Shown piece by piece: positions 1 to 64,000 of a DNA stretch of 64,000 nucleotides. The first letter of the stretch is position 1. Each line of letters begins with the position of its first letter. The notes beneath the pieces were generated by a model, which saw only the letters and a list, made by a program, of their open reading frames with translations, made no database searches and had not been told where the DNA came from. This stretch comes from Cellvibrio sp. 79 (GTDB lineage Bacteria > Pseudomonadota > Gammaproteobacteria > Pseudomonadales > Cellvibrionaceae). A program made the translations under genes and the position numbers. The stretch is taken from the NCBI GenBank assembly GCA_003056245.1, contig MVDH01000001.1:158794-222793 (forward strand). Reading direction: 5' to 3'.

Positions 1-830
1 TTGTATTTAAACGGATTGTATTCAGGTTGTTTACTTAACCAACGCTCGGAACTTAGCAAGGGAATGTGGCCGATGAGATCCACGCTTTTGCTGAGAACCG
101 CAAATTTACTGACACCAAACATGGGGGAAAGCAGAACCAGTTTTTTGGGTTGCGGCAATTTTTTATCGAGCTGGGCGTTGAGCGTATAATCCACTGCCAG
201 AGCTGCTCCAGTAGAATAACTTACGAAATAAATATTGTTATTTTCCCCCAATTGCATTTGTAATTCACGCATCGCCAGCTTTGTTACTGCCGCCCAATCT
301 TCCCATTGCACATTGAGCAATCCGCTTGGCAGGGTACCGTGTCCCGGCAGGCGTGCGGCAATCACATAAAACCCTTGTTCCTGAAAATGCAGTGCAAGGC
401 TGCGCACCGTATAAGGCGAATCGCTTAAGCCGTGCAGCATGACAATACCGCCACGCATTTGCGTTGGCTTTAATACAAAGCTGCGATTCCAGTTGTTGAT
501 AATTTTATGTTGATTGGCGGCGTTGGGTAATGCGCGATTATTATCAATATGGTTGAACGAATTGAGCAGTGAATCTTGCTGATAGCGGTAGGCATCTGTA
601 CGTGGGTTATCTGCAAGTACCTTGTGCAATTGCGCGAACAGGCGATCTTCCTGCGCGAGATAATCCTTCCATTGATAGTCCGCCGTTAAATCTGCGGTGG
701 AAAATTCTTCATCGAGAATTATGCGGTGCCATGGGGCTGCGCTTTTCAGGGTGCTACACCCTGTTAAGATTAGAAAACAACAGGCAGTTAACAACAGGCG
801 TTGTGTGTATGAAATCAGTCCATCGTGCAT
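1..830 (-). CDS. Alpha/beta-hydrolase (esterase/lipase-like) lipoprotein; 3' end runs off the window
   Basis: Not in the ORF track (no stop in window). Manual translation from ATG at 830: MHDGLISYTQRLLLTACCFLILTGC (lipobox) ... GGIVMLHGLSDSPY ... RLPGHGT ... FVSYSTGAALA (nucleophile elbow). Confidence 0.85.
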   Translation of the reverse strand, partial: MHDGLISYTQRLLLTACCFLILTGCSTLKSAAPWHRIILDEEFSTADLTADYQWKDYLAQEDRLFAQLHKVLADNPRTDAYRYQQDSLLNSFNHIDNNRALPNAANQHKIINNWNRSFVLKPTQMRGGIVMLHGLSDSPYTVRSLALHFQEQGFYVIAARLPGHGTLPSGLLNVQWEDWAAVTKLAMRELQMQLGENNNIYFVSYSTGAALAVDYTLNAQLDKKLPQPKKLVLLSPMFGVSKFAVLSKSVDLIGHIPLLSSERWLSKQPEYNPFKY

Positions 831-847
831 AGGAAATTCCAATGAGA

Positions 848-1690
848 TTAGCTGTGAAATTTTTCAGATGAAAATGTGTTATTCGGTTTTTCTTTATTAT
901 TATTTTTTTCATGAACATTTTCGTCATGGAGAAAATGTCCCTGCTGCAAATAATAGAGGCTCTGGCGAATACTGGTTTTGTCTTTCATGATAAACGGATG
1001 GGATACAGGCAACGCGATAAAATCGTGCATGCCGTCAATTTTAGTATTTTCCAACGAAACTTTTCCGTCATCCGGGTTGGGTAAATACAATGACAGTATC
1101 CAGTTAATACTGCGGGTGCCAGCAATAACACCAAGATCGAACGTTACTGGCCCGAGTTGCAATGGAACACTCTCCGGGTTTGTCCCCAACTCTTGTCCGG
1201 CGGGACCATTCATTAAGGAAAAACCGGGAACATTTTTCAATTTATCCACAACCTGGCTGCCCTGGTTGGGCGGTGCAAACATTACTACACGGCTCAATTC
1301 GGGAATGCTGTTGGTTGCCAGGTACTGGCGCAATAAAATTCCACCGAGCGAGTGGGTTATAAAATGAATACGCGGCGCGGCCTGTGCGCGACAAAGGGCT
1401 AGTGCCGGCGGAATCGCTTTTTCGGCGAGTTGTGCAACCGGAAATTTGCGTGACGGGTAACCCTGGTTTACCACACGATAATTTGCGGCGAGTAATTCAT
1501 CGGCTAATGGTTGCATGGATTTCGTAGTGCGCGCCAACCCATGTAGCAAGATTACACAGTCTTTACCTTGTATTTGAGTATCGGTGTCTGCTTGTACGTT
1601 AGGCGAGCAAGAACCGGCAAACAGAGCTATAAATAACCAAAAGCCGATGGTTAGTTGCTCGCGAGAAAAAAAACGATATATAAAGTGCAT
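848..1690 (-). CDS. Alpha/beta-hydrolase (lipase/esterase-like), probably exported
   Basis: LLHGLAR oxyanion motif, ITHSLGG nucleophile elbow, PPNQGS and DDGKV motifs. Start moved to Met46 (1690) because the longer ORF overlaps the divergent TatD gene. Confidence 0.85.
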   Translation of the reverse strand: MHFIYRFFSREQLTIGFWLFIALFAGSCSPNVQADTDTQIQGKDCVILLHGLARTTKSMQPLADELLAANYRVVNQGYPSRKFPVAQLAEKAIPPALALCRAQAAPRIHFITHSLGGILLRQYLATNSIPELSRVVMFAPPNQGSQVVDKLKNVPGFSLMNGPAGQELGTNPESVPLQLGPVTFDLGVIAGTRSINWILSLYLPNPDDGKVSLENTKIDGMHDFIALPVSHPFIMKDKTSIRQSLYYLQQGHFLHDENVHEKNNNKEKPNNTFSSEKFHS

Positions 1691-1766
1691 AATGACAATG
1701 TACAGAAAGAAACCCGTATGCAGAAAAAACAGTGTGCAGAAAGAAACCAGCACAGGGTAGCCGCAA

Positions 1767-2567
1767 ATGCCATTTTTTGACAGCCATTGCCACTTCGACT
1801 TTGCCGAATTTGATGCGGATCGCACGCAATTGTGGCAACGGGCGATGGCATTGGGAGTGAATGGATTACTTGTACCGGGAATTGAACCCGCGCAATGGCC
1901 AGCGGCGCAAACACTGAGCCGGCAATTACCGGAGTGTTATTTTGCCTTGGGGATTCACCCCTGGTGGATCAGCAAAATTGCCACAGATCCGTTAGCTTTA
2001 CACTTTTATGCATACCAGATGTCGTTGTTATTGGATGAAGACAAAACCAGTAACCAGCCGCATTGTATTGCTATTGGTGAGGCGGGGCTGGATAAAAATA
2101 TTGATACACCTATCGAACAGCAGCTTGATCTGCTTGACTGGCATATTGACCTTGCCAATCAGTTTCACCTTCCGCTTATTGTCCACAGTGTAAAAACCCA
2201 TAACGAATTGATTGCCCACTGTAAAAAAAATCCCCCGTTATATGGTGGGGTGGTGCATGCATTTAGTGGCAGTTATGAAACCGCAATGCAATTGATTGAT
2301 ATGGGGTTTTATTTGGGCGTGGGCGGCACAATTAGTTATGACCGCGCGCAAAAAACGCGAGCGACTTTTGCGCGTGTGCCATTGGAATCGGTATTGTTGG
2401 AAACCGATGCGCCGGATATGCCACTTTGTGGCGAACAAGGACAACGTAATAGCCCTGAAAATTTACCGCGCATCGCACAATTATTTGCGGAGCTCCGTAA
2501 CGAGAGTGTGGAAACAATAACGGCGAGTGTTTGGGAAAACACTCGCCGTTTATTTGCGCTTGCTTGA
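1767..2567 (+). CDS. TatD-family metal-dependent hydrolase/DNase (YjjV-like)
   Basis: DSHCH N-terminus, IGEAGLD, VHAFSGS and LLETDAPD motifs. Confidence 0.95.
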   Translation: MPFFDSHCHFDFAEFDADRTQLWQRAMALGVNGLLVPGIEPAQWPAAQTLSRQLPECYFALGIHPWWISKIATDPLALHFYAYQMSLLLDEDKTSNQPHCIAIGEAGLDKNIDTPIEQQLDLLDWHIDLANQFHLPLIVHSVKTHNELIAHCKKNPPLYGGVVHAFSGSYETAMQLIDMGFYLGVGGTISYDRAQKTRATFARVPLESVLLETDAPDMPLCGEQGQRNSPENLPRIAQLFAELRNESVETITASVWENTRRLFALA

Positions 2568-2584
2568 ATACTTTTTAAAATTGA

Positions 2585-3925
2585 CTACTTAACTGCAATC
2601 AATTGCGCTGGCGCATGTTGAGAGCTACGCACACAATTACGGCCCTGGGCTTTGGCGACATATAGTGCTTTATCGGCACGGCCAATAAAATCGGTTGGCG
2701 ATTCCCCCGACATTTGCTGCGCAACCCCGAAGCTGGCCGTGACTTTCAAACCTTTGGGCCATTCAGTCTCTTCAATGCAGCGGCGCAGTTTCTCCGCTAA
2801 ACCGAGTGCGCTATCCAGATTGGTTTCCGGACACGCCAACACAAATTCTTCTCCACCCCAACGAGCCAGAAGATCATGACCGCGCGTGTTGGCACTCAGT
2901 GTTTGCGAAAATACCAGCAACACCTGGTCACCGACATTGTGGCCATATTGATCATTAATTTTTTTGAAATGATCGATATCGATAAAAATTAATGACAGCA
3001 AAGATGGCCCGGTATCAGAATTTATTTGCTGGAACACCGGTGCCAGTCCCTCGCGGTTTAACACACCAGTCAGTGGATCGCGTGCTAAACGTTCTTCCAG
3101 TTTTTGCTGTTCCTGGTTCAATAATCTATTGAGTGATTCCAACTGCTGCTGGCGTTGCTGGTTGCTTTGCAACTCAAGTTTGGCTTTGCGTAAGGTATTT
3201 ACAAAATAAATCAAACCGAGGGCGGTCCAGATACTAATCAGCACCAGTAATAGTTGATGGTCACTTATATACTTTCCATGAAATTCGACGTGCTCAATAA
3301 TCATTTGGTATTTGCCCGGCGTAACACGCTCGCCTGTGGAAATTTGTACACCACGCACATCATCAAATTCCGGGCCCCAATAGTCAGGGGGGATCTTGCC
3401 CTGGCTCAACCACCAGGTAGGCACCTGCATATGGCTTAGCTCAATTATTTGCGGATAGCGGATATGGGTATCGTACAGTTCGATGGCATTGTACTTTTGC
3501 GAATTGGTATCGCCCGGATTTGCGTAAGCCGGGTTGAAATTCACTAGCTGAAAGCGAATACCAAAGTTTTGGGGTTCGGAATAATGGATGTGCAGTTCGA
3601 CCTCAGTGAAGCTGCTTAAATCGATACCACGACGGGTAACGTTATCAGTCAAAATGAAACTGATCTCGCAGTAGGGCCAGGCGTAGCTGGAGGTAATAAT
3701 CTCGCAATCCAGAATAAAACGTTCGCCATCACGGGTTAAATGGGCAATAGACGAACCACCATTGCCGCGATCATCGATAGTCTCGATACGCACGCCGGCA
3801 TCGGTTCCCAGTACCAGGGTTTTCTGTGGGCCATAGTATTGAAGGAGCAATAATATGAGGGTGATGAGAATCAGTAATCCAAGCAACCGGGCTTTTGTTA
3901 TATCTTGCTGGATGGCCATCGTCAT
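2585..3925 (-). CDS. Membrane-anchored diguanylate cyclase with periplasmic sensor domain
   Basis: Two TM segments flanking a ~190-aa periplasmic domain, then a coiled coil; DIDHFKKIND, RGHD I-site and GGEEF active site. Confidence 0.93.
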   Translation of the reverse strand: MTMAIQQDITKARLLGLLILITLILLLLQYYGPQKTLVLGTDAGVRIETIDDRGNGGSSIAHLTRDGERFILDCEIITSSYAWPYCEISFILTDNVTRRGIDLSSFTEVELHIHYSEPQNFGIRFQLVNFNPAYANPGDTNSQKYNAIELYDTHIRYPQIIELSHMQVPTWWLSQGKIPPDYWGPEFDDVRGVQISTGERVTPGKYQMIIEHVEFHGKYISDHQLLLVLISIWTALGLIYFVNTLRKAKLELQSNQQRQQQLESLNRLLNQEQQKLEERLARDPLTGVLNREGLAPVFQQINSDTGPSLLSLIFIDIDHFKKINDQYGHNVGDQVLLVFSQTLSANTRGHDLLARWGGEEFVLACPETNLDSALGLAEKLRRCIEETEWPKGLKVTASFGVAQQMSGESPTDFIGRADKALYVAKAQGRNCVRSSQHAPAQLIAVK

Positions 3926-4191
3926 TGATCAACCGCAGTAAATATGTTGAGAACAGTAAAGCACAGTTTTTTGCCCGCTCAAAGAGCGTCTTGCTGCTGG
4001 TTTAAAATAATTCTCTTTTTATAACTTTTATCTGACGTTTCAAGATTGATCGATATGGCAACTATGCAGTTGGTGCTAAGTTGAAAATCCATCAAGTGGT
4101 AAAAAGTAACAACGTTCAGGTCGTGGTCAAATTGCTATCGCTTGCCAGATAGTCAACTTGACCAACGTTGTCATTAGTGTTTTATCGTGTT

Positions 4192-5334
4192 TTACGGATT
4201 TTTCAGGTTTTGGTGGATGCTATTCAGCAAGCCGTCGCTATTGGTGTCATGTGGCAATTGCCAGAACATGATGCCGCCCAATTTGTGCTTGCGCACATAG
4301 CTGACTTTTTCACCCATAGATCTTTGGTCGTCAAAGGTGGCAAATATTTTTTGCTTCGGGTTATAAGCGTAAGGAGCTTTGGCGACATCATCCCAGTAAT
4401 AGGTAAATCCTGCTGATGGCGCATAGCGTTCAGGAAACTCTTTATATTTAGCACCGTCAATATGGACTCCGTCCTGATAGAGGCCGTTATTAGCCATGCT
4501 TACTTCCTTCCAGCTGCGTGCGTAAAAGGCCGTACCAATCACAATTTTTTCCGGCGCCACTCCCAGGCTCAGCAGCTTCTGTACTGCATTATCCGTAGAG
4601 TCTTTTTGCTGTGGCGTAGAGTAGAGTGCGGTGTGGTGACCGGTGTGTGGCGTGGCGCCGTTCACTATATCGTAAGTCATCAGGTTGACGTTGTTCAGTA
4701 GCGGCATAATGGTTTGCCAATCCACTGCGGTTTCCAGGAATTTATCAAAACCGCCCGCTGCAAAACTCAATTCGTGTTTATCGCCCACTGTATTGCGCAG
4801 CTCGCGTATCAATTCACTGAAGTTGTTGCGGTCATGTGGTGCAAATTTATGGCCGGGGTAACCTTCAATAGTGGGATATTCCCAATCCAGATCGATACCG
4901 TCCGCGTTGTAATCCTTAATAATTTTCAGCGTGGATTGTGCGAATATCTTGCGATTGGCAGCGGAATTAAATACATCGGAGCAGGTTTCGCATCCACCCC
5001 AACCGCCGAGCGACAGCAACACTTTTAAATGGGGATAAGTTTGCTTAAGTGCGACCAACTTGCGCATGGCTTCCTGGTCTTTAGCAGAATCAAAATGTAA
5101 TTCATTGCCCTTTAAATGCAGGAAGCTATAAATAATATGGGTGAGTTGGTTGAAGTTATAGCGCTCCAAATCCGAACCATCACCCATGTAATAAGCAATG
5201 ACTTTTACTGAATCTGTTGTTGCCACAGGTCTCGGCTCCTGATTGGTTGCCGGATGTTTTGGTGGTGTTTGGCTACAGGCCGATAATAACCAACCAAATG
5301 CAATTAATAGTGCGCAGCGAAAAACTGGTTTCAT
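4192..5334 (-). CDS. GH18 chitinase, lipoprotein
   Basis: Lipobox LSAC; SLGGWG, DGIDLDWEYP (DxDxE), LMTYD and GGIMFW motifs. Confidence 0.95.
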   Translation of the reverse strand: MKPVFRCALLIAFGWLLSACSQTPPKHPATNQEPRPVATTDSVKVIAYYMGDGSDLERYNFNQLTHIIYSFLHLKGNELHFDSAKDQEAMRKLVALKQTYPHLKVLLSLGGWGGCETCSDVFNSAANRKIFAQSTLKIIKDYNADGIDLDWEYPTIEGYPGHKFAPHDRNNFSELIRELRNTVGDKHELSFAAGGFDKFLETAVDWQTIMPLLNNVNLMTYDIVNGATPHTGHHTALYSTPQQKDSTDNAVQKLLSLGVAPEKIVIGTAFYARSWKEVSMANNGLYQDGVHIDGAKYKEFPERYAPSAGFTYYWDDVAKAPYAYNPKQKIFATFDDQRSMGEKVSYVRKHKLGGIMFWQLPHDTNSDGLLNSIHQNLKNP

Positions 5335-5592
5335 AAATCCCTCGTCGGATATTCAACGATTATTGGTTTTAGTAAAAAACACGAGAGACCGGGTAGTGGT
5401 AAGCATGTCTGCAATTCTTGGTGTGCAGATCTGCTCTGTATTTTACTCTTTGGCATCTCTGCTGCCAGAGTGGGCACAGGTAAAGTTAAATAAAGATCAG
5501 TACCCGATCTGCTATTTTTTCGATTGCCAACTGGTTCACAGCGGCGTTTAATGCATGCATCCCGATGTTATGAAACCGATACAGAACCCACT

Positions 5593-6012
5593 ATGCAACA
5601 CGACGATTTATCTTCCATTTCCATCTCCCGGTTGCTCGCAGCGGACAACTGGCAGCAGCAATATAAATTAATCATCCAATGGGGAAAATTATTGTCACCC
5701 AAACCGGAAATTCGCACAGCGGAAAACCTAATTCGCGGCTGTGAGTTACCAGTATGGTTGACCTGCACACAATGTGCCGGAAAATTATATTTTTCCTTCG
5801 ATGCAGATAGCAGTGTTATCAAAGGGCTTGCTGCGTTGTTGTTAGTGCAAATCAACGATAAAACTCTGGTCGAATTGGCCGATCTGGATCTTGCGGAGAG
5901 TTTGCAATTACTTGGGTTGGAAAAGCATTTAACGCCATCGCGTAGTAATGGTTTTAATGGGATTATTTCGCGTGTTTATGAGTTACTAAAAGTCGCTGAT
6001 AAATTGTTTTAA
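5593..6012 (+). CDS. SufE/CsdE-family sulfur acceptor
   Basis: NLIRGCELPVW (conserved Cys), FDADSSVIKGL, LTPSRSNG. Start placed at Met24 of the ORF. Confidence 0.9.
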   Translation: MQHDDLSSISISRLLAADNWQQQYKLIIQWGKLLSPKPEIRTAENLIRGCELPVWLTCTQCAGKLYFSFDADSSVIKGLAALLLVQINDKTLVELADLDLAESLQLLGLEKHLTPSRSNGFNGIISRVYELLKVADKLF

Positions 6013-6041
6013 TCCTGTTGAAGGTAATTTGGAAAGAATCT

Positions 6042-6422
6042 ATGGAAAATCTTGATCAGGCATTAGATTTAATGGTTGATAGGTTGTTGGAGTATGACGA
6101 AATTGCCTTTCTTGATCTGGTTCAATTTGTTTGGCGGCGAGGATGGAAGTTGGAAAATGCAACTATTCCAGAATCAAAAGATCCGTTGCGAAAAGCACTC
6201 GGGGCTTCATTAGTTGAGCGTATGGTTGAGGTTTGGAATGCGCCGCCCAAAAATAGTGATGAAAAAGTACCTGTGTGGTGTGAGGGCGTCCCTGCCGTGT
6301 TTGATCGGTTTTGGGTTGTAAAGCCAGAAGATCGGAATTTATGGGAGTCGGAGCCTGCTAATGCTATCTTTGCAAAAAGAAATATATTTGCACCTAAGGA
6401 GTTTATGTTTTTTTATGAGTAA
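6042..6422 (+). CDS. Hypothetical protein, possibly an orphan immunity protein
   Basis: Open 127-codon frame in an AT-rich block; no recognisable motif. Confidence 0.6.
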   Translation: MENLDQALDLMVDRLLEYDEIAFLDLVQFVWRRGWKLENATIPESKDPLRKALGASLVERMVEVWNAPPKNSDEKVPVWCEGVPAVFDRFWVVKPEDRNLWESEPANAIFAKRNIFAPKEFMFFYE

Positions 6423-6604
6423 TATTGCCTGACAGTTATACCGGGGTTCACGGATGTTACATGCGGTATTTGTGCAAAGATTCAAATAAATTTCATGTGA
6501 CTGATAAGGGTGTCGCTTTATCGGTTTATTCTATGTACTAATATATACAATCTTGTTGTTCTTAGATGTGCTTTTAAATTTTAAAGAATTAATTATTCAA
6601 GGAG

Positions 6605-6988
6605 ATGTTTATGTTACCAAAAGAGTTTTTTATTCTACCAGAAGAGCTTTTTCGGCTTGGAAATTTGAATGAACCTAAGTTGTCAAATGTTCGTTCAAGG
6701 GACGTGGATACGATAAATATACATGGCATCACTGTTATAAAAGCTAATGGAAAAGGAGTTAGTGTTTTTGATAAAAAAGGTATAAATGAAACTCCGATGA
6801 CTGGTTGGGTTTGGCGTTTTTCTCCTAATACTCAGCCTCCCGTTGGTTTAAAGTTAGTACAAGATAAGCCGCATCATTATTGTATAGCCCCTACTCATAA
6901 TATGCCTATTGATAAGTATAAAGGCTTGCTTGAAGAAATGGCTTTAAAAGCTACGCGGGTATTTAAAAAAGAAGGTAAAGCAGTATGA
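6605..6988 (+). CDS. Putative Tse2-like (ADP-ribosyltransferase-fold) toxin
   Basis: LFRLGN (strand-1 Arg), GKGVSVF (Ser motif), later HYCIAP..NMP; RBS AGGAG; ATGA overlap with a small acidic gene. Assignment from recalled pattern only. Confidence 0.5.
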   Translation: MFMLPKEFFILPEELFRLGNLNEPKLSNVRSRDVDTINIHGITVIKANGKGVSVFDKKGINETPMTGWVWRFSPNTQPPVGLKLVQDKPHHYCIAPTHNMPIDKYKGLLEEMALKATRVFKKEGKAV

Positions 6989-7218
6989 GTAATTTTCAAA
7001 TCGAATTGGTAGAGTCAGAGCTAAAAATAGTTCTGGAAGCTTTGGTAGAGATGGAAGAACGTAAAAACTCCATTTGTGAAAAATCTAATGACGATGATGA
7101 GATTGCGGATGTTGGTAATGAACTCATAGAGCTTCGCTTGCTGTTAAAGCCTCTTAGAGAAAAAGCGATAGAAAAATATGGAAATAGTATCGTTAATTTT
7201 TCTCGTGAATTGCTCTAA
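6985..7218 (+). CDS. Small acidic two-helix protein, putative cognate immunity (Tsi2-like)
   Basis: 77 aa, Glu/Asp-rich, two predicted helices around NDDDE; translationally coupled to the upstream ORF. Confidence 0.5.
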   Translation: MSNFQIELVESELKIVLEALVEMEERKNSICEKSNDDDEIADVGNELIELRLLLKPLREKAIEKYGNSIVNFSRELL

Positions 7219-7245
7219 AGGCATTTTCGACAACTGCGGTATCAA

Positions 7246-7276
7246 AAAGGCGGCCCAAACGGCCGCCTTCATTTTT
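7246..7276. terminator. Bidirectional intrinsic terminator
   Basis: aaaaaggcggcc-caaac-ggccgccttcatttttt between convergent genes. Confidence 0.75.
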
Positions 7277-7277
7277 T

Positions 7278-7595
7278 CTACTTCCCCATTTGCTTTTTAA
7301 GATGCAAATCGATCCTGTTGATAACATTCACAATACTATTAAGCACTACCGAAGGTAATTTCACATCACCTTCGATTTTATCGAGCAATACTTCCAGCAA
7401 GCAGGCCTGGCACCACAATTGGTAAACAGTATCTTCATTTGTGTTGTTGGGTATTGGCCAGGCGATTACGGTAAGGAATTTACCTTCGGGGGAATGAATT
7501 TCAAGTCGAGAATGTTTGTAAGCTTCGTATTGAAATTGATCGAGCTTAATAATGCAGGGGAGTGGAGGAGCAGGAAGGGAGCTCGTATTATCCAT
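7278..7595 (-). CDS. Hypothetical protein downstream of a structured leader
   Basis: 105-aa frame from Met14; bounded by a terminator downstream and a structured leader upstream. Confidence 0.5.
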   Translation of the reverse strand: MDNTSSLPAPPLPCIIKLDQFQYEAYKHSRLEIHSPEGKFLTVIAWPIPNNTNEDTVYQLWCQACLLEVLLDKIEGDVKLPSVVLNSIVNVINRIDLHLKKQMGK

Positions 7596-7636
7596 AATAA
7601 AAATCTCGTTGAATTGGGTTTTAACCGACCCCATAA

Positions 7637-7730
7637 GGTGAGACTTTTTGGGGGCGGACTGAGCAGGGGTCTCACCACCGGTCCCAATTCAACACCGGCC
7701 CGCCCGAAGGCGGCCCCGCCCAGCCGCCAT
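7637..7730 (-). ncRNA. c4/Ash-type structured RNA leader (candidate)
   Basis: Minus strand: ggcggctgggcgggg pairs with cccctgctcagtccgcc, enclosing a ccgcc-TTCG-ggcgg hairpin and a ccggt...accgg stem; alternative ggtgagac...gtctcacc stem. Confidence 0.45.
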
Positions 7731-7772
7731 AACATCAGGCAAAGCTGTACGAGGACACGTAATGTAGCGCGG

Positions 7773-8324
7773 ATGTATCATCCAAAACTCGGACGCTTCT
7801 TGCAAACGGATCCGATTTTTTACGCAGACAATATGAATATGTATGCGTATGTGGGAAATGATCCGGTTAATTTAAAAGACCCAACAGGCATGTGCCCTGC
7901 CTGCGTTATTATTGTTGCGCGTGAAGCATTAAAGAAATCCGCTCAAGAGGCAGCAAAAAAGATAGCGCAGGAGGCGGCGAAGAAAAAAGCAAAAGAAGAA
8001 GTTAAGGACGCTGCCAAAGGTAATGGTCCTAAACCAAATGGTGGTGATGCAAAACCTCATGGAAATGAAAAGCATAATAATGCTATTGACAAAAAGGTCG
8101 ACGAATTAAAGAAAGATCCTTCAGTGACCAATATTCGAAAAAATCAACAACAAGTCGATAAAGACGGTAATAAGGTAGGTACCAACAGACCTGATGTTCA
8201 GTACGATAAAGATGGCTGCCACCATTGTGTAGAATACGATAACGTTCCTAAAAATAGTGAAAACCACGGAACTGTCATTGGAGCTAATGACCCTGATGCG
8301 GTAATTGAATTAAATTTACTGTGA
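7773..8324 (+). CDS. Orphan Rhs core C-terminus with toxin domain (putative PD-(D/E)xK-like nuclease)
   Basis: RMYHPKLGRFLQTDP...YAYVGNDPVNLKDPTG Rhs-associated core and DPxG junction, then a C-terminal domain with NRPDVQY...VEYD. No YD repeats upstream. Confidence 0.85.
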   Translation: MYHPKLGRFLQTDPIFYADNMNMYAYVGNDPVNLKDPTGMCPACVIIVAREALKKSAQEAAKKIAQEAAKKKAKEEVKDAAKGNGPKPNGGDAKPHGNEKHNNAIDKKVDELKKDPSVTNIRKNQQQVDKDGNKVGTNRPDVQYDKDGCHHCVEYDNVPKNSENHGTVIGANDPDAVIELNLL

Positions 8325-8332
8325 ATTAATTT

Positions 8333-8776
8333 ATGAACAATGAGATATCAACACTTTTAAATAAGCTTGATGGTTCTGGATCTGATTCAGAATACAAGGC
8401 TGTGGATGAACTTAGGCAGCTGGGTAATCAATTGCCGGCTCTGTTATATCAAAAATATAAACAGTCTAAAAAGTGGGGGCAAAGGGCATCCTGTCTTTAT
8501 CACTCAACCCGATATGCTAGAGATGTGGAAGATGCTGTGATGTTGGGAGTTCTTGCGCTAAATGATAAGTCAAAAGCAGTGAGATACCGTGCGTGTATGC
8601 TTTTGGCTTATTCACTTAATTTGGAAGTGCTTCCTGCTCTTGAGCAAGCGAAAATATCAACAGATAGTGAAACATTAAAAGATATAAATGCTGCGATAGA
8701 TGCTATCAAACATCAAAATAGCAATTATTTTGTTGATCGATCTCATTCTGGCAAGATTAGTTTAAATGTTAATTAA
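8333..8776 (+). CDS. HEAT-repeat protein, putative Rhs immunity
   Basis: Starts 8 nt after the toxin stop; HEAT-like ALNDKSKAVRYRACMLLAY. Confidence 0.7.
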   Translation: MNNEISTLLNKLDGSGSDSEYKAVDELRQLGNQLPALLYQKYKQSKKWGQRASCLYHSTRYARDVEDAVMLGVLALNDKSKAVRYRACMLLAYSLNLEVLPALEQAKISTDSETLKDINAAIDAIKHQNSNYFVDRSHSGKISLNVN

Positions 8777-8796
8777 ATTCTGAAAGTCCATTTCAA

Positions 8797-9037
8797 AACC
8801 CCGGCCAGCATGCTGCCCGGGGTTTTGTTTTTATAAGCGTTTGAGTTTGCCCGTCACTCCGCCGTCAACACCAAGCACCCCCTGCATGACCCGAATCGTC
8901 ATCGGCGAATCAATGTTGAATCCCGCCTGCTCCAACCAATGCCCTTTCAGTTACAACCAGGGCACGGTGGCCTGTGGCGGGTACTATGTCTTTCGCCGGT
9001 AGTCGTAAGTGATGCACCCGGTCTTGATCCTGCGAAT
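8797..9037. repeat. ~240-bp direct repeat, copy 1 (terminator hairpin plus symE 3' part)
   Basis: Aligns by eye to 9791-10030 with scattered substitutions and one 1-nt indel. Confidence 0.95.
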
Positions 9038-9079
9038 GTGACAGGGTGGTGTTGCTTGCGTAGAATCGCGTCTAGCCAT
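8854..9079 (-). pseudogene. symE: SymE-family type I toxin pseudogene
   Basis: MARRDST...RKT*YPPQATVPWL*LKGHWLEQAGFNIDSPMTIRVMQG; two in-frame stops and a +1 frameshift before CLVLTAE*; RBS AGGAG. Confidence 0.85.
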
Positions 9080-9171
9080 TGTTGACTCCTTCTTAGTCAG
9101 TGGTGGTTAGCTGGTCATGGGTGTTAGCGCACCTTTGGCCAGCGTCTTTGTAAACCTGTTTAAAATCCCCG

Positions 9172-9399
9172 TTAAGGTAAAAAAGCGCGTTTCGCGTTGT
9201 GCTTGAGAATCAGACTTTCCAGCACCGCCTTGGCCACTTTGCGGTCTTCCTCATCAAACTGGCTGAGCGCTTCAAACTGCAACCGCAGTTCATCACTTGG
9301 GCCTCGTGCATCTTCCCCAAACACCAACACATCAAGGCTGGTATGCAGCTCTTTAGCCAGTCTTGCCAGCGTATCTAACGTAGGCTGTGCTGTTCCCAC
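9172..9399 (-). pseudogene. 5'-truncated XRE-family regulator
   Basis: GTAQPTLDTLARLAKELHTSLDVLVFGE is the end of an XRE HTH domain; the N-terminal helices are missing. Confidence 0.75.
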
Positions 9400-9506
9400 A
9401 GCAAATAATCCTAATCACTGTACTATGTGTAATATTTCTGCGCAGAAAGCAGAAGAACTTTTTACTCCTACAATAAAGAATCCAAGCAAATAAACTGAGC
9501 AGCCTT

Positions 9507-9770
9507 ATGAAAATTAAAAAATCTTATCTCGAAGAAATTAAGAGTCGCCTCGCGAGCGCGTCTCCAGGGGCTTGGGTTTCTTACGTGGAAGGACGTGATC
9601 ATACATCGGGATGCAATTTTATTATGACTGGTGTTGGAGGGGTGAGAGGACAAGATATTGAGTTAAGTGGCGCGACTAACTCAGATCAAGATTTTATAGC
9701 TCATGCTCGACAAGATATTGAAGTTTTAATAAAAATTCTGGAAGGAAATAATTTAGTGGATGATGACTAG
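9507..9770 (+). CDS. Hypothetical protein, probable orphan immunity protein
   Basis: 87 aa with ASPGAW...DQDFIAHARQDI pattern; same position relative to repeat copy 2 as the HEAT gene to copy 1. Confidence 0.6.
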   Translation: MKIKKSYLEEIKSRLASASPGAWVSYVEGRDHTSGCNFIMTGVGGVRGQDIELSGATNSDQDFIAHARQDIEVLIKILEGNNLVDDD

Positions 9771-9790
9771 ATTGGGCAATTAAATTATCT

Positions 9791-10030
9791 AACCCCGACC
9801 AGCATGCTGGCCGGGCTTTTGTTTTTATAAGCGTTTGAGTTTGCCCGTCACTCCGCCGTCAACACCAAACACCCTTGCATCACCCGAATCGTCACCGGCG
9901 AATCAATATTAAATCCCGCCTGCTCCAACCAATGCCCTTTCAGTTACAACCAGGGCACGGTGGCCTGTGGCGGGTAGTGTGTCTTTCGCCGGTAGTTGTA
10001 AGTGATACACCCGGCCTTGATCTTGCGAAT
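9791..10030. repeat. ~240-bp direct repeat, copy 2
   Basis: Near-identical to 8797-9037. Confidence 0.95.
9848..10030 (-). pseudogene. symE: Second SymE-family pseudogene, 5' truncated
   Basis: IRKIKAGCITYNYRRKTHYPPQATVPWL*LKGHWLEQAGFNIDSPVTIRVMQGCLVLTAE*. Confidence 0.85.
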
Positions 10031-10081
10031 AGTTTGGATAAAGCCATCGATTGGATCAAAAGCATGCAATAGATTGAAGGT

Positions 10082-10115
10082 ATCCTCCGGGTGCAATACT
10101 CAGCACCCGGAGGAT
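10082..10115. terminator. 13-bp perfect stem-loop downstream of the five-gene cluster
   Basis: atcctccgggtgc-aatactca-gcacccggaggat; no clear U-tract. Confidence 0.5.
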
Positions 10116-10137
10116 GCACGGCGACGCAGAATAAGAG

Positions 10138-11520
10138 TTAGGGCGAGTTATTGGCCTCACAGCCAATGGCTATAAAAATATTATTTTGTGCATCCGGTGC
10201 GGTAAGGCAGCGCAAGTTGATTTTGGATACGAGTAGCAGTTCGGAATCAAAATAGCGCAGGTTTATTGTCTGGTTATTCAGTTGATCTACATTTTTAAAG
10301 CGTAACTTGGGTGCCCATGTCAGGGGCGAGGTGCTTTCGCTGGTATAAATGGCAACGAATAGTTCTTGTTTTAAATAATTAACCAAAGCGGAATCAAGTG
10401 CAGTGGTAAGGTTGGTTGATTCTGCCAATACAATGGCACCAGTGGATATTGCCGAGGAAACAAAAGCCTTAATGGTAGTTTCATCCCAGCGGGTTGTTCC
10501 TGCCGATATCTGTGTATCCAGGTTGGCCAGCAAGGTTTTCCAATTGATAGTTATGTTTGTTGTACTTACATTGGTTTTGGATAATGGCCAATTAAAGTAA
10601 AGCTGCCAGGTATGTTGTAAATCCCCGTCGGCAGTTGACAATATCCGATCAAATTCACGCGTGCCGGGCAGGGTGTAGTCAATAGCCAATGTGCCGCGCA
10701 AGGATTTGTTGCCTGAAATAGCTTCAGGATCAAAATTCAATGCTTCGTATCTAAAACTGCCGATATTGTTAATCGTTTGCGGGGCAATTATTTCGTCTTT
10801 GTCGATCAGATTGCAATCGTGCAACGTGACCGCATTGCCATTGATAAGCAGCGTTAAATTTTTGCATTGAATTTGTACGCGTGCTGCAGGTACTACAGTT
10901 GTGTACCGCTGTTCCAGCTGTATCGCTGGTGGTTTAACCTTAACATCTGCAAGTTGGGTAAAACCTGCTGCTTCACTCTCTTGCTGCAGTTTTTGCAGAT
11001 CAACATCCAATGTAAATCTGCTGGAAAACGTGAGTTGATTGGTTGAATACCAATCTGTACTGCTGAGATCCAGAAACATTTTCAATAAATTGGAAACTTT
11101 ATTGGTGCGCTGCACCGAAGCAACACCGGGCAGTCCTGTTAATGCCAATTGTTTTGGTAAATAGTGTAATACTTGTGGTTCTGTTGGATCGGAAAAAACA
11201 TAAAAATATTCGTTGGTTATTGCAGTAAATTGGCTGCTGGCATCAATTAGCTGGCCTTGGGGTTTAGTTGATGAACTGCTGGAAGAAGTTATGACCTGAC
11301 TTGAGGAAATTGATGTTTGCACACTACTTGAGGAGCTCGGCAGCCCCGGTGAACTCATAGTGCTGATCGAGCTGGCGATACCAGGCGCACTGCTGGCATC
11401 GCTTCTAGTGCTGCCGCTGTTACCGCCTCCCCCCCCGCAACTAACCAACATTAAAAACGAAAGTGTGAGTGTGGAAAATCGACTAACCGAAAATAGGTTG
11501 GTGATAGCAAGCGAGTTCAT
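10138..11520 (-). CDS. Lipoprotein with Ser-rich linker and a domain of an unnamed family (paralog C)
   Basis: Lipobox LVSC, then a Gly/Ser-rich linker; shares motifs with 13828-15081 and 15177-16445. Confidence 0.85.
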   Translation of the reverse strand: MNSLAITNLFSVSRFSTLTLSFLMLVSCGGGGGNSGSTRSDASSAPGIASSISTMSSPGLPSSSSSVQTSISSSQVITSSSSSSTKPQGQLIDASSQFTAITNEYFYVFSDPTEPQVLHYLPKQLALTGLPGVASVQRTNKVSNLLKMFLDLSSTDWYSTNQLTFSSRFTLDVDLQKLQQESEAAGFTQLADVKVKPPAIQLEQRYTTVVPAARVQIQCKNLTLLINGNAVTLHDCNLIDKDEIIAPQTINNIGSFRYEALNFDPEAISGNKSLRGTLAIDYTLPGTREFDRILSTADGDLQHTWQLYFNWPLSKTNVSTTNITINWKTLLANLDTQISAGTTRWDETTIKAFVSSAISTGAIVLAESTNLTTALDSALVNYLKQELFVAIYTSESTSPLTWAPKLRFKNVDQLNNQTINLRYFDSELLLVSKINLRCLTAPDAQNNIFIAIGCEANNSP

Positions 11521-11764
11521 TCTGGTCCTTCTCTTTTGTTGGCGCAGCCATTGATTAATTCGGCTTTTTGCGGGTTTCTTTTGGGTGATGTCGTGGGAAA
11601 CAGGTTAAAACTATTTCAATTTATTGCCTGCAAGATCTGTCGTGCTTAGTTACGCTAACATGGAAATTTTATAGCTTCCATGTGGCAAGTAAATTACGTA
11701 TGAGATTGCTAACACCTTCACAATGAGTGTCGCCTTAATCGCCAGACTGAAAACATCCAGATTA

Positions 11765-12892
11765 TTAAGGCCCTGTCGCGAGGGGTTGTTGCGCACAAAA
11801 TTTCTTAAGGTCCCGGTCGGGACAGCCCATATTAATCCAGGTCGCTAATACAGTAATTGCCGTGAATGAAAGCGGCTTTCCAGTCATGGGCATACCGGGC
11901 TGTTCCGCGCCTATCCCCACTTGTTGTTCCGCGTGGCGTATTAGTAATCGGTTCACCAATTGTTGCGGGTCATTGTTTTTTAACCAGGTGACAATACCCT
12001 GGGTTGAAGTATCAAATTTTTCGGTGGCGCGGCCGCCAATGGAATGGCAATGAACACAGCTCCCATCGCGCCAAAATTTTTGCCACATATAATTAATTTC
12101 AGATACGGGTAACGTTGTATTTTTATTCTGGAAGTTGGCGATATATTTTTTTGCCAATGTATCTACCTCTGCTTCTTTCTCTATCCGGATGGATTGAAAA
12201 TAAGCGTGTAGATATTGGCTTTCGTCCTTGGTAATTGCAACTTGGGGCATGTTGCGATTTTCTTTGGTTATATTTTGATTGTTAGCGTAACGATAAATCC
12301 AATCAGCAGAAAACAGGCTCATCGCAGCAGGGTTGTAGCGCGATGGATCGCTTGATGCGTGGCAACCGCTACATTTGTTCTGGAATAGGCTCTTTCCAAG
12401 TTTGCTATGTTTCCTATCGTTGGGGTTATTGGTATCAAATGAATGGGTTTTTTTTAAGCTCGGGTAAGCCATCATCAGCGGCGCGGAGCAAACTCCGCTA
12501 GCTGCGCAATAGCCATGCGGGCGCCGTAGGAAATTGGTTAGGTTTTTTTCATCTGTCCTGGTATGTCCTGCTGTTGTTATAGGATCGAAGTGAGCATTCA
12601 AATAGGGTAAAGGATCGCGTTCCATGCGATTAATACGATCATCAGAGATGGGCAGGGAGGAAAAGCGTTCGTCTTGCTTTCCTTGCTGGTGAATGGTGGC
12701 GACTTCTGTCAATTCATTATGGCAACCGAAACACTGGGCGTTTTCCCAGCGACCGAATCCAGTCGGGAATTTTTTTTCTACATGAGTACGCGATGAAAAA
12801 TGGCACTCTGAACATTCCTGGCTGTTCGGCAACACTATCGCCATAACAAACTGGCAACTGCAAAAAATCATGCACACCAAAAACCGTAACAT
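11765..12892 (-). CDS. Exported tetraheme c-type cytochrome
   Basis: Signal peptide; four CxxCH motifs (CSECH, CFGCH, CSGCH, CVHCH); distal MP motifs after the third and fourth. Confidence 0.88.
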   Translation of the reverse strand: MLRFLVCMIFCSCQFVMAIVLPNSQECSECHFSSRTHVEKKFPTGFGRWENAQCFGCHNELTEVATIHQQGKQDERFSSLPISDDRINRMERDPLPYLNAHFDPITTAGHTRTDEKNLTNFLRRPHGYCAASGVCSAPLMMAYPSLKKTHSFDTNNPNDRKHSKLGKSLFQNKCSGCHASSDPSRYNPAAMSLFSADWIYRYANNQNITKENRNMPQVAITKDESQYLHAYFQSIRIEKEAEVDTLAKKYIANFQNKNTTLPVSEINYMWQKFWRDGSCVHCHSIGGRATEKFDTSTQGIVTWLKNNDPQQLVNRLLIRHAEQQVGIGAEQPGMPMTGKPLSFTAITVLATWINMGCPDRDLKKFCAQQPLATGP

Positions 12893-12908
12893 GTGACTCC
12901 CCGTTTAT

Positions 12909-13757
12909 TTACAGTATTGTATTTACGTTAACGATTTCTTCCCGTACTGCAGGAACCGATAAAAATTCATTGCTCGCATTAAGCTGAACTTTTAACGTTT
13001 TTCCGGACAAGGTGAAAGTGTTTAAAAATAATTCCCATGCTTTAAATGTAATGGGTGCTGAACCCGTTTCGCCAAACAAGCTGGAAGGTAGTTGCGCTGC
13101 GTGGTAAGTAACAGCAGACAGAGGTCCCTGGTAATTATTTAAACTATCTTTTTGCAGCGCACCGAGGCTATTAAGCTCAAACAGGATGTCAGAAAAGCTA
13201 ACGTTGATCGCGGGCGACAGTTGCTCTTCGATGCGAAACGAGAGTGAGATAACACTATTGGCTGTAAGGTAATCTACCAGTGACTTTTCCTGTGCGCTTT
13301 GCGCCGTTGTAACGTAACGAATGATTAACGAACAGGCTCTGGGATAGCTGCCACCCAACAATACAGTGGTGTAAGCTAATCCCAATTCCGATATTTTTCG
13401 TCTGGCTTCTGTAGATAGTTGGCAGAGTGTTGCATCAGCCGGAATGAGATTTTTTCTATTGTCCAGAATACCGTTATCCAGAATAAATTGATTGTGTTCT
13501 GCGGAATTAATTGCAGTTGGATTTAGCATCAGGGAAATTGATCGCCAACCCGTTGCGTAATTGATTGGTGTTGAAACTGTTTTTTTGTAACGAGTGTATA
13601 AAAATGACCCTTGCCTGTCGCTGCCAGTTATTGGTAGAAAAATAAAATCACTGAATATTTTTCGCTTTTCCAGATCATAACCGGACAAGTCTGCACGGCT
13701 ATTCAATGAGATCAGCGATACAACCATTGCACAACAAAAAATCATCAGCTTTTTCAT
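12909..13757 (-). CDS. Exported hypothetical protein
   Basis: Sec signal MKKLMIF...SRA; RBS AGGAGG; 16-nt gap to the cytochrome gene. Confidence 0.8.
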   Translation of the reverse strand: MKKLMIFCCAMVVSLISLNSRADLSGYDLEKRKIFSDFIFLPITGSDRQGSFLYTRYKKTVSTPINYATGWRSISLMLNPTAINSAEHNQFILDNGILDNRKNLIPADATLCQLSTEARRKISELGLAYTTVLLGGSYPRACSLIIRYVTTAQSAQEKSLVDYLTANSVISLSFRIEEQLSPAINVSFSDILFELNSLGALQKDSLNNYQGPLSAVTYHAAQLPSSLFGETGSAPITFKAWELFLNTFTLSGKTLKVQLNASNEFLSVPAVREEIVNVNTIL

Positions 13758-13771
13758 AAAACCTCCTGCTT

Positions 13772-13800
13772 AAAAAAAGGAAGCGGTTGCCCGCTTCCTG
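13772..13800 (-). terminator. Intrinsic terminator inside the cluster
   Basis: Minus strand aggaagcgg-gcaa-ccgcttcc followed by a T7 run. Confidence 0.85.
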
Positions 13801-13827
13801 AGTATTAATGAGCAATATTTAATGAGA

Positions 13828-15081
13828 TTAAATACCGAACAACGCTTTGCAGTTAGGCGCGGTAGAGGCAACTACAGGCGTACCAAAACCGCCGGTCAAG
13901 CAACCAACAAACATGTCAGTACGAGCGGTTTTGATGACAGGACCCGGGTTGTAGTTGAATACGCGAGTTTCATTTACGCTAAATATTTGCTTCTCGTAGT
14001 TAGCGCGCAAGGTGAAAACGGCACTTGCCTGACGGCTCACATTTGGTAGGTTGGGCTGTGCATAGCTGGTCATTTCGGCAAAAATTTCATTGCGAATTTC
14101 ACGCTCAAGTGCAGCTACCGCACCCACAAAATCTGAAGCATTGGGTGCATTCAACACCCATTGGTTATTGGCATTAAGGTATTCCACTTTAATACTGCCA
14201 TCGCGCACCAGGCGCTGGAAGAAAGTAGATACTTCTATATCCACACAAGCCCAGTTATGGATAGCGGCAAAAGTGGTGGCCTTTTCAAATACCTGGTTGT
14301 AATTGATGGTGAAACGCGCGGTGCGAGTAATGGAACTGGTGGGAATTTCCCAGTCCACTACGGCAGAGAGCGATTCATCAAAGTTTGCACCGGAGGCCAG
14401 GTTTGATGTCACCGAATTAGTGTAATCCGGAGTGGTTTTTGCCTGGAATGGAATACTGGTAGATACCGACGTTTGTCCGGTAGGAACCAGCGCGGTAAAT
14501 TTCTGGATGGTATCTACTTCTTTAATAGTGCCATCTTCATAAACCACTTCGCACTTTGGCATGGAAACTTCCGTGGTAACACCTGTCACCGGATTAGTGA
14601 CCAACAGCTTGGTAGTAGTACAGTTTGCGTGCAGTTTTCCATCGGTATCCAGGCCGCTCACAATAAATTTAGTGGTGGCTTTTTTAGCTTGCGCTGGCGC
14701 AATTTGCACACCCAGGCTGTTTGCCTCATTTTGCAATTGTGTACGTTGTGGAGCAAAACCAGCGGTAGAAAATGAGCCACCTAACACCGCAACAGTTTGC
14801 CCGGCAAAAGCGCCACTAAATTCAGTGAAATAATTTGCGTTAAAACGTGGAACAGGGTTGGACGGAGTGCCTAGCATGGCAACGGAACCATATTTGGGTA
14901 CGTACCAAACCAATTTATTGTTATCACTGTCTGCATACAATTCAAAGTTGGCGAGCACCTCTGCACTAAAACGAACGGGTACAGGTTTTTGCTCGGGGGC
15001 AACCGGACTTGCATTGGCAAGCATCGGCAAAGTTATTGCAGAAGCTAACGCAACCATATGAGCTTTCTTGGTGAAATTCAT
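13828..15081 (-). CDS. Exported protein of an unnamed family (paralog B, putative major subunit)
   Basis: Signal peptide ending LANA; RBS AGGAGG; motifs shared with paralogs A and C. Confidence 0.85.
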   Translation of the reverse strand: MNFTKKAHMVALASAITLPMLANASPVAPEQKPVPVRFSAEVLANFELYADSDNNKLVWYVPKYGSVAMLGTPSNPVPRFNANYFTEFSGAFAGQTVAVLGGSFSTAGFAPQRTQLQNEANSLGVQIAPAQAKKATTKFIVSGLDTDGKLHANCTTTKLLVTNPVTGVTTEVSMPKCEVVYEDGTIKEVDTIQKFTALVPTGQTSVSTSIPFQAKTTPDYTNSVTSNLASGANFDESLSAVVDWEIPTSSITRTARFTINYNQVFEKATTFAAIHNWACVDIEVSTFFQRLVRDGSIKVEYLNANNQWVLNAPNASDFVGAVAALEREIRNEIFAEMTSYAQPNLPNVSRQASAVFTLRANYEKQIFSVNETRVFNYNPGPVIKTARTDMFVGCLTGGFGTPVVASTAPNCKALFGI

Positions 15082-15176
15082 AAAACATCCTCCTGGTTTT
15101 GGTTGGTGAATTGCACGGAATGTGCACTATTATTACCCCTCCTTAGAGAAGTGAATAATTCTTGTGGAATGCTGGT

Positions 15177-16445
15177 TTAGCGCAGATATTTACAGCGTGG
15201 ATCGGAAGCGTTCCAAACCACTTCACTGTCAATATCCCCAATTACACATTGAATGCTCAAGTCGGTGTAAGCGTAGATATCACTAGTGTTGTTGCGCTGA
15301 TAAAGTGAAAAGGTCTGGATGGGAGTTTCGAATAATTTTTTATAATCGATATTGAGTGTGTAAAAGCGTTTTGTCGTGGCTGCACCTGGTGATTTGGCTT
15401 CAACAATAATTAGTGATTTGCTTTTTGCTATACGTAAAAGTTCGTGCGCGACATTTTCCAGTAGTGGCAGATTAGGGTTCCACCAAGGGCCCAAGGAATA
15501 ACCTGGTGCTAATTTGATTTTCACAGTATTGGCGAGGCGAGTATCGTTAATTATGCGCACTGCAAGTAAATAAGCATCTTGTTCGGTAACTACATAATTA
15601 AGATCGGCCATGTATTTCACCAGCGCACTATAAAAATCAATCCAGTCAATAGTGACTGTCGCAATTTCAATGCGTTTGCCATTATTGATGTTCCAGCGCA
15701 ATTGCCCGGAAAAAAAGTTATCCCAGCCAGCGCCTGAAGCCAGCACCTCGGAAACCAGAGGGGAAATTTGGTTGAAGGCTTTTGCATCGAACGCAAGTTG
15801 TTGCTGCGTATTACCATTTTTATCGATGATTGATGAATCCAGCGCATAGATACTTTGTAATGGCCTGATGGTTCCGCTTTGGTCCATTGCACTGCAGCTG
15901 GGAAGGTTTATGTTGGCACCATTAGGTAATGTGACTTGCAGGAAGGTGCAATAGGGTTGAATCTTTCCACTTGCGTCAGTTACAAAACCATCTGCAATAA
16001 AAAAAGTTTCTGCATCACTGATAGGTGCTGGACTTAGTGTTAAGCCAAGTTTTTTTGCTGTGGCTAACAGATAAGCCAAATCTGTTTTTGCTCCAGTGGA
16101 ATCAAATGTGCCATTGATTTTTATATGTTCTGCTGGAAAATACGGCTCATTAGAGAGGCCTGAAACAACTTTTAAATTCACAACATTGGAGCCAGTCCTG
16201 GGAGCAATACCTGCTTGCTTGACAACGTAATATCCCAAATTGACGTCGCTGGAGTCAGCAAAAAAAGCGTATTTTTGTTGTAGGTCAATAGGGAATTTAC
16301 TGTTGAGATCTTTGACAGCTGGTGAGACAGGGAAGGCATAAATATTCCCTGATATACTAAAAAATAACGAGAGAAAAATTAAATTTTTAAAAAAACAGAA
16401 AGTGGCCAACAAACGCTTTTTAATAATGATAGATTTGTTACTCAT
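15177..16445 (-). CDS. Exported protein of an unnamed family (paralog A)
   Basis: Signal peptide ending NIYA; RBS AGGAG; motifs shared with paralogs B and C. Confidence 0.85.
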   Translation of the reverse strand: MSNKSIIIKKRLLATFCFFKNLIFLSLFFSISGNIYAFPVSPAVKDLNSKFPIDLQQKYAFFADSSDVNLGYYVVKQAGIAPRTGSNVVNLKVVSGLSNEPYFPAEHIKINGTFDSTGAKTDLAYLLATAKKLGLTLSPAPISDAETFFIADGFVTDASGKIQPYCTFLQVTLPNGANINLPSCSAMDQSGTIRPLQSIYALDSSIIDKNGNTQQQLAFDAKAFNQISPLVSEVLASGAGWDNFFSGQLRWNINNGKRIEIATVTIDWIDFYSALVKYMADLNYVVTEQDAYLLAVRIINDTRLANTVKIKLAPGYSLGPWWNPNLPLLENVAHELLRIAKSKSLIIVEAKSPGAATTKRFYTLNIDYKKLFETPIQTFSLYQRNNTSDIYAYTDLSIQCVIGDIDSEVVWNASDPRCKYLR

Positions 16446-16856
16446 CGCGAAACACTCCTTGCTAAAGAAAATTATTAAAATAATCGATCCAATAAAAACA
16501 ATTGACTGTAAAAATTTTCCGTTAAATAGCGTGCTGTCTGTTCTTTTTTTAATCTATCGCATAAAAAAATACATTTCTATCTATTTAAATGACACGTGTG
16601 TTTGGCAGCTGTGGATTATTTTTTGATTCATTTTTTGTAAAAAAAATATCATTGCTATTTTATAAAATGACTGATTTGAGAGGTTGATTTAGAGACAAGT
16701 ATTGGCGCAACAAATATTCTATTGTCACCTTTTTAATGAAATAGCGTTTTGGTTTGTTAGGGAATAATCAGGCTGGGGCAGTTGGAGCTGCCAAAATATT
16801 TGCTAATCATTTTTTCGAATTAATAGGTGGGTTGTGTGCGCTTTTTTGAAATCAGG

Positions 16857-18323
16857 CTATTGTTTTGCGCTGAGGCTGAGTGTGGGTAACCAAATGGAAA
16901 CATTTAAACCATGCCCGGGCCTATTTGCAAAATGAATGCGTCCATTATGGGCTTCAATAATTTCGCGACAGAGTGCCAAGCCTAAGCCAGCGCCATCACG
17001 CTTGGTGGAATAGAAGGGCAGCATCGCCTGTTTTAATTGCTCTTCACTCATGCCACTGCCGTCGTCACTAATGGAGATCATATCCCAACTGCCTTGTGGT
17101 TTTATTTCCAGAAAAACTCCTTCCTCACTGGCACCGGCTTCGCGCGCATTTTTAATTAAATTGATTAACACCTGTGCGAGTTGTGCCGGGTCGGCAAAAC
17201 CCGCGCGCGGGGCGTGATTATTATCCCAGCGAAAATAACTTAACCCTTGTAAGTTAGTTAAAAAAGCGAGCCAGTTGATTGGCTCGCGTGCCGGGGTTGG
17301 CAAACGTGAAAATTGTGCATAGTCGCTGAGGAAGTCGCGCAGGTGTGTTGCGCGTTCCTGAACGGTGGTAAGGATTTTTTGTAGTAAATCCTGTTGTTGA
17401 GTCGGCAGAGTTGATTGCTGGATCAACTGTAAACCGGAATGTGCGAGTGAGCTTACCGGAGCTAATGAATTATTTAATTCATGACTAAACACCCGAATCA
17501 CTTTTTTCCAGGTGTCTACTTCGCTACGCGCGAGTGCGCGAGTTAACGGCTGGAAGTGATATAAACAATGCTCGTAACCATGCAATTGAAATCGCTCACA
17601 AAATAGATACCAGCTTTCTGTTTCTCCATTTTGTGTTAGTGAATGTTCGCCGGTGTCCGTTCCTGGAATTTCACCGTGTTGTGCTTCCGGCTTCTCTTTA
17701 CTATGCGCTTCCGAATACGCTGCCATTTGTACATTTGATGTGTTTTTTCCGATGTGATCATATTTCATTTTTTCCAGCGTAAACATCAGGTTTTGTTGCT
17801 GCATAATTGATTCTTGCACAGAGATTGGCATAGTTGCTACCAAATCCTGCAGGGATAGTCCACGCACCGGTTTCCCTTCATTCAATAAATGTCGTGCAGT
17901 TGGGTTACACAACACAATTTTCTGGCGTGAATCGGTTAATACGAGTGCAGATGAAACCGTTTCGAATACGCGGTTTAACATTAAATCTCGCTGCAACAAG
18001 TGAGTTTGGTTTTCACGCAGATTGCTAATTACCTGATTAAACAATTGGCCAAGCTGATTAAATTGTGGAGTTTGTTGTTCTGGCACCTGTAAGGAAAATT
18101 CACCATCCTTTAAATGCAACAGCGCAGATTCCAGGGTTTGTAAAAACCTGTCGAAAGGTTTCGCGAAGATGCGGTAACTCAACCAGGTGATAGACACCAG
18201 TACTAAAAAACCACAAATTATTGCGGCTATTTTGTTTGGAAAATAATTATAAACCAACAGCCCGGAGCCAACTGCAAGGCAGTTGCCTATAGTCAAGGCG
18301 ATTAGGCGGAATGAAAAACTCAT
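16857..18323 (-). CDS. Sensor histidine kinase (HAMP-PAS-HisKA-HATPase)
   Basis: Two N-terminal TMs, FSHELNNSL H-box, NLIKNA N-box, DDGSG and GAGLGL G-boxes. Confidence 0.95.
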   Translation of the reverse strand: MSFSFRLIALTIGNCLAVGSGLLVYNYFPNKIAAIICGFLVLVSITWLSYRIFAKPFDRFLQTLESALLHLKDGEFSLQVPEQQTPQFNQLGQLFNQVISNLRENQTHLLQRDLMLNRVFETVSSALVLTDSRQKIVLCNPTARHLLNEGKPVRGLSLQDLVATMPISVQESIMQQQNLMFTLEKMKYDHIGKNTSNVQMAAYSEAHSKEKPEAQHGEIPGTDTGEHSLTQNGETESWYLFCERFQLHGYEHCLYHFQPLTRALARSEVDTWKKVIRVFSHELNNSLAPVSSLAHSGLQLIQQSTLPTQQQDLLQKILTTVQERATHLRDFLSDYAQFSRLPTPAREPINWLAFLTNLQGLSYFRWDNNHAPRAGFADPAQLAQVLINLIKNAREAGASEEGVFLEIKPQGSWDMISISDDGSGMSEEQLKQAMLPFYSTKRDGAGLGLALCREIIEAHNGRIHFANRPGHGLNVSIWLPTLSLSAKQ

Positions 18324-19810
18324 GGTCTGTTCACCGGATCATTGTCAGGTTTGTTGCAAGACCGAGTTGATTGGTTGTTTGAGTTGTCAGTGGAGTTGCT
18401 TGCCGAACTGTTGGTGGAAAAATTCGCGAAATTGCCGTCCCCATGCTGTAACAAATTATTTTCCGGGTTTGTAACAAAATAAGCATCCGGATTGATGCCA
18501 TATTTTTCCATGCGCCTGTATAGGGCTTGCCGGCTGAGGCCGAGTTGTCGTGCTGCTTCGGCAATGCTGGTGGTCTTCACTAAACAGTGGCGCAATTGTT
18601 CTTCACTTGGTTCAAATAACGGGCGATTTTTTATTTTTTGTTGTGGCAATTGCAAATCGCCTGCTTCAATATTGTGGGAACTGGCGAGCAGGCAGGCGCG
18701 TTGAATGGTGTTTTGTAATTCACGCACGTTGCCGGGCCAATCATAAGCTTCCAGGGTGCGCAATGCCTCGGGGGTTATCGGGCGACCCTGCAAAAAATGG
18801 CGTGCGAGAGGCAGGATATCGTCTTTGCGTTCCGCCAGTGCCGGTGTGTGCAACTCAATAACATTCAAGCGGTAATATAAATCTTCGCGAAATTTACCTT
18901 GTGTAATTGCTGCGGGTAAGTCGGTATTGGTTGCGGCAATAATCCGTACGCGTGCACGGCGAATCTGGCTGGAGCCCAAACGCTGGAATTCGCCGGTTTG
19001 TAATAAGCGCAACAATTTCATTTGCCCGGACAATGGCAAATTACCAATTTCATCCAGAAATAAAGTACCGCCATGGGCTTGTTCAAAATGACCAACACGG
19101 GTGTGTTTAATGCCGGTGTACGCACCCGCTTCAGCACCAAACATTTCCGCTTCCATCAAGTCTAGCGGCATAGCCCCCGCATTCAGCCGAATAAATGGAC
19201 CGTTTTTAATAGACGAGTTACGCTGGATAATTTCTGCAATTTTCTCTTTGCCGGAACCATTAGGTCCGGTAATCAAAATAGGTACATCAGCTTTGGCTAC
19301 ATGCACAGCGGTGGATAGTAATCTATGCATTGCATCGGATTGGTAAACGACACCCGCCAAATCAAAATTGTTTGCCAGTTTTTCTCGCTGTGTTGCGCGT
19401 TCCGCCAGCAGCGCGCGATGCTGAAGCGAAATTTCATCCAGCTCTAGCAAATTATTGACAGCGGATAATAACTTCTGGTCATCCCAAGGCTTTGCGAGAT
19501 AATCAGCAGCACCGGCCTTTACCAATTCCACCGCACTGGCTAAATCGGCCCAGCCGGTTAATAAAATAATTGGTAAGTCGGGGTTAATGGCGCGCGCGGC
19601 ATAGAAGAAGCGTTTACCTTCTTCGCCACTGGTGGTTTCCCGCTGGAAATTCATATCGGCAATAACCAACGAGACAGCTCCTTGTCTAATCAATTCCAGT
19701 GCATAGGAGGGATATTCGCTGGTAATACACGGCAAACTGTTTAAGGAAAATAATATTTGCAATGACGTCAGCACTGCTGGATTGTCATCGAGTACCAGAA
19801 TATTAGTCAT
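18320..19810 (-). CDS. Sigma54-dependent (NtrC-family) response regulator
   Basis: Receiver domain, GPNGSGKE Walker A, GAEAGAYTG (GAFTGA-like loop), FLDEIG, WPGNVREL, Fis-type HTH. Confidence 0.95.
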   Translation of the reverse strand: MTNILVLDDNPAVLTSLQILFSLNSLPCITSEYPSYALELIRQGAVSLVIADMNFQRETTSGEEGKRFFYAARAINPDLPIILLTGWADLASAVELVKAGAADYLAKPWDDQKLLSAVNNLLELDEISLQHRALLAERATQREKLANNFDLAGVVYQSDAMHRLLSTAVHVAKADVPILITGPNGSGKEKIAEIIQRNSSIKNGPFIRLNAGAMPLDLMEAEMFGAEAGAYTGIKHTRVGHFEQAHGGTLFLDEIGNLPLSGQMKLLRLLQTGEFQRLGSSQIRRARVRIIAATNTDLPAAITQGKFREDLYYRLNVIELHTPALAERKDDILPLARHFLQGRPITPEALRTLEAYDWPGNVRELQNTIQRACLLASSHNIEAGDLQLPQQKIKNRPLFEPSEEQLRHCLVKTTSIAEAARQLGLSRQALYRRMEKYGINPDAYFVTNPENNLLQHGDGNFANFSTNSSASNSTDNSNNQSTRSCNKPDNDPVNRP

Positions 19811-19842
19811 AAATGCCGTGCGCAAAAATTATTATGTAGGAA

Positions 19843-21051
19843 TTATAAAGTACGCGTTGCCAGGCTGGGTGATATTTTCCCCGCCTGCAATGCAGGTATG
19901 GCAGCGCTGAGCAAGCATACTGCAAAAATGCCGGCGACTGTACCCAATAAAAACCAGGGTGAGAGTGCGATAATTTCCGTGGTTGTATAAAAGAAGTGGC
20001 TTAGCAGCATAGCTAATGCAGCACCTGATACCAAACCTATGGAAACTATTGCGGCATTTTCCAACAAAATTTGTGCGATGAGTTTTGCACGCGTAGCGCC
20101 CAATGCACGCAAAACACCCAATTGTTTGCGCCGTTGGTGCACGGAAAAATACGCTTGCCCGGCGATGGCGATAATAGAAGCGATCGCTAATATCACTGTA
20201 ATAAGATTAACTAATGCCACTGTGCCGCGGTTCATATACTTGCTCACAATAGTATCCAGTTTGTCAGCATAGAAAATCAGCCCTTGCGGGTACTGTTGCA
20301 TAAGGTATTGTTCAACTGCCTGAATTACCGCTGTGCGGATCTCGGGTGACTGGGTGCGAATCAGGTAGCGAAATTCATTATTCGTTTCATTGTATTCCGG
20401 AAAAAATGCAGTGGATTCGGAGCGATAAATTTGTGGGGAAAAACCCATCCAATCGGACATCACACCAATAATTTCATACTGTTTATCTTTTTCATAAACC
20501 ACTTTGCCGACAGCGTTATTATTTTCCCCGAAAAGGGCCTTGGCCAAGGCCTGGGTAATGATGGTGACTTGAGGGTGCGATCTATAGGTAAACGTCATAT
20601 CACTGTTTTCAAATTGGCGCCCCGCCAATAAACGCAAACCGAGAGTGTCCAATGCGTTGGGGGATACATTGCTGCGGACAAATGCAATCCGTTCATTATT
20701 TTGCTCCTGTGTAGTATTGAAGCCTCCGGTTCTCAGGTTGTATTCATGGTCAAGTGGCGTTGCATCAATACTGGCTACATCAATTACACCGGGAATGGCT
20801 TTGATTTTTTCCAGGTCGCGCAATCCATCTGCCAGTGCAATACCTTTTGTTCCCGCTGGATTACGCAGGGTAAAGCAGATCAGGTGTGTATCATCAATTC
20901 CGGTAGGCGATTTATAATAATTATCCAATTCGTTAAGAATATGCGCCAGGTTGCTGATCAACATTGTAATCAGTGCAATTTGCAAACCCAGCAATGCCAC
21001 AGTCAGTTTTTTTCGTAATAACGGTTTCAATATCGGAGGTAGCGAAAACAT
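19843..21051 (-). CDS. MacB/FtsX-type ABC transporter permease
   Basis: Large periplasmic domain; RRKQLGVLRALGA motif; C-terminal TMs. Confidence 0.92.
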   Translation of the reverse strand: MFSLPPILKPLLRKKLTVALLGLQIALITMLISNLAHILNELDNYYKSPTGIDDTHLICFTLRNPAGTKGIALADGLRDLEKIKAIPGVIDVASIDATPLDHEYNLRTGGFNTTQEQNNERIAFVRSNVSPNALDTLGLRLLAGRQFENSDMTFTYRSHPQVTIITQALAKALFGENNNAVGKVVYEKDKQYEIIGVMSDWMGFSPQIYRSESTAFFPEYNETNNEFRYLIRTQSPEIRTAVIQAVEQYLMQQYPQGLIFYADKLDTIVSKYMNRGTVALVNLITVILAIASIIAIAGQAYFSVHQRRKQLGVLRALGATRAKLIAQILLENAAIVSIGLVSGAALAMLLSHFFYTTTEIIALSPWFLLGTVAGIFAVCLLSAAIPALQAGKISPSLATRTL

Positions 21052-21129
21052 GTTAAATACCTTTGGTAACGCGGCGTTGTTAATTTTCTATCGCGCTATT
21101 TACGTTAGATGTTATGTGAATTAAATATT

Positions 21130-22491
21130 TCACTGAATTTTTAAATAGTTCGCAGCGGGAACCTTGCACGCCCGCCAAGCCGGGTAGAGCCCTGCACAAA
21201 TACTCGCGGTAATGGCAGTTAGCACACAGATTGCCATTAAATAAAAATCGGGTGTCATTAGCACCGTGTTGTCTTGCACAGGTAAGCCGTTCGCAGGGGC
21301 CGGAGCAGATTTCCATACCAGTTGCAGATACAACAACCCTGCAAACGTCATTACCATACCCAACACCGCGGCAATGCTGCCAAGCGCAGTGCTTTCAATA
21401 AGATGCTGCGCAAAGATCACTCGACGATTTGCGCCCAGCGCACGCCTTACTCCGGATTCTGGCAACGCGCGCATAAATTTTGCCAACAAAAGTGCGACAA
21501 AATTTAATGTACAAACCAATAAGGTAAAAAACCCGATGTAAATGGTTGTTTTATCCTGGTCATAACCCTGTTGGTTGAGCTGCATGTAATCGCCAATGCT
21601 CGACAATGCAAAACGTGTCGGGCGAGGATAGTTGCCTACTTGTTTTTGATCCTGAATATAGTTGCGGACAAAATCCTCAAATTGGTTTTTTTGTGCTGTG
21701 CTAGCAAATTCATACCAAAGGCTAATCCAGATACAGCTATTGATCAGCCGTGGTTGATACCAATGGGAACCATAATCGCGTAAGTCTTGCGGGCATTCGT
21801 ACCTTACCCACGCCCCGAATTCAGCCGCCTTTATTACCGAAAAAGGAATATAAAATTGTGCATCCGGTTGCGGCCAGCGAAATTGCGCAATGTCATAGGT
21901 GGGGTTGCTGTGCGTCACTTTTTTAGTGACACCTACAACCTGATATTGGATGTTTTCGTAGATCACACTTTTGCCGAGGCTATTTTCACCATTAAATAAT
22001 TTTTGGTTAACGTCTTCATTAATAACAATCACATTTTGAAATTGCTGGTCCGCTGTTGCGTTCCAGGTTGCACCATAAATAAATTCGCGTTCAAACATGG
22101 AAAAGAAGTCGCGGGTAACGATATTACCGCGTACAAAAATGGCTTTTTGCTGTATCTCCGGATTGTGCATGGAGCCGCCCCATTTGGTAATCGCGGTTTT
22201 CCGCAAAGGAATGTCGCTGGCAAGTAGCGCAATGCTGTCGCGATAGCTATGCAAGGGCGGTAAGTGGTTGGGGGTTCCCTCGTATTGATTTTTTTCGTCC
22301 CAGGAATCGGTTTGCAATAAAAATAAGCTGTTATCTTTGTGTGCCAGCGGATTTTTCTTCAGGTGATAGTAATGGGTGTAGCAAATAGTGGTAACGGCTA
22401 CCCCCGTTGCTAGTATAAAAATCATCACACTGCTCAGGATCGGCGTTTTACGAATTGCACGCAGCGCCAATTGACATTGATACCAAAACAT
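21130..22491 (-). CDS. MacB/FtsX-type ABC transporter permease
   Basis: ESGVRRALGA motif; LYPAWRA C-terminus. Confidence 0.92.
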   Translation of the reverse strand: MFWYQCQLALRAIRKTPILSSVMIFILATGVAVTTICYTHYYHLKKNPLAHKDNSLFLLQTDSWDEKNQYEGTPNHLPPLHSYRDSIALLASDIPLRKTAITKWGGSMHNPEIQQKAIFVRGNIVTRDFFSMFEREFIYGATWNATADQQFQNVIVINEDVNQKLFNGENSLGKSVIYENIQYQVVGVTKKVTHSNPTYDIAQFRWPQPDAQFYIPFSVIKAAEFGAWVRYECPQDLRDYGSHWYQPRLINSCIWISLWYEFASTAQKNQFEDFVRNYIQDQKQVGNYPRPTRFALSSIGDYMQLNQQGYDQDKTTIYIGFFTLLVCTLNFVALLLAKFMRALPESGVRRALGANRRVIFAQHLIESTALGSIAAVLGMVMTFAGLLYLQLVWKSAPAPANGLPVQDNTVLMTPDFYLMAICVLTAITASICAGLYPAWRACKVPAANYLKIQ

Positions 22492-22515
22492 AATTTTTCC
22501 TTTAAGTAATATTCC

Positions 22516-23238
22516 CTAAAAATGTTTAAACATTTCGGTGACTTGTCCATCAATAATCTGGATGTGACGCTGTGTTCGCCGCGCGAGATCCTGATCGTGG
22601 GTTACCATAATGATGGTGGTCCCCTGATCATTAATATTTTCCAGTAATTCCATGACTTGTCGTGCCATTAATGAATCCAGGTTGCCTGTGGGTTCGTCGG
22701 CGAGGATAAATGCCGGTGACCCGGCAATAGCGCGTGCAACCGCAATTCGCTGTTGTTGCCCGCCGGATAATTGTGCGGGAAAATGTTGTGCACGCGATTC
22801 CAGGCCTACACGTGCCAGCGCTTGTTGTACGCGATCTTTGCGTTCACTGCGGCCCATATTGCGATAGCGTAAAGGCACTTCAATATTGTCGTACGCATTT
22901 AAATCGGGAATTAAATTAAACCCCTGGAATACAAAACCGATTTTGGTATTGCGCAGGCTTGATAATTGGTTATCGTTTAAATCTTTGGTATTAATGCCAT
23001 CCAGAAAATAATGGCCTGAATTATAGGTTTCCAATAATCCTGCGATATTTAAGAAAGTTGTTTTGCCTGAACCGGATGGGCCGGTAATGGCAACGAATTC
23101 CCCTTCGTTCACCTGCAAATTAAAATTGCGCAATGCGTGGGTTTCAATAAGTTCTGTGCGATAAACCTTACTGATATCTTCCATGGCAAACATGGTTTTG
23201 GTGGTTTCTGAGCGTTGTGTTTTCTGTACCTGATTCAT
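22516..23238 (-). CDS. ABC transporter ATP-binding protein (MacB/LolD-like)
   Basis: [27 protein letters not shown]; start uncertain (23238 or 23286). Confidence 0.95.
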
Positions 23239-23287
23239 TGATCCTACTCTTCCTGTTTGCATTATTTTAGATTTTGCAGTTAACAAA

Positions 23288-24655
23288 TTATTGCTTTATA
23301 TAAAGGGATTGTATCTCGCGATAAGCGGATGTATCGGAAATAATTATCTCATCACCCAGAGCCACTCCATGGGTAACTTCAATATCATCCAGCCCCCACA
23401 CACCGTAGCTTACCGGGGTTTTAAAAGCTTTGTTGCCTGTTACTTTAAAAACATTTCTACCGTTATCCAGTTCAGCGTAAAGGCCGCGTGGCAATTTTAG
23501 TACGTCCTTGCGCACCTCCAATAAAATAGTGGCGGTAATACGCTGGTTCTGACGCAGGTGTTGTGGTTCATCCGCGGTGAAATGCAAGCGCACTTTTACC
23601 TGGCCTGCATTCACTTCCGGTGCAATAGCGGTAATAGCACCAGGGTAAATGTTACTGTCGAGTTTTATTTCCACTGCCATACCCGGAGACAGTTCCGGGG
23701 CATAATTTTCCGGCACTTCAATTTCAACTTCATAATGCGACAAGTCGATGACGGTAATCAGCGCCTGGTGCATAGCTACTGCACTTTTTTGATTAACAGC
23801 CAAATTACCTACCATCGCATCCACCGGGGAGTTAACGTTCAACGCATTCACTTCGCGCTGCAATTCAGTGACGATCGCTTGTTGCTCCTCAATTTGTTTG
23901 ACTGTGTTTTGTATTTCGGTTTTGGTCATTTGAGTTATCAGAGTGAGTTGCTCCGGGGCTTGTTGTGCTTTTAGCTCGGCGATATGTAAATTTTCTTCTG
24001 CGCGATCAAATTCCTGTTGTGATACAAAGCCTTTATCCAACCCGAGTTGATAGCGCCCAAAATCCCGTTGTGCATTGCGTAAATTCAATTCGGCAAATTG
24101 CGCAGTTTGTTTTGCTTCGAGTTGGTTCTTTTGTGCGGAAAGTTCACGCCCCGCCAATTCGGTTTGCAAGCGCGCCAACACGGCATTGGCTTGTTGGTAA
24201 CGACTGGTAAGCGCGGGGCTTTCAACGGATAGCAACAATTGACCTTGTTTTACTCTGTCGCCCGCTTTGACTTCATAAGTCACTATGCCATCGGCACTGC
24301 TATACAGTGTGGGGCTATTCGCTACCACAATTTTTCCCATGGCTGCGATTTCCCGACGCAAATCCCCGCGTGTTACCGAAGCGATGCGCAATTCGGAACG
24401 GACTACGCGCATATCTGTTTGTAATTGATCCCGCCACAACATAAAGCTGACGGTACTCAGTGCGATGAGTCCGCTAAAACCAAGCAGGATTATTTTTAAT
24501 TGTGTCAATGCAAAGCGCGGTATCGGCAAAACAATATCCTGTTTTGCGGTTCCTTGAATTCCTGTGTTCCCAATTTCCGCTTCCTGCATTGTTGTTTCAA
24601 TTAACTCTGTTGGATTATCGAGGGGCATGTTGTTGTTTTGTAATACGTTGGACAT
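23288..24655 (-). CDS. Periplasmic adaptor subunit (MacA/HlyD-like)
   Basis: N-terminal TM, lipoyl halves (VKAGDRVKQGQLL) and a long coiled-coil hairpin. Confidence 0.92.
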   Translation of the reverse strand: MSNVLQNNNMPLDNPTELIETTMQEAEIGNTGIQGTAKQDIVLPIPRFALTQLKIILLGFSGLIALSTVSFMLWRDQLQTDMRVVRSELRIASVTRGDLRREIAAMGKIVVANSPTLYSSADGIVTYEVKAGDRVKQGQLLLSVESPALTSRYQQANAVLARLQTELAGRELSAQKNQLEAKQTAQFAELNLRNAQRDFGRYQLGLDKGFVSQQEFDRAEENLHIAELKAQQAPEQLTLITQMTKTEIQNTVKQIEEQQAIVTELQREVNALNVNSPVDAMVGNLAVNQKSAVAMHQALITVIDLSHYEVEIEVPENYAPELSPGMAVEIKLDSNIYPGAITAIAPEVNAGQVKVRLHFTADEPQHLRQNQRITATILLEVRKDVLKLPRGLYAELDNGRNVFKVTGNKAFKTPVSYGVWGLDDIEVTHGVALGDEIIISDTSAYREIQSLYIKQ

Positions 24656-24735
24656 TAATGAAGTCCTTAATTGTTTAACTGGAAGTCCTTACGATCTGGG
24701 CTGCGTCACCTGCGCTCTTTTTCTGCATTGCCTAT

Positions 24736-24752
24736 AGCAGTAGCAATGCCAA
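24736..24752 (-). promoter_or_regulatory. Sigma54 promoter of the exporter/two-component operon
   Basis: Minus strand TTGGCATTGCTACTGCT, exact GG-N10-GC spacing, ~80 nt upstream of the start codon. Confidence 0.7.
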
Positions 24753-24806
24753 CTTCTTAAGGTGTTGAATTGGTTAATTATTTCTAATTGGGAAGGATGG
24801 TGGACC

Positions 24807-24841
24807 TGTCCGATTCGCGTGTCCGTTTACCGGAGCGGACA
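24807..24841. promoter_or_regulatory. Candidate enhancer (UAS) for the NtrC-family regulator
   Basis: TGTCCG at 24807 and 24820 plus inverted CGGACA at 24836. Confidence 0.55.
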
Positions 24842-24866
24842 GTTTTGGAAAAAAAGTTTGGCTATT

Positions 24867-24882
24867 TGGCGTCCTTGTTGCT
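24867..24882 (+). promoter_or_regulatory. Sigma54 promoter of the PEP-CTERM genes
   Basis: TGGCGTCCTTGTTGCT, GG-N10-GC with TTGC at -12. Confidence 0.65.
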
Positions 24883-24938
24883 TGGGTCTATTGCCTTTGG
24901 CGTCTATTTAACTTTTTGCAAATGATCTGGAGGTTTCT

Positions 24939-25580
24939 ATGCGAGTGTGTGAACTGCGCAACATAATTAATCATTACTTAAATGTCATTTTGTCACTCAC
25001 ATTTGTAATTTTTTCCGGCGTTGCATCAGCTGTGGAAATTAATTTTGATGATATTGACGTCTATCATGATCCCGAAGGGGGCTGCTTTTGCGACCATCCG
25101 TTAACAACGGAATATCAGGATAAAGGCCTGTTAATTAGCGATGGTTACCTGGTTGGAGAAAAACGCGCGGACGGAACCAATGATAATAGTTTGCTCGGGA
25201 GTTTGTTCCTGGCGTTTACGTTTGTCGATAATTTTCCCACACGAGTTAGCATGATTATCAATGGCGTGCATGACCAGGCTGTATTTCTGCATGCTTATGG
25301 CAATAACGGCTGGAGTGGTCACAAAAAAACATCGGGTTACGCGGGCCCTTTTGATGACACGCCTTATTTACCCAACCAACGCGTCACTTTTTACGCTGCT
25401 GAAGGAATTACCAATATCACCTTTGGTACTTTTTATGGATTAAGGGTTGGTGCCATCGTTGATAATTTGCAGTATTCCTATCTTAAATTACCGGAGCCGT
25501 CACCGGCGCTGTTGCTATTGCCTTGCTTGTTATTGGCGATTGCAAGACGGAAAAAAAGTAATTCACATCTGCGGATGTGA
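24939..25580 (+). CDS. PEP-CTERM sorting-domain protein
   Basis: Signal peptide; C-terminus LPEPSPALLLLPCLLLAIARRKK; RBS GGAGG. Confidence 0.85.
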   Translation: MRVCELRNIINHYLNVILSLTFVIFSGVASAVEINFDDIDVYHDPEGGCFCDHPLTTEYQDKGLLISDGYLVGEKRADGTNDNSLLGSLFLAFTFVDNFPTRVSMIINGVHDQAVFLHAYGNNGWSGHKKTSGYAGPFDDTPYLPNQRVTFYAAEGITNITFGTFYGLRVGAIVDNLQYSYLKLPEPSPALLLLPCLLLAIARRKKSNSHLRM

Positions 25581-25615
25581 ATGTAACGCTTCATAAATTT
25601 GTTAATAAGGAGTTA

Positions 25616-26323
25616 ATGATGAAATTGCTTCGCTATTTGACAATGAAAGTATTTTTACTGCTGCTGTTAATTCAGCCTTCCGCCGCCAACGCTGTGTTAT
25701 TGTTTACTTATACCAGCAACCAATTGCCATGGCAGGTATCGTATAGTGAAGGAGAGTCAGTGGAGTGGGGGAATGATATAGCTCCCTCATTTACGCTAAG
25801 CTTTACAGCACCGGAGCAAGATTGGACGTTAAATAAAAGCACTAATTTTTTTATGGAAAATCCTGCGATTGCATTAACGGACAACTATATTCTTGAGCAA
25901 ATTGATATTCGTTCATTATCCTATGGACGTGTTACCCTGGATCAGAATGGGAAAGTTACAGGATGGAATTTAATTTTATTTCTCACTGAATATATTGCTC
26001 CGGGCGCAACGCCTTTTGAAAAATATTTATATCAATTGACATCCGAGCGCATTGATATTGTGTCGCGTTACGGCAGTAACACTTGCAATTGTGATTCGTT
26101 TAAAAAACATTTCTATCCGGTTTATTATTTTCCGCGCAGCAATACCTACATGCGGCTGGTGCAACAAGACCGTTTCTATGGTGATAGCAATGATCCCGGG
26201 CAATGGACTATTAGCCGTATTAATGTAGCCGAGCCACCGACATTAGGACTGATGGTAATTGGTTTAGGCAGCCTGTTTTTTTATCGCCGCAAAATAAATG
26301 TAAACCGACATAAATTGACCTGA
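25616..26323 (+). CDS. PEP-CTERM-like sorting-domain protein
   Basis: Signal peptide; C-terminus VAEPPTLGLMVIGLGSLFFYRRK; RBS AAGGAG before 25616. Confidence 0.8.
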   Translation: MMKLLRYLTMKVFLLLLLIQPSAANAVLLFTYTSNQLPWQVSYSEGESVEWGNDIAPSFTLSFTAPEQDWTLNKSTNFFMENPAIALTDNYILEQIDIRSLSYGRVTLDQNGKVTGWNLILFLTEYIAPGATPFEKYLYQLTSERIDIVSRYGSNTCNCDSFKKHFYPVYYFPRSNTYMRLVQQDRFYGDSNDPGQWTISRINVAEPPTLGLMVIGLGSLFFYRRKINVNRHKLT

Positions 26324-26330
26324 AAATGGT

Positions 26331-27626
26331 TTAGCGATACAGGATAAAAGCGAATATTTCTTGTGTATGAGCAATCAAGTAAAGCAGGCAACCTATACTG
26401 CCGCCGACAATTGTGCCGTTAATACGTATATATTGCAGGTCTTTACCAATGTTAAGCTCGATTTGGCGTGACATTTCCTTGCTGTCCCAACTTTTTACGG
26501 TGTCCCTGATATGCGTTGTTAAAAATTGTGCAAAATCAGGGGCCATTTTTTTTGCCGCATCTTCCATGTGCTGGTTCAGTGAGCTACGCAAGCTTTCATC
26601 TTCCGCCAGGGTTTTCCCTAACCATTGGCCAGCAGCGGTGATTTTCTGGTGCAGCACTGAGTTTTCATCCACACAATCACGCTTTATCCAATCTTTCAAA
26701 TCGCGCCACAATCCAGTCATGTAAGCTGTGAACGTGGCATCATTTTTTAAATAACGTTTTATCTCGTCTGCTTTTGCAAAAAATTCCGGATCACTTTTTA
26801 ATCTTTCAATAAATTCTGCCGTGTAATTGTCAAATTTAACCCGGAGTGGATGCCCGGAATCTTCATTAATTTCATTTAACAGGCGGCTTGCTGCTTTAAC
26901 GGCGATATCGGCTCCGGTTTTGCCCACCCAGCCAGAGGGTAATAATTTTTCAGCTACCGGGTGTTCCTCTTTGAGCCATTCAACAATGCCATCAGCAATC
27001 AACGCTTGTGTGCTTTCTTCACTCAATAGTGTGGCGAATTGATTGATGCCTTCGTTGAGTAATTGTTGATGGCGTTTATCTTTGGTCAGCACTTCCAATA
27101 GCGTGCCCGCTGATGCGGATAGATCGATTTTATCCAGCATCGTATGAATCGCGCGGGTAATAAATTTTTGCACGGCGGTATCTTCAATAAAATCGATGGT
27201 GCCCGCTGTGAATCTGACTAACCAGCCCCCCAGTTTTTTTGTGTTGTCACTGGAAGTCAGCCAATCTGCGGCTTTTTGTGCGGGATCATGCTTTTGAATT
27301 AGTGCGACGAGTGAATTCACATCCAGAAATTTATCGCGTACGAAAATCGCCAGGTTGTCAGCTATTTTATCTTTATTTTGGGGAATGATTTCAGTGTGTG
27401 CAGAAACAATAGGGATGGGTACGCGTTTAAATAATGCAACCACTGCAAACCAATCGGCGAGAGCGCCCACCATGGCGGCCTCCGAAATTGCCCGCACAAG
27501 ACCTACCCACCATCTATCAGCAGGCAAAAATAATGTAATTAAAAAAGTGAATGTGGCGAATAGTAAAAAATAAAGCGCGAGGCGTTTGGATCTTCGTAAT
27601 TCAATTTCTTTAGTCATCGAAGGCAC
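26331..27626 (-). CDS. DUF445 (YjiN-like) membrane protein
   Basis: AAMVGALADWFAVVALF and GKDLQYIRINGTIVGG motifs. Confidence 0.93.
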   Translation of the reverse strand: MPSMTKEIELRRSKRLALYFLLFATFTFLITLFLPADRWWVGLVRAISEAAMVGALADWFAVVALFKRVPIPIVSAHTEIIPQNKDKIADNLAIFVRDKFLDVNSLVALIQKHDPAQKAADWLTSSDNTKKLGGWLVRFTAGTIDFIEDTAVQKFITRAIHTMLDKIDLSASAGTLLEVLTKDKRHQQLLNEGINQFATLLSEESTQALIADGIVEWLKEEHPVAEKLLPSGWVGKTGADIAVKAASRLLNEINEDSGHPLRVKFDNYTAEFIERLKSDPEFFAKADEIKRYLKNDATFTAYMTGLWRDLKDWIKRDCVDENSVLHQKITAAGQWLGKTLAEDESLRSSLNQHMEDAAKKMAPDFAQFLTTHIRDTVKSWDSKEMSRQIELNIGKDLQYIRINGTIVGGSIGCLLYLIAHTQEIFAFILYR

Positions 27627-27662
27627 TCTCCTTTTACTGCACTAAATGAATTGTGGCAGGTA

Positions 27663-28631
27663 TCAGGTATAACCCACAAGTTCCAATAACCATAGTCCAA
27701 TAGTGACGCTAAATAAGGACCAGATAGTGGTGTGGGCAACAATTCTTGCAGCCAATGGCGCGTTGCCATTCATTGCTTGGACCATTACAAAACTGATTGT
27801 TGCGCTCGGTGATGCAGCTAATAGAAATAAAATTGCCAGCGCATCACCACGCAAACCTAATAAGATGGCGATTGTGCAGGCAATTAAGGGGGAAAGAATT
27901 AATTTCCACACGCAGGCGCTCAGGGTTATGGAATCTATTTGCGTTAATCGTGTTGCTCCCAGTGAACCACCGATGCAGATCAATGCCAGGGGTAATACCA
28001 TTTGGCTGAGATATTTTCCGCTATCAAGAACTACGCGTGGCAATGTGAATGCACAAGTATTCACCAGAAAACCCAATGCAATTGCAATAATCAGTGGATT
28101 TTTTGCGATGCCAACCAGCGTCGGTTTTAACGAGGTATCGCTTTCATTCAAACTGCGATTCAATACATAAACGGATAATACGTTATACACAATCACTGTC
28201 ATAGCGACGGGCAGGGATGCGAGTGCGAGCCCTTTTTCACCATACGCATTTGCACAAAATGCCAGCCCCAGAATGACCAGGTTGCCGCGAAATGCTCCCT
28301 GAATAAATACACCTTCATCACGTTTATCGTTGCAGTGCCAATGGGCAGTAAAAAAACTGCCAATAAATACCAGACTGGTCATTGATGCAAATGCAATTAG
28401 TAAATCCCAATCAGTAGCCAACGATGTGTCTGCTATTGCACAAGTGATAAACAACATTACCGGCAAGCCAAGGTTATACACTAATTGTGATGATGTTTTG
28501 ATAAAGCCATCATTGATCATATTGCGTTTTTTGAGCAAAAACCCAAGAAACAACATGACAAAAACAGGTGTAGTGATTTGAAATGCGAAGAGGAAGGTAT
28601 GAAGGGCGTGAGTGAGCACGTCTAACCTCAA
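27663..28631 (-). CDS. AEC (auxin efflux carrier)-family transporter
   Basis: About 10 TMs; FRGNLVILGL, NPLIIAI and LPLALICIG motifs. Confidence 0.9.
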   Translation of the reverse strand: MRLDVLTHALHTFLFAFQITTPVFVMLFLGFLLKKRNMINDGFIKTSSQLVYNLGLPVMLFITCAIADTSLATDWDLLIAFASMTSLVFIGSFFTAHWHCNDKRDEGVFIQGAFRGNLVILGLAFCANAYGEKGLALASLPVAMTVIVYNVLSVYVLNRSLNESDTSLKPTLVGIAKNPLIIAIALGFLVNTCAFTLPRVVLDSGKYLSQMVLPLALICIGGSLGATRLTQIDSITLSACVWKLILSPLIACTIAILLGLRGDALAILFLLAASPSATISFVMVQAMNGNAPLAARIVAHTTIWSLFSVTIGLWLLELVGYT

Positions 28632-28697
28632 CGTTGAAACTTGTGTGAAAAGAGATTAATGAAATTAACGCTGAAAATAATCGATTCCGCCAAAAAC

Positions 28698-28725
28698 AAT
28701 AAAGCCCGGCGAACCGGGCTTTATT
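28698..28725. terminator. Intrinsic terminator after uxaC
   Basis: aataaagcccgg-cgaa-ccgggctttatt. Confidence 0.8.
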
Positions 28726-28749
28726 GTACGTTGAAATAACGGGGGAGAG

Positions 28750-30165
28750 TTATTCAGGTACTACAAATGGAAAATAATTTTTCGCATTGTTAAAGCTAAT
28801 ATCCTGGATCATCTTGCCGACCATTTTGGCATCGTTTGGCACTAAACCTTTCGCCATATCGCGGCCTAAAATTCCGCACAAAATGCGACGGAAATATTCG
28901 TGGCGTGAATAGCTCAGGAAGCTACGGCTATCAGTCAGCATGCCGACAAAACGGCTCAGCAAACCCAGTTGGCTTAATGATTCGATCTGGCGGGTCATAC
29001 CATCCATTTGATCAAGGAACCACCAGCCGCTGCCAAACTGGATTTTGCCAGCCACGGAACCATCCTGGAAATTCCCGATCATGGTGCCAATGACTTCGTT
29101 GTCGCGTGGATTCAGGTTATAAATAATAGTTTTGGCCAGTTTGTTCTGATCATCCAGGCGGCCCAAAAATTTTGCCAGGGGTTTGGCATAATTGTGGTCA
29201 CCGATAGAATCAAAACCAGTGTCCGGTCCGATATTGCGATACAACCGCGGATTGTTATTGCGAATCGCCCCGATATGGAATTGTTGCACCCAACCCTTGG
29301 CGTGATCTTGCAAGGCAAATTGCACCATCATTGCCGATTGGAATTTTTCAATTTCAATGGGATCCAGTTCATTGTGATTGCGGATTTTGAGGAAAATCGT
29401 TTTGATTTCTTCATCGGTGTAATCCGCCGCGTAAACGGTTTCCAGGCCATGATCCGATAAACGGCAGCCATTTGCGTGGAAATAATCGTGGCGAATATCC
29501 AGTGCGCGAATCAAATCATCAAAAGTATTGATGTTTACATCGGCAGCAATTGCCAGGCGATCAAGATATTTGTTGTACGCCGCTTCGCTTTCAACCGCCA
29601 TGGCGCGGTCGGGGCGCCAGGTGGGAAGCATGGCGGATTTGAAGGATTTATCCGCGGCAGCGGTTTTGTGATGCTCCAGATCATGGATTGGGTCATCAGT
29701 GGTGCATACCATTTTCACGTTTGCTTGCTGCATTAAACCGCGCGCGCTGAATTCCGGCGTAGCCAGCAATTCATTACATTGGTCCCAAGTGCGTTTGGCA
29801 TTGCTGCTGTCGAGCAAGCGATCGGTAATACCAAATGGTTTGCGTAGCTCGAGGTGGGTCCAGTGGTACAGCGGGTTGCGCAGTGTGTAAGGAACCGTCT
29901 CACACCACTTTTCAAATTTTTCCCAATCGCTGGCATCGCCAGTACAGTAGCGCTCATCCACACCGTTGGAGCGCATAGCGCGCCATTTGTAGTGATCACC
30001 GGCGAGCCAAACCTCATAGAGATTTTTAAATTGCTTATTCTGGCCTACTTGTTCGGGGGGCAGGTGGCAGTGGTAATCGATGATCGGCATGTTTTTGGCG
30101 TAGTCATGAAACAGCACTTTCGCCTGTTCGGTATCGAGCAAAAAGTCGTCGTGGATAAAGCTCAT
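28750..30165 (-). CDS. uxaC: Glucuronate (uronate) isomerase
   Basis: IIDYHCHL, GDHYKWRAMR, FGSGWWFLDQ and GMLTDSRSFLSY motifs. Confidence 0.97.
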   Translation of the reverse strand: MSFIHDDFLLDTEQAKVLFHDYAKNMPIIDYHCHLPPEQVGQNKQFKNLYEVWLAGDHYKWRAMRSNGVDERYCTGDASDWEKFEKWCETVPYTLRNPLYHWTHLELRKPFGITDRLLDSSNAKRTWDQCNELLATPEFSARGLMQQANVKMVCTTDDPIHDLEHHKTAAADKSFKSAMLPTWRPDRAMAVESEAAYNKYLDRLAIAADVNINTFDDLIRALDIRHDYFHANGCRLSDHGLETVYAADYTDEEIKTIFLKIRNHNELDPIEIEKFQSAMMVQFALQDHAKGWVQQFHIGAIRNNNPRLYRNIGPDTGFDSIGDHNYAKPLAKFLGRLDDQNKLAKTIIYNLNPRDNEVIGTMIGNFQDGSVAGKIQFGSGWWFLDQMDGMTRQIESLSQLGLLSRFVGMLTDSRSFLSYSRHEYFRRILCGILGRDMAKGLVPNDAKMVGKMIQDISFNNAKNYFPFVVPE

Positions 30166-30549
30166 TCTCACAATTCCTCAAGATATGCCGAGGCAACAGC
30201 TTTTCCCGTTGAGGCTGTGCGATGGCAAGAAAGTATTACGCTCAACGCATGTATCGTCTTCCGCGGCCATAAGTAAAGCCTGGCCCGACAATAAACGGGC
30301 AACCTTTGGAAAGGGAAACTGGTTGAATGTTGTTATTCCATCGTGCGCTAGCATGCTGCCACCACACGAAAAGATAAGTTTGACCGAGGATTGCCTGCCC
30401 AAAAGGCTCAATGGATGACCACACGAAAACCGTAACTATTGGGCGCGCTGCTATGTTGCAGCTTGGATACCAGTGTAACTGCTGGCAGGCAAAATACCAA
30501 CAGTTTGCCGCAGTGTTTTGATGCGACTATTGCACTTCTTTAACCCGAA

Positions 30550-30563
30550 TGTAACCGTTTACA
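30550..30563. promoter_or_regulatory. Possible LacI-type operator between uxaC and the pentapeptide gene
   Basis: Near-palindrome TGTAACCGTTTACA adjacent to TATAAT. Confidence 0.35.
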
Positions 30564-30666
30564 GTATAATGCCGGGCGCCGCTAAACCGGTTAAGCAAAA
30601 GTGGATTCATCAGCTATAGTCAAATCAGGTTTTATCGCGATTATTGCTACCAAAACGGAGCCTGTT

Positions 30667-31017
30667 ATGACCAAGCCGATTGTCCACACCAATCCGTATT
30701 ACGAACTGTTGCGGTCCGAGCGGGTGGCCGAGTTCAACCAACGCAAGGCGCGCGGCGAAATAAAAGACGGTATGTTGCGCGGCGGGGATTTTCGCGGCCT
30801 GGATTTACGTGAGCTGGATGCCAATGGCCTGGATTTACGCGATGCTTATTTTCGCGGTGCAGATTTGCGTGGGGTCGACTTCCGTAATACCCAATTGGAA
30901 GGGGCGAGCTTTTGCCAGGCACATATATCGGGATGTTTTTTTCCTGCCGAGTTACCGGCCACTGAATTGCGTCTGTCATTTGATTTGGGAATTCGAGTGC
31001 GTTATTTCAGTAAGTAA
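30667..31017 (+). CDS. Pentapeptide-repeat protein
   Basis: GDFRG LDLRE LDANG LDLRD AYFRG ADLRG VDFRN repeats. Confidence 0.9.
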   Translation: MTKPIVHTNPYYELLRSERVAEFNQRKARGEIKDGMLRGGDFRGLDLRELDANGLDLRDAYFRGADLRGVDFRNTQLEGASFCQAHISGCFFPAELPATELRLSFDLGIRVRYFSK

Positions 31018-31194
31018 GCTGCAGGTTTAATTAGGCACTGCAGAGCAAAAAAATAAAAAATTACCGATCACGATCATCAAGCGATTGGTGGATAAAAATA
31101 TAAGTGCGATGAAATTCATCGCATTATCAAAACACAATACCAGCGGTTGTGAATATTTATAAAAAAGAGGTGAACTCTTTACCTTACAATTTAA

Positions 31195-32472
<1,278 letters not shown>

Positions 32473-32503
32473 CATCGACATTAAATGAAATATTTTCAGT
32501 GAT

Positions 32504-32533
32504 AAAAACGGCTCTTGTAAAAGGGCCGTTTTT
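32504..32533 (+). terminator. Intrinsic terminator
   Basis: aaaaacggctc...gggccgttttt. Confidence 0.7.
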
Positions 32534-32667
32534 GTATGTGCATACGTAAATGTGGGTTAAGTTGCAGCGAGCAATAATCTGAGGCGCTAGTATCACGCCC
32601 GCTTTCATCAAGTATTTTATTTATAACAACAACGATTTCTCCAATACACAACGCAAGGGGTTCCGAC

Positions 32668-34932
32668 ATGACCTTTACCAGAAAACTCAGCATCATCGCT
32701 ATGGGCTGTGCGCTGGCTGGTGCAACATTAACAGCCACAGCGCAAACACAACAATCGTCATCCCAACCCATTCCCACTAAACAGGAGTTAGCAAACAAAC
32801 CCTGGATGAATACCAAACTCAGCGCACATGAGCGCACGCAATTGGTATTAAAAGAAATGACTGTGGATGAAAAGCTGAGTTTGTTGATGGGTTATTTTGG
32901 TACTGATGCCCCCTGGAAAAATTTCACGCGCCCGGCTGAGTCTTATCCGCAATCCGCCGGTTTTGTTTATGGTGTGCCGCGCTTGGGAATTCCACACATT
33001 TGGCAAGCCGATGCCGGTGTAGGTGTAGCGTCGCAATCAGGTCCTAACGTGCGTGAACGCACCGCATTGCCATCGGGTATGGCAACTGCTGCAACCTGGA
33101 ATCCGCAAGTAGGATTTGAAGGTGGCGCAATGATTGGTTCCGAAGCGCGCACATCTGGCTTTAATGTGCTGTTGGCTGGTGGTGTAAATTTGGTGCGCGA
33201 ACCGCGCAATGGCCGCAATTTTGAATACGGTGGTGAAGATCCTTATCTCGCCGGCGTAATGGTGGGCCATCAAATTAAAGGTGTGCAATCCAATAATATT
33301 GTTTCAACACTTAAACATTTTGCTTACAACGATCAGGAAACCGGCCGCTTTAATTTAAATGTCACTATTGATGAAGCTGCAGGGCGCATGTCCGATTTAC
33401 TTGCGTTGCAATTTGCTTACGAAATTGGTAATCCCGGTTCGGTGATGTGTTCTTACAACCGCGTGTATGGTGTATACGGTTGTGAAAGTGATTATTTATT
33501 GAATCAGGTTTTGAAAAACGATTGGGGCTTCAAAGGCTGGGTGATGTCTGATTGGGGCGCAACCCATTCAACGGTTCCTGCTGCCAATAATGGTTTGGAT
33601 CAGCAATCCGGTTTCCCTTTTGATGTGTCTGCTTATTTTAAAGAGCCACTAAAAGAAGCTGTCGCTAATGGTTGGGTTTCGCAAGCGCGGTTTGATGATA
33701 TGGCAGGCCGCGTGCTTTTCGCGCTGTTTGATAAAGGCGTCATAGATAATCCGGTTCCTAAAAGCAGCAATAATATTGATTTCAAAAAACACGCTTTGAT
33801 TACACAAAAAGATGCAGAAGAAGCGATTGTATTATTGAAAAATGACAAGCTACTGCCGCTGGTAAATAGCGCAAAGAAAATTGCGATAATCGGTTCCCAT
33901 GCGAATGTGGGTGTGCTTTCGGGCGGGGGCTCCTCGCAAGTTTATCCGTTGGGAGGAGTGGCTGTGTCCGGGCTTGGCCCCAAAATATTTCCGGGGCCGA
34001 TGGTGTACTATCCTTCATCCCCTATGAAAGCATTGGAAGCACGACTACCTGATGCGCGTATTACTTTTGATGAAGGTTCCAATGTGCAAGCAGCGGCAGC
34101 ACTGGCAGTTGAAAGTGATTTGGTTTTAGTGTTTGCTAACCAATGGACTGCCGAATCTGTTGATGCTGCCAGTTTGGCTCTACCAGACAACCAGGATGCA
34201 TTAATTGCAGCAGTGGCCAAAGCGAATAAAAAAACCATCGTCGTTTTACAAACGGGTGGTGCAATAACAATGCCCTGGTTGCATGATGTGGGAGCCGTTG
34301 TAGAGGCTTGGTATCCGGGCACTAGTGGCGGTGAAGCTATTGCACGCGTGTTAACTGGCGAAGTAAATCCATCTGGGCATTTGCCAATTACTTTCCCGGC
34401 AGCGGAATCCCAATTGCCGCGAGCAAAAGTGGATGGTTATCCTGAAGTTAAAGATCAACGTTTTGAAGTGAATTACACCGAAGGCGCTACTGTGGGCTAC
34501 AAGTGGTTTGATGCTCACAAATATACACCGTTGTTTCCATTCGGTTATGGATTGTCTTACACCGATTTTGAATTTAGCGATTTAAAAACCACTATTAAAA
34601 ATGACCAGTTGAATATCAGTTTCAATATAAAAAATATCGGTACTGTTGCGGGCAAAGACGTCGCGCAGGTGTATATAGCGCCGCTTGATACAAAATGGGA
34701 AGCACCAAAGCGTTTGGGCGCATTCCAGAAAGTGGATTTAAAGCCGGGCGAATCAACGCAGGTTTCAGTGAATGTAGATTCGCGCTTGCTGGCAATGTAT
34801 CAAAGCAAATCCAAAACCTGGACAATTGCCAAAGGCCAATATGAGGTGATCCTTGCCAAGTCGGCAACTGAGCCACAATCCAGTACCAAAGTTAAAATTC
34901 CCGCCCGGACTTTAGATGTCAATGGTAAATAA
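32668..34932 (+). CDS. GH3 beta-glucosidase-family glycosidase with FnIII-like C-terminus
   Basis: RNGRNFEYGGEDP, LKHFAYN, GWVMSDWGA (nucleophile Asp), FPFGYGLSYT. Confidence 0.95.
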   Translation: MTFTRKLSIIAMGCALAGATLTATAQTQQSSSQPIPTKQELANKPWMNTKLSAHERTQLVLKEMTVDEKLSLLMGYFGTDAPWKNFTRPAESYPQSAGFVYGVPRLGIPHIWQADAGVGVASQSGPNVRERTALPSGMATAATWNPQVGFEGGAMIGSEARTSGFNVLLAGGVNLVREPRNGRNFEYGGEDPYLAGVMVGHQIKGVQSNNIVSTLKHFAYNDQETGRFNLNVTIDEAAGRMSDLLALQFAYEIGNPGSVMCSYNRVYGVYGCESDYLLNQVLKNDWGFKGWVMSDWGATHSTVPAANNGLDQQSGFPFDVSAYFKEPLKEAVANGWVSQARFDDMAGRVLFALFDKGVIDNPVPKSSNNIDFKKHALITQKDAEEAIVLLKNDKLLPLVNSAKKIAIIGSHANVGVLSGGGSSQVYPLGGVAVSGLGPKIFPGPMVYYPSSPMKALEARLPDARITFDEGSNVQAAAALAVESDLVLVFANQWTAESVDAASLALPDNQDALIAAVAKANKKTIVVLQTGGAITMPWLHDVGAVVEAWYPGTSGGEAIARVLTGEVNPSGHLPITFPAAESQLPRAKVDGYPEVKDQRFEVNYTEGATVGYKWFDAHKYTPLFPFGYGLSYTDFEFSDLKTTIKNDQLNISFNIKNIGTVAGKDVAQVYIAPLDTKWEAPKRLGAFQKVDLKPGESTQVSVNVDSRLLAMYQSKSKTWTIAKGQYEVILAKSATEPQSSTKVKIPARTLDVNGK

Positions 34933-34983
34933 CGTAAATAATTCCAGGGCTGGGAATTCGGCTCTGGAAATTATTCATGATTG

Positions 34984-35013
34984 ATGGCGGCGGCTTTTAG
35001 CTGCCGTTTTTTT
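34984..35013 (+). terminator. Intrinsic terminator
   Basis: cggcggc-tttta-gctgccg followed by a T-run. Confidence 0.7.
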
Positions 35014-35198
35014 ACTTGTAATTTTTACAGGATTTACTGTTATTGATACCGGATCGATAATTATATTTGGTCAGGTTTTTCTCCTTACCTACTGAATTTA
35101 TTAATAATTTCCTTTTCTGGCACATAATACGCATTGTGCAATATGAACTTTGCGTTGAGCAATTCAAATTCAAGTGAATAAAGGATAAGGAGTCTATT

Positions 35199-35405
35199 AT
35201 GACTATTCTCAAAAATGCATTGATTGTTTTGTGTTTGGCTTTCCCATTGGCGGCCTGTGATTCCAATGACGGAAAAGCAGAACAGCTAGGTGAAAAAATT
35301 GATAATTCCGGAAATGAAGCGCGGGATAAATTGGATGATGCCGCTGACGAAGTAAAGGACGGCGTTGAAGATGCATGTGAAAAAGCCACGGATAAGAATT
35401 GCTAG
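35199..35405 (+). CDS. Small lipoprotein
   Basis: Lipobox LAAC; GKAEQLGEKID motif; RBS AAGGAG. Confidence 0.8.
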   Translation: MTILKNALIVLCLAFPLAACDSNDGKAEQLGEKIDNSGNEARDKLDDAADEVKDGVEDACEKATDKNC

Positions 35406-35574
35406 TGTTTTTATTAAATAGTTTTTATTAAAAACGTCTATTTGATTATGTTGAAATGCAGAAGCTGGTATTGGTTAATCCGATACCGGCTTTAATTATT
35501 TTGCCATAGCTGACTCATGGCTGGTAACCAGCTATATTGATTGTTCTCTACAGCGATAAATCAGGGACATCAAT

Positions 35575-36852
35575 ATGAGCACGGATTTATCCGGCAATGC
35601 CAACCGCTTTATTCTCTTCTCTGTCTTTTTTACGGCACGAGCTTATTATCCTGTCCTCGCCATCTTATTTATTGATTTGGGGCTAACCCTGGATCAGTTT
35701 GTCATGCTCAATTTTGTGTGGGCAATTACCATTTTTCTGTTTGAAGTTCCTTCCGGTGCATTGGCAGATACGATTGGTCGACGGAAGTTACTTATCGCTG
35801 CCTCGGCGCTCATGTTGGTAGAAATGTTATGTTTGTTATTTGCATCCTGGTCGAGTGGTGCAATGTTACTGGCGCTTTGTGTTCTCAATCGTATTTGCTC
35901 GGGGCTATCTGAAGCTTGTGCGAGTGGTGCCGATGAAGCGCTTGCCTACGATTCATTACCGGAACAAAACCGGACATTGGCTTGGGATCAATTGCTTGCC
36001 AAAGTGATGCGGTGGCGTTCAGTCGGATTTGTAATCGCTATGGTTTTAGGCGGAGTTTTGTATGACGCGCATATGTTGAATTTTTTGTTGCCGCAAGATA
36101 ATGCGATTGCTGCTGAAACAGCTCATCGTTTACCAATAATTTTGGTATTGATACAGGCAGTAATTTGTTTATTGGTTACCTGGCGTATGCGCGAACCCCA
36201 ACATGCAATCGTTGGTGCACAATTGGAAAATGCTTGGAGGCACATTTTCAATACTACTCGCTGGGTGTTAACCAATCCTAAAACATTGGTGGTTATATTA
36301 ATCGGTGTTGCAGTAGATTCGATTGTGCGAAATTTTGCCACGATCAACAGCAGCTATTATCGCCTGATTGATTTGCCGGTGTGGACTTACGGGTTTCTCG
36401 GTGCACTGTTTGGTGTAATGGGTTTTATTATTCCCGGTATTGCCAAATACCTGAATGAAACATTTAGCCTTTTTGCTAATCTATTATTCATCGTAATTTG
36501 CACGTTGATTGGATTGATTGCACTGGTTCCGGCGTGGTCTATTTATGGATTAATTCCCGCTATTTTTGTTTTCAGTATGATGTTTTTCCTCGGTTTCACT
36601 GTCAGCCGTGTATTGCATGAAGAAGCAGAATCATCGCGCCGTGCCACTGTATTGTCGGTCAAAGGTTTAATTTTTAATTTGGGTTATGGTTTATTTAGCC
36701 TGATTTTTTCCGTATTGCTAGCCAATTTCCCGGAATCGCCAGAAGGTAGCGCATTACGTAATGCATTGTTATGGCAAGTGCCTTTCTTCGCGTTAGTGAC
36801 AATAATGTTATTAACCTGGGCCAGATTTAAATTACAGCAAAAATTAAACTGA
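35575..36852 (+). CDS. MFS transporter
   Basis: EVPSGALADTIGRRK motif A; about 12 TMs. Confidence 0.92.
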   Translation: MSTDLSGNANRFILFSVFFTARAYYPVLAILFIDLGLTLDQFVMLNFVWAITIFLFEVPSGALADTIGRRKLLIAASALMLVEMLCLLFASWSSGAMLLALCVLNRICSGLSEACASGADEALAYDSLPEQNRTLAWDQLLAKVMRWRSVGFVIAMVLGGVLYDAHMLNFLLPQDNAIAAETAHRLPIILVLIQAVICLLVTWRMREPQHAIVGAQLENAWRHIFNTTRWVLTNPKTLVVILIGVAVDSIVRNFATINSSYYRLIDLPVWTYGFLGALFGVMGFIIPGIAKYLNETFSLFANLLFIVICTLIGLIALVPAWSIYGLIPAIFVFSMMFFLGFTVSRVLHEEAESSRRATVLSVKGLIFNLGYGLFSLIFSVLLANFPESPEGSALRNALLWQVPFFALVTIMLLTWARFKLQQKLN

Positions 36853-36862
36853 TAGGAGTTTT

Positions 36863-37447
36863 ATGATGAATGTAGGAATCTATATTTATGATAATGCCGA
36901 GGTACTGGATTTTTCCGGGCCTTTTGAAGTTTTTTCCACCGCGGCACGCGTGAGTAAAAATCCGGATTTATTCCGCGTTTACCTGATCGGGGAAACCGGT
37001 GGTACTGTTACTGCCCGTGCCGGCTTTAAAGTGATTCCCGATTATTCCATCGATAATCATCCCGCGCTGGATTTATTGATAGTTGTTGGCGGTGTGCATA
37101 CTGGTGAAATGGAAAAAAATAATGTGATAGCCTGGCTTGCACAGCAACGCGCTCAGGTAACGTTAATTGCTACAGTGTGCACTGGTATTTTTCTGTTCGC
37201 CAAAGCAACTGGTTTATCCAATGTAAAAGTTACTACCCATTGGGAAGATATACCCGATCTGCGCCAGCAATTTCCTGATTTACAAGTGCAAGAGAATATT
37301 CGTTGGATAGATGAGGGGAATCTCGTTTCTTCCGGCGGTATTTCAGCGGGAATTGATATGAGTTTATATTTAGTAGGACGCTTGCACAGCCGCGATTTAG
37401 CAGAGAGAACTGCGCGGCAAATGGAATATGATTGGAATGAGGGTTAA
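36863..37447 (+). CDS. DJ-1/PfpI-family protein
   Basis: EVLDFSGPFEVF, ATVCTG (nucleophile Cys), SSGGISAGIDM. Confidence 0.92.
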   Translation: MMNVGIYIYDNAEVLDFSGPFEVFSTAARVSKNPDLFRVYLIGETGGTVTARAGFKVIPDYSIDNHPALDLLIVVGGVHTGEMEKNNVIAWLAQQRAQVTLIATVCTGIFLFAKATGLSNVKVTTHWEDIPDLRQQFPDLQVQENIRWIDEGNLVSSGGISAGIDMSLYLVGRLHSRDLAERTARQMEYDWNEG

Positions 37448-37464
37448 AAAATTAAACTCGGGAT

Positions 37465-37764
37465 TCACGCAGCTCTTGGTGATATTTGTTTTTTTATTTC
37501 TGCGCCCCGTTCTAACTCAATTAATTTCAAATCATAAGTAGATTGTAAATTAAGCCAGGATTGGGCATCACCGCCAAAATAATAAGCAAGGCGCAATGCT
37601 GTATCTGCAGTAATTGCACGGCGTTCGTTAACAATTTCATGCAAGCGCGTAGCGGGTACACGTAACTCCTGCGCAAGCGCATTTACACTCATACCCAATG
37701 GAACAATATATTCTTCACGGAGAATTTCGCCGGGATGGATGGGACGCATTTTATTGGTGGGCAT
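37465..37764 (-). CDS. higA: HigA-family antitoxin (no adjacent higB)
   Basis: RPIHPGEILREE...RRAITADTALRLAYYFG...WLNLQSTYDL. Confidence 0.92.
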   Translation of the reverse strand: MPTNKMRPIHPGEILREEYIVPLGMSVNALAQELRVPATRLHEIVNERRAITADTALRLAYYFGGDAQSWLNLQSTYDLKLIELERGAEIKKQISPRAA

Positions 37765-37778
37765 CAATACTTCCTTCG

Positions 37779-38885
37779 TCAAGCGTAATATTGTGGGGTG
37801 AGAGTATTATGGTAGATGGAATTATTAATATCAAAAAGCTCTAATTGCAAAAAATTATTATCCTCCCGCAAATCAATAAACCTGACTCCAACACCTAATA
37901 AACGTACCGGCATATTTTTCCGGTTGTAAGCTTCAGCGCACAGGCTTTGCAATTCGGCGAGAGAAACTGCGCTGGCGCTGCGTTCGATGGTGGTGGTGGT
38001 GAAATCGGAAAATTTTATTTTTACGTAGAGCTTTACCACCTTGTAATCATCATCTACACGGCGTAAACGAATTGCCAATTGCTGGCTTAATGAAGGAATT
38101 TCATTCAGGCATTGTGGTAATCCCGACAAGTCATTTGCAAACGTATTTTCTACACTCAAGGATTTGCGGCGTCGGTCGACTGTGACTTCCCGGTTATCAA
38201 TACCACGGCTTAAATGATACAGGCGTGTACCCATTTGCCCATAGCGTTGGGTTAACTCGAATACGGAGAATTTATGCAAATCACTACAATTAAAAATGCT
38301 CGATTCTGCCAGCTTCGCCGCCATGGCTTTGCCCACGCCGTAAATTTTATTCACCGGTAACTGTGCTACAAATTCCTGCACTTTGGCAGGTGTAATCACA
38401 AACTGGCCATTGGGTTTATTCCAGTCGCTGGCGATTTTGGCGAGGAATTTATTGGGGGCGATACCTGCTGAAACGGTAATGCCAATTTCTTTTTGAATTC
38501 GGGCACGAATTTCCTGTGCAATTAATGTAGCACTACCGTGATGGAATTCTGAATCGCTTACATCCAGAAATGCTTCATCTAGCGAAAGCGGTTCGATCAA
38601 CTCTGTGTATTCATAAAAAATACTGCGCATCTGCATGGAGGCGTCGCGGTAGGCATCCATGCGATGAGGTAACACCAGCAAATCCGGACACAGGCGTTTG
38701 GCGTGGCTGGTAGGCATGGCCGAGCGCACACCGAAACGGCGCGCTACATAATTGCAGGTAGATATGACTCCACGACTTTCACTGCGTCCACCCACGGCGA
38801 TGGGAAGGTTCACCAGGGACGGATCATCGCGCATTTCAATGGCGGCGAAAAAGCAATCGGCATCCAGGTGAATAATTTTGCGCAT
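37779..38885 (-). CDS. dinB: DNA polymerase IV
   Basis: IIHLDADCFFAAIE, STCNYVAR, SLDEAFLD; C-terminal clamp-binding motif QLELF. Confidence 0.97.
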   Translation of the reverse strand: MRKIIHLDADCFFAAIEMRDDPSLVNLPIAVGGRSESRGVISTCNYVARRFGVRSAMPTSHAKRLCPDLLVLPHRMDAYRDASMQMRSIFYEYTELIEPLSLDEAFLDVSDSEFHHGSATLIAQEIRARIQKEIGITVSAGIAPNKFLAKIASDWNKPNGQFVITPAKVQEFVAQLPVNKIYGVGKAMAAKLAESSIFNCSDLHKFSVFELTQRYGQMGTRLYHLSRGIDNREVTVDRRRKSLSVENTFANDLSGLPQCLNEIPSLSQQLAIRLRRVDDDYKVVKLYVKIKFSDFTTTTIERSASAVSLAELQSLCAEAYNRKNMPVRLLGVGVRFIDLREDNNFLQLELFDINNSIYHNTLTPQYYA

Positions 38886-38919
38886 AGTGAATCTTTATTT
38901 GGCGGCATTGGGAGTGTTT

Positions 38920-38935
38920 CTGTATTTAAACACAG
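38920..38935. promoter_or_regulatory. LexA (SOS) box upstream of dinB
   Basis: CTGTATTTAAACACAG = CTGT-N8-ACAG, 35 nt upstream of the dinB start. Confidence 0.9.
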
Positions 38936-39146
38936 TATGTATAAAAAGCCAGTCTTAATGATGAAAAGCATACCCGTTGGCGCGGGCGGGTTTGACAGTG
39001 GTGGTAGGGCGTTAGCTATTCAGTGCTGTGGAAGGCAAGGTGGTAGCGGGTAAAATTAGGTTAAATTGTATGACTATATTATCTCTGGGCGACTATTCTT
39101 GCTTTGCCTGATTTAACTATAAATACAAACTCTGGAGAAAATCCTT

Positions 39147-40700
39147 ATGCGTTTCATCAAACCGCTCGCGGCAGCTATCAGCCTGTGCGCATCCTCCCTG
39201 GCTTTCGCTAATACCCAGTTAAGTGTGGATACCACCAAGCCAGGCCCGGTCATTAATAAAAACATCTATGGCCAATTCGCCGAGCATTTGGGGCGTGGCG
39301 TTTATGAAGGGCTTTGGGTTGGCCCGGATTCCAAAATCCCGAATACCCGTGGCTGGCGCAATGATGTGGTGGGTGCACTAAAGGAAATCAAAGTCCCGCT
39401 CGTGCGTTGGCCTGGTGGTTGTTTTGCCGATGAATATCACTGGCGCGATGGCATTGGTCCACGTGCGCAGCGCCCGGTAAAGGTGAATACCAACTGGGGC
39501 GGTGTTGAAGAAAATAATGCGGTAGGTACCCACGAATTTTTTGATTTGGCCGAAATACTCGGTGCAGAAACCTATGTAAACGGCAATCTTGGTACTGGCA
39601 CTGCACAGGAAATGGCCGAGTGGGTTGAATATATGACGGGAGAGGGCAAATCTACACTTGCTGAATTGCGTCGAAAAAATGGCCGCGATAAACCGTTCCG
39701 TGTGCATTACTTTGCGATTGGTAATGAGGCTTGGGGCTGCGGCGGCAATATGACTCCCGAATTTTACACTCACCTTTATAAGCAATATGCCAGCTTCTTA
39801 AAAACTCCCGAACACAACAAACCGAAACTGATTGCCAGTGGCGGTCACACTGAAGATACCGCATGGGCTGACCATCTTACCGCCAACGTTAAACCGAATT
39901 GGAGTTTGCGAATGGATGCCGTGAGCTTCCATTACTACACGCTACCGACTGGTGACTGGAAAGTTAAAGGCGCTGCACTGCAATTTCCTGAAACCGAATG
40001 GATGTCTACGTTGGTTAATACGTTGAAAATGGATCAGTTCATTATCAATAACAAAAAAGTGATGGACAAAAATGATCCGGAGAAAACAGTAGGTTTTTAT
40101 GTGGATGAATGGGGTACATGGTTCGACGTTGAAAAAGGTGAGAACCCTGGCTTCCTCTATCAGCAAAATAGCTTGCGCGATGCCATCGTAGCGGCATTGA
40201 ATTTGAATATTTTCCACAAGCATGCAGATCGCGTGCATATGAGTAATATTGCGCAAATGGTAAACGTGTTGCAGGCAATGATTTTGACCGATAAGGAAAA
40301 AATGATCCTGACCCCGACCTATCATATTTATAAAATGTATGTGCCATTCCAGGACGCCACTTCATTTCCTGTGGAACTGAAAAACGTTCCGCAATACACC
40401 TTGGGTAAGCAATCTGTTCCGGCTGTGAGTGCAACAGCCGCGCGCGGTAAAGATGGAAAAATTTATTTGGCGCTAGTGAATACCAATCCCAATAAAGCGG
40501 AGACAGTGGATATCAACCTTGCCGGTGTGAAAATTAATTCCGTCAGTGGCCAAGTGTTAACGGCGAAAGCGATGGATGCACATAACACCTTTGCGGCGCC
40601 GAATAATATCAAGCCTGAAAGCTATCCTGCGAAAGCGAACAATGGAAAACTGGCATTGGAATTGCCGGCGAAATCGGTTGTGGTTGTTGAGGTGAAATAA
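39147..40700 (+). CDS. GH51 alpha-L-arabinofuranosidase
   Basis: Signal peptide; RWPGGCFAD, IGNEAWG (acid/base), VDEWGTW (nucleophile). Confidence 0.95.
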   Translation: MRFIKPLAAAISLCASSLAFANTQLSVDTTKPGPVINKNIYGQFAEHLGRGVYEGLWVGPDSKIPNTRGWRNDVVGALKEIKVPLVRWPGGCFADEYHWRDGIGPRAQRPVKVNTNWGGVEENNAVGTHEFFDLAEILGAETYVNGNLGTGTAQEMAEWVEYMTGEGKSTLAELRRKNGRDKPFRVHYFAIGNEAWGCGGNMTPEFYTHLYKQYASFLKTPEHNKPKLIASGGHTEDTAWADHLTANVKPNWSLRMDAVSFHYYTLPTGDWKVKGAALQFPETEWMSTLVNTLKMDQFIINNKKVMDKNDPEKTVGFYVDEWGTWFDVEKGENPGFLYQQNSLRDAIVAALNLNIFHKHADRVHMSNIAQMVNVLQAMILTDKEKMILTPTYHIYKMYVPFQDATSFPVELKNVPQYTLGKQSVPAVSATAARGKDGKIYLALVNTNPNKAETVDINLAGVKINSVSGQVLTAKAMDAHNTFAAPNNIKPESYPAKANNGKLALELPAKSVVVVEVK

Positions 40701-40772
40701 TTATTAATTGTTGAATAGGGGGTGGAATTAAACGTGTGCAATAAAAAGGATGTTATAGAAAGGATGCGATAA

Positions 40773-40853
40773 AAAAGGGCGCGATAAATCGCGCCCCTAC
40801 AATGCCGGAAAATTTTACCATCCCGTAGGGGCGCAATTTATTGCGCCCTTTTT
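40773..40853. repeat. Inverted REP doublet (REPIN-like)
   Basis: GTAGGGGCGCGATTTATCGCGCCC on the minus strand and GTAGGGGCGCAATTTATTGCGCCC on the plus strand, 24-nt spacer, between convergent genes. Confidence 0.8.
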
Positions 40854-40880
40854 ATGCAGGTTCTTTTCGGTAATCAAAAC

Positions 40881-41792
40881 CTAAAACAAATCCTCAATCG
40901 ACAAATAACGCTCACCCGTATCGTAACTAAAAATAATTACGCGGCTGCCAGGTTTAAATTCATCCTGCTGTTTTGCAACAGCAGCGAGGGTTGCACCGGA
41001 AGAAATACCGATAAAAATCCCTTCTTTCAACGCGCATTGGCGAGTCATATCAAATGCAGCTTCTTCGCTCACAAGAATAGTGCCGTCCAGGGTTTCTTTA
41101 TTTAATACTTGCGGAACAAATCCTGCACCTATTCCCTGGATTCGATGCAATCCTTTTTGGCCGCCACTAATGACCGGTGATTTTTCCGGCTCCACTGCAA
41201 AAGTTTTTAATTGCGGAAATTTTTCTTTTAACACTTCACTGCAACCAGTGATATGGCCACCGGTACCTACGCCGGTAATCAGGTAATCAACACCTTCAGG
41301 GAAATCTGCAAGGATTTCCTGCGCGGTAGTGTTGCGATGAACTTCCACGTTAGCGGGGTTATTGAATTGTTGCGGCATCCAGCTATTGGCATTTTCAGCA
41401 AGCAATTCATTTGCCTTGGCGATGCAACCACCCATGCCCAATTCTTTTGGTGTTAGCACCAGTTCTGCGCCCAACGCTTTCATATATTTGCGACGCTCTA
41501 CCGACATTGATTCCGGCATGGTGAGAATGAGGCGATAACCTTTTACTGCACACACCAATGCCAGACCGATACCGGTATTACCGGAAGTGGGTTCAATAAT
41601 GACGGAGTCTTTGTTAATTAAACTTTTTGCTTCCGCATCTTCAATCATGGCGAGGGCGATACGATCTTTAATGCTGGAGCCCGGATTGAAGCGCTCGACT
41701 TTCATCCAGACTTCGATATCACTGCGAAACAAATGATTGATACGAACGTGGGGGGTGTTACCGATAGTTTGCAAAATATTGTCGGCTTTCAT
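40881..41792 (-). CDS. cysK: Cysteine synthase A
   Basis: NPGSSIKDR (PLP Lys), [28 protein letters not shown]. Confidence 0.95.
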
Positions 41793-41881
41793 AATGGTCC
41801 CTGATGATTAGTGCTTGCGGTGCAAACAAGTGGATAAGTAAATGTTGAAAATACAGCGCTAGTGTAGCGAATGCGGGGCAT

Positions 41882-41911
41882 AAAAAAAGCCGCTCGTGTG
41901 AGCGGCTTTTT
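41882..41911. terminator. Intrinsic terminator
   Basis: aaaaaaagccgctc-gtgt-gagcggcttttt. Confidence 0.8.
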
Positions 41912-41929
41912 GTAGTAGTACACTGCTTA

Positions 41930-42934
41930 TCAGGCGCGTTTGCGGCGAATCAATAACAAGGCGAGTAAACCGGCAACGAACAACAACAGTGTGGAAGGTT
42001 CCGGCACAGTTGCAACGGGTGGTTTTGGTGGTTCTACCGTTACTGGTGGAACAAAAAATCCATCCCACAAGTTAGCTTGCGCGCCCCAGTTACCAGTCCA
42101 GGATTTTGCAATCACCTGACCGCTTAAATCACCAGTGATGAAATTGAAATTCGCGTTTGGAGCGAGGATGTTGCCCTTAAGCCCGCCACTAAAGCTGAGG
42201 TTTTCTGCTTCATAGAAGTTATAGATAATCTGCGCGGGAGACACTGCCAACGGAGTGAGACCCTCACGGTTGGTGTAACTAACAGAATCGAAATTAATAT
42301 TTTTACCGCTGACGTTGATAATCAATGTGTCGTTTTTATCAAGGCCAAGCGCTGTCAGGTCAGTTGCATTGGCCAACATTTGGCCAGTGATATTGGCAAC
42401 ATAAATATCGGATTCTGCATTGCCATTCAGCAACAACCAATTGTTGTATTTAAACTCCAATCCGCCGGTATTGCCTCGTACTGCCAACGATTTGGATACT
42501 TCCGTCAGTTGGTTAAAGGCGCTATTGAAATCAATGGGATTACCTTTGGTAGTGGTGCCCAACACGGAGTTCTTGCTAGAACCGGTCGTCAGCCCGCCGC
42601 CCAACACCAGGTTGCCTTTGATATTGCCCCAGGAATAAGAGGCTGTAGTCAGGTTTCCGCCCACAACCAGCACATCGGAATATTTACCGGGTTCGCTCCA
42701 GAACTGCTTGCCGTCGCGCCAGGTGCCGGGTTCGTAGTTCACACCCACATCGTATTGGCCAATATTGGCGTTGCCACCAATAGCGATTTTGCCCTGTGAG
42801 TCAGCACCGGGTTGGCTGAAGTTTTCTTTGATAAACAGGTTGTAACCGGTGGCTGCGCCCAAATCGATACTAATGGCTTGGGCATTGGAGGCGGCTATCA
42901 CCAAGGCAAAAACCGCAGAAGCTTTTTTAAACAT
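41930..42934 (-). CDS. Choice-of-anchor-A-like domain protein with PEP-CTERM tail
   Basis: YNLFI...DSQGKIAIGGN, IIYNFYEA, GNILAPNA; C-terminus VPEPSTLLLFVAGLLALLLIRRKR. Confidence 0.9.
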   Translation of the reverse strand: MFKKASAVFALVIAASNAQAISIDLGAATGYNLFIKENFSQPGADSQGKIAIGGNANIGQYDVGVNYEPGTWRDGKQFWSEPGKYSDVLVVGGNLTTASYSWGNIKGNLVLGGGLTTGSSKNSVLGTTTKGNPIDFNSAFNQLTEVSKSLAVRGNTGGLEFKYNNWLLLNGNAESDIYVANITGQMLANATDLTALGLDKNDTLIINVSGKNINFDSVSYTNREGLTPLAVSPAQIIYNFYEAENLSFSGGLKGNILAPNANFNFITGDLSGQVIAKSWTGNWGAQANLWDGFFVPPVTVEPPKPPVATVPEPSTLLLFVAGLLALLLIRRKRA

Positions 42935-43101
42935 ATATGCGAACCAGTTCACAAAATTAATGTGATGCAAGTTTAGGTTGAGTTTTGAGCAAGCTCAAGC
43001 CGTAACGCGATATAAATTTTTCTGCTTGTTTAGATTGGTTATAAAAGCAGCGTTAAATAGGTGTTAATGCGAGTGTTCGGGTATAAGCAGGATGCTTGTT
43101 A

Positions 43102-44211
43102 TTAATCCAGCCGCTTTTTGAAACGAGTAGCTGCTGCCAAAACCCCAAGAATGGTGAAGCCGATAAGCCATAGAAGATCCGGCCAGAGGTCATCCAGAGT
43201 GGCACCGCGCAGGACAATCGCACGCACCATCCGGATAAAGTGGGTTGCCGGTAACGCTTCGGCAATCCATTGGGCCGCATCCGGCATTCCTTCATACGGG
43301 AACATAAATCCGGATAGCAGGATGGATGGGATCAATAAAAATACTGTCAGTTGCATCGCCTGCAATTGGGTTTTGGCGATGGTGGAAATCAATAGGCCCA
43401 AGGTCAGGCTGGCACTGATAAAGGCAAACACGCCCAATACCAGTTGATCAAGGCGGCCATTGATAGGGACATCAAAAATCAAATGCCCAAGGCCAAGGAT
43501 GATCGCCATCTGGATCAGGCCGACAAAAATATAGGGCACAATTTTGCCGATCATGATTTCACTGGAATGCACCGGTGTAGTGATCAGCAATTCCAGGTTG
43601 CCACGTTCCCGCTCGCGCACCAACGCGGCGGAAGTAAACATCACCATGGTCATGGTCAATACAATCGCCACCAGACCGGGAACAATATTCACGGCCGAAC
43701 GCCGCTCCGGATTGAAAAACAACGCGATTTCAAAGGTATTTTTCCGCGCTGCCGTTTGGGTTTCAAAGCCGCTGGCGAATGGCATTTGTTGCAGCGCGAG
43801 CAGGGCGTTACTAACCATGGTGTCGGAGCCATCAATCAACCATTGGGCGATGGGGCGGTTATCTTGCAAGCGTTGGCCGAAATCCTCGGGAATTACCAGC
43901 ACTGCATGGACATGGCCGCGGCGGATTGCATCTTCGGCCAACGTCGGCGTCTGGTAAGTTTCTTCGAAGCTCACAACTTGCGTCGCTTGCAAATCGGCAA
44001 TCAAATTGCGGGCAACTTGCGTATGACTTAAATCGACTACACCAACCGGAAGATCACGCACGTTGGTATTGATGGCAAAACCAAATAGCAGCAATTGGAT
44101 TAGCGGCACCATCACAATCATGCCGAAGGTCGGGCGATCGCGCGTGAGCTGGCGCAATTCCTTAAAAACAATCGCACCGATACGCTGCAAACTGCGACTC
44201 AATCCCTTCAT
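43102..44211 (-). CDS. ABC-2 type exporter permease
   Basis: RERERGNLELLITTP, LLSGFMFPYEGMP, LPATHF. Confidence 0.93.
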   Translation of the reverse strand: MKGLSRSLQRIGAIVFKELRQLTRDRPTFGMIVMVPLIQLLLFGFAINTNVRDLPVGVVDLSHTQVARNLIADLQATQVVSFEETYQTPTLAEDAIRRGHVHAVLVIPEDFGQRLQDNRPIAQWLIDGSDTMVSNALLALQQMPFASGFETQTAARKNTFEIALFFNPERRSAVNIVPGLVAIVLTMTMVMFTSAALVRERERGNLELLITTPVHSSEIMIGKIVPYIFVGLIQMAIILGLGHLIFDVPINGRLDQLVLGVFAFISASLTLGLLISTIAKTQLQAMQLTVFLLIPSILLSGFMFPYEGMPDAAQWIAEALPATHFIRMVRAIVLRGATLDDLWPDLLWLIGFTILGVLAAATRFKKRLD

Positions 44212-45173
44212 TGCCGGGCGCCTCCGTTTTCACCACCGGTGCAATGGACAAACACATCTTCCAGGCTCGGCCGCACTTTATGGATTTGCCGTTGCGCTAC
44301 CAGTTCCGGGTGAGCGGTGCGCAGCCAGGTTTCAGGATCGGCGATTTCTTCTTTAATCAGTACGCGTAAATGGGTGCCTTGTTGCGCGGTGGAAACAATT
44401 TCCGGTAGCTCACTTAATTGCTGTTTGAGCAGGCGTAAATTTTCCCCATCGACTTCTACCACGCTGGCGCCGAGGTCGCGCATCAGTTGCGCGGGTGGGC
44501 CGTCGGCGCGCTTCACGCCCGCCTCCATAATGGCGATGCCGTGGCAACGCTCGGCTTCGTCCATATAGTGAGTTGAAACCAGGATGCTGGTTCCGGCATC
44601 GCACAGGTCGAATAATTTTTCCCAGAAATCGCGGCGGTTTTCCGGATCAACGGCGGAGGTAGGTTCGTCGAGGATTAATAACTCGGGCTGATGCAACGTC
44701 GCTGCCGCCAGCGCGAGTCTCTGGCGCTGGCCGCCACTCAATGCCCCGGCCAGCCGTTGCTTGCGCTCGTTAAGTTGATAACGGCTAAGTTGTTGTTCGA
44801 TAAGGTGTTTGCTTTGGTGCTTATCCAGGTTATAGATCTGCGCCATAAAGCGCAGGTTTTCCTGCACAGTCAGGTCTTCGTAGAGCGAAAACTTCTGGGT
44901 CATATAGCCCAGTCGCCGCCGCAATTGTTCGGCCTGGTCGGGAATGTTCATTCCCAGCACTTTGACTGAACCTTCACTCGGCGTAAGCAAGCCGGTTATC
45001 AAGCGCATGCTGGTGGATTTTCCACAACCATTAGGCCCGAGGAAGCCGTAAATGGTTTTAGGTGGAATGCGTAAATCGAGTTTATCGACCGCCACAAAAT
45101 CGCTAAAGCGACGCGTCAGGCCGTCGGTCTCAATTGCCCACTCGCTATCAGTGTTGGGGCTGATATCAGTCAT
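44208..45173 (-). CDS. ABC transporter ATP-binding protein
   Basis: GPNGCGKS, LSGGQRQR, LDEPTSAVDP. Confidence 0.95.
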   Translation of the reverse strand: MTDISPNTDSEWAIETDGLTRRFSDFVAVDKLDLRIPPKTIYGFLGPNGCGKSTSMRLITGLLTPSEGSVKVLGMNIPDQAEQLRRRLGYMTQKFSLYEDLTVQENLRFMAQIYNLDKHQSKHLIEQQLSRYQLNERKQRLAGALSGGQRQRLALAAATLHQPELLILDEPTSAVDPENRRDFWEKLFDLCDAGTSILVSTHYMDEAERCHGIAIMEAGVKRADGPPAQLMRDLGASVVEVDGENLRLLKQQLSELPEIVSTAQQGTHLRVLIKEEIADPETWLRTAHPELVAQRQIHKVRPSLEDVFVHCTGGENGGARQ

Positions 45174-46143
45174 GGGGCAGCTCGACTTGTACCGGCAAAC
45201 CGCTGGGTAATTCGGCGGCGCTGTCCGGTAATTGCACTTCGGCCAGATACATCAGGCGCGCGCGATCAGTGGAGTTCAGCGCGAAGTAGGGGGTGAAGGC
45301 GGGATCTTGCGAAATCCAGCGCAGCTTGCCGGTTTGGGCGTCGGCAATCCCATCAATATGAATGTGTAATTGCGCACCGGTTTTGAGTTTAACGCGGTGG
45401 GTTTCGGGAACATAAATACGAGCGTAGGGCGCGCCTCCATCCAGCAAGGTTACTACTGCTTCACCGACGCTGGTGCGCTCGCCCAGATGTTTGGGTAAAT
45501 GATCAAGCCGTGCGCGTCGTGTTGCGCGGATGCTTAATTCGTCAAGGTTGTGTTGCTCCAGTTCGAGCCCCGCTTTAGCGAGTGCCACTTGCGCTTCCGC
45601 TTGTTGCAAGTCTTCCTCGCGTGCGCCATTGGTTTGCAGCAATAAAGTCTCGCGCGCTTTATCCAGGTTGGCTTGCGCGGAATCGCGTTTGGCCCGGGCG
45701 CTATCCAATTCGGCGGCGCCGGCTAGTTTGCGTGCAACCAGTGTTTGCGCGCGATCAAAGGTTTTTTGCGCTTCGACCAATTGCGCATCGGCGCCCTGGA
45801 CTTGCGAGCGAGCCGCGGCGATATCTTCCGGGCGATTGCCATTTTGCAATTTGGTGAGGTTGGCCTGCGCGCTTTCCAGGCTGGCTTTGGCGCTGGCGAG
45901 CAAGGCTTGCTGGCGGCGATCATCCAGTTGCAACAGTAAATCGCCCTGCGCAACCAGAGTGCCTTCCGCTACCGGTAATTGGGTGATGATTTCGGCCGCG
46001 GTGGCTTTCAGGATAATGCGGTCTCGCTCCAGGGTGCCTAGCGCCAGGTGAGCATCCTTATCACTGCATGCCGTTAATGCGAATAACACAAAGGGAAGGA
46101 CAAACAAAGGTTGGCAAAAAGATGGGCGCATACTTAATGTCAT
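45166..46143 (-). CDS. HlyD-family membrane fusion lipoprotein (YbhG-like)
   Basis: Lipobox LTAC, coiled-coil hairpin, FTPYFAL motif. Confidence 0.92.
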   Translation of the reverse strand: MTLSMRPSFCQPLFVLPFVLFALTACSDKDAHLALGTLERDRIILKATAAEIITQLPVAEGTLVAQGDLLLQLDDRRQQALLASAKASLESAQANLTKLQNGNRPEDIAAARSQVQGADAQLVEAQKTFDRAQTLVARKLAGAAELDSARAKRDSAQANLDKARETLLLQTNGAREEDLQQAEAQVALAKAGLELEQHNLDELSIRATRRARLDHLPKHLGERTSVGEAVVTLLDGGAPYARIYVPETHRVKLKTGAQLHIHIDGIADAQTGKLRWISQDPAFTPYFALNSTDRARLMYLAEVQLPDSAAELPSGLPVQVELPHD

Positions 46144-46407
46144 GATGAATCCCTGGATCACACTGGAGTGAGAGAGTGTGCCAGAAGTTCTCATCGTCGC
46201 ACAAAAGGCAAATAAAATAATTTGTGGTGTATCAATTATCTTTTATGGCAGATGGTAGTGTCATTTCACATTCCTTGCGCCTCTAGGGTTTTCTGCGCCT
46301 TAACAATTCTCTGCCTGCCAGGGGCTTTCCCTTCGTAGTGCACTGGCACAATTTATGGCAGAATCCCCCGCGTTTTACTTCGCATCTCAATACCTAAGGA
46401 TATTTCC

Positions 46408-46821
46408 ATGCTTGAAACCACTTTGTCATCGCTTGATGGTTTGCCACCGTTCCTCGCTTATTTTGCTGTGGCGATTGTTCTGGTACTGGTTTTCATCGGC
46501 CTGTACACCTGGATCACTCCGCACAGTGAAATGGATTTGATCCGCGCCAATAATCCCGCTGCAGCATTAGCATTTGGTGGAGCGTTAATCGGTTTTGCAT
46601 TGCCATTATCCAGCGCCATCACCCATTCACTGTCCCTGCTGGATTGTGCGATCTGGGGTGCTGTAGCGTTGGTCGTACAGGTGTTGACCTTTACCGTATT
46701 GCGTTTCAGCATCAAGCAATTACCCGAGCGCATTCACAACGGTGAAATAGCAACGGGAATTTTATCCGCTGCTACGGCGGTTGCTGTGGGTTTGATTAAC
46801 GCGGCGTGTATGAGTTATTAA
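46408..46821 (+). CDS. DUF350 membrane protein
   Basis: ITPHSEMDLIRANNPAAAL motif; four TMs. Confidence 0.9.
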   Translation: MLETTLSSLDGLPPFLAYFAVAIVLVLVFIGLYTWITPHSEMDLIRANNPAAALAFGGALIGFALPLSSAITHSLSLLDCAIWGAVALVVQVLTFTVLRFSIKQLPERIHNGEIATGILSAATAVAVGLINAACMSY

Positions 46822-46854
46822 TTATTTTTCAGGAATCCTTTTTACAGGAACACA

Positions 46855-47466
46855 ATGATGAAACGTAGTAAAAAAGCTGCTTTGGTATTAATGGTTCCCG
46901 CTACCACTTTATTGCTTGCCAGTTGCGGTGAAGAGCGTGAGACAGCGCTGGTTTATGAATCGCCCGAGGAGTGTTCCGCTGCAACATTTAACACGCCCGA
47001 ACAATGCAAGGCTGATTATGATGAAGCCAAAGCGTTGCACCCATTGACTGCGCCCAAGTTTGAATCCCAAGCTGATTGCGAAACAGAGTTTGGTGCTGGC
47101 AAATGTGAGCAAGCACCGACTGCATCATCCGGCGGCAGCGGTTTTTTTATGCCGATGATGATGGGCTATATGATGGGGCAGATGATGAATCGCAACTCTG
47201 CCGCCGCAGCGCAAAATTTCCAACAAAATTCCAATCCATCGGCTGCCGGTGCTAATGGACGTAATATTCGCACCCAGCCACTTTATAAGGGTCGCGACGA
47301 TTACAATAATTTTCGCACCTCCAACAATGTAAAACTGGATAAAGGTATTGGTCCTATCCAATTAAAACCATCACAAGTACAACCGCAATTCGGACAAGTA
47401 GCCAAGCGCAGCGGTTTTGGTTCACAGGGCGCAGCGCGTTCCGGTGGCAGTACATTTGGCGGTTGA
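46855..47466 (+). CDS. DUF1190 (YgiB-like) lipoprotein
   Basis: Lipobox LASC, APKF...CETEFG..C, FFMPMMMGYMMG, Gly/Ser-rich tail. Confidence 0.9.
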   Translation: MMKRSKKAALVLMVPATTLLLASCGEERETALVYESPEECSAATFNTPEQCKADYDEAKALHPLTAPKFESQADCETEFGAGKCEQAPTASSGGSGFFMPMMMGYMMGQMMNRNSAAAAQNFQQNSNPSAAGANGRNIRTQPLYKGRDDYNNFRTSNNVKLDKGIGPIQLKPSQVQPQFGQVAKRSGFGSQGAARSGGSTFGG

Positions 47467-47469
47467 TGG

Positions 47470-48642
47470 ATGAAACGAATCAATATTAATGAGCGCGCCA
47501 ATTGGCGTGCTTACGCAGAAGAAGTTGGTTTTAAATTTCACACCTTTGATGGTGAGCCCTATTGGGATGAAACGGCTTACTATCAATTTTCAATGCAGCA
47601 AATTGAAAATGATCTGGAAGGTCCTACAGAAGAAATTCACCAGATGGTAATGGATATGGTGAGTGACATCACCCGCAGCGAAGAAATGCTTACGCTGTTA
47701 AATATCCCGCGCGATTTCTGGAGTTATGTATGGAATTCCTGGAATAAAACCCAGCCGCATTTATATGGTCGCCTGGATTTGGTTTACGACGGCACTGGCC
47801 CCGCAAAATTACTTGAACTGAATTACGACACGCCCACGTCATTGTATGAAACCGGATTTTTCCAATGGGTGTGGCTGGAAGATCAAATCAATGCCGGTGT
47901 ATTGCCCGCGCAGGCTGATCAATTTAATTCATTGCAAGATAAACTCGAGCAAGCCTTTGGTGAATTAAATCTACCGCAACCTTTTTATTTTTCGAGTGTG
48001 CGTGAAAGCATTGAAGATAAAGGCACGGTTGAATACTTGATGGATATTGCAACTCAAGCTGGTGTCGATGCGCGCTACATTGCCATTGAAGATTTGGGAG
48101 AACTGGAAGGTCAGTTGGTCGATTTGGATAATCAACCTATTAAAGGCTTATTCAAGTTGTACCCTTGGGAATTTATGGTGCAGGAAGAGTTTGCCAAAGT
48201 GGTGACTACCAGCCAAACGCAAATTATCGAACCTGGTTGGAAAATGTTGTTATCCAACAAAGGTATTTTGCCGCTGCTATGGCAACGCTATCCCGATCAT
48301 CCCAATTTATTGCCCGCTTTTTTTGAAACACCCAAAAGCGAATCTATGGGGGCGGGTTGGGTGCGTAAGCCCTTATTTTCCCGCGAAGGTGCAAACGTCG
48401 ATTTAATTACGGCAAGCGGTGAAAAAGTTTCTGCGCAAGGTCCTTATAGTGACGGAAGATTTATTCGCCAGGCATTGCATGCGTTACCGAAATTCCGCGA
48501 TGAATATCGCAATGCAGATACTTATACGATGCTTGGTAGTTGGATCGTGGGTGATAGCGCCGCCGGTATTTGTATTCGCGAAGATGAAACATTGATCACC
48601 AAAGATACCTCACGGTTTTTACCGCATATTATTCTGGATTAG
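47470..48642 (+). CDS. Glutathionylspermidine synthase-family ATP-grasp protein (YgiC-like)
   Basis: YWDETAYY, LYGRLDL, ELNYDTPTSL, RKPLFSREGAN, SRFLPH. Confidence 0.93.
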   Translation: MKRININERANWRAYAEEVGFKFHTFDGEPYWDETAYYQFSMQQIENDLEGPTEEIHQMVMDMVSDITRSEEMLTLLNIPRDFWSYVWNSWNKTQPHLYGRLDLVYDGTGPAKLLELNYDTPTSLYETGFFQWVWLEDQINAGVLPAQADQFNSLQDKLEQAFGELNLPQPFYFSSVRESIEDKGTVEYLMDIATQAGVDARYIAIEDLGELEGQLVDLDNQPIKGLFKLYPWEFMVQEEFAKVVTTSQTQIIEPGWKMLLSNKGILPLLWQRYPDHPNLLPAFFETPKSESMGAGWVRKPLFSREGANVDLITASGEKVSAQGPYSDGRFIRQALHALPKFRDEYRNADTYTMLGSWIVGDSAAGICIREDETLITKDTSRFLPHIILD

Positions 48643-48764
48643 TGCCTGCCGATTGGTATCTGCCATTCCTACCTGATGATGGAGGCAAAACCGGACGAAA
48701 AAAATCGCAGCGAATTGCTGCGATTCTTTTGTCGTTGCCAGGTTTTTGTACCGCTGTTAAACGA

Positions 48765-50678
48765 TTAACAAGGGCCAACCACTTTCCACACTCCCCATTG
48801 ACCGCTGTTCAAATCCGGACGCTGGTTTTGTGTCCACCACTTGGCTTCATAAAGCGTACCACCGTAAGACGCTTTTTGGCCGGTAGTGTAGCTTGCAGAG
48901 CTGCTCCAGGCATTCCCCGCACATTGGGATTCCGGCAGCGTAGTGATAATTAATGGCGCACTTGCCACTGACAGGTTGTGGGCGCCATCGCGCGTTTTGA
49001 TGGTAATGGCGTATTGGGTTGCCGGGTTCAATCCCCATAAGCTAACGGTGGTATTGGACGTTGAGGCAACCGGTTGGGCACTACCATTGATGAATACATC
49101 ATAACCAATAAGGGATGTGTCATCGGTGGCCTGGTTCCATGTGATCGTGGTGTAGACCGTCTGGATATTGGTTGCCGCCAAGCCTGTCGGAGCACTGGGC
49201 GCCGTGGTATCCACCGGTACTGTTCCGGGCGTTACCAGATGATGATTAATGATTTCGCGCAGGTTCGGCATGTGGCCGATTTTGTGATAAGCCGCGTCTG
49301 ACGTTGGCGTGTTGTACTGGGCGCTTTTCAACAGGCGGCGAATTTCTGCAGGCGAATAGGGTGTGCCGAATTTCGCTTTGGCAATGCCCTGGATCGAAAT
49401 AGCCGCACCGGTAACTATCGGCGATGCAGATGAGGTCCCGGAAAAGTAACTCATATAACCGGTGGTGGAATTGCCATCAGCCGCGTCCAGGGTTGCTACG
49501 TTCTCACCCCAGCCATGGGTATCAATACGGTTACCGTAGGTGCTGAATCCCAAGCGATAGCGGGGCAGGCTATAGGATGCTGCACCCACAATAATTGCCC
49601 CTGAATCTTTGAAATCAGGGCTATTCGGATTGAGGATGTACTTGCCATCGGTAGTTTGGAATGAGTCCAGGTCCACGCTGCCGTTCCCCGCTGCTTCGAC
49701 AACGGTGATTCCCAGGCTGGTAACATACTGGATTGCATCAAATTCTGCCGGATAGACCTCCACAGGCACATAACCGCCGGCCGTTGGGTAGCCAGCCTGC
49801 GCTTCCAGCAAAATAACATCGCCCGCGGTCAGCACGCTGGCCGCTTCCAAAATCGCTTCGGCGGTATTGTAAGTTCCACCAACCCGGTGTTGTGAGGCCG
49901 CATAAGGTTTGGCTTTGCTAGCCAGGCCAAGATTGCCCAGCGCATTATCCACCGCCGATATTTCACCCAGCACCGCTGTGCCATGGCTGTGATACCAGGC
50001 GCTTACCCCGCCAGACAACAACTGTATATTGTGGGCTGCCAAATCCTCATGGCCAAACGCCCAACCCTGTTCTACATCCACCCATTTAATGCCTTTGCCA
50101 TCACCGCCCTCAAATTCCCAGGCGTACACTGCGTTGATTCCCTGGGGGGCAGGTTGTGCGTAACCTTGCTGTGAAAAATAGGAATCATCACTCGCCACTA
50201 CCGGCGTAGTGTTAGCCGCAGGCAATGCCGGTGCTTCAACCGGTTGGGGTTTCAGGTAAGCCTCATCTACCAGCCCGGAATTTTTCAGTTGTTCAATCAA
50301 TTTATCCGCGTTGGCCCCTGCCGGTACCAGTACGGTGTAATAACGATCAAATACCCGGCCGCTGGCTGTTTTGGCCGCTCCGGATAGTGCTGGTTTCGGG
50401 AGTGTTTTAAATAGAGGATTAAATTCCAACCCGGCAACGGCATTCAGCGATTTATTTGCCGTTGAGTTTGCGGCGATGGCCTGCGGGGGTGTTGCCTGGG
50501 GTTTGAATTTCACCACAATTTCAGCGGGATATTGTGCCGCTGCTACCTGCGGTGTTCTGATTTCTTTTGCAAGATTAGTTGGTCCGGAATCCTGGGTGAT
50601 TGCTATACCCTGTTGCGAGGCTAACAAGGATAATGTCAATGCGAGTGATGATGTCAGGTAATTTCTTTTGTGGGACAT
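48765..50678 (-). CDS. Secreted S8 serine peptidase with FnIII and CBM5/12-type C-terminal modules
   Basis: Signal and prodomain; catalytic D (WVDVEQG), H (HGTAVLG), S (GTSSASP); APSAPTGL FnIII; AW...Y..G..VSY...YEAKWWTQ-like chitin-binding pattern. Confidence 0.9.
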   Translation of the reverse strand: MSHKRNYLTSSLALTLSLLASQQGIAITQDSGPTNLAKEIRTPQVAAAQYPAEIVVKFKPQATPPQAIAANSTANKSLNAVAGLEFNPLFKTLPKPALSGAAKTASGRVFDRYYTVLVPAGANADKLIEQLKNSGLVDEAYLKPQPVEAPALPAANTTPVVASDDSYFSQQGYAQPAPQGINAVYAWEFEGGDGKGIKWVDVEQGWAFGHEDLAAHNIQLLSGGVSAWYHSHGTAVLGEISAVDNALGNLGLASKAKPYAASQHRVGGTYNTAEAILEAASVLTAGDVILLEAQAGYPTAGGYVPVEVYPAEFDAIQYVTSLGITVVEAAGNGSVDLDSFQTTDGKYILNPNSPDFKDSGAIIVGAASYSLPRYRLGFSTYGNRIDTHGWGENVATLDAADGNSTTGYMSYFSGTSSASPIVTGAAISIQGIAKAKFGTPYSPAEIRRLLKSAQYNTPTSDAAYHKIGHMPNLREIINHHLVTPGTVPVDTTAPSAPTGLAATNIQTVYTTITWNQATDDTSLIGYDVFINGSAQPVASTSNTTVSLWGLNPATQYAITIKTRDGAHNLSVASAPLIITTLPESQCAGNAWSSSASYTTGQKASYGGTLYEAKWWTQNQRPDLNSGQWGVWKVVGPC

Positions 50679-50908
50679 AAAAATTTTCCTTAATTGATTA
50701 GTTGAATTTACAGCGCGTTTGCAACAACAAAACGACAGCATCAAAAAATGCTAATCGCTTAACAAACAAAATTTGAAAAACTTCAAATTTAATTCTTCAA
50801 CATTGGTTCCGCGCAAGGGTTTAAGGAGCTGCCTGATGTTTCGGCGCGATTTTTTTATCACATTGCGATGACAAAAAAAATCGGCGATAAAAATAACGTT
50901 AACCAATA

Positions 50909-50939
50909 AAATATTTTAAATGTCACATTTAAAATATTT
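50909..50939. promoter_or_regulatory. Perfect 31-bp palindrome upstream of the S8 protease
   Basis: AAATATTTTAAATGT-C-ACATTTAAAATATTT. Confidence 0.55.
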
Positions 50940-51198
50940 AAAGCGTAAAAAATATGGATATGTAATAGATGAGATGCTGGAATGGCGTCAAAACAGATGT
51001 AAACACCTGAGTTTGGGGTTTTGAAAAATAAATATCAGTTAATTGTTCGTGATTGTAATAATTTGTAACAACGAATATTTTTTACAAGAAATTTATTGTA
51101 GTCATAACTTCTATTAGTCATTAACTTTGTTGGTCATAGGTTCTATATGAGGCTCTTCTGTGAGCTTCCCATGTGAGGCTCTATATAAAATGAAATTG

Positions 51199-51765
51199 CT
51201 ATGGATGAGTTTCCTGGTCCTTTTTCATATCAGCAATCGTTGATTTTATGACCCGGCACGGATTGCCTGCTGCGACTACATTTTCCGGTATATCTTTATT
51301 CACCAGGCAGCCTGCGCCAATCACCGAGCCTTGACCAATCGTTACACCAGCCAAAATTATTGCACCGCCGCCGATCCAGCAGTCATCGCCGATAGTCACG
51401 GCCGCACTGAATTCTTTTCCGGTTGCGCGTTCAATCGGGTCGAGCGGGTGAGTGGTGGCGTAGATCTGGACGTTGGGACCGAACATCACGCGGTTGCCAA
51501 TTTTCACTTTGGCGCAATCGAGAATGACGCAGTTATGATTTGCGTAAAATCGCTCACCTAAAAAAATATTGCTACCGTAATCACAGAAAAAATGGGGTTC
51601 AATATAAGCGGTTGAAACTTGCCCGAATAGTTGCTGGTAAATAGGTTTGCGCGCTTTCATTTGGTCAGCACCCAGGGTATTTAATTCCTGGCAAAGCTTC
51701 TTTGCGCGTTTGCGGGCAGCGACAAGTTCGGGGTCAAATGGGTTTACTTCATGGAATGGATGCAT
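51199..51765 (-). CDS. Sugar O-acetyltransferase (Maa/LacA family)
   Basis: EPHFFCDYGSNI, hexapeptide repeats, AAGNPCRVIK. Confidence 0.93.
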   Translation of the reverse strand: MHPFHEVNPFDPELVAARKRAKKLCQELNTLGADQMKARKPIYQQLFGQVSTAYIEPHFFCDYGSNIFLGERFYANHNCVILDCAKVKIGNRVMFGPNVQIYATTHPLDPIERATGKEFSAAVTIGDDCWIGGGAIILAGVTIGQGSVIGAGCLVNKDIPENVVAAGNPCRVIKSTIADMKKDQETHP

Positions 51766-51867
51766 TTGCTTGCTCTCGGTGCTGTCTCGGGACTGAAAGA
51801 ATTGGGGTAGAATATCGTAAAACCCGGCTGGAATTGTAAGCCTGATTGAATTTATACAGAGCACCCC

Positions 51868-52338
51868 ATGAGAACCAATGACATTTTTCGCAAAATAACC
51901 AACGCTTTATCCATGGATACCCAACAAATCCAGGCGTTGTTCGCTGCTACTAATATCGACTTGAGTGATAAAGAAGTGGCTAACCTATTAAAAACCGATT
52001 ATCAGCCCGGTTTTGAAGCCATGCCGGATTATATTTTATTAATCTTCCTGGATAATTTGATTGATGCCAAACGCGGAAAAAAAGCGGACACGGTAACAGA
52101 GCCTGTTGCCAAACACCAAAAAATTGCCAACAACGAAGTGCTAAAAAAACTGCGCATCGCATTTAATTTACATGAACAGGATGTACGCGATGTATTCAAG
52201 CTAGTCACTATTGAATTAACCAAATCCGATTTGTCTGCTCTGTTCCGCAAGCCCGGCAACAGCCATTTCAAAGCCTGCGACGATGAGTTGTTGCTCGATT
52301 TTATTGAAGGATTGGGTAAATGGTTGCAGCAAAAATAG
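51868..52338 (+). CDS. DUF1456 (YehS-like) protein
   Basis: NNEVLKKLRIAF, SALFRKPGNSHFKAC. Confidence 0.88.
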   Translation: MRTNDIFRKITNALSMDTQQIQALFAATNIDLSDKEVANLLKTDYQPGFEAMPDYILLIFLDNLIDAKRGKKADTVTEPVAKHQKIANNEVLKKLRIAFNLHEQDVRDVFKLVTIELTKSDLSALFRKPGNSHFKACDDELLLDFIEGLGKWLQQK

Positions 52339-52370
52339 TTGGAGCAAGAGCGGAGTACTGGATCTAATTT

Positions 52371-52922
52371 ATGAACGAGCAAGCAATTAATATTGCGATA
52401 GTACGTTGGTTGAATGACGTAGTGATTGGTTTGAACCTTTGTCCATTTGCCGGTAAGCCCACAGGTGAAAATCGCGTGCGTATTTTCATATCACCCGCCA
52501 CGGACGATGAACTGTTATTGCAGGATTTGCGGCGCGAAATGGAATTGCTTGATGAAAAATCGGCAAGCGAAATAGAAACTACACTGGTTGTTATTCCTCA
52601 TCACCTGCATGATTTTTTTGATTACAACCAGTTTTTAAACTGGGCCGAAAAAATGATTAAACGCAATGGCTGGACTGGCGTTTATCAGCTGGCAACTTTT
52701 CACCCGGATTATTGCTTTGCCGGCGCAGAGCCTGACGATGCTGAAAACCTGACTAATCGCTCACCTTATCCAATCCTTCATGTCATCCGTGAGGCCAGCC
52801 TCGAAAAAGCATTGCAATTTTATGAGGGCATTGATGCAGTACCGGACAATAATAAAAAATGCGTAGAGTCATTGTCGATGGAGCAAAAGCGAAAATTGTT
52901 TCCGTATCTGATTGATAACTAA
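52371..52922 (+). CDS. DUF1415 protein
   Basis: VIGLNLCPFA, QLATFHPDY, TNRSPYP. Confidence 0.92.
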   Translation: MNEQAINIAIVRWLNDVVIGLNLCPFAGKPTGENRVRIFISPATDDELLLQDLRREMELLDEKSASEIETTLVVIPHHLHDFFDYNQFLNWAEKMIKRNGWTGVYQLATFHPDYCFAGAEPDDAENLTNRSPYPILHVIREASLEKALQFYEGIDAVPDNNKKCVESLSMEQKRKLFPYLIDN

Positions 52923-52946
52923 TTCGATAAATAATGGACTATTTTT

Positions 52947-53225
52947 ATGCAAGTAGTAATAAACATTGTTGCTTCACTGTTTCTGTTTTTTTGTTTCATC
53001 TGGACCTTGCTGCCCTGGGGATTCGGTATCCATAACTATGCAAAATCCCATGGAAAGTTATTAGTCATTACTGCTCGAGCCAGTTGGCTGGTGTTGCTTT
53101 TATCCCATCCGTTATTGATCTATCTGATATGGTTTGAAAGTATCAGCTATTGGTTGATCTTCGCGTTGATTATTGCCCATATCGTCTTTTGTGCGCTCTT
53201 TGCCCGTGATGTAAGTACAGGCTAG
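52947..53225 (+). CDS. Small three-TM membrane protein
   Basis: Hydrophobic 92-aa ORF closely following the DUF1415 gene. Confidence 0.65.
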   Translation: MQVVINIVASLFLFFCFIWTLLPWGFGIHNYAKSHGKLLVITARASWLVLLLSHPLLIYLIWFESISYWLIFALIIAHIVFCALFARDVSTG

Positions 53226-53417
53226 GTTTTTCTCTTGCTAATTGCACTGTGATGCCCGTCACATTGGCGATGGATTTCCAGAGATAGTTAATATCTTTAT
53301 TTTGTTGGTGGTTTCTGCCGTCAAATCTTTTGCTACTATTCCGCGACTCTTCCGGCCGCCCTTTTACAGGTGAAGTGCCGGCCCTTTCCTGTTTGCGTTA
53401 ATGCAGGTCAGCAGTTC

Positions 53418-53942
53418 ATGAAACATATTTCGTTGAGATTGGTTGTCGTTATTTTCAGTTTATTTTTTGCTGTTGGAGTTTTTGCCATGACATTAGGTGA
53501 TGTTGGTCGAGTTTGTTTGTTTTCCGCCATCTCAGGGACTATTACCTTGGACGGCAAGCCAGTTGCCAATGCACGTCTGGTTCGCACTGGCGACCGCGAC
53601 GGCCCCAAAGTCGATGAGACAGTGACCGATGCCAATGGTCATTTTGCGTTTCCGGCGATGTATGAGCGCACGCTCACCAAATTTTTACCCCAGGAGTTTG
53701 TTGCCTCCCAACAAATAATTGTGCATCACAAGGATCAGCAATATGAAATGTGGAGCGCGGTAAAACGCCAGCCAGAAGAAAATGTTGAATCCCGCGGAAA
53801 ACTACTGGTGGTGAAATGTGAATTAAACGCAGAACAAAATTTAATTATGGTTAATGGTTCACCCATCCATAGCCTTTGCTCCTGGGATGTTGAGCCAGAC
53901 CCAAAAACTGATTGGGAAAAAGAAGGCTTTTTCGATAATTAA
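53418..53942 (+). CDS. Exported DUF6795-like protein, putative lipase immunity
   Basis: Signal peptide; LFSAISGTITLDGKPVANA...TDANGHFAFP pattern. Confidence 0.65.
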   Translation: MKHISLRLVVVIFSLFFAVGVFAMTLGDVGRVCLFSAISGTITLDGKPVANARLVRTGDRDGPKVDETVTDANGHFAFPAMYERTLTKFLPQEFVASQQIIVHHKDQQYEMWSAVKRQPEENVESRGKLLVVKCELNAEQNLIMVNGSPIHSLCSWDVEPDPKTDWEKEGFFDN

Positions 53943-53991
53943 TCCAGATCACTAATGTGTTAATACTTTCTTACATACAAGGAATATAACT

Positions 53992-55170
53992 ATGCCGGAG
54001 TTCAGTCCAAAGGTTTCAGCAAGTCTTGCCAGAGACGTTTACGCACTTACCAAAGAAAATTCAATCGAAAAAGCACTTAAAGTGTTGAACGCCCAATATG
54101 GCGGCAATTTGGTTTTCGCAGAAGATGTAATGCTCAAAGCGAAAACCGGTGGCCCGTGGATGATTAAATGTCGCACAGCTTTTGGTTTTACCTTGATTGG
54201 CAAAGGCCCTCTCCAAGGCCATGCGGTGTTTTTATTTCGCGGCACCCAATATTTGGCAGATTGGCTTACCAATTTAAATATATCGGTATCGCGCAGTTAC
54301 TCCGGTCAACCTGTACACGACGGTTTTAACCTTGCGTTTAAAAGTATGGAACCCCAGCTAAAAGAATTTATGGGGACACTCACCAAGAACAAAATTACGC
54401 AAATTCATTGTGTTGGTCATAGCCTTGGCGGTGCGCTCGCCACTATTTGTGCTGACTGGCTCAGAAGTGCATACAAGATAAAACCTTATCTTTATACCTT
54501 CGGTAGTCCGCGTGTGGGGTTAATGGGATTTGCAGATTATTGCACCAGCACTGTAGGTGCAGAACGTATTTTCCGTGCATTCCATAAAACCGATATCGTG
54601 CCTTGCATTCCTACCTGGCCCTTTATTCATACTCCTAATTCCGGGATGGATTATTATTTGCCTTCACCGGGAATTGTTCCCGGGGCGGCCTACCATAGTA
54701 TGGATAAATACGTTGAATCTGTGAGCGGCAAAAATTGGCAGACGTTAGGTGCAATTGATAGCGAGAAGAAAACAGAAAGTGGTGTTGTTCAGTGGCTTAA
54801 ATCATCATCGCCTGTAGGGTTAACGATCACTGCTTTGGAGTGGTTGAATCAAGCATTGGTGTATGTGCTAAAGAAATGTTTGAACGGTGCTGCATGGGTT
54901 ATCTCCGGTGTTATGGGATCATCTTTTACGCTGATGGATCAGTTAGCGTATGTGCTCAAAAAGGGAATTGATATATCTGAAGGCGTGTCTTCGTTGGTAG
55001 TGCACTTGATTCGTAAAATAATGGAAATTCTCGGCATGAAAAAAGTGCTGAAAGCCGCCGATATGACCCGTGAATTTATTCGCAATATTTTCATGAGACT
55101 GCAAGCGAAGGCAAACGAATATGCCAAAGCTGCGCTGAGTGATGCGATGGTTAAAGGCCGCGCGATCTAG
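53992..55170 (+). CDS. Lipase class 3 family protein, putative antibacterial phospholipase effector
   Basis: FRGTQ...DWLTN, VHDGF, CVGHSLGGALA, DIVPCIP; no signal peptide. Confidence 0.85.
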   Translation: MPEFSPKVSASLARDVYALTKENSIEKALKVLNAQYGGNLVFAEDVMLKAKTGGPWMIKCRTAFGFTLIGKGPLQGHAVFLFRGTQYLADWLTNLNISVSRSYSGQPVHDGFNLAFKSMEPQLKEFMGTLTKNKITQIHCVGHSLGGALATICADWLRSAYKIKPYLYTFGSPRVGLMGFADYCTSTVGAERIFRAFHKTDIVPCIPTWPFIHTPNSGMDYYLPSPGIVPGAAYHSMDKYVESVSGKNWQTLGAIDSEKKTESGVVQWLKSSSPVGLTITALEWLNQALVYVLKKCLNGAAWVISGVMGSSFTLMDQLAYVLKKGIDISEGVSSLVVHLIRKIMEILGMKKVLKAADMTREFIRNIFMRLQAKANEYAKAALSDAMVKGRAI

Positions 55171-55200
55171 TTATCATTGTTCAATTGGTGTTGTTTGATA

Positions 55201-55233
55201 AAAAAGGAGCAGCATTTTTGCTGCTCCTTTTTT
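55201..55233. terminator. Bidirectional intrinsic terminator
   Basis: aaaaaggagcagc-attttt-gctgctcctttttt. Confidence 0.85.
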
Positions 55234-55244
55234 ATTTTCTGTTT

Positions 55245-58200
55245 TTAATAATTAACCTGGAAATTAATAAAGACCTCGCGACCAACATAATCATAACCAC
55301 TGTATAACGGCGAATTGCCGACACGGTTAAAATAACCAGCAGAAATTTCCGGCGGGGTTTCGTTGGTCAGGTTGCGTACCCCGAACGTTGTCTTCCAGGT
55401 TTCTGCCTGATAGCGTGCAGATATGAGGTGTTCCAGATAACTTGGAACCGTGTAATCAGAAAAGCTTTCTTCGGGATCTTCTTCTGCGATTGAGTAGCCT
55501 TCCATGCTGCTAATCCAATCAACGCTGTAGAGGAATTTCCAATCGTTCAATGTATAGGTGATGCTGGCAGAGCCACCGAATTCCGGCTTTTCCAGGCTGC
55601 CATTGTATTCCTTGAACTCTTCTCCTCTAAACAATTGTTCAGCTTGTGTGTAATAACGGGTGAGGCTCAGGTTAACTCCCAAATTTCCTGGCCCGATATC
55701 CTGCCCAAAATCGGCATTCACATCCAGGCCGCGCAATTTTTCCGATGATAGATTGGTATAGGCATTGTTGACGGTTAATTGTTTGGTGACGACGTCGCGT
55801 GATACCAAACGGCAGAGGCCGGTATCAGAGGCAAAATCGGCTGCGGATTCATAACAGCGTTTCAGAATTTCATCTTCACCAACTTGCTGGACACCGTTTT
55901 CGATTTCAATTTCAAAATAATCCACTGCAATACTGACCTGGGTTGCATCACTGATGTGCGGTTCAAAAATAAAACCGTAAGTGGTGTTATCAGAAGTCTC
56001 CGCAAACAAACCCGCTTCAGCGCCGCCAAGATTAAAAATTTCCACTCCATTGATTGCATTGAAAGCCGGATCTGATAATTCTGCATCGCAGTTTGCCGCG
56101 CGATTAGGGTTGACGGCATTACGGTAATCATTACAAGGATCAATTGACGGCGCGCGGAAGCCGCTGGTCGGCCCCTGGAATTGTTCGAATAATGCCGGTG
56201 CGCGATAAGAAGTTCCGCGGCTGGCGCGTAGCGTGAACCAATCGGTGATTGAATAAATCAGACCTATTTTATAGGTATCGTCTGATCCGTAAGAATTATA
56301 ATCGGTGTAACGCATAGAACCGTTGAAGGTCAATTCTTCTGCAAAGGCGGCGCCACTCAGTATTGGAATCTGGATTTCACCATAAACCTCGGTGACATCA
56401 TCTTCCCCAACTGTGGCTGCCGCACTGCTTAAATTATAAAGATTACCATTAACGCTGTTTTCATCCGGCTGGTCATTGATTTCCATTTTGCGATGTTCAA
56501 GTCCCAGTACTCCTTGCACTTTACCGGCTGGAACGCTGAATAAAGGCCCATCAACAATTGCGCTGTAAATAGACTCTTCATATTCGGTTTTACCAATGAT
56601 GTTACGGAAAACATAATCCCTAAAATCTTGCGGTAAATTTCCCCCAATCACGGCAGCTGTTAAGTGGGGAAAGGGAACGCATTTTTCGCCTGGATTGGTA
56701 AGGCTTATTTCGCAGGTTAATCCGTCGTGCACCAAACTTGAATTCAACCCAGCCGGTGCCGTAATCGAATCGCTCGCGTAAGTGAGTTTGTCAATCAGAA
56801 ATGATTGTTGCTCATAAGTCGCATCGGATTTTGCATAGCTTGCATAAATGTCGTAGCGCCAATCAGGCAAAAAAACAAGGTCGCCGCGCAAGCCGAAAGT
56901 GGGTTTATAAAAATCTACTTCTTGTCTGCTGAGGTCAGTACCAAAACCCACAAAAGCACGTACCCCGACGCGATCTCCATCACTGGTGCCCTGATCTGCT
57001 CCGAAATTAGAAAACGCGAGTGCGGTCGGAATCGCGGCGCTGCCTCGACGGTAATCCATAAGCATTTGGCGAAAACTCGCTTGATCTGATTCCCTGCGCG
57101 ATGCTAATAATTCACCGTAAAGTTCAGCATTTCCCAAGGCTTGTAAATCGTATTTGCCCTGAATAAAACCGGTGTAATTTTTTGCCGGGGAAATTAAATT
57201 TTCTTTAAGCATGTCGGGGGCAAATGTATCGCGAATATTCGTGCTCAATGGCACTAGAAATTGTTCGCCATCCTCCTCAACTATTTCAGCGCCTCCAACA
57301 CCTTCAAAACCAATCAATCCACTGTTGATTGATGAGTTGGGCCGAAAGCGAGTGAAAAGGGTATTTAATGGATTGGGTGTATAGGGTGCGCCAACAACGG
57401 GGCCCGTTAATCCGAAGTCCTCCCAATTCTCCCCATCAATACCTTCGAGCCCAATCGTATTGACGGTAACACCATTTGATCCTGACGCTGTTATTGGATA
57501 GCACTTGGATTTATTGGTTCGCACGTCAATAAAATCATCCGGTGCGCCGGTTATCGGATCGCGAAATTTATCCTGGTTGCAACGTGTCCATTCGCGATCA
57601 CCGAGTGTCAGCGATTTGCGTTCGTAATAATCAAATGAACCGGAAACAGAAAAACGTTCTTCATCAAGTCCGCCGACAATCGATAAGCGGACTTGCTCTC
57701 CCGCGCCCTCGGTGGGGTGGTTGAAATCACCTTCAAGCACCAATCCATCTACATTTTCGCGGGTGATTACATTGATCACGCCGCTCACTGCATCAGACCC
57801 GTAAATAGATGATGCCCCATCACGCAGAATTTCCACGCGTTCGATCATTGCTGTTGGCAACACGTTTAAATCCGCGGTGCCCACCGAGCCTTGCGTTCCC
57901 GCAGGGGCCACGCGACGACCATTGATTAGCACCAGCGTACGGCTTGCCCCCAAACCGCGCAACGAAATCGTATTTGCACCGGGACCGCCCTCAGTGACAT
58001 AGCTACCGAAAGCATTATTAATTTGCGAAGCGCCGGCAGTAATGGCATTGGACTGTAATAAATCCGCACTGGAATTGAGGCCGGCAGCGGCGGCATCTTC
58101 ACGAGTAACCAGGGTGGTTGGCGAAATAGTTTTTAAATTGGTCTGGCGAATGCGCGACCCCACAATTACCAACTCTTCAATTTCACCTGCTTGTTCGCCG

Positions 58201-58352
58201 CTTTCCGTATTTTGTGCGAGAACCTGCGGGCTAGCCCACAGCAGACTGCAAAAACCGGTAGCAGCAATTAATTTGGAAATGGTTGTTGGTGATGTAATTG
58301 GAGCAGTAAATGTGTGTATTGCGAGGTATAAAGAATTGCGCTTGATCATCAT
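55245..58352 (-). CDS. TonB-dependent receptor
   Basis: TonB box EELVIVGSRI, plug motifs ISLRGLG and IERVEILRDGASSIYGSDAVSGVINVIT, aromatic C-terminal beta-strand. Confidence 0.95.
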   Translation of the reverse strand: MMIKRNSLYLAIHTFTAPITSPTTISKLIAATGFCSLLWASPQVLAQNTESGEQAGEIEELVIVGSRIRQTNLKTISPTTLVTREDAAAAGLNSSADLLQSNAITAGASQINNAFGSYVTEGGPGANTISLRGLGASRTLVLINGRRVAPAGTQGSVGTADLNVLPTAMIERVEILRDGASSIYGSDAVSGVINVITRENVDGLVLEGDFNHPTEGAGEQVRLSIVGGLDEERFSVSGSFDYYERKSLTLGDREWTRCNQDKFRDPITGAPDDFIDVRTNKSKCYPITASGSNGVTVNTIGLEGIDGENWEDFGLTGPVVGAPYTPNPLNTLFTRFRPNSSINSGLIGFEGVGGAEIVEEDGEQFLVPLSTNIRDTFAPDMLKENLISPAKNYTGFIQGKYDLQALGNAELYGELLASRRESDQASFRQMLMDYRRGSAAIPTALAFSNFGADQGTSDGDRVGVRAFVGFGTDLSRQEVDFYKPTFGLRGDLVFLPDWRYDIYASYAKSDATYEQQSFLIDKLTYASDSITAPAGLNSSLVHDGLTCEISLTNPGEKCVPFPHLTAAVIGGNLPQDFRDYVFRNIIGKTEYEESIYSAIVDGPLFSVPAGKVQGVLGLEHRKMEINDQPDENSVNGNLYNLSSAAATVGEDDVTEVYGEIQIPILSGAAFAEELTFNGSMRYTDYNSYGSDDTYKIGLIYSITDWFTLRASRGTSYRAPALFEQFQGPTSGFRAPSIDPCNDYRNAVNPNRAANCDAELSDPAFNAINGVEIFNLGGAEAGLFAETSDNTTYGFIFEPHISDATQVSIAVDYFEIEIENGVQQVGEDEILKRCYESAADFASDTGLCRLVSRDVVTKQLTVNNAYTNLSSEKLRGLDVNADFGQDIGPGNLGVNLSLTRYYTQAEQLFRGEEFKEYNGSLEKPEFGGSASITYTLNDWKFLYSVDWISSMEGYSIAEEDPEESFSDYTVPSYLEHLISARYQAETWKTTFGVRNLTNETPPEISAGYFNRVGNSPLYSGYDYVGREVFINFQVNY

Positions 58353-58629
58353 AACTCCTTCGCTCATGTGTGTGCGGCAGTCTTAAGTGCCAGACATTAT
58401 CAGTATAATTTCCACAGCACAGCGATCAGCATTAGAGATCGCGATGCTGTTTACAGTCTAGTGACAAGCAAGAAATCTGCCGTGTGAAATGCACCGCTTT
58501 TGTGAGTTGTTGTACGCAAATATGCAGAAAATTATTATTGTTTTTCGAGGCATGGAAGTTTATGCGCCAGAATTAAAAAATTCTGGCGAGTGACGAAAGG
58601 TAAATAAGAGATTTTCCTGGAAGAGTGGA

Positions 58630-59610
58630 TTACAAGGGTTGGCTAAAGCAATCAATCAATTGCATTACTGCTTTGGCTTCGCTGATAGTACAGGGATTGT
58701 CACGCTCGCCGCGGAAATAATTATTGACCTGTTCAATCATTGGTTGCTGGATGTGTTGTGGATTTGGAACAATTATTTCTTCGTTTCCATTCTTGTTACT
58801 TAAGCGAATTATTTGCTGGCCAAAAAAATTAATCGTGAGTTTTCCTTCGGTGCCGATAATTTCGCATAAGTCGCGTGTCTGTTCTATTCCCACTGCGAAA
58901 TGCCAGCGGCCTTGTAATAATACACCTGATTGTAATTTCGCCCATCCATGTACAGTGTCGTCGGCATTATTGAATTGTCGCTGGTTAAATCCAAAACCGT
59001 TTGCATTTATTACCGGGCCGAACCAATAGAGCATCAAATCCAATTGGTGTGGCGATAAATCATGAAATAAACCGCCACCCGATAATGCCGGATTGACTCG
59101 CCAGTTATCTTCTGTAGTGGTAATAATTTTTGACACGGCGGGTTGCAACATGTCCAGTTGTACCAACAGCGGTTCGCCGATGGCGCCAGCGCGAATTAAC
59201 TCATGCAATTTCATAAAGCAGGGTACATGGCGGCGATAATGTGCAGCAGTAACTTTTTTACCGGTACTTTTTTCTATGGCGATAATATCGTCACATTCAG
59301 CAGCGTTGAGCGTAACCGGTTTTTCGATGTAGACATTTTTGCCGGCTTTCATCGCGGCAATCGCATAATCTTTATGCTGTGCGGGTGGTGTGGCGATATA
59401 AACAGCATTTATTTCCGGGTTTGCTAACAAATCTTCAGCATTGTCGTACCAATGGGGAACATTATGGCGCTGTGCATAATCGCGCGCTTTATCACCATTG
59501 CGGCGCATTACGGCGATTAATTCCGAACCGGGCGCTTTGTAAAAACCTGGGCCACTTTTTACTTCGCATACATCGCCAACACCAATAATTCCCCAACGGA
59601 TTTTTTGCAT
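58630..59610 (-). CDS. Gfo/Idh/MocA-family oxidoreductase
   Basis: WGIIGVG, YIATPP, YIEKP, GGGLFHDLSPH. Confidence 0.93.
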   Translation of the reverse strand: MQKIRWGIIGVGDVCEVKSGPGFYKAPGSELIAVMRRNGDKARDYAQRHNVPHWYDNAEDLLANPEINAVYIATPPAQHKDYAIAAMKAGKNVYIEKPVTLNAAECDDIIAIEKSTGKKVTAAHYRRHVPCFMKLHELIRAGAIGEPLLVQLDMLQPAVSKIITTTEDNWRVNPALSGGGLFHDLSPHQLDLMLYWFGPVINANGFGFNQRQFNNADDTVHGWAKLQSGVLLQGRWHFAVGIEQTRDLCEIIGTEGKLTINFFGQQIIRLSNKNGNEEIIVPNPQHIQQPMIEQVNNYFRGERDNPCTISEAKAVMQLIDCFSQPL

Positions 59611-59653
59611 ACTCGACTCACTTGTTCCAACGGCTTGGTTTTATGGCGGAAAT

Positions 59654-60487
59654 TTATTCAACAAGGGTAATCTTGTCTTTTTCAATCAGGATTTTGCGTT
59701 GCTTGTACAGCAGGCTCAGTGCATTTTTATAATTGCCTTTGCTTACATTGAATACTTTATAAATAGTATCGGGTTCGCTTTTATCGGTGAGGAAGGAAAC
59801 GCCGCCGCGTTTTTGTAAATCGGCAAGAATTTTTTCAGCCAGATCTTCTTTGCTGTCGCGCGCACGTTGTTGCAAACTCAAATCGATTTTACGGTCATCG
59901 CGGATGGTTTTAATAAAACCTTTTACTTTTTCGCCGTAAAGCAGTGTGCGAAAAGCATCATCGCGAAAAATTAAACCCAGGTGAGAGTTGTTGATAACCG
60001 CCTTATAGCCCATATCGCTACGGCCACAAATAATTAAATCGACCGGTTGTTGTGCGCGGAAACCACTGGCGCGTTCTTCCAAATGGCGATTCAAGCGCGA
60101 TGACGCAGTAATGCGTCCGGTGTGTTCATCCAGATAAATACAAACCACGTAGGAGCGACTCGCCTCCATGGGTTTATGTTGTTCGCTGTAAGGTACTAAT
60201 AAATCTTTGGGCAAACCCCAATCCAGAAATGCACCTACCTGATTAACTTCCTTCACTTCCAGGAATGCGCATTCACCGACAGTGGCTTTAGGCGTAAGGG
60301 TGGTCGCGATAATACAATCGTCAGAATCCAGATAGATAAATACATCCAGCTCATCACCAATATTCATCGCCTCGGTGACATAGCGTTTGGGCAATAAAAT
60401 GTTGCCATATTTTCCGCCATCCAGAAAAAGGCCAAAGTCAGTGCGTTTGATAATTTTTAAACGATTTTGATCGCCAACCCGTAACAT
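59654..60487 (-). CDS. CvfB/YitL-family S1 RNA-binding protein
   Basis: GAFLDWGLPKDLLVP, repeated S1 domains, C-terminal winged helix (SKGNYKNALSLLYK). Confidence 0.92.
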   Translation of the reverse strand: MLRVGDQNRLKIIKRTDFGLFLDGGKYGNILLPKRYVTEAMNIGDELDVFIYLDSDDCIIATTLTPKATVGECAFLEVKEVNQVGAFLDWGLPKDLLVPYSEQHKPMEASRSYVVCIYLDEHTGRITASSRLNRHLEERASGFRAQQPVDLIICGRSDMGYKAVINNSHLGLIFRDDAFRTLLYGEKVKGFIKTIRDDRKIDLSLQQRARDSKEDLAEKILADLQKRGGVSFLTDKSEPDTIYKVFNVSKGNYKNALSLLYKQRKILIEKDKITLVE

Positions 60488-60674
60488 AGAAAACCTTTGC
60501 TAATACCTGTGCATGAGATGTTGCACAGTGTATGCGTTATGCGCAGGGGATTTCCAGTTTTACCGTTAGATCACTGGAATATAACGAGTTCTAAACAGGA
60601 ACAGGGACAATCGCGGTGCTGGCAATAGGTGTGAGAAAAAGGAGTCGCATCGACTCCTTTTGGTCCGTAGTCGG

Positions 60675-61589
60675 CTACGAAAATGTCTCCAGTGTTTGCA
60701 GTAAGGTTTGTAATTTTTTGTTCCCCGCTTCATCCAGCGCTTGGAGCGGTTTGCGCGGTTCGCCTACTGGTAAACCTTTCAATTTCAATCCTGCCTTAAT
60801 GGTTGTCGGCAATCCACCTTTCAGAATAAATTCCAGCAGTGGCAATTGTTTATAAAATAGTTCGCGTGCTAAATCGATGTCGTTATTTTGAATGGCTTGA
60901 TAAAGTTTTAGTGGCCACTGCGAAATTATATTCGATGCAGCAGTGCACCAGCCGGTTGCGCCAGCGGCGAAAGCTTCGAGAGCCAACGGATTACTGCCGT
61001 TATAAAAAGGTAATTCATTGTTAGCCAGCAAACGAATTTTATGCATGCGCTGAATATCACCGGTGCTTTCTTTTACCATGGTGACATTATCGATGGATTT
61101 AAACAGTTGTACGATTAATTCCGGTGACATATCAATACCGCTAGTCGCCGGATTGTTGTAAACCATAATCGGCAATGAAACTGCATCGGCAATTTTTGCA
61201 TAGTGATTAAAAATTTCATCAGGTGTCAGTTTCCAATAGGAAACCGGTAATACCATCACTGCGTCAGCCCCGGCTTTTTCAGCAATTTTTGCGCGTTTTA
61301 CCGCGTTTTGTGTGGTCAGGTCAGATACGCCAACAATAACGGGCAAACGTTTGTTGACTGCTTTAATACTGGCCTGTGCAACTTCCGTCCATTCTTCATC
61401 ATTTAAATAAGCGCTTTCACCGGTACTACCCAATGGTGCAATCGCGTGGGAACCGCTATTGATTAATTGATCAATCAATACGCTCAACGTTTTAATATCC
61501 ACCTCGCCATTTGCTGAAAACGGTGTGATGGGATAGGTAATAATTCCTTGAAGACGAGAGGCGTTGAATAAATTGGTTTGGCTAGTCAT
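60675..61589 (-). CDS. DapA/NanA-family class I aldolase
   Basis: LGSTGES, MVYNNP, VKES (Schiff-base Lys). Confidence 0.92.
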   Translation of the reverse strand: MTSQTNLFNASRLQGIITYPITPFSANGEVDIKTLSVLIDQLINSGSHAIAPLGSTGESAYLNDEEWTEVAQASIKAVNKRLPVIVGVSDLTTQNAVKRAKIAEKAGADAVMVLPVSYWKLTPDEIFNHYAKIADAVSLPIMVYNNPATSGIDMSPELIVQLFKSIDNVTMVKESTGDIQRMHKIRLLANNELPFYNGSNPLALEAFAAGATGWCTAASNIISQWPLKLYQAIQNNDIDLARELFYKQLPLLEFILKGGLPTTIKAGLKLKGLPVGEPRKPLQALDEAGNKKLQTLLQTLETFS

Positions 61590-61625
61590 AAAAAATATCC
61601 TCAGTGCGTTATAGAAAAATAAAAT

Positions 61626-62408
61626 CTATTGCAAACAATCGTGGTGATTGCGCAGTGCGCGACGGGCGTAGTAAGCAAAAAAAGCCTGGTGACGTTTGGG
61701 CGTTGAGGTCCAGTCGTGCGCTTCCTGTGCAAGCGTTGCGTCAAGCGGTTTAATATTTCCGGCGGCCATCGCGGTGAGTTGCATACGCGCCGCGCGCTCA
61801 AATAAATGGGCGAGCATCAATGCTTCTTCTACGGTGCGACCGGTGACGAGCAATCCATGGTGCGCCAAAAATAAGCAGCGTTTATTGCCCAGCGCTTCAG
61901 AAATAATCTGGCCTTCACTGTTGCCCACTGGAATACCGGGCCAATTCGGAAGGAATGCACAATCGTTAAAAAGCGGCGTGGTATCCATATGCGAAATCAC
62001 CAGCGGTGTTTCGAGCATGGATAAGGTGGCTACGTGAAATGGATGGGTGTGGATGATGCAATTGATTTCGGGATTGCTGCGATAAACCCAGGTATGAAAA
62101 CGGTTGGCGGGGTTAGGCATTCCTTCACCGCGCAAGCGATTCAAGTCTTCGTCCACTACCAGCAAATTGGATGCGGTAATTTCATCAAACCCCAAACCCA
62201 ATTGTTGGGTGTAATAGGTGCCGGGCTGATCGGCACGGGCAGTGATTTGCCCGGCCAAACCGGAATCGTGGCCGGCATCAAATAAAATCCGGCAGGCGAG
62301 CGCCAGCTTTTCCGGTGTATTCCATTGGGGCGCCGCTAAAAACTGCTCCATTTTTTGGTGTGACTGACGGACTAACTCATCCTTCGACATATTAAGGGTG
62401 TTGGCCAT
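61626..62408 (-). CDS. Class II aldolase/adducin-family protein
   Basis: NPANRFH, IIHTHP, LAHHG metal-binding His motifs. Confidence 0.92.
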   Translation of the reverse strand: MANTLNMSKDELVRQSHQKMEQFLAAPQWNTPEKLALACRILFDAGHDSGLAGQITARADQPGTYYTQQLGLGFDEITASNLLVVDEDLNRLRGEGMPNPANRFHTWVYRSNPEINCIIHTHPFHVATLSMLETPLVISHMDTTPLFNDCAFLPNWPGIPVGNSEGQIISEALGNKRCLFLAHHGLLVTGRTVEEALMLAHLFERAARMQLTAMAAGNIKPLDATLAQEAHDWTSTPKRHQAFFAYYARRALRNHHDCLQ

Positions 62409-62475
62409 AGCTTGGCTCCGTATGTAGGTGAGGTGGTTGACGGGAAATCTTGATGGGGTAATAGTGCGACGTTTT

Positions 62476-62496
62476 CTGGACCCTTAAAACGTCCAG
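62476..62496. promoter_or_regulatory. Candidate MocR-family operator
   Basis: CTGGAC-N9-GTCCAG inverted repeat in the divergent intergenic region. Confidence 0.5.
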
Positions 62497-62545
62497 TTTT
62501 CAAATTATCGCGGGGCCAGATGATGAGGCTGTGTATGGAGGGCGT

Positions 62546-64000
62546 ATGCTGCGGAATTGGTATCTGACGATTGTGCTGGAGCGCACTGCAGGCGTTGCGC
62601 TGCACTTGCAACTGGTGCAAGCAATAATTCAGGAGATCCAGCGGGGACGGTTATTGCCGGGCGCTGCCTTACCCGGCAGTCGCACCATTGCCGATGCGCT
62701 ATCGCTCAACCGTAAAACAGTGGTACAGGCTTACGATGAATTACTCGCGCAAGGCTGGATTGAAACCCAGGCGCGCCGCGGTGCATTTGTTTCTGCGCGC
62801 TTGCCGACGCCAGCGCTTGAACGCATAAATAAAACGGCGGCAAAGATTCCGGATTCGTTTGTGAAATCCTTACCTCCTAATGGACTCACTGCATTTTTAG
62901 AATCAATTGAAGAAAAGTCTGGTGCTATTCGTTTTAGCGACGGTGTTCCCGACGCGCGCCTTGTGCCGTTTGATGTTCTATCGCGCGCGTATCGCCGCGC
63001 ATTGTTGCATTCAGCCCGCGCTAATCGATTAGCTTATGATGATGCACGGGGAAATTTATTATTGCGTGACGCCATTGCCGATATGCTCAGGTCCGAGCGC
63101 GGGATGAGTGTTACTAACGCGCAAATTTGTGTGGTGCGCGGCAGTCAAATGGGTATTTATTTAAGCGCGCGTCTGTTAGCCATTAAGGAAATGTTTGTTG
63201 ATAAAGCGGCGGACAGTAAAGGTTGTGTGGTGATGGAAGATCTCAGTTACCCACCGGCGCGCGAAGCGTTTGCCTCATTGGGTATTGCGATTAGCTACAT
63301 CGGACAGGATGGTGCAGGTATGGATCTTGATGCATTGGAAGTTCTTTGTTCACAGCGTAAAGTCAGTGCGGTTTACGTCACTCCACACCATCAATTCCCC
63401 ACTACAGTGATGCTTTCTGTTGAAAGGCGAATTCGCCTGCTCGAATTAGCGCGACGTTATGATTTTCTCATCATTGAAGATGATTATGACCATGAGTTTC
63501 ACTTTGCGCACAACCCCATGTTGCCGTTGGCGAGTATGGATACTGAAGGGCGCGTAATTCATATCGGCTCACTTTCCAAAGTGCTCGCACCGGGTTTGCG
63601 TCTGGGTTATATCGCCGCGCCGGAAGCAGTGATTAATCGTTGCATGAATGAAATTATGTTGATTGATCGTCAGGGCAATGCATTAACTGAACTGGCTGTA
63701 GCAGAATTGATGCGCACCGGCGAAATAAAACGGCATGTGCGACGCGCATTAAAAATTTACAAAGAGCGGCGCGACTATGCAGTGCGGCGCGTGGGTGAAT
63801 TAATTCCATCGGTAAAATTTACGGTTCCGGCGGGAGGGTTGGCGTTATGGTTGGAATTGGATGCTCGGATAGATATGCAGCGTTTACAACGCGATGCCTT
63901 GATTTACGGCGTGGCTATTTTACCTGGCCAATTATTTTCCGGAACGGGCCGCGCAATTCCTGCGTTACGGCTGGGTTATGCCAGTTTAAACCAGGAGGAA
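62546..64000 (+). CDS. MocR/GabR-family regulator (GntR wHTH plus PLP domain); 3' end beyond the window
   Basis: Not in the ORF track. Manual translation: LPGSRTIADALSLNRKTVVQAYDELLAQGW; later IEDDYDHEF and GSLSKVLAPGLRLGY. Confidence 0.93.
   Translation, partial: MLRNWYLTIVLERTAGVALHLQLVQAIIQEIQRGRLLPGAALPGSRTIADALSLNRKTVVQAYDELLAQGWIETQARRGAFVSARLPTPALERINKTAAKIPDSFVKSLPPNGLTAFLESIEEKSGAIRFSDGVPDARLVPFDVLSRAYRRALLHSARANRLAYDDARGNLLLRDAIADMLRSERGMSVTNAQICVVRGSQMGIYLSARLLAIKEMFVDKAADSKGCVVMEDLSYPPAREAFASLGIAISYIGQDGAGMDLDALEVLCSQRKVSAVYVTPHHQFPTTVMLSVERRIRLLELARRYDFLIIEDDYDHEFHFAHNPMLPLASMDTEGRVIHIGSLSKVLAPGLRLGYIAAPEAVINRCMNEIMLIDRQGNALTELAVAELMRTGEIKRHVRRALKIYKERRDYAVRRVGELIPSVKFTVPAGGLALWLELDARIDMQRLQRDALIYGVAILPGQLFSGTGRAIPALRLGYASLNQEE

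Follow-up and report, generated by a model that had tools for sequence, protein, structure and literature searches.

A recurrent cassette of exported proteins and a tetraheme c-type cytochrome in Cellvibrio and other bacteria: a tentative extracytoplasmic redox complex

In the periplasmic SoxXA/SoxYZ and TsdA systems a dedicated c-type cytochrome oxidatively forms a sulfur-sulfur bond on a conserved cysteine of its partner. MauG and MbnH are heme-c enzymes which modify their respective partner proteins, MADH and MbnP, post-translationally. In Cellvibrio japonicus, the electron-transfer proteins Cbp2D and Cbp2E are secreted or lie at the surface and are linked to carbohydrate-binding modules. 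The locus described here is found in a stretch of 64,000 nucleotides of Cellvibrio sp. 79 (contig MVDH01000001.1, positions 158,794 to 222,793), referred to as the window. As judged from sequence comparison it is a cassette of a previously undescribed type, whose proteins resemble nothing characterised apart from generic cytochrome c matches.

Genes of the cassette and their relationships

The cassette is composed of five intact genes on the minus strand, all present as open reading frames where the first-pass annotation had placed them. N-terminal signal peptides, seen by inspecting the translations, bear out the claim that all five products are exported. The features are, in window coordinates:

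16446..16856, minus strand: intergenic region upstream of gene A, presumed promoter region of the cassette (411 bp, GC 0.31)
15177..16445, minus strand: gene A, 422 amino acid exported paralog of B without the motif of B (open reading frame; BLASTP against B, E 5e-22)
13828..15081, minus strand: gene B, 417 amino acid exported founder of the family (open reading frame, homologue searches, dN/dS, AF2 model)
14239..14259, minus strand: H-x3-C-x-D codons of B, H275-N-W-A-C279-V-D281 (translation check)
13771..13799, minus strand: hairpin with a run of seven T in the B/X gap, candidate terminator or attenuator (scan)
12909..13757, minus strand: gene X, 282 amino acid exported protein of a second unnamed family (open reading frame, orthologues after B)
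11765..12892, minus strand: gene for a tetraheme c-type cytochrome, 375 amino acids, exported (open reading frame, CxxCH motifs, Pfam)
10138..11520, minus strand: gene C, 460 amino acid lipoprotein, distant paralog of B (open reading frame, hhalign)

Comparison with Cellvibrio relatives showed purifying selection on all five genes (dN/dS 0.015-0.19), which are therefore real. B is the most constrained (dN/dS 0.015-0.056), with a dN of 0.011 versus 0.066-0.283 for its neighbours, and C is the quickest-evolving (dN/dS 0.18-0.19). Constraint as extreme as that on B would be expected if the protein were a catalytic or core subunit, but not if it were a toxin or an exposed antigenic subunit. The block had been placed in an AT-rich accessory region, and only the second part of this description stood. 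Its GC content of 0.436 against 0.454 for the window falls at the 21st percentile among 6.3-kb windows, and AT-richness is confined to the 411-bp intergenic stretch 5' of A (GC 0.311); the block is present in just three of 37 same-genus species genomes, and its chromosomal site varies between strains.

The absence of a recognised family was likewise upheld, since A, B, X and C have no match in Pfam, NCBIfam, PADLOC, PHROGs or PDB sequences and folds. For A this holds for both Pfam and NCBIfam, for X for fold as well as sequence in the PDB, and none of 15 members of the X family matched Pfam. The anti-phage defence and phage models of PADLOC and PHROGs gave zero matches for all five proteins. 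Pfam and NCBIfam revealed no pilin, usher or sortase in the five genes or their neighbours, no match of the cassette proteins to Sox models (SoxXA/SoxB/SoxZ and the GGCGG arm of SoxY) and, together with the fold search, no chaperone signature of known type at the cassette.

The proposed paralogy of A, B and C was confirmed by BLASTP, a family profile and hhalign. A and B share 23% identity over their full length (E 5e-22), and the B-family profile matches A at E 7e-140. C has a BLASTP match to A (E 1e-3) and no significant one to B; a whole-genome search with the B-family profile recovers it at E 4.9e-5, and hhalign aligns the C and B families over 322 columns (probability 97.4%, E 1.6e-11). 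By these comparisons the body of C is related to B over its full length, as a distant paralog. The H-x3-C-x-D motif is absent from both A and C. By inspection, C carries a predicted lipobox LVSC (residues 25-28), which fits the pattern [LVI][ASTVI][GAS]C; GGGGG and a Ser-rich linker of about 60 amino acids come next. C28 is invariant in five orthologues. Orthologues of C are found in L012-L014, L001 and L034. The arrangement of one anchored and two soluble paralogs, which had suggested a hetero-oligomeric surface assembly, is real in the Cellvibrio type, is seen in L034 and is modified in Agarilytica, but is not universal. Myxobacterial loci have a single B and neither A nor C, so that a three-paralog hetero-oligomer cannot be an essential feature.

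Distribution of the B-X-cytochrome triad

Homologues of the cassette genes co-occur strictly in other genomes, as expected of a recurrent unit, and no match of the cassette to a described system was found. The universal unit is smaller than the five genes first suggested, the conserved core being the triad of B, X and cytochrome only. A B with H-x3-C-x-D, then X and a four-heme cytochrome on one strand, is shared by the window and over 15 loci from at least five lineages. All loci of sufficient length from Cellvibrio, Agarilytica, Pseudoalteromonas, an Oligoflexales MAG, Myxococcus, Corallococcus, Archangium and others show this order, as do the divergent loci L030, L034, L036 and L041. Orthologues of X lie directly 3' of B across loci and the X family is found only in this context; X is thus the constant partner of B, apart from L040, where B and the cytochrome are present and X is missing. 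A lipoprotein is encoded nearby in each type, being C in Cellvibrio, a 108 amino acid protein in myxobacteria, whose gene overlaps the start of the cytochrome gene, and a 205 amino acid protein in L037.

The families of B, X and the cytochrome are all very rare; a first search yielded 21 clusters of B homologues, and 81 clusters were found at 50% identity among 1.84 billion representatives. The cassette is horizontally mobile and self-contained. Its hosts include predators (myxobacteria, Oligoflexales) and polymer degraders and, to our knowledge, all hosts found are aerobes without known metal respiration. In the window the locus adjoins orphan Rhs-toxin and immunity genes.

The hairpin between B and X has a 9-bp stem with six GC pairs, and hairpins of unrelated sequence occupy the equivalent position in Agarilytica, L034, Pseudoalteromonas, myxobacteria and L030. 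Its conserved position after B implies higher output of B and A than of X, the cytochrome and C.

The motif of B and the tetraheme cytochrome

The H-x3-C-x-D stretch, at an internal position, is the most conserved segment of B. It is carried by 38 of the 54 full-length members of the B family, and among B-type members H275, C279 and D281 are each at least 89% conserved. Where C279 is lacking (14 members), D281 is present in none and H275 is retained in 21%. A CxxxC arrangement, with Cys in the place of His275, is seen in P0027 of locus L028, where the cytochrome is not adjacent, and in Aga722, an extra paralog.

The cytochrome gene is adjacent in 23 of 24 loci with a B carrying the motif and in none of the three loci without such a B (Fisher p 0.0014; 0.009 once collapsed to lineages, the test resting on few independent lineages). 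Genome G061 contains both situations, two motif loci each with a four-heme cytochrome and two motif-less loci with none. In L035 motif-bearing B genes and X are found, and the cytochrome is absent from the remaining 0.9 kb of the contig. The cytochrome family occurs in this cassette alone. Among the options which the first-pass annotation had listed, a redox-linked complex gains support from this exclusiveness and from the presence of the cytochrome following the motif of B. The link between cytochrome and His-Cys-Asp site, as it emerges from locus comparison, points to an undescribed extracytoplasmic redox machine.

The four heme motifs of the cytochrome (CSECH, CFGCH, CSGCH and CVHCH) are invariant across 15 orthologues. 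The protein is composed of an N-terminal paired CxxCH region and two class-I-like domains with a conserved Met (M215, PGMP). M140, M334, C357, C366 and the PGMP motif are invariant in the orthologues, and no invariant His outside CxxCH is present among the 15. That the conserved candidate distal ligands are Met only, with no extra His, suggests high-potential hemes. From its Pfam scores, Cytochrom_C 33.7 bits (cut-off 21.3), Cytochrome_CBB3 29.3 (27), Cytochrom_c3_2 26.6 (25) and Paired_CXXCH_1 23.0 (20.6), it is classed as a multiheme c-type cytochrome matching generic models only. The best PDB profile match is ActA of ACIII, at E 2.5e-4 and over a single domain. Named subfamilies such as CcoP, c4, NrfH, CctA and ActA were rejected, the NCBIfam equivalogs scoring far under their cut-offs (ccoP 17.6 versus 180), as was a CCP/MauG di-heme peroxidase (no Pfam CCP_MauG; NCBIfam CytoC_perox 15.8 bits versus 150). 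Mtrc-MtrF_II-IV reached E 0.15 and 12 bits against a cut-off of 30.

The AF2 model of B (pLDDT 70.8) predicts sheets mixed with long helices and no closed barrel; that of X reaches a pLDDT of 88.8. The motif region of B is poorly modelled (pLDDT below 50 at residues 276-290). B has five cysteines, four of which form two conserved pairs, and lacks a C-terminal aromatic residue. The aerolysin, MACPF, CDC, pilin and tail-tube folds, suggested earlier as comparisons, found no backing, as Foldseek of B against the PDB gave nothing significant (best E 0.09, TM about 0.1); with a model of such moderate quality the absence of a fold match is weak negative evidence. Pfam domains of aerolysin, MACPF, CDC, ETX/MTX2 and leukocidin type were found in none of A, B, C or 17 family members. 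Some B-family paralogs carry fused Calx-beta, discoidin/NedA-like or WxxW (Mucin2-WxxW) domains, with a NedA-like galactose-binding domain on one Agarilytica paralog. The tail of one B-family paralog looks GlyGly-CTERM-like by eye.

Possible functions and comparison with known systems

Our tentative reading, with a probability of roughly 0.35, is that the cassette encodes a redox complex outside the cytoplasm, tethered to the membrane, whose cytochrome serves B at its His-Cys-Asp site. The complex would be located in the periplasm or at the outer membrane, with B as its beta-rich exported core protein, with two disulfides and bearing the B-type-specific His275-x3-Cys279-x-Asp281 site, which may hold a metal or act through a redox-active cysteine. 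The dedicated tetraheme cytochrome would exchange electrons with this site and link it with the electron pool of the periplasm, and X may be a small exported accessory subunit without a known fold. To the Cellvibrio version the site-less A and C would have been added, A soluble and co-expressed with B, C tethered to the membrane through its lipid anchor and long Ser-rich linker; most likely these two are non-catalytic scaffold and anchor subunits. Several points count against a redox complex. In neither B nor X can a cofactor-binding fold or a second or third metal ligand be recognised, and one His/Cys/Asp cluster by itself makes a weak case for a metal site. The poorly modelled motif region, the missing cytochrome in L035 and the missing X in L040 count against it as well. 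The excess of B implied by the hairpin would be unusual for a stoichiometric enzyme-cytochrome complex, and the fused Calx-beta, discoidin/NedA-like and WxxW domains with the GlyGly-CTERM-like tail suggest extracellular target binding, which fits an adhesin or toxin logic too. A more far-reaching version, possible but speculative, is a new class of extracytoplasmic redox system, in which a protein of new fold bears a novel His-Cys-Asp centre that a dedicated high-potential tetraheme cytochrome creates or services. The system would have spread by horizontal transfer among predators and polymer degraders, with site-less paralogs recruited as membrane anchors. If this is true, the centre could be a metal site of a new kind, a cofactor derived from cysteine or an oxidatively formed protein cross-link.

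A hairpin that keeps its position but not its sequence across lineages is typical of operons where the gene of a major subunit precedes those of minor or assembly proteins, and supports a rather unlikely alternative. B and A would form an abundant structural or secreted product, for instance a surface polymer, coat or filament, anchored by C, the cytochrome being a low-copy maturation enzyme oxidising Cys279 and X a periplasmic chaperone. Oxidation of Cys279 could yield, for example, an intermolecular cross-link or a Cys-derived modification. One anchored paralog beside two soluble ones, the odd number of cysteines in B (five, with four in two conserved pairs) and the presence of the cytochrome only where B has the Cys site are all in keeping with such a polymer, and so are the two CxxxC proteins, one without an adjacent cytochrome and one an extra paralog. 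An anchored heteropolymer is however not universal, myxobacteria having one B and no paralogs; the extreme conservation of B (dN/dS 0.015) is unlike that of exposed fibre subunits, and pilin, usher, sortase and known chaperone signatures are missing.

It is improbable that the B family represents a novel toxin with several components, pore-forming or otherwise membrane-active, or else an adhesin, directed at prey, grazers or competitors, with lipoprotein or lectin-like paralogs for targeting and the cytochrome as activator or incidental. The predatory (myxobacteria, Oligoflexales) and polymer-degrading hosts, the paralogs fused to binding domains and the Rhs-toxin and immunity genes beside the window locus would suit it, and the low-confidence helical inserts between the strands of the B model could be refolding segments. 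The alpha-hemolysin-family matches scattered in the Foldseek output are however noise (probability at most 0.06, TM about 0.1, rmsd about 25 Å), pore-former Pfam domains are in none of the 17 members, no immunity-like gene was identified, and B is most conserved at H-x3-C-x-D, while the membrane hairpins of pore-formers are poorly conserved. We know of no precedent among such toxins for a strictly co-inherited dedicated cytochrome. A porin-cytochrome conduit for extracellular electron transfer of the MtrCAB/PioAB kind, with A/B as barrel, the cytochrome inside and C as surface lipoprotein, is very unlikely. The likeness of layout (a periplasmic multiheme cytochrome, beta-rich exported proteins of about 420 amino acids, an outer-membrane lipoprotein) is superficial, given only four hemes, an MtrC/MtrF domain far under cut-off (E 0.15), a B model with no closed barrel, two conserved disulfides and no C-terminal aromatic residue, family members with C-terminal soluble domains, a C that is not a cytochrome and aerobic hosts of which metal respiration is not known to us. 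Even less credible, and largely refuted, is an 11-gene system in which the five genes would be cargo or clients of the adjoining MacB-type ABC exporter and sigma-54 two-component system. Strand and adjacency are shared in the window and in a 98%-identical MAG locus (L012), but the linkage is found in no other lineage. Exporter and regulator genes were rejected as members of the unit, the cassette occurring elsewhere in Cellvibrio without them: L014 sits after flgI-J-K-L, and G020 has the cassette and no kinase orthologue. The sole sigma-54-like site lies upstream of the MFP gene, with no -24/-12 match on the coding strand upstream of A.

Set beside known systems, the putative redox complex has partial counterparts only. 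With MtrCAB it shares an exported multiheme cytochrome, beta-rich exported proteins and an outer-membrane lipoprotein, but it has four hemes and not ten, no predicted barrel, a heme-free lipoprotein and an insignificant Mtr score. Multi-component beta-PFT and CDC-like pairs resemble it in their paralog sets, one member being lipid-anchored, and in the lectin-like domains of some members; the cassette differs in having no Pfam or fold match, a dedicated cytochrome and a strongly conserved key segment. Cbp2D and Cbp2E come from the same genus, and the NedA-like galactose-binding domain on the Agarilytica paralog resembles their binding modules; the cassette has however no YceI, no CBM2 and no known sequence relation to them, and is also found in predators which do not degrade plant cell walls. 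The Sox and TsdA systems offer a functional analogy only, that of a small beta-sandwich partner possibly needed in excess of its catalyst. There is no relation in sequence or fold, B has no GGCGG carrier arm, the cassette cytochrome has four hemes and no conserved Cys/His distal ligand, SoxB/SoxCD genes are absent and the hosts are not known as sulfur oxidisers. The cassette cytochrome falls outside the CCP/MauG family, and B and X are unrelated to MADH and MbnP, but the MauG-MADH and MbnH-MbnP pairs are alike in that an exported c-type heme protein is encoded beside its exported oxidation target, and in that the special residues of the partner are found only where the heme enzyme exists.

Composition of the cassette and its protein families

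The cassette is composed of five ORFs in the same orientation, present exactly as the first-pass annotation had listed them.

Genes of the cassette (window coordinates)
Gene A: 16445..15177, minus strand, ORF, 422 aa
Gene B: 15081..13828, minus strand, ORF, 417 aa
Gene X: 13757..12909, minus strand, ORF, 282 aa
Cytochrome gene: 12892..11765, minus strand, ORF, 375 aa, with the heme motifs CSECH, CFGCH, CSGCH and CVHCH
Gene C: 11520..10138, minus strand, ORF, 460 aa, with the lipobox LVSC followed by GGGGG and a Ser-rich linker of ~60 residues

In agreement with the export signals proposed for all five products, an N-terminal signal peptide is recognisable by eye on A, B, X, the cytochrome and C. 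A and B are paralogous over their full length (BLASTP E 5e-22, 23% identity). C is far more distant from both, with a BLASTP similarity that is only marginal; it was recovered from the whole genome by a profile of the B family (E 4.9e-5), and profile-profile comparison of the C and B families gave a probability of 97.4% (E 1.6e-11, 322 columns). On the BLASTP evidence for A and B and the profile evidence for C, the description of the three as paralogs is correct. X is not a cryptic fragment of B (hhalign probability 2.8%). Comparison with Cellvibrio relatives shows purifying selection on each of the five genes, with dN/dS from 0.015 (B) to 0.19 (C), and B evolves 6 to 25 times slower than the neighbouring genes. 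The assignment of the block to an AT-rich region does not hold: its GC content is 43.6% versus 45.4% for the window, and AT-rich sequence is limited to a stretch of 411 bp upstream of A (GC 31%).

The statement that A, B, X and C belong to no recognisable family is borne out by the searches. None of the four has a match in Pfam, NCBIfam, PADLOC or PHROGs, and Pfam matched none of 17 B-family and 15 X-family sequences searched member by member. The cytochrome is matched in the family libraries by generic cytochrome c models alone, with no named subfamily in NCBIfam or the PDB sequence profiles; the PDB sequence-profile search gave no match for B and X and, for the cytochrome, only generic cytochrome c. 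AlphaFold2 models of B (pLDDT 70.8, pTM 0.59) and X (pLDDT 88.8) were built from alignments and compared with the PDB and, for B, with the viral library BFVD. With Foldseek neither model has a match in the PDB at E <= 0.001, a result which for B fails to support the suggested pore-former fold; the alpha-hemolysin-family entries in its list are noise, given their probability of <= 0.06 and TM of ~0.1. The only near-significant structural match of B is a single marginal one in BFVD, an uncharacterised Medusavirus stheno protein with the same length of 417 aa (E 1.7e-3, probability 0.93, TM 0.20), which is uninformative and may be due to chance. Relatives carry, without exception, the public names "hypothetical protein", "lipoprotein" or "cytochrome c". 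In the sources consulted, the families of A, B, X and C have neither a name nor a solved or matched fold.

Distribution, gene order and genomic neighbourhood

The cassette is a genuine unit that recurs between genomes and moves horizontally. The block is present in 3 of 37 species genomes of the same genus, and close loci are those of Cellvibrio MAGs. B is represented by 21 clusters in a collection of 5.8 billion proteins and by 81 clusters at 50% identity among 1.84 billion representatives. The cytochrome and X families are equally rare, their matches being solely full-length orthologues, and the cytochrome family is restricted to the cassette.

The order B, X, cytochrome is found in Cellvibrio, Agarilytica rhodophyticola (131-kb record), Pseudoalteromonas sp. 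MSK9-3, an Oligoflexales MAG, the myxobacteria Myxococcus, Corallococcus, Archangium and Cystobacter, and a record labelled Comamonas sp. KCTC 72670. This unit is tightly co-inherited, is held by strong purifying selection and has spread across phylum boundaries. Recurrence of the whole five-gene set holds for Cellvibrio and the homologous locus L034; elsewhere the three genes are accompanied by lineage-specific additions.

Gene order at homologous loci
Cellvibrio and L034: A-B-X-cytochrome-C
Agarilytica: B paralog of 722 aa with a fused NedA-like galactose-binding domain, followed by B-X-cytochrome-C
Pseudoalteromonas and locus 1 of genome G061: B-X-cytochrome-B paralog
Myxobacteria: B-X-108-aa lipoprotein-cytochrome-RCC1 lipoprotein, the small lipoprotein overlapping the cytochrome start
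L030 (distant locus): paralog-B-X-cytochrome

The RCC1 lipoprotein which follows the three genes in the myxobacterial loci L003, L007 and L015-L027, where flanking sequence is present, has 746 aa and 14 RCC1 repeats (two propellers), and is 65-71% identical between genera; in Archangium sp. (L017) extra RCC1 genes and a second, divergently oriented B are found. L030 (contig MDTC01056417.1 of GCA_001757045.1) lies beside three large Sel1-repeat proteins, and its B, of 742 aa, carries an Asn/Pro/Gln-rich repeat tail.

Upstream of A, at 16857-24751 on the minus strand, lies a separate accessory module. It encodes an HlyD-type MFP, an ABC ATPase and two permeases of the MacB/FtsX type, together with a sigma-54 response regulator of the NtrC type and a PAS histidine kinase; no close orthologue of the kinase is present among 24 further genomes of the genus. 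The only sigma-54-like site, the -24/-12-like sequence TGGCATTGCTACTGCT at 24751..24736, is upstream of the MFP gene, and no sigma-54 promoter is found on the coding strand upstream of A. The MacB-type exporter and the sigma-54 two-component genes adjoin the cassette solely in the window and in a 98%-identical MAG. They are ruled out as part of it by the location of the site on the MFP side, by the locus L014, where the cassette follows flagellar genes, and by the genome G020, which has the cassette and no kinase orthologue. Directly downstream of C, at 7419-8776 (plus strand) and 8797-10030, is a variable, conflict-type neighbourhood: the C-terminal toxin tip of an orphan Rhs protein (YHPKLGRFLQTDP...DPTGM junction) is followed by a small gene and then by short repeated fragments. 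At a distance of 5 kb from the cassette there is a GH18 chitinase gene (4192-5334, minus strand; Pfam Glyco_hydro_18, E 8.5e-73), for which the other loci showed no conserved linkage.

The His-Cys-Asp motif and the cytochrome

In an HMM alignment of 54 full-length B-family members, 38 are of the B type, with H275-x3-C279-x-D281 and F318. C279 is absent from 14 other full-length members, including A and the proteins of locus L029; the motif is also absent from C and several other paralogs, which are not full-length in the alignment. As four of the five cysteines of B fall into the conserved pairs C154/C177 and C394/C411, C279 is unpaired. The only residues co-varying with it are H275, D281 and F318; a Cys-Gln thioester is ruled out, since no Gln co-varies.

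Every locus with a cytochrome has a motif-bearing B. The cytochrome is absent from L028, L029 and L038, where no B-family gene has the motif; L029 consists of B and X, with both the His and the Cys changed to Asn. Within the single genome G061, a 4-heme cytochrome is part of each of two motif-bearing loci and of neither of two loci without the motif. The pairing was found as predicted in L041 (B-X-cytochrome) and L040 (B-cytochrome). The exception is L035, a contig of 4.4 kb with motif-bearing B genes and X and no cytochrome in its last 0.9 kb. A cytochrome is adjacent in 23 of 24 loci with the motif versus none of three without it (Fisher p 0.0014, or 0.009 collapsed to lineages). Because the lineages are few and related, these sequence comparisons are only suggestive of a cytochrome presence that tracks the motif.

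The B family is diversifying within genomes. The four B-family loci of G061 (record CP048878.1) are L036, L037, L029 and L038, and they include a strongly diverged cassette, in which a B-like gene (HNGFCMD) and two unknown genes are accompanied by those for a lipoprotein of 205 aa and a 4-heme cytochrome of 406 aa. In P0027, the B-family protein of L028 (positions 673-2439), CxxxC replaces HxxxC and a Calx-beta domain is fused; its C-terminal end, GGGSEWFLGILLGLGFFRRALRR, resembles by eye a GlyGly-CTERM/rhombosortase-type sorting tail.

Beyond the heme motifs, the invariant residues of the cytochrome include M140, M334 (in PGMP), C357 and C366, while M141, M215 and M336 are near-invariant and no His outside the heme motifs is invariant. 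With this pattern of Met and His, His/Met ligation is likeliest, and the hemes would therefore be of high potential. Some B-family members carry Calx-beta or Mucin2-WxxW domains, and the tail of one is Gly-rich, hydrophobic and Arg-rich, resembling by eye a GlyGly-CTERM sorting signal; together these features point to a probable surface or extracellular location of at least some paralogs.

Possible functions and relation to described systems

The reading best supported, to which we give a probability of roughly one in three, is a new extracytoplasmic, membrane-tethered redox module. In this reading the task of the dedicated cytochrome would be to service the His-Cys-Asp site of B; the paralogs A and C, lacking that site, would provide scaffold and anchor, with X as an accessory subunit. 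In its main rival, which we consider doubtful, B would be an abundant structural protein and the cytochrome a low-copy maturase acting on its Cys279. Between B and X there is a strong hairpin with a T-run, and hairpins of unrelated sequence recur at the same place in Agarilytica, L034, Pseudoalteromonas, three myxobacterial loci and L030, which suggests that production of B, and of A in loci that have it, probably exceeds that of X, the cytochrome and C. Such a putative attenuator would fit a maturase better than a redox module, but the extreme conservation of B fits it worse. A toxin, with little positive support, is unlikely, and a porin-cytochrome system, for which the positive evidence is equally small, very improbable. 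About a quarter of the probability falls to functions beyond these.

A cytochrome restricted to the unit and tracking one motif puts a concrete biochemical question in place of "function unknown", the H-x3-C-x-D site and its cytochrome being a specific, testable handle on function. The cassette lies outside every described system within reach of our searches, and a full-text search of the published literature found no description of it. Were it merely a rare, lineage-specific set of surface proteins, its interest would be modest. Should the site turn out to be a metal centre of a new type, a cofactor derived from Cys or a protein cross-link driven by heme, the bacterial cell envelope would gain a new kind of chemistry, and a trait common to predators (myxobacteria, Oligoflexales) and polysaccharide degraders (Cellvibrio, Agarilytica, Pseudoalteromonas) might be explained.
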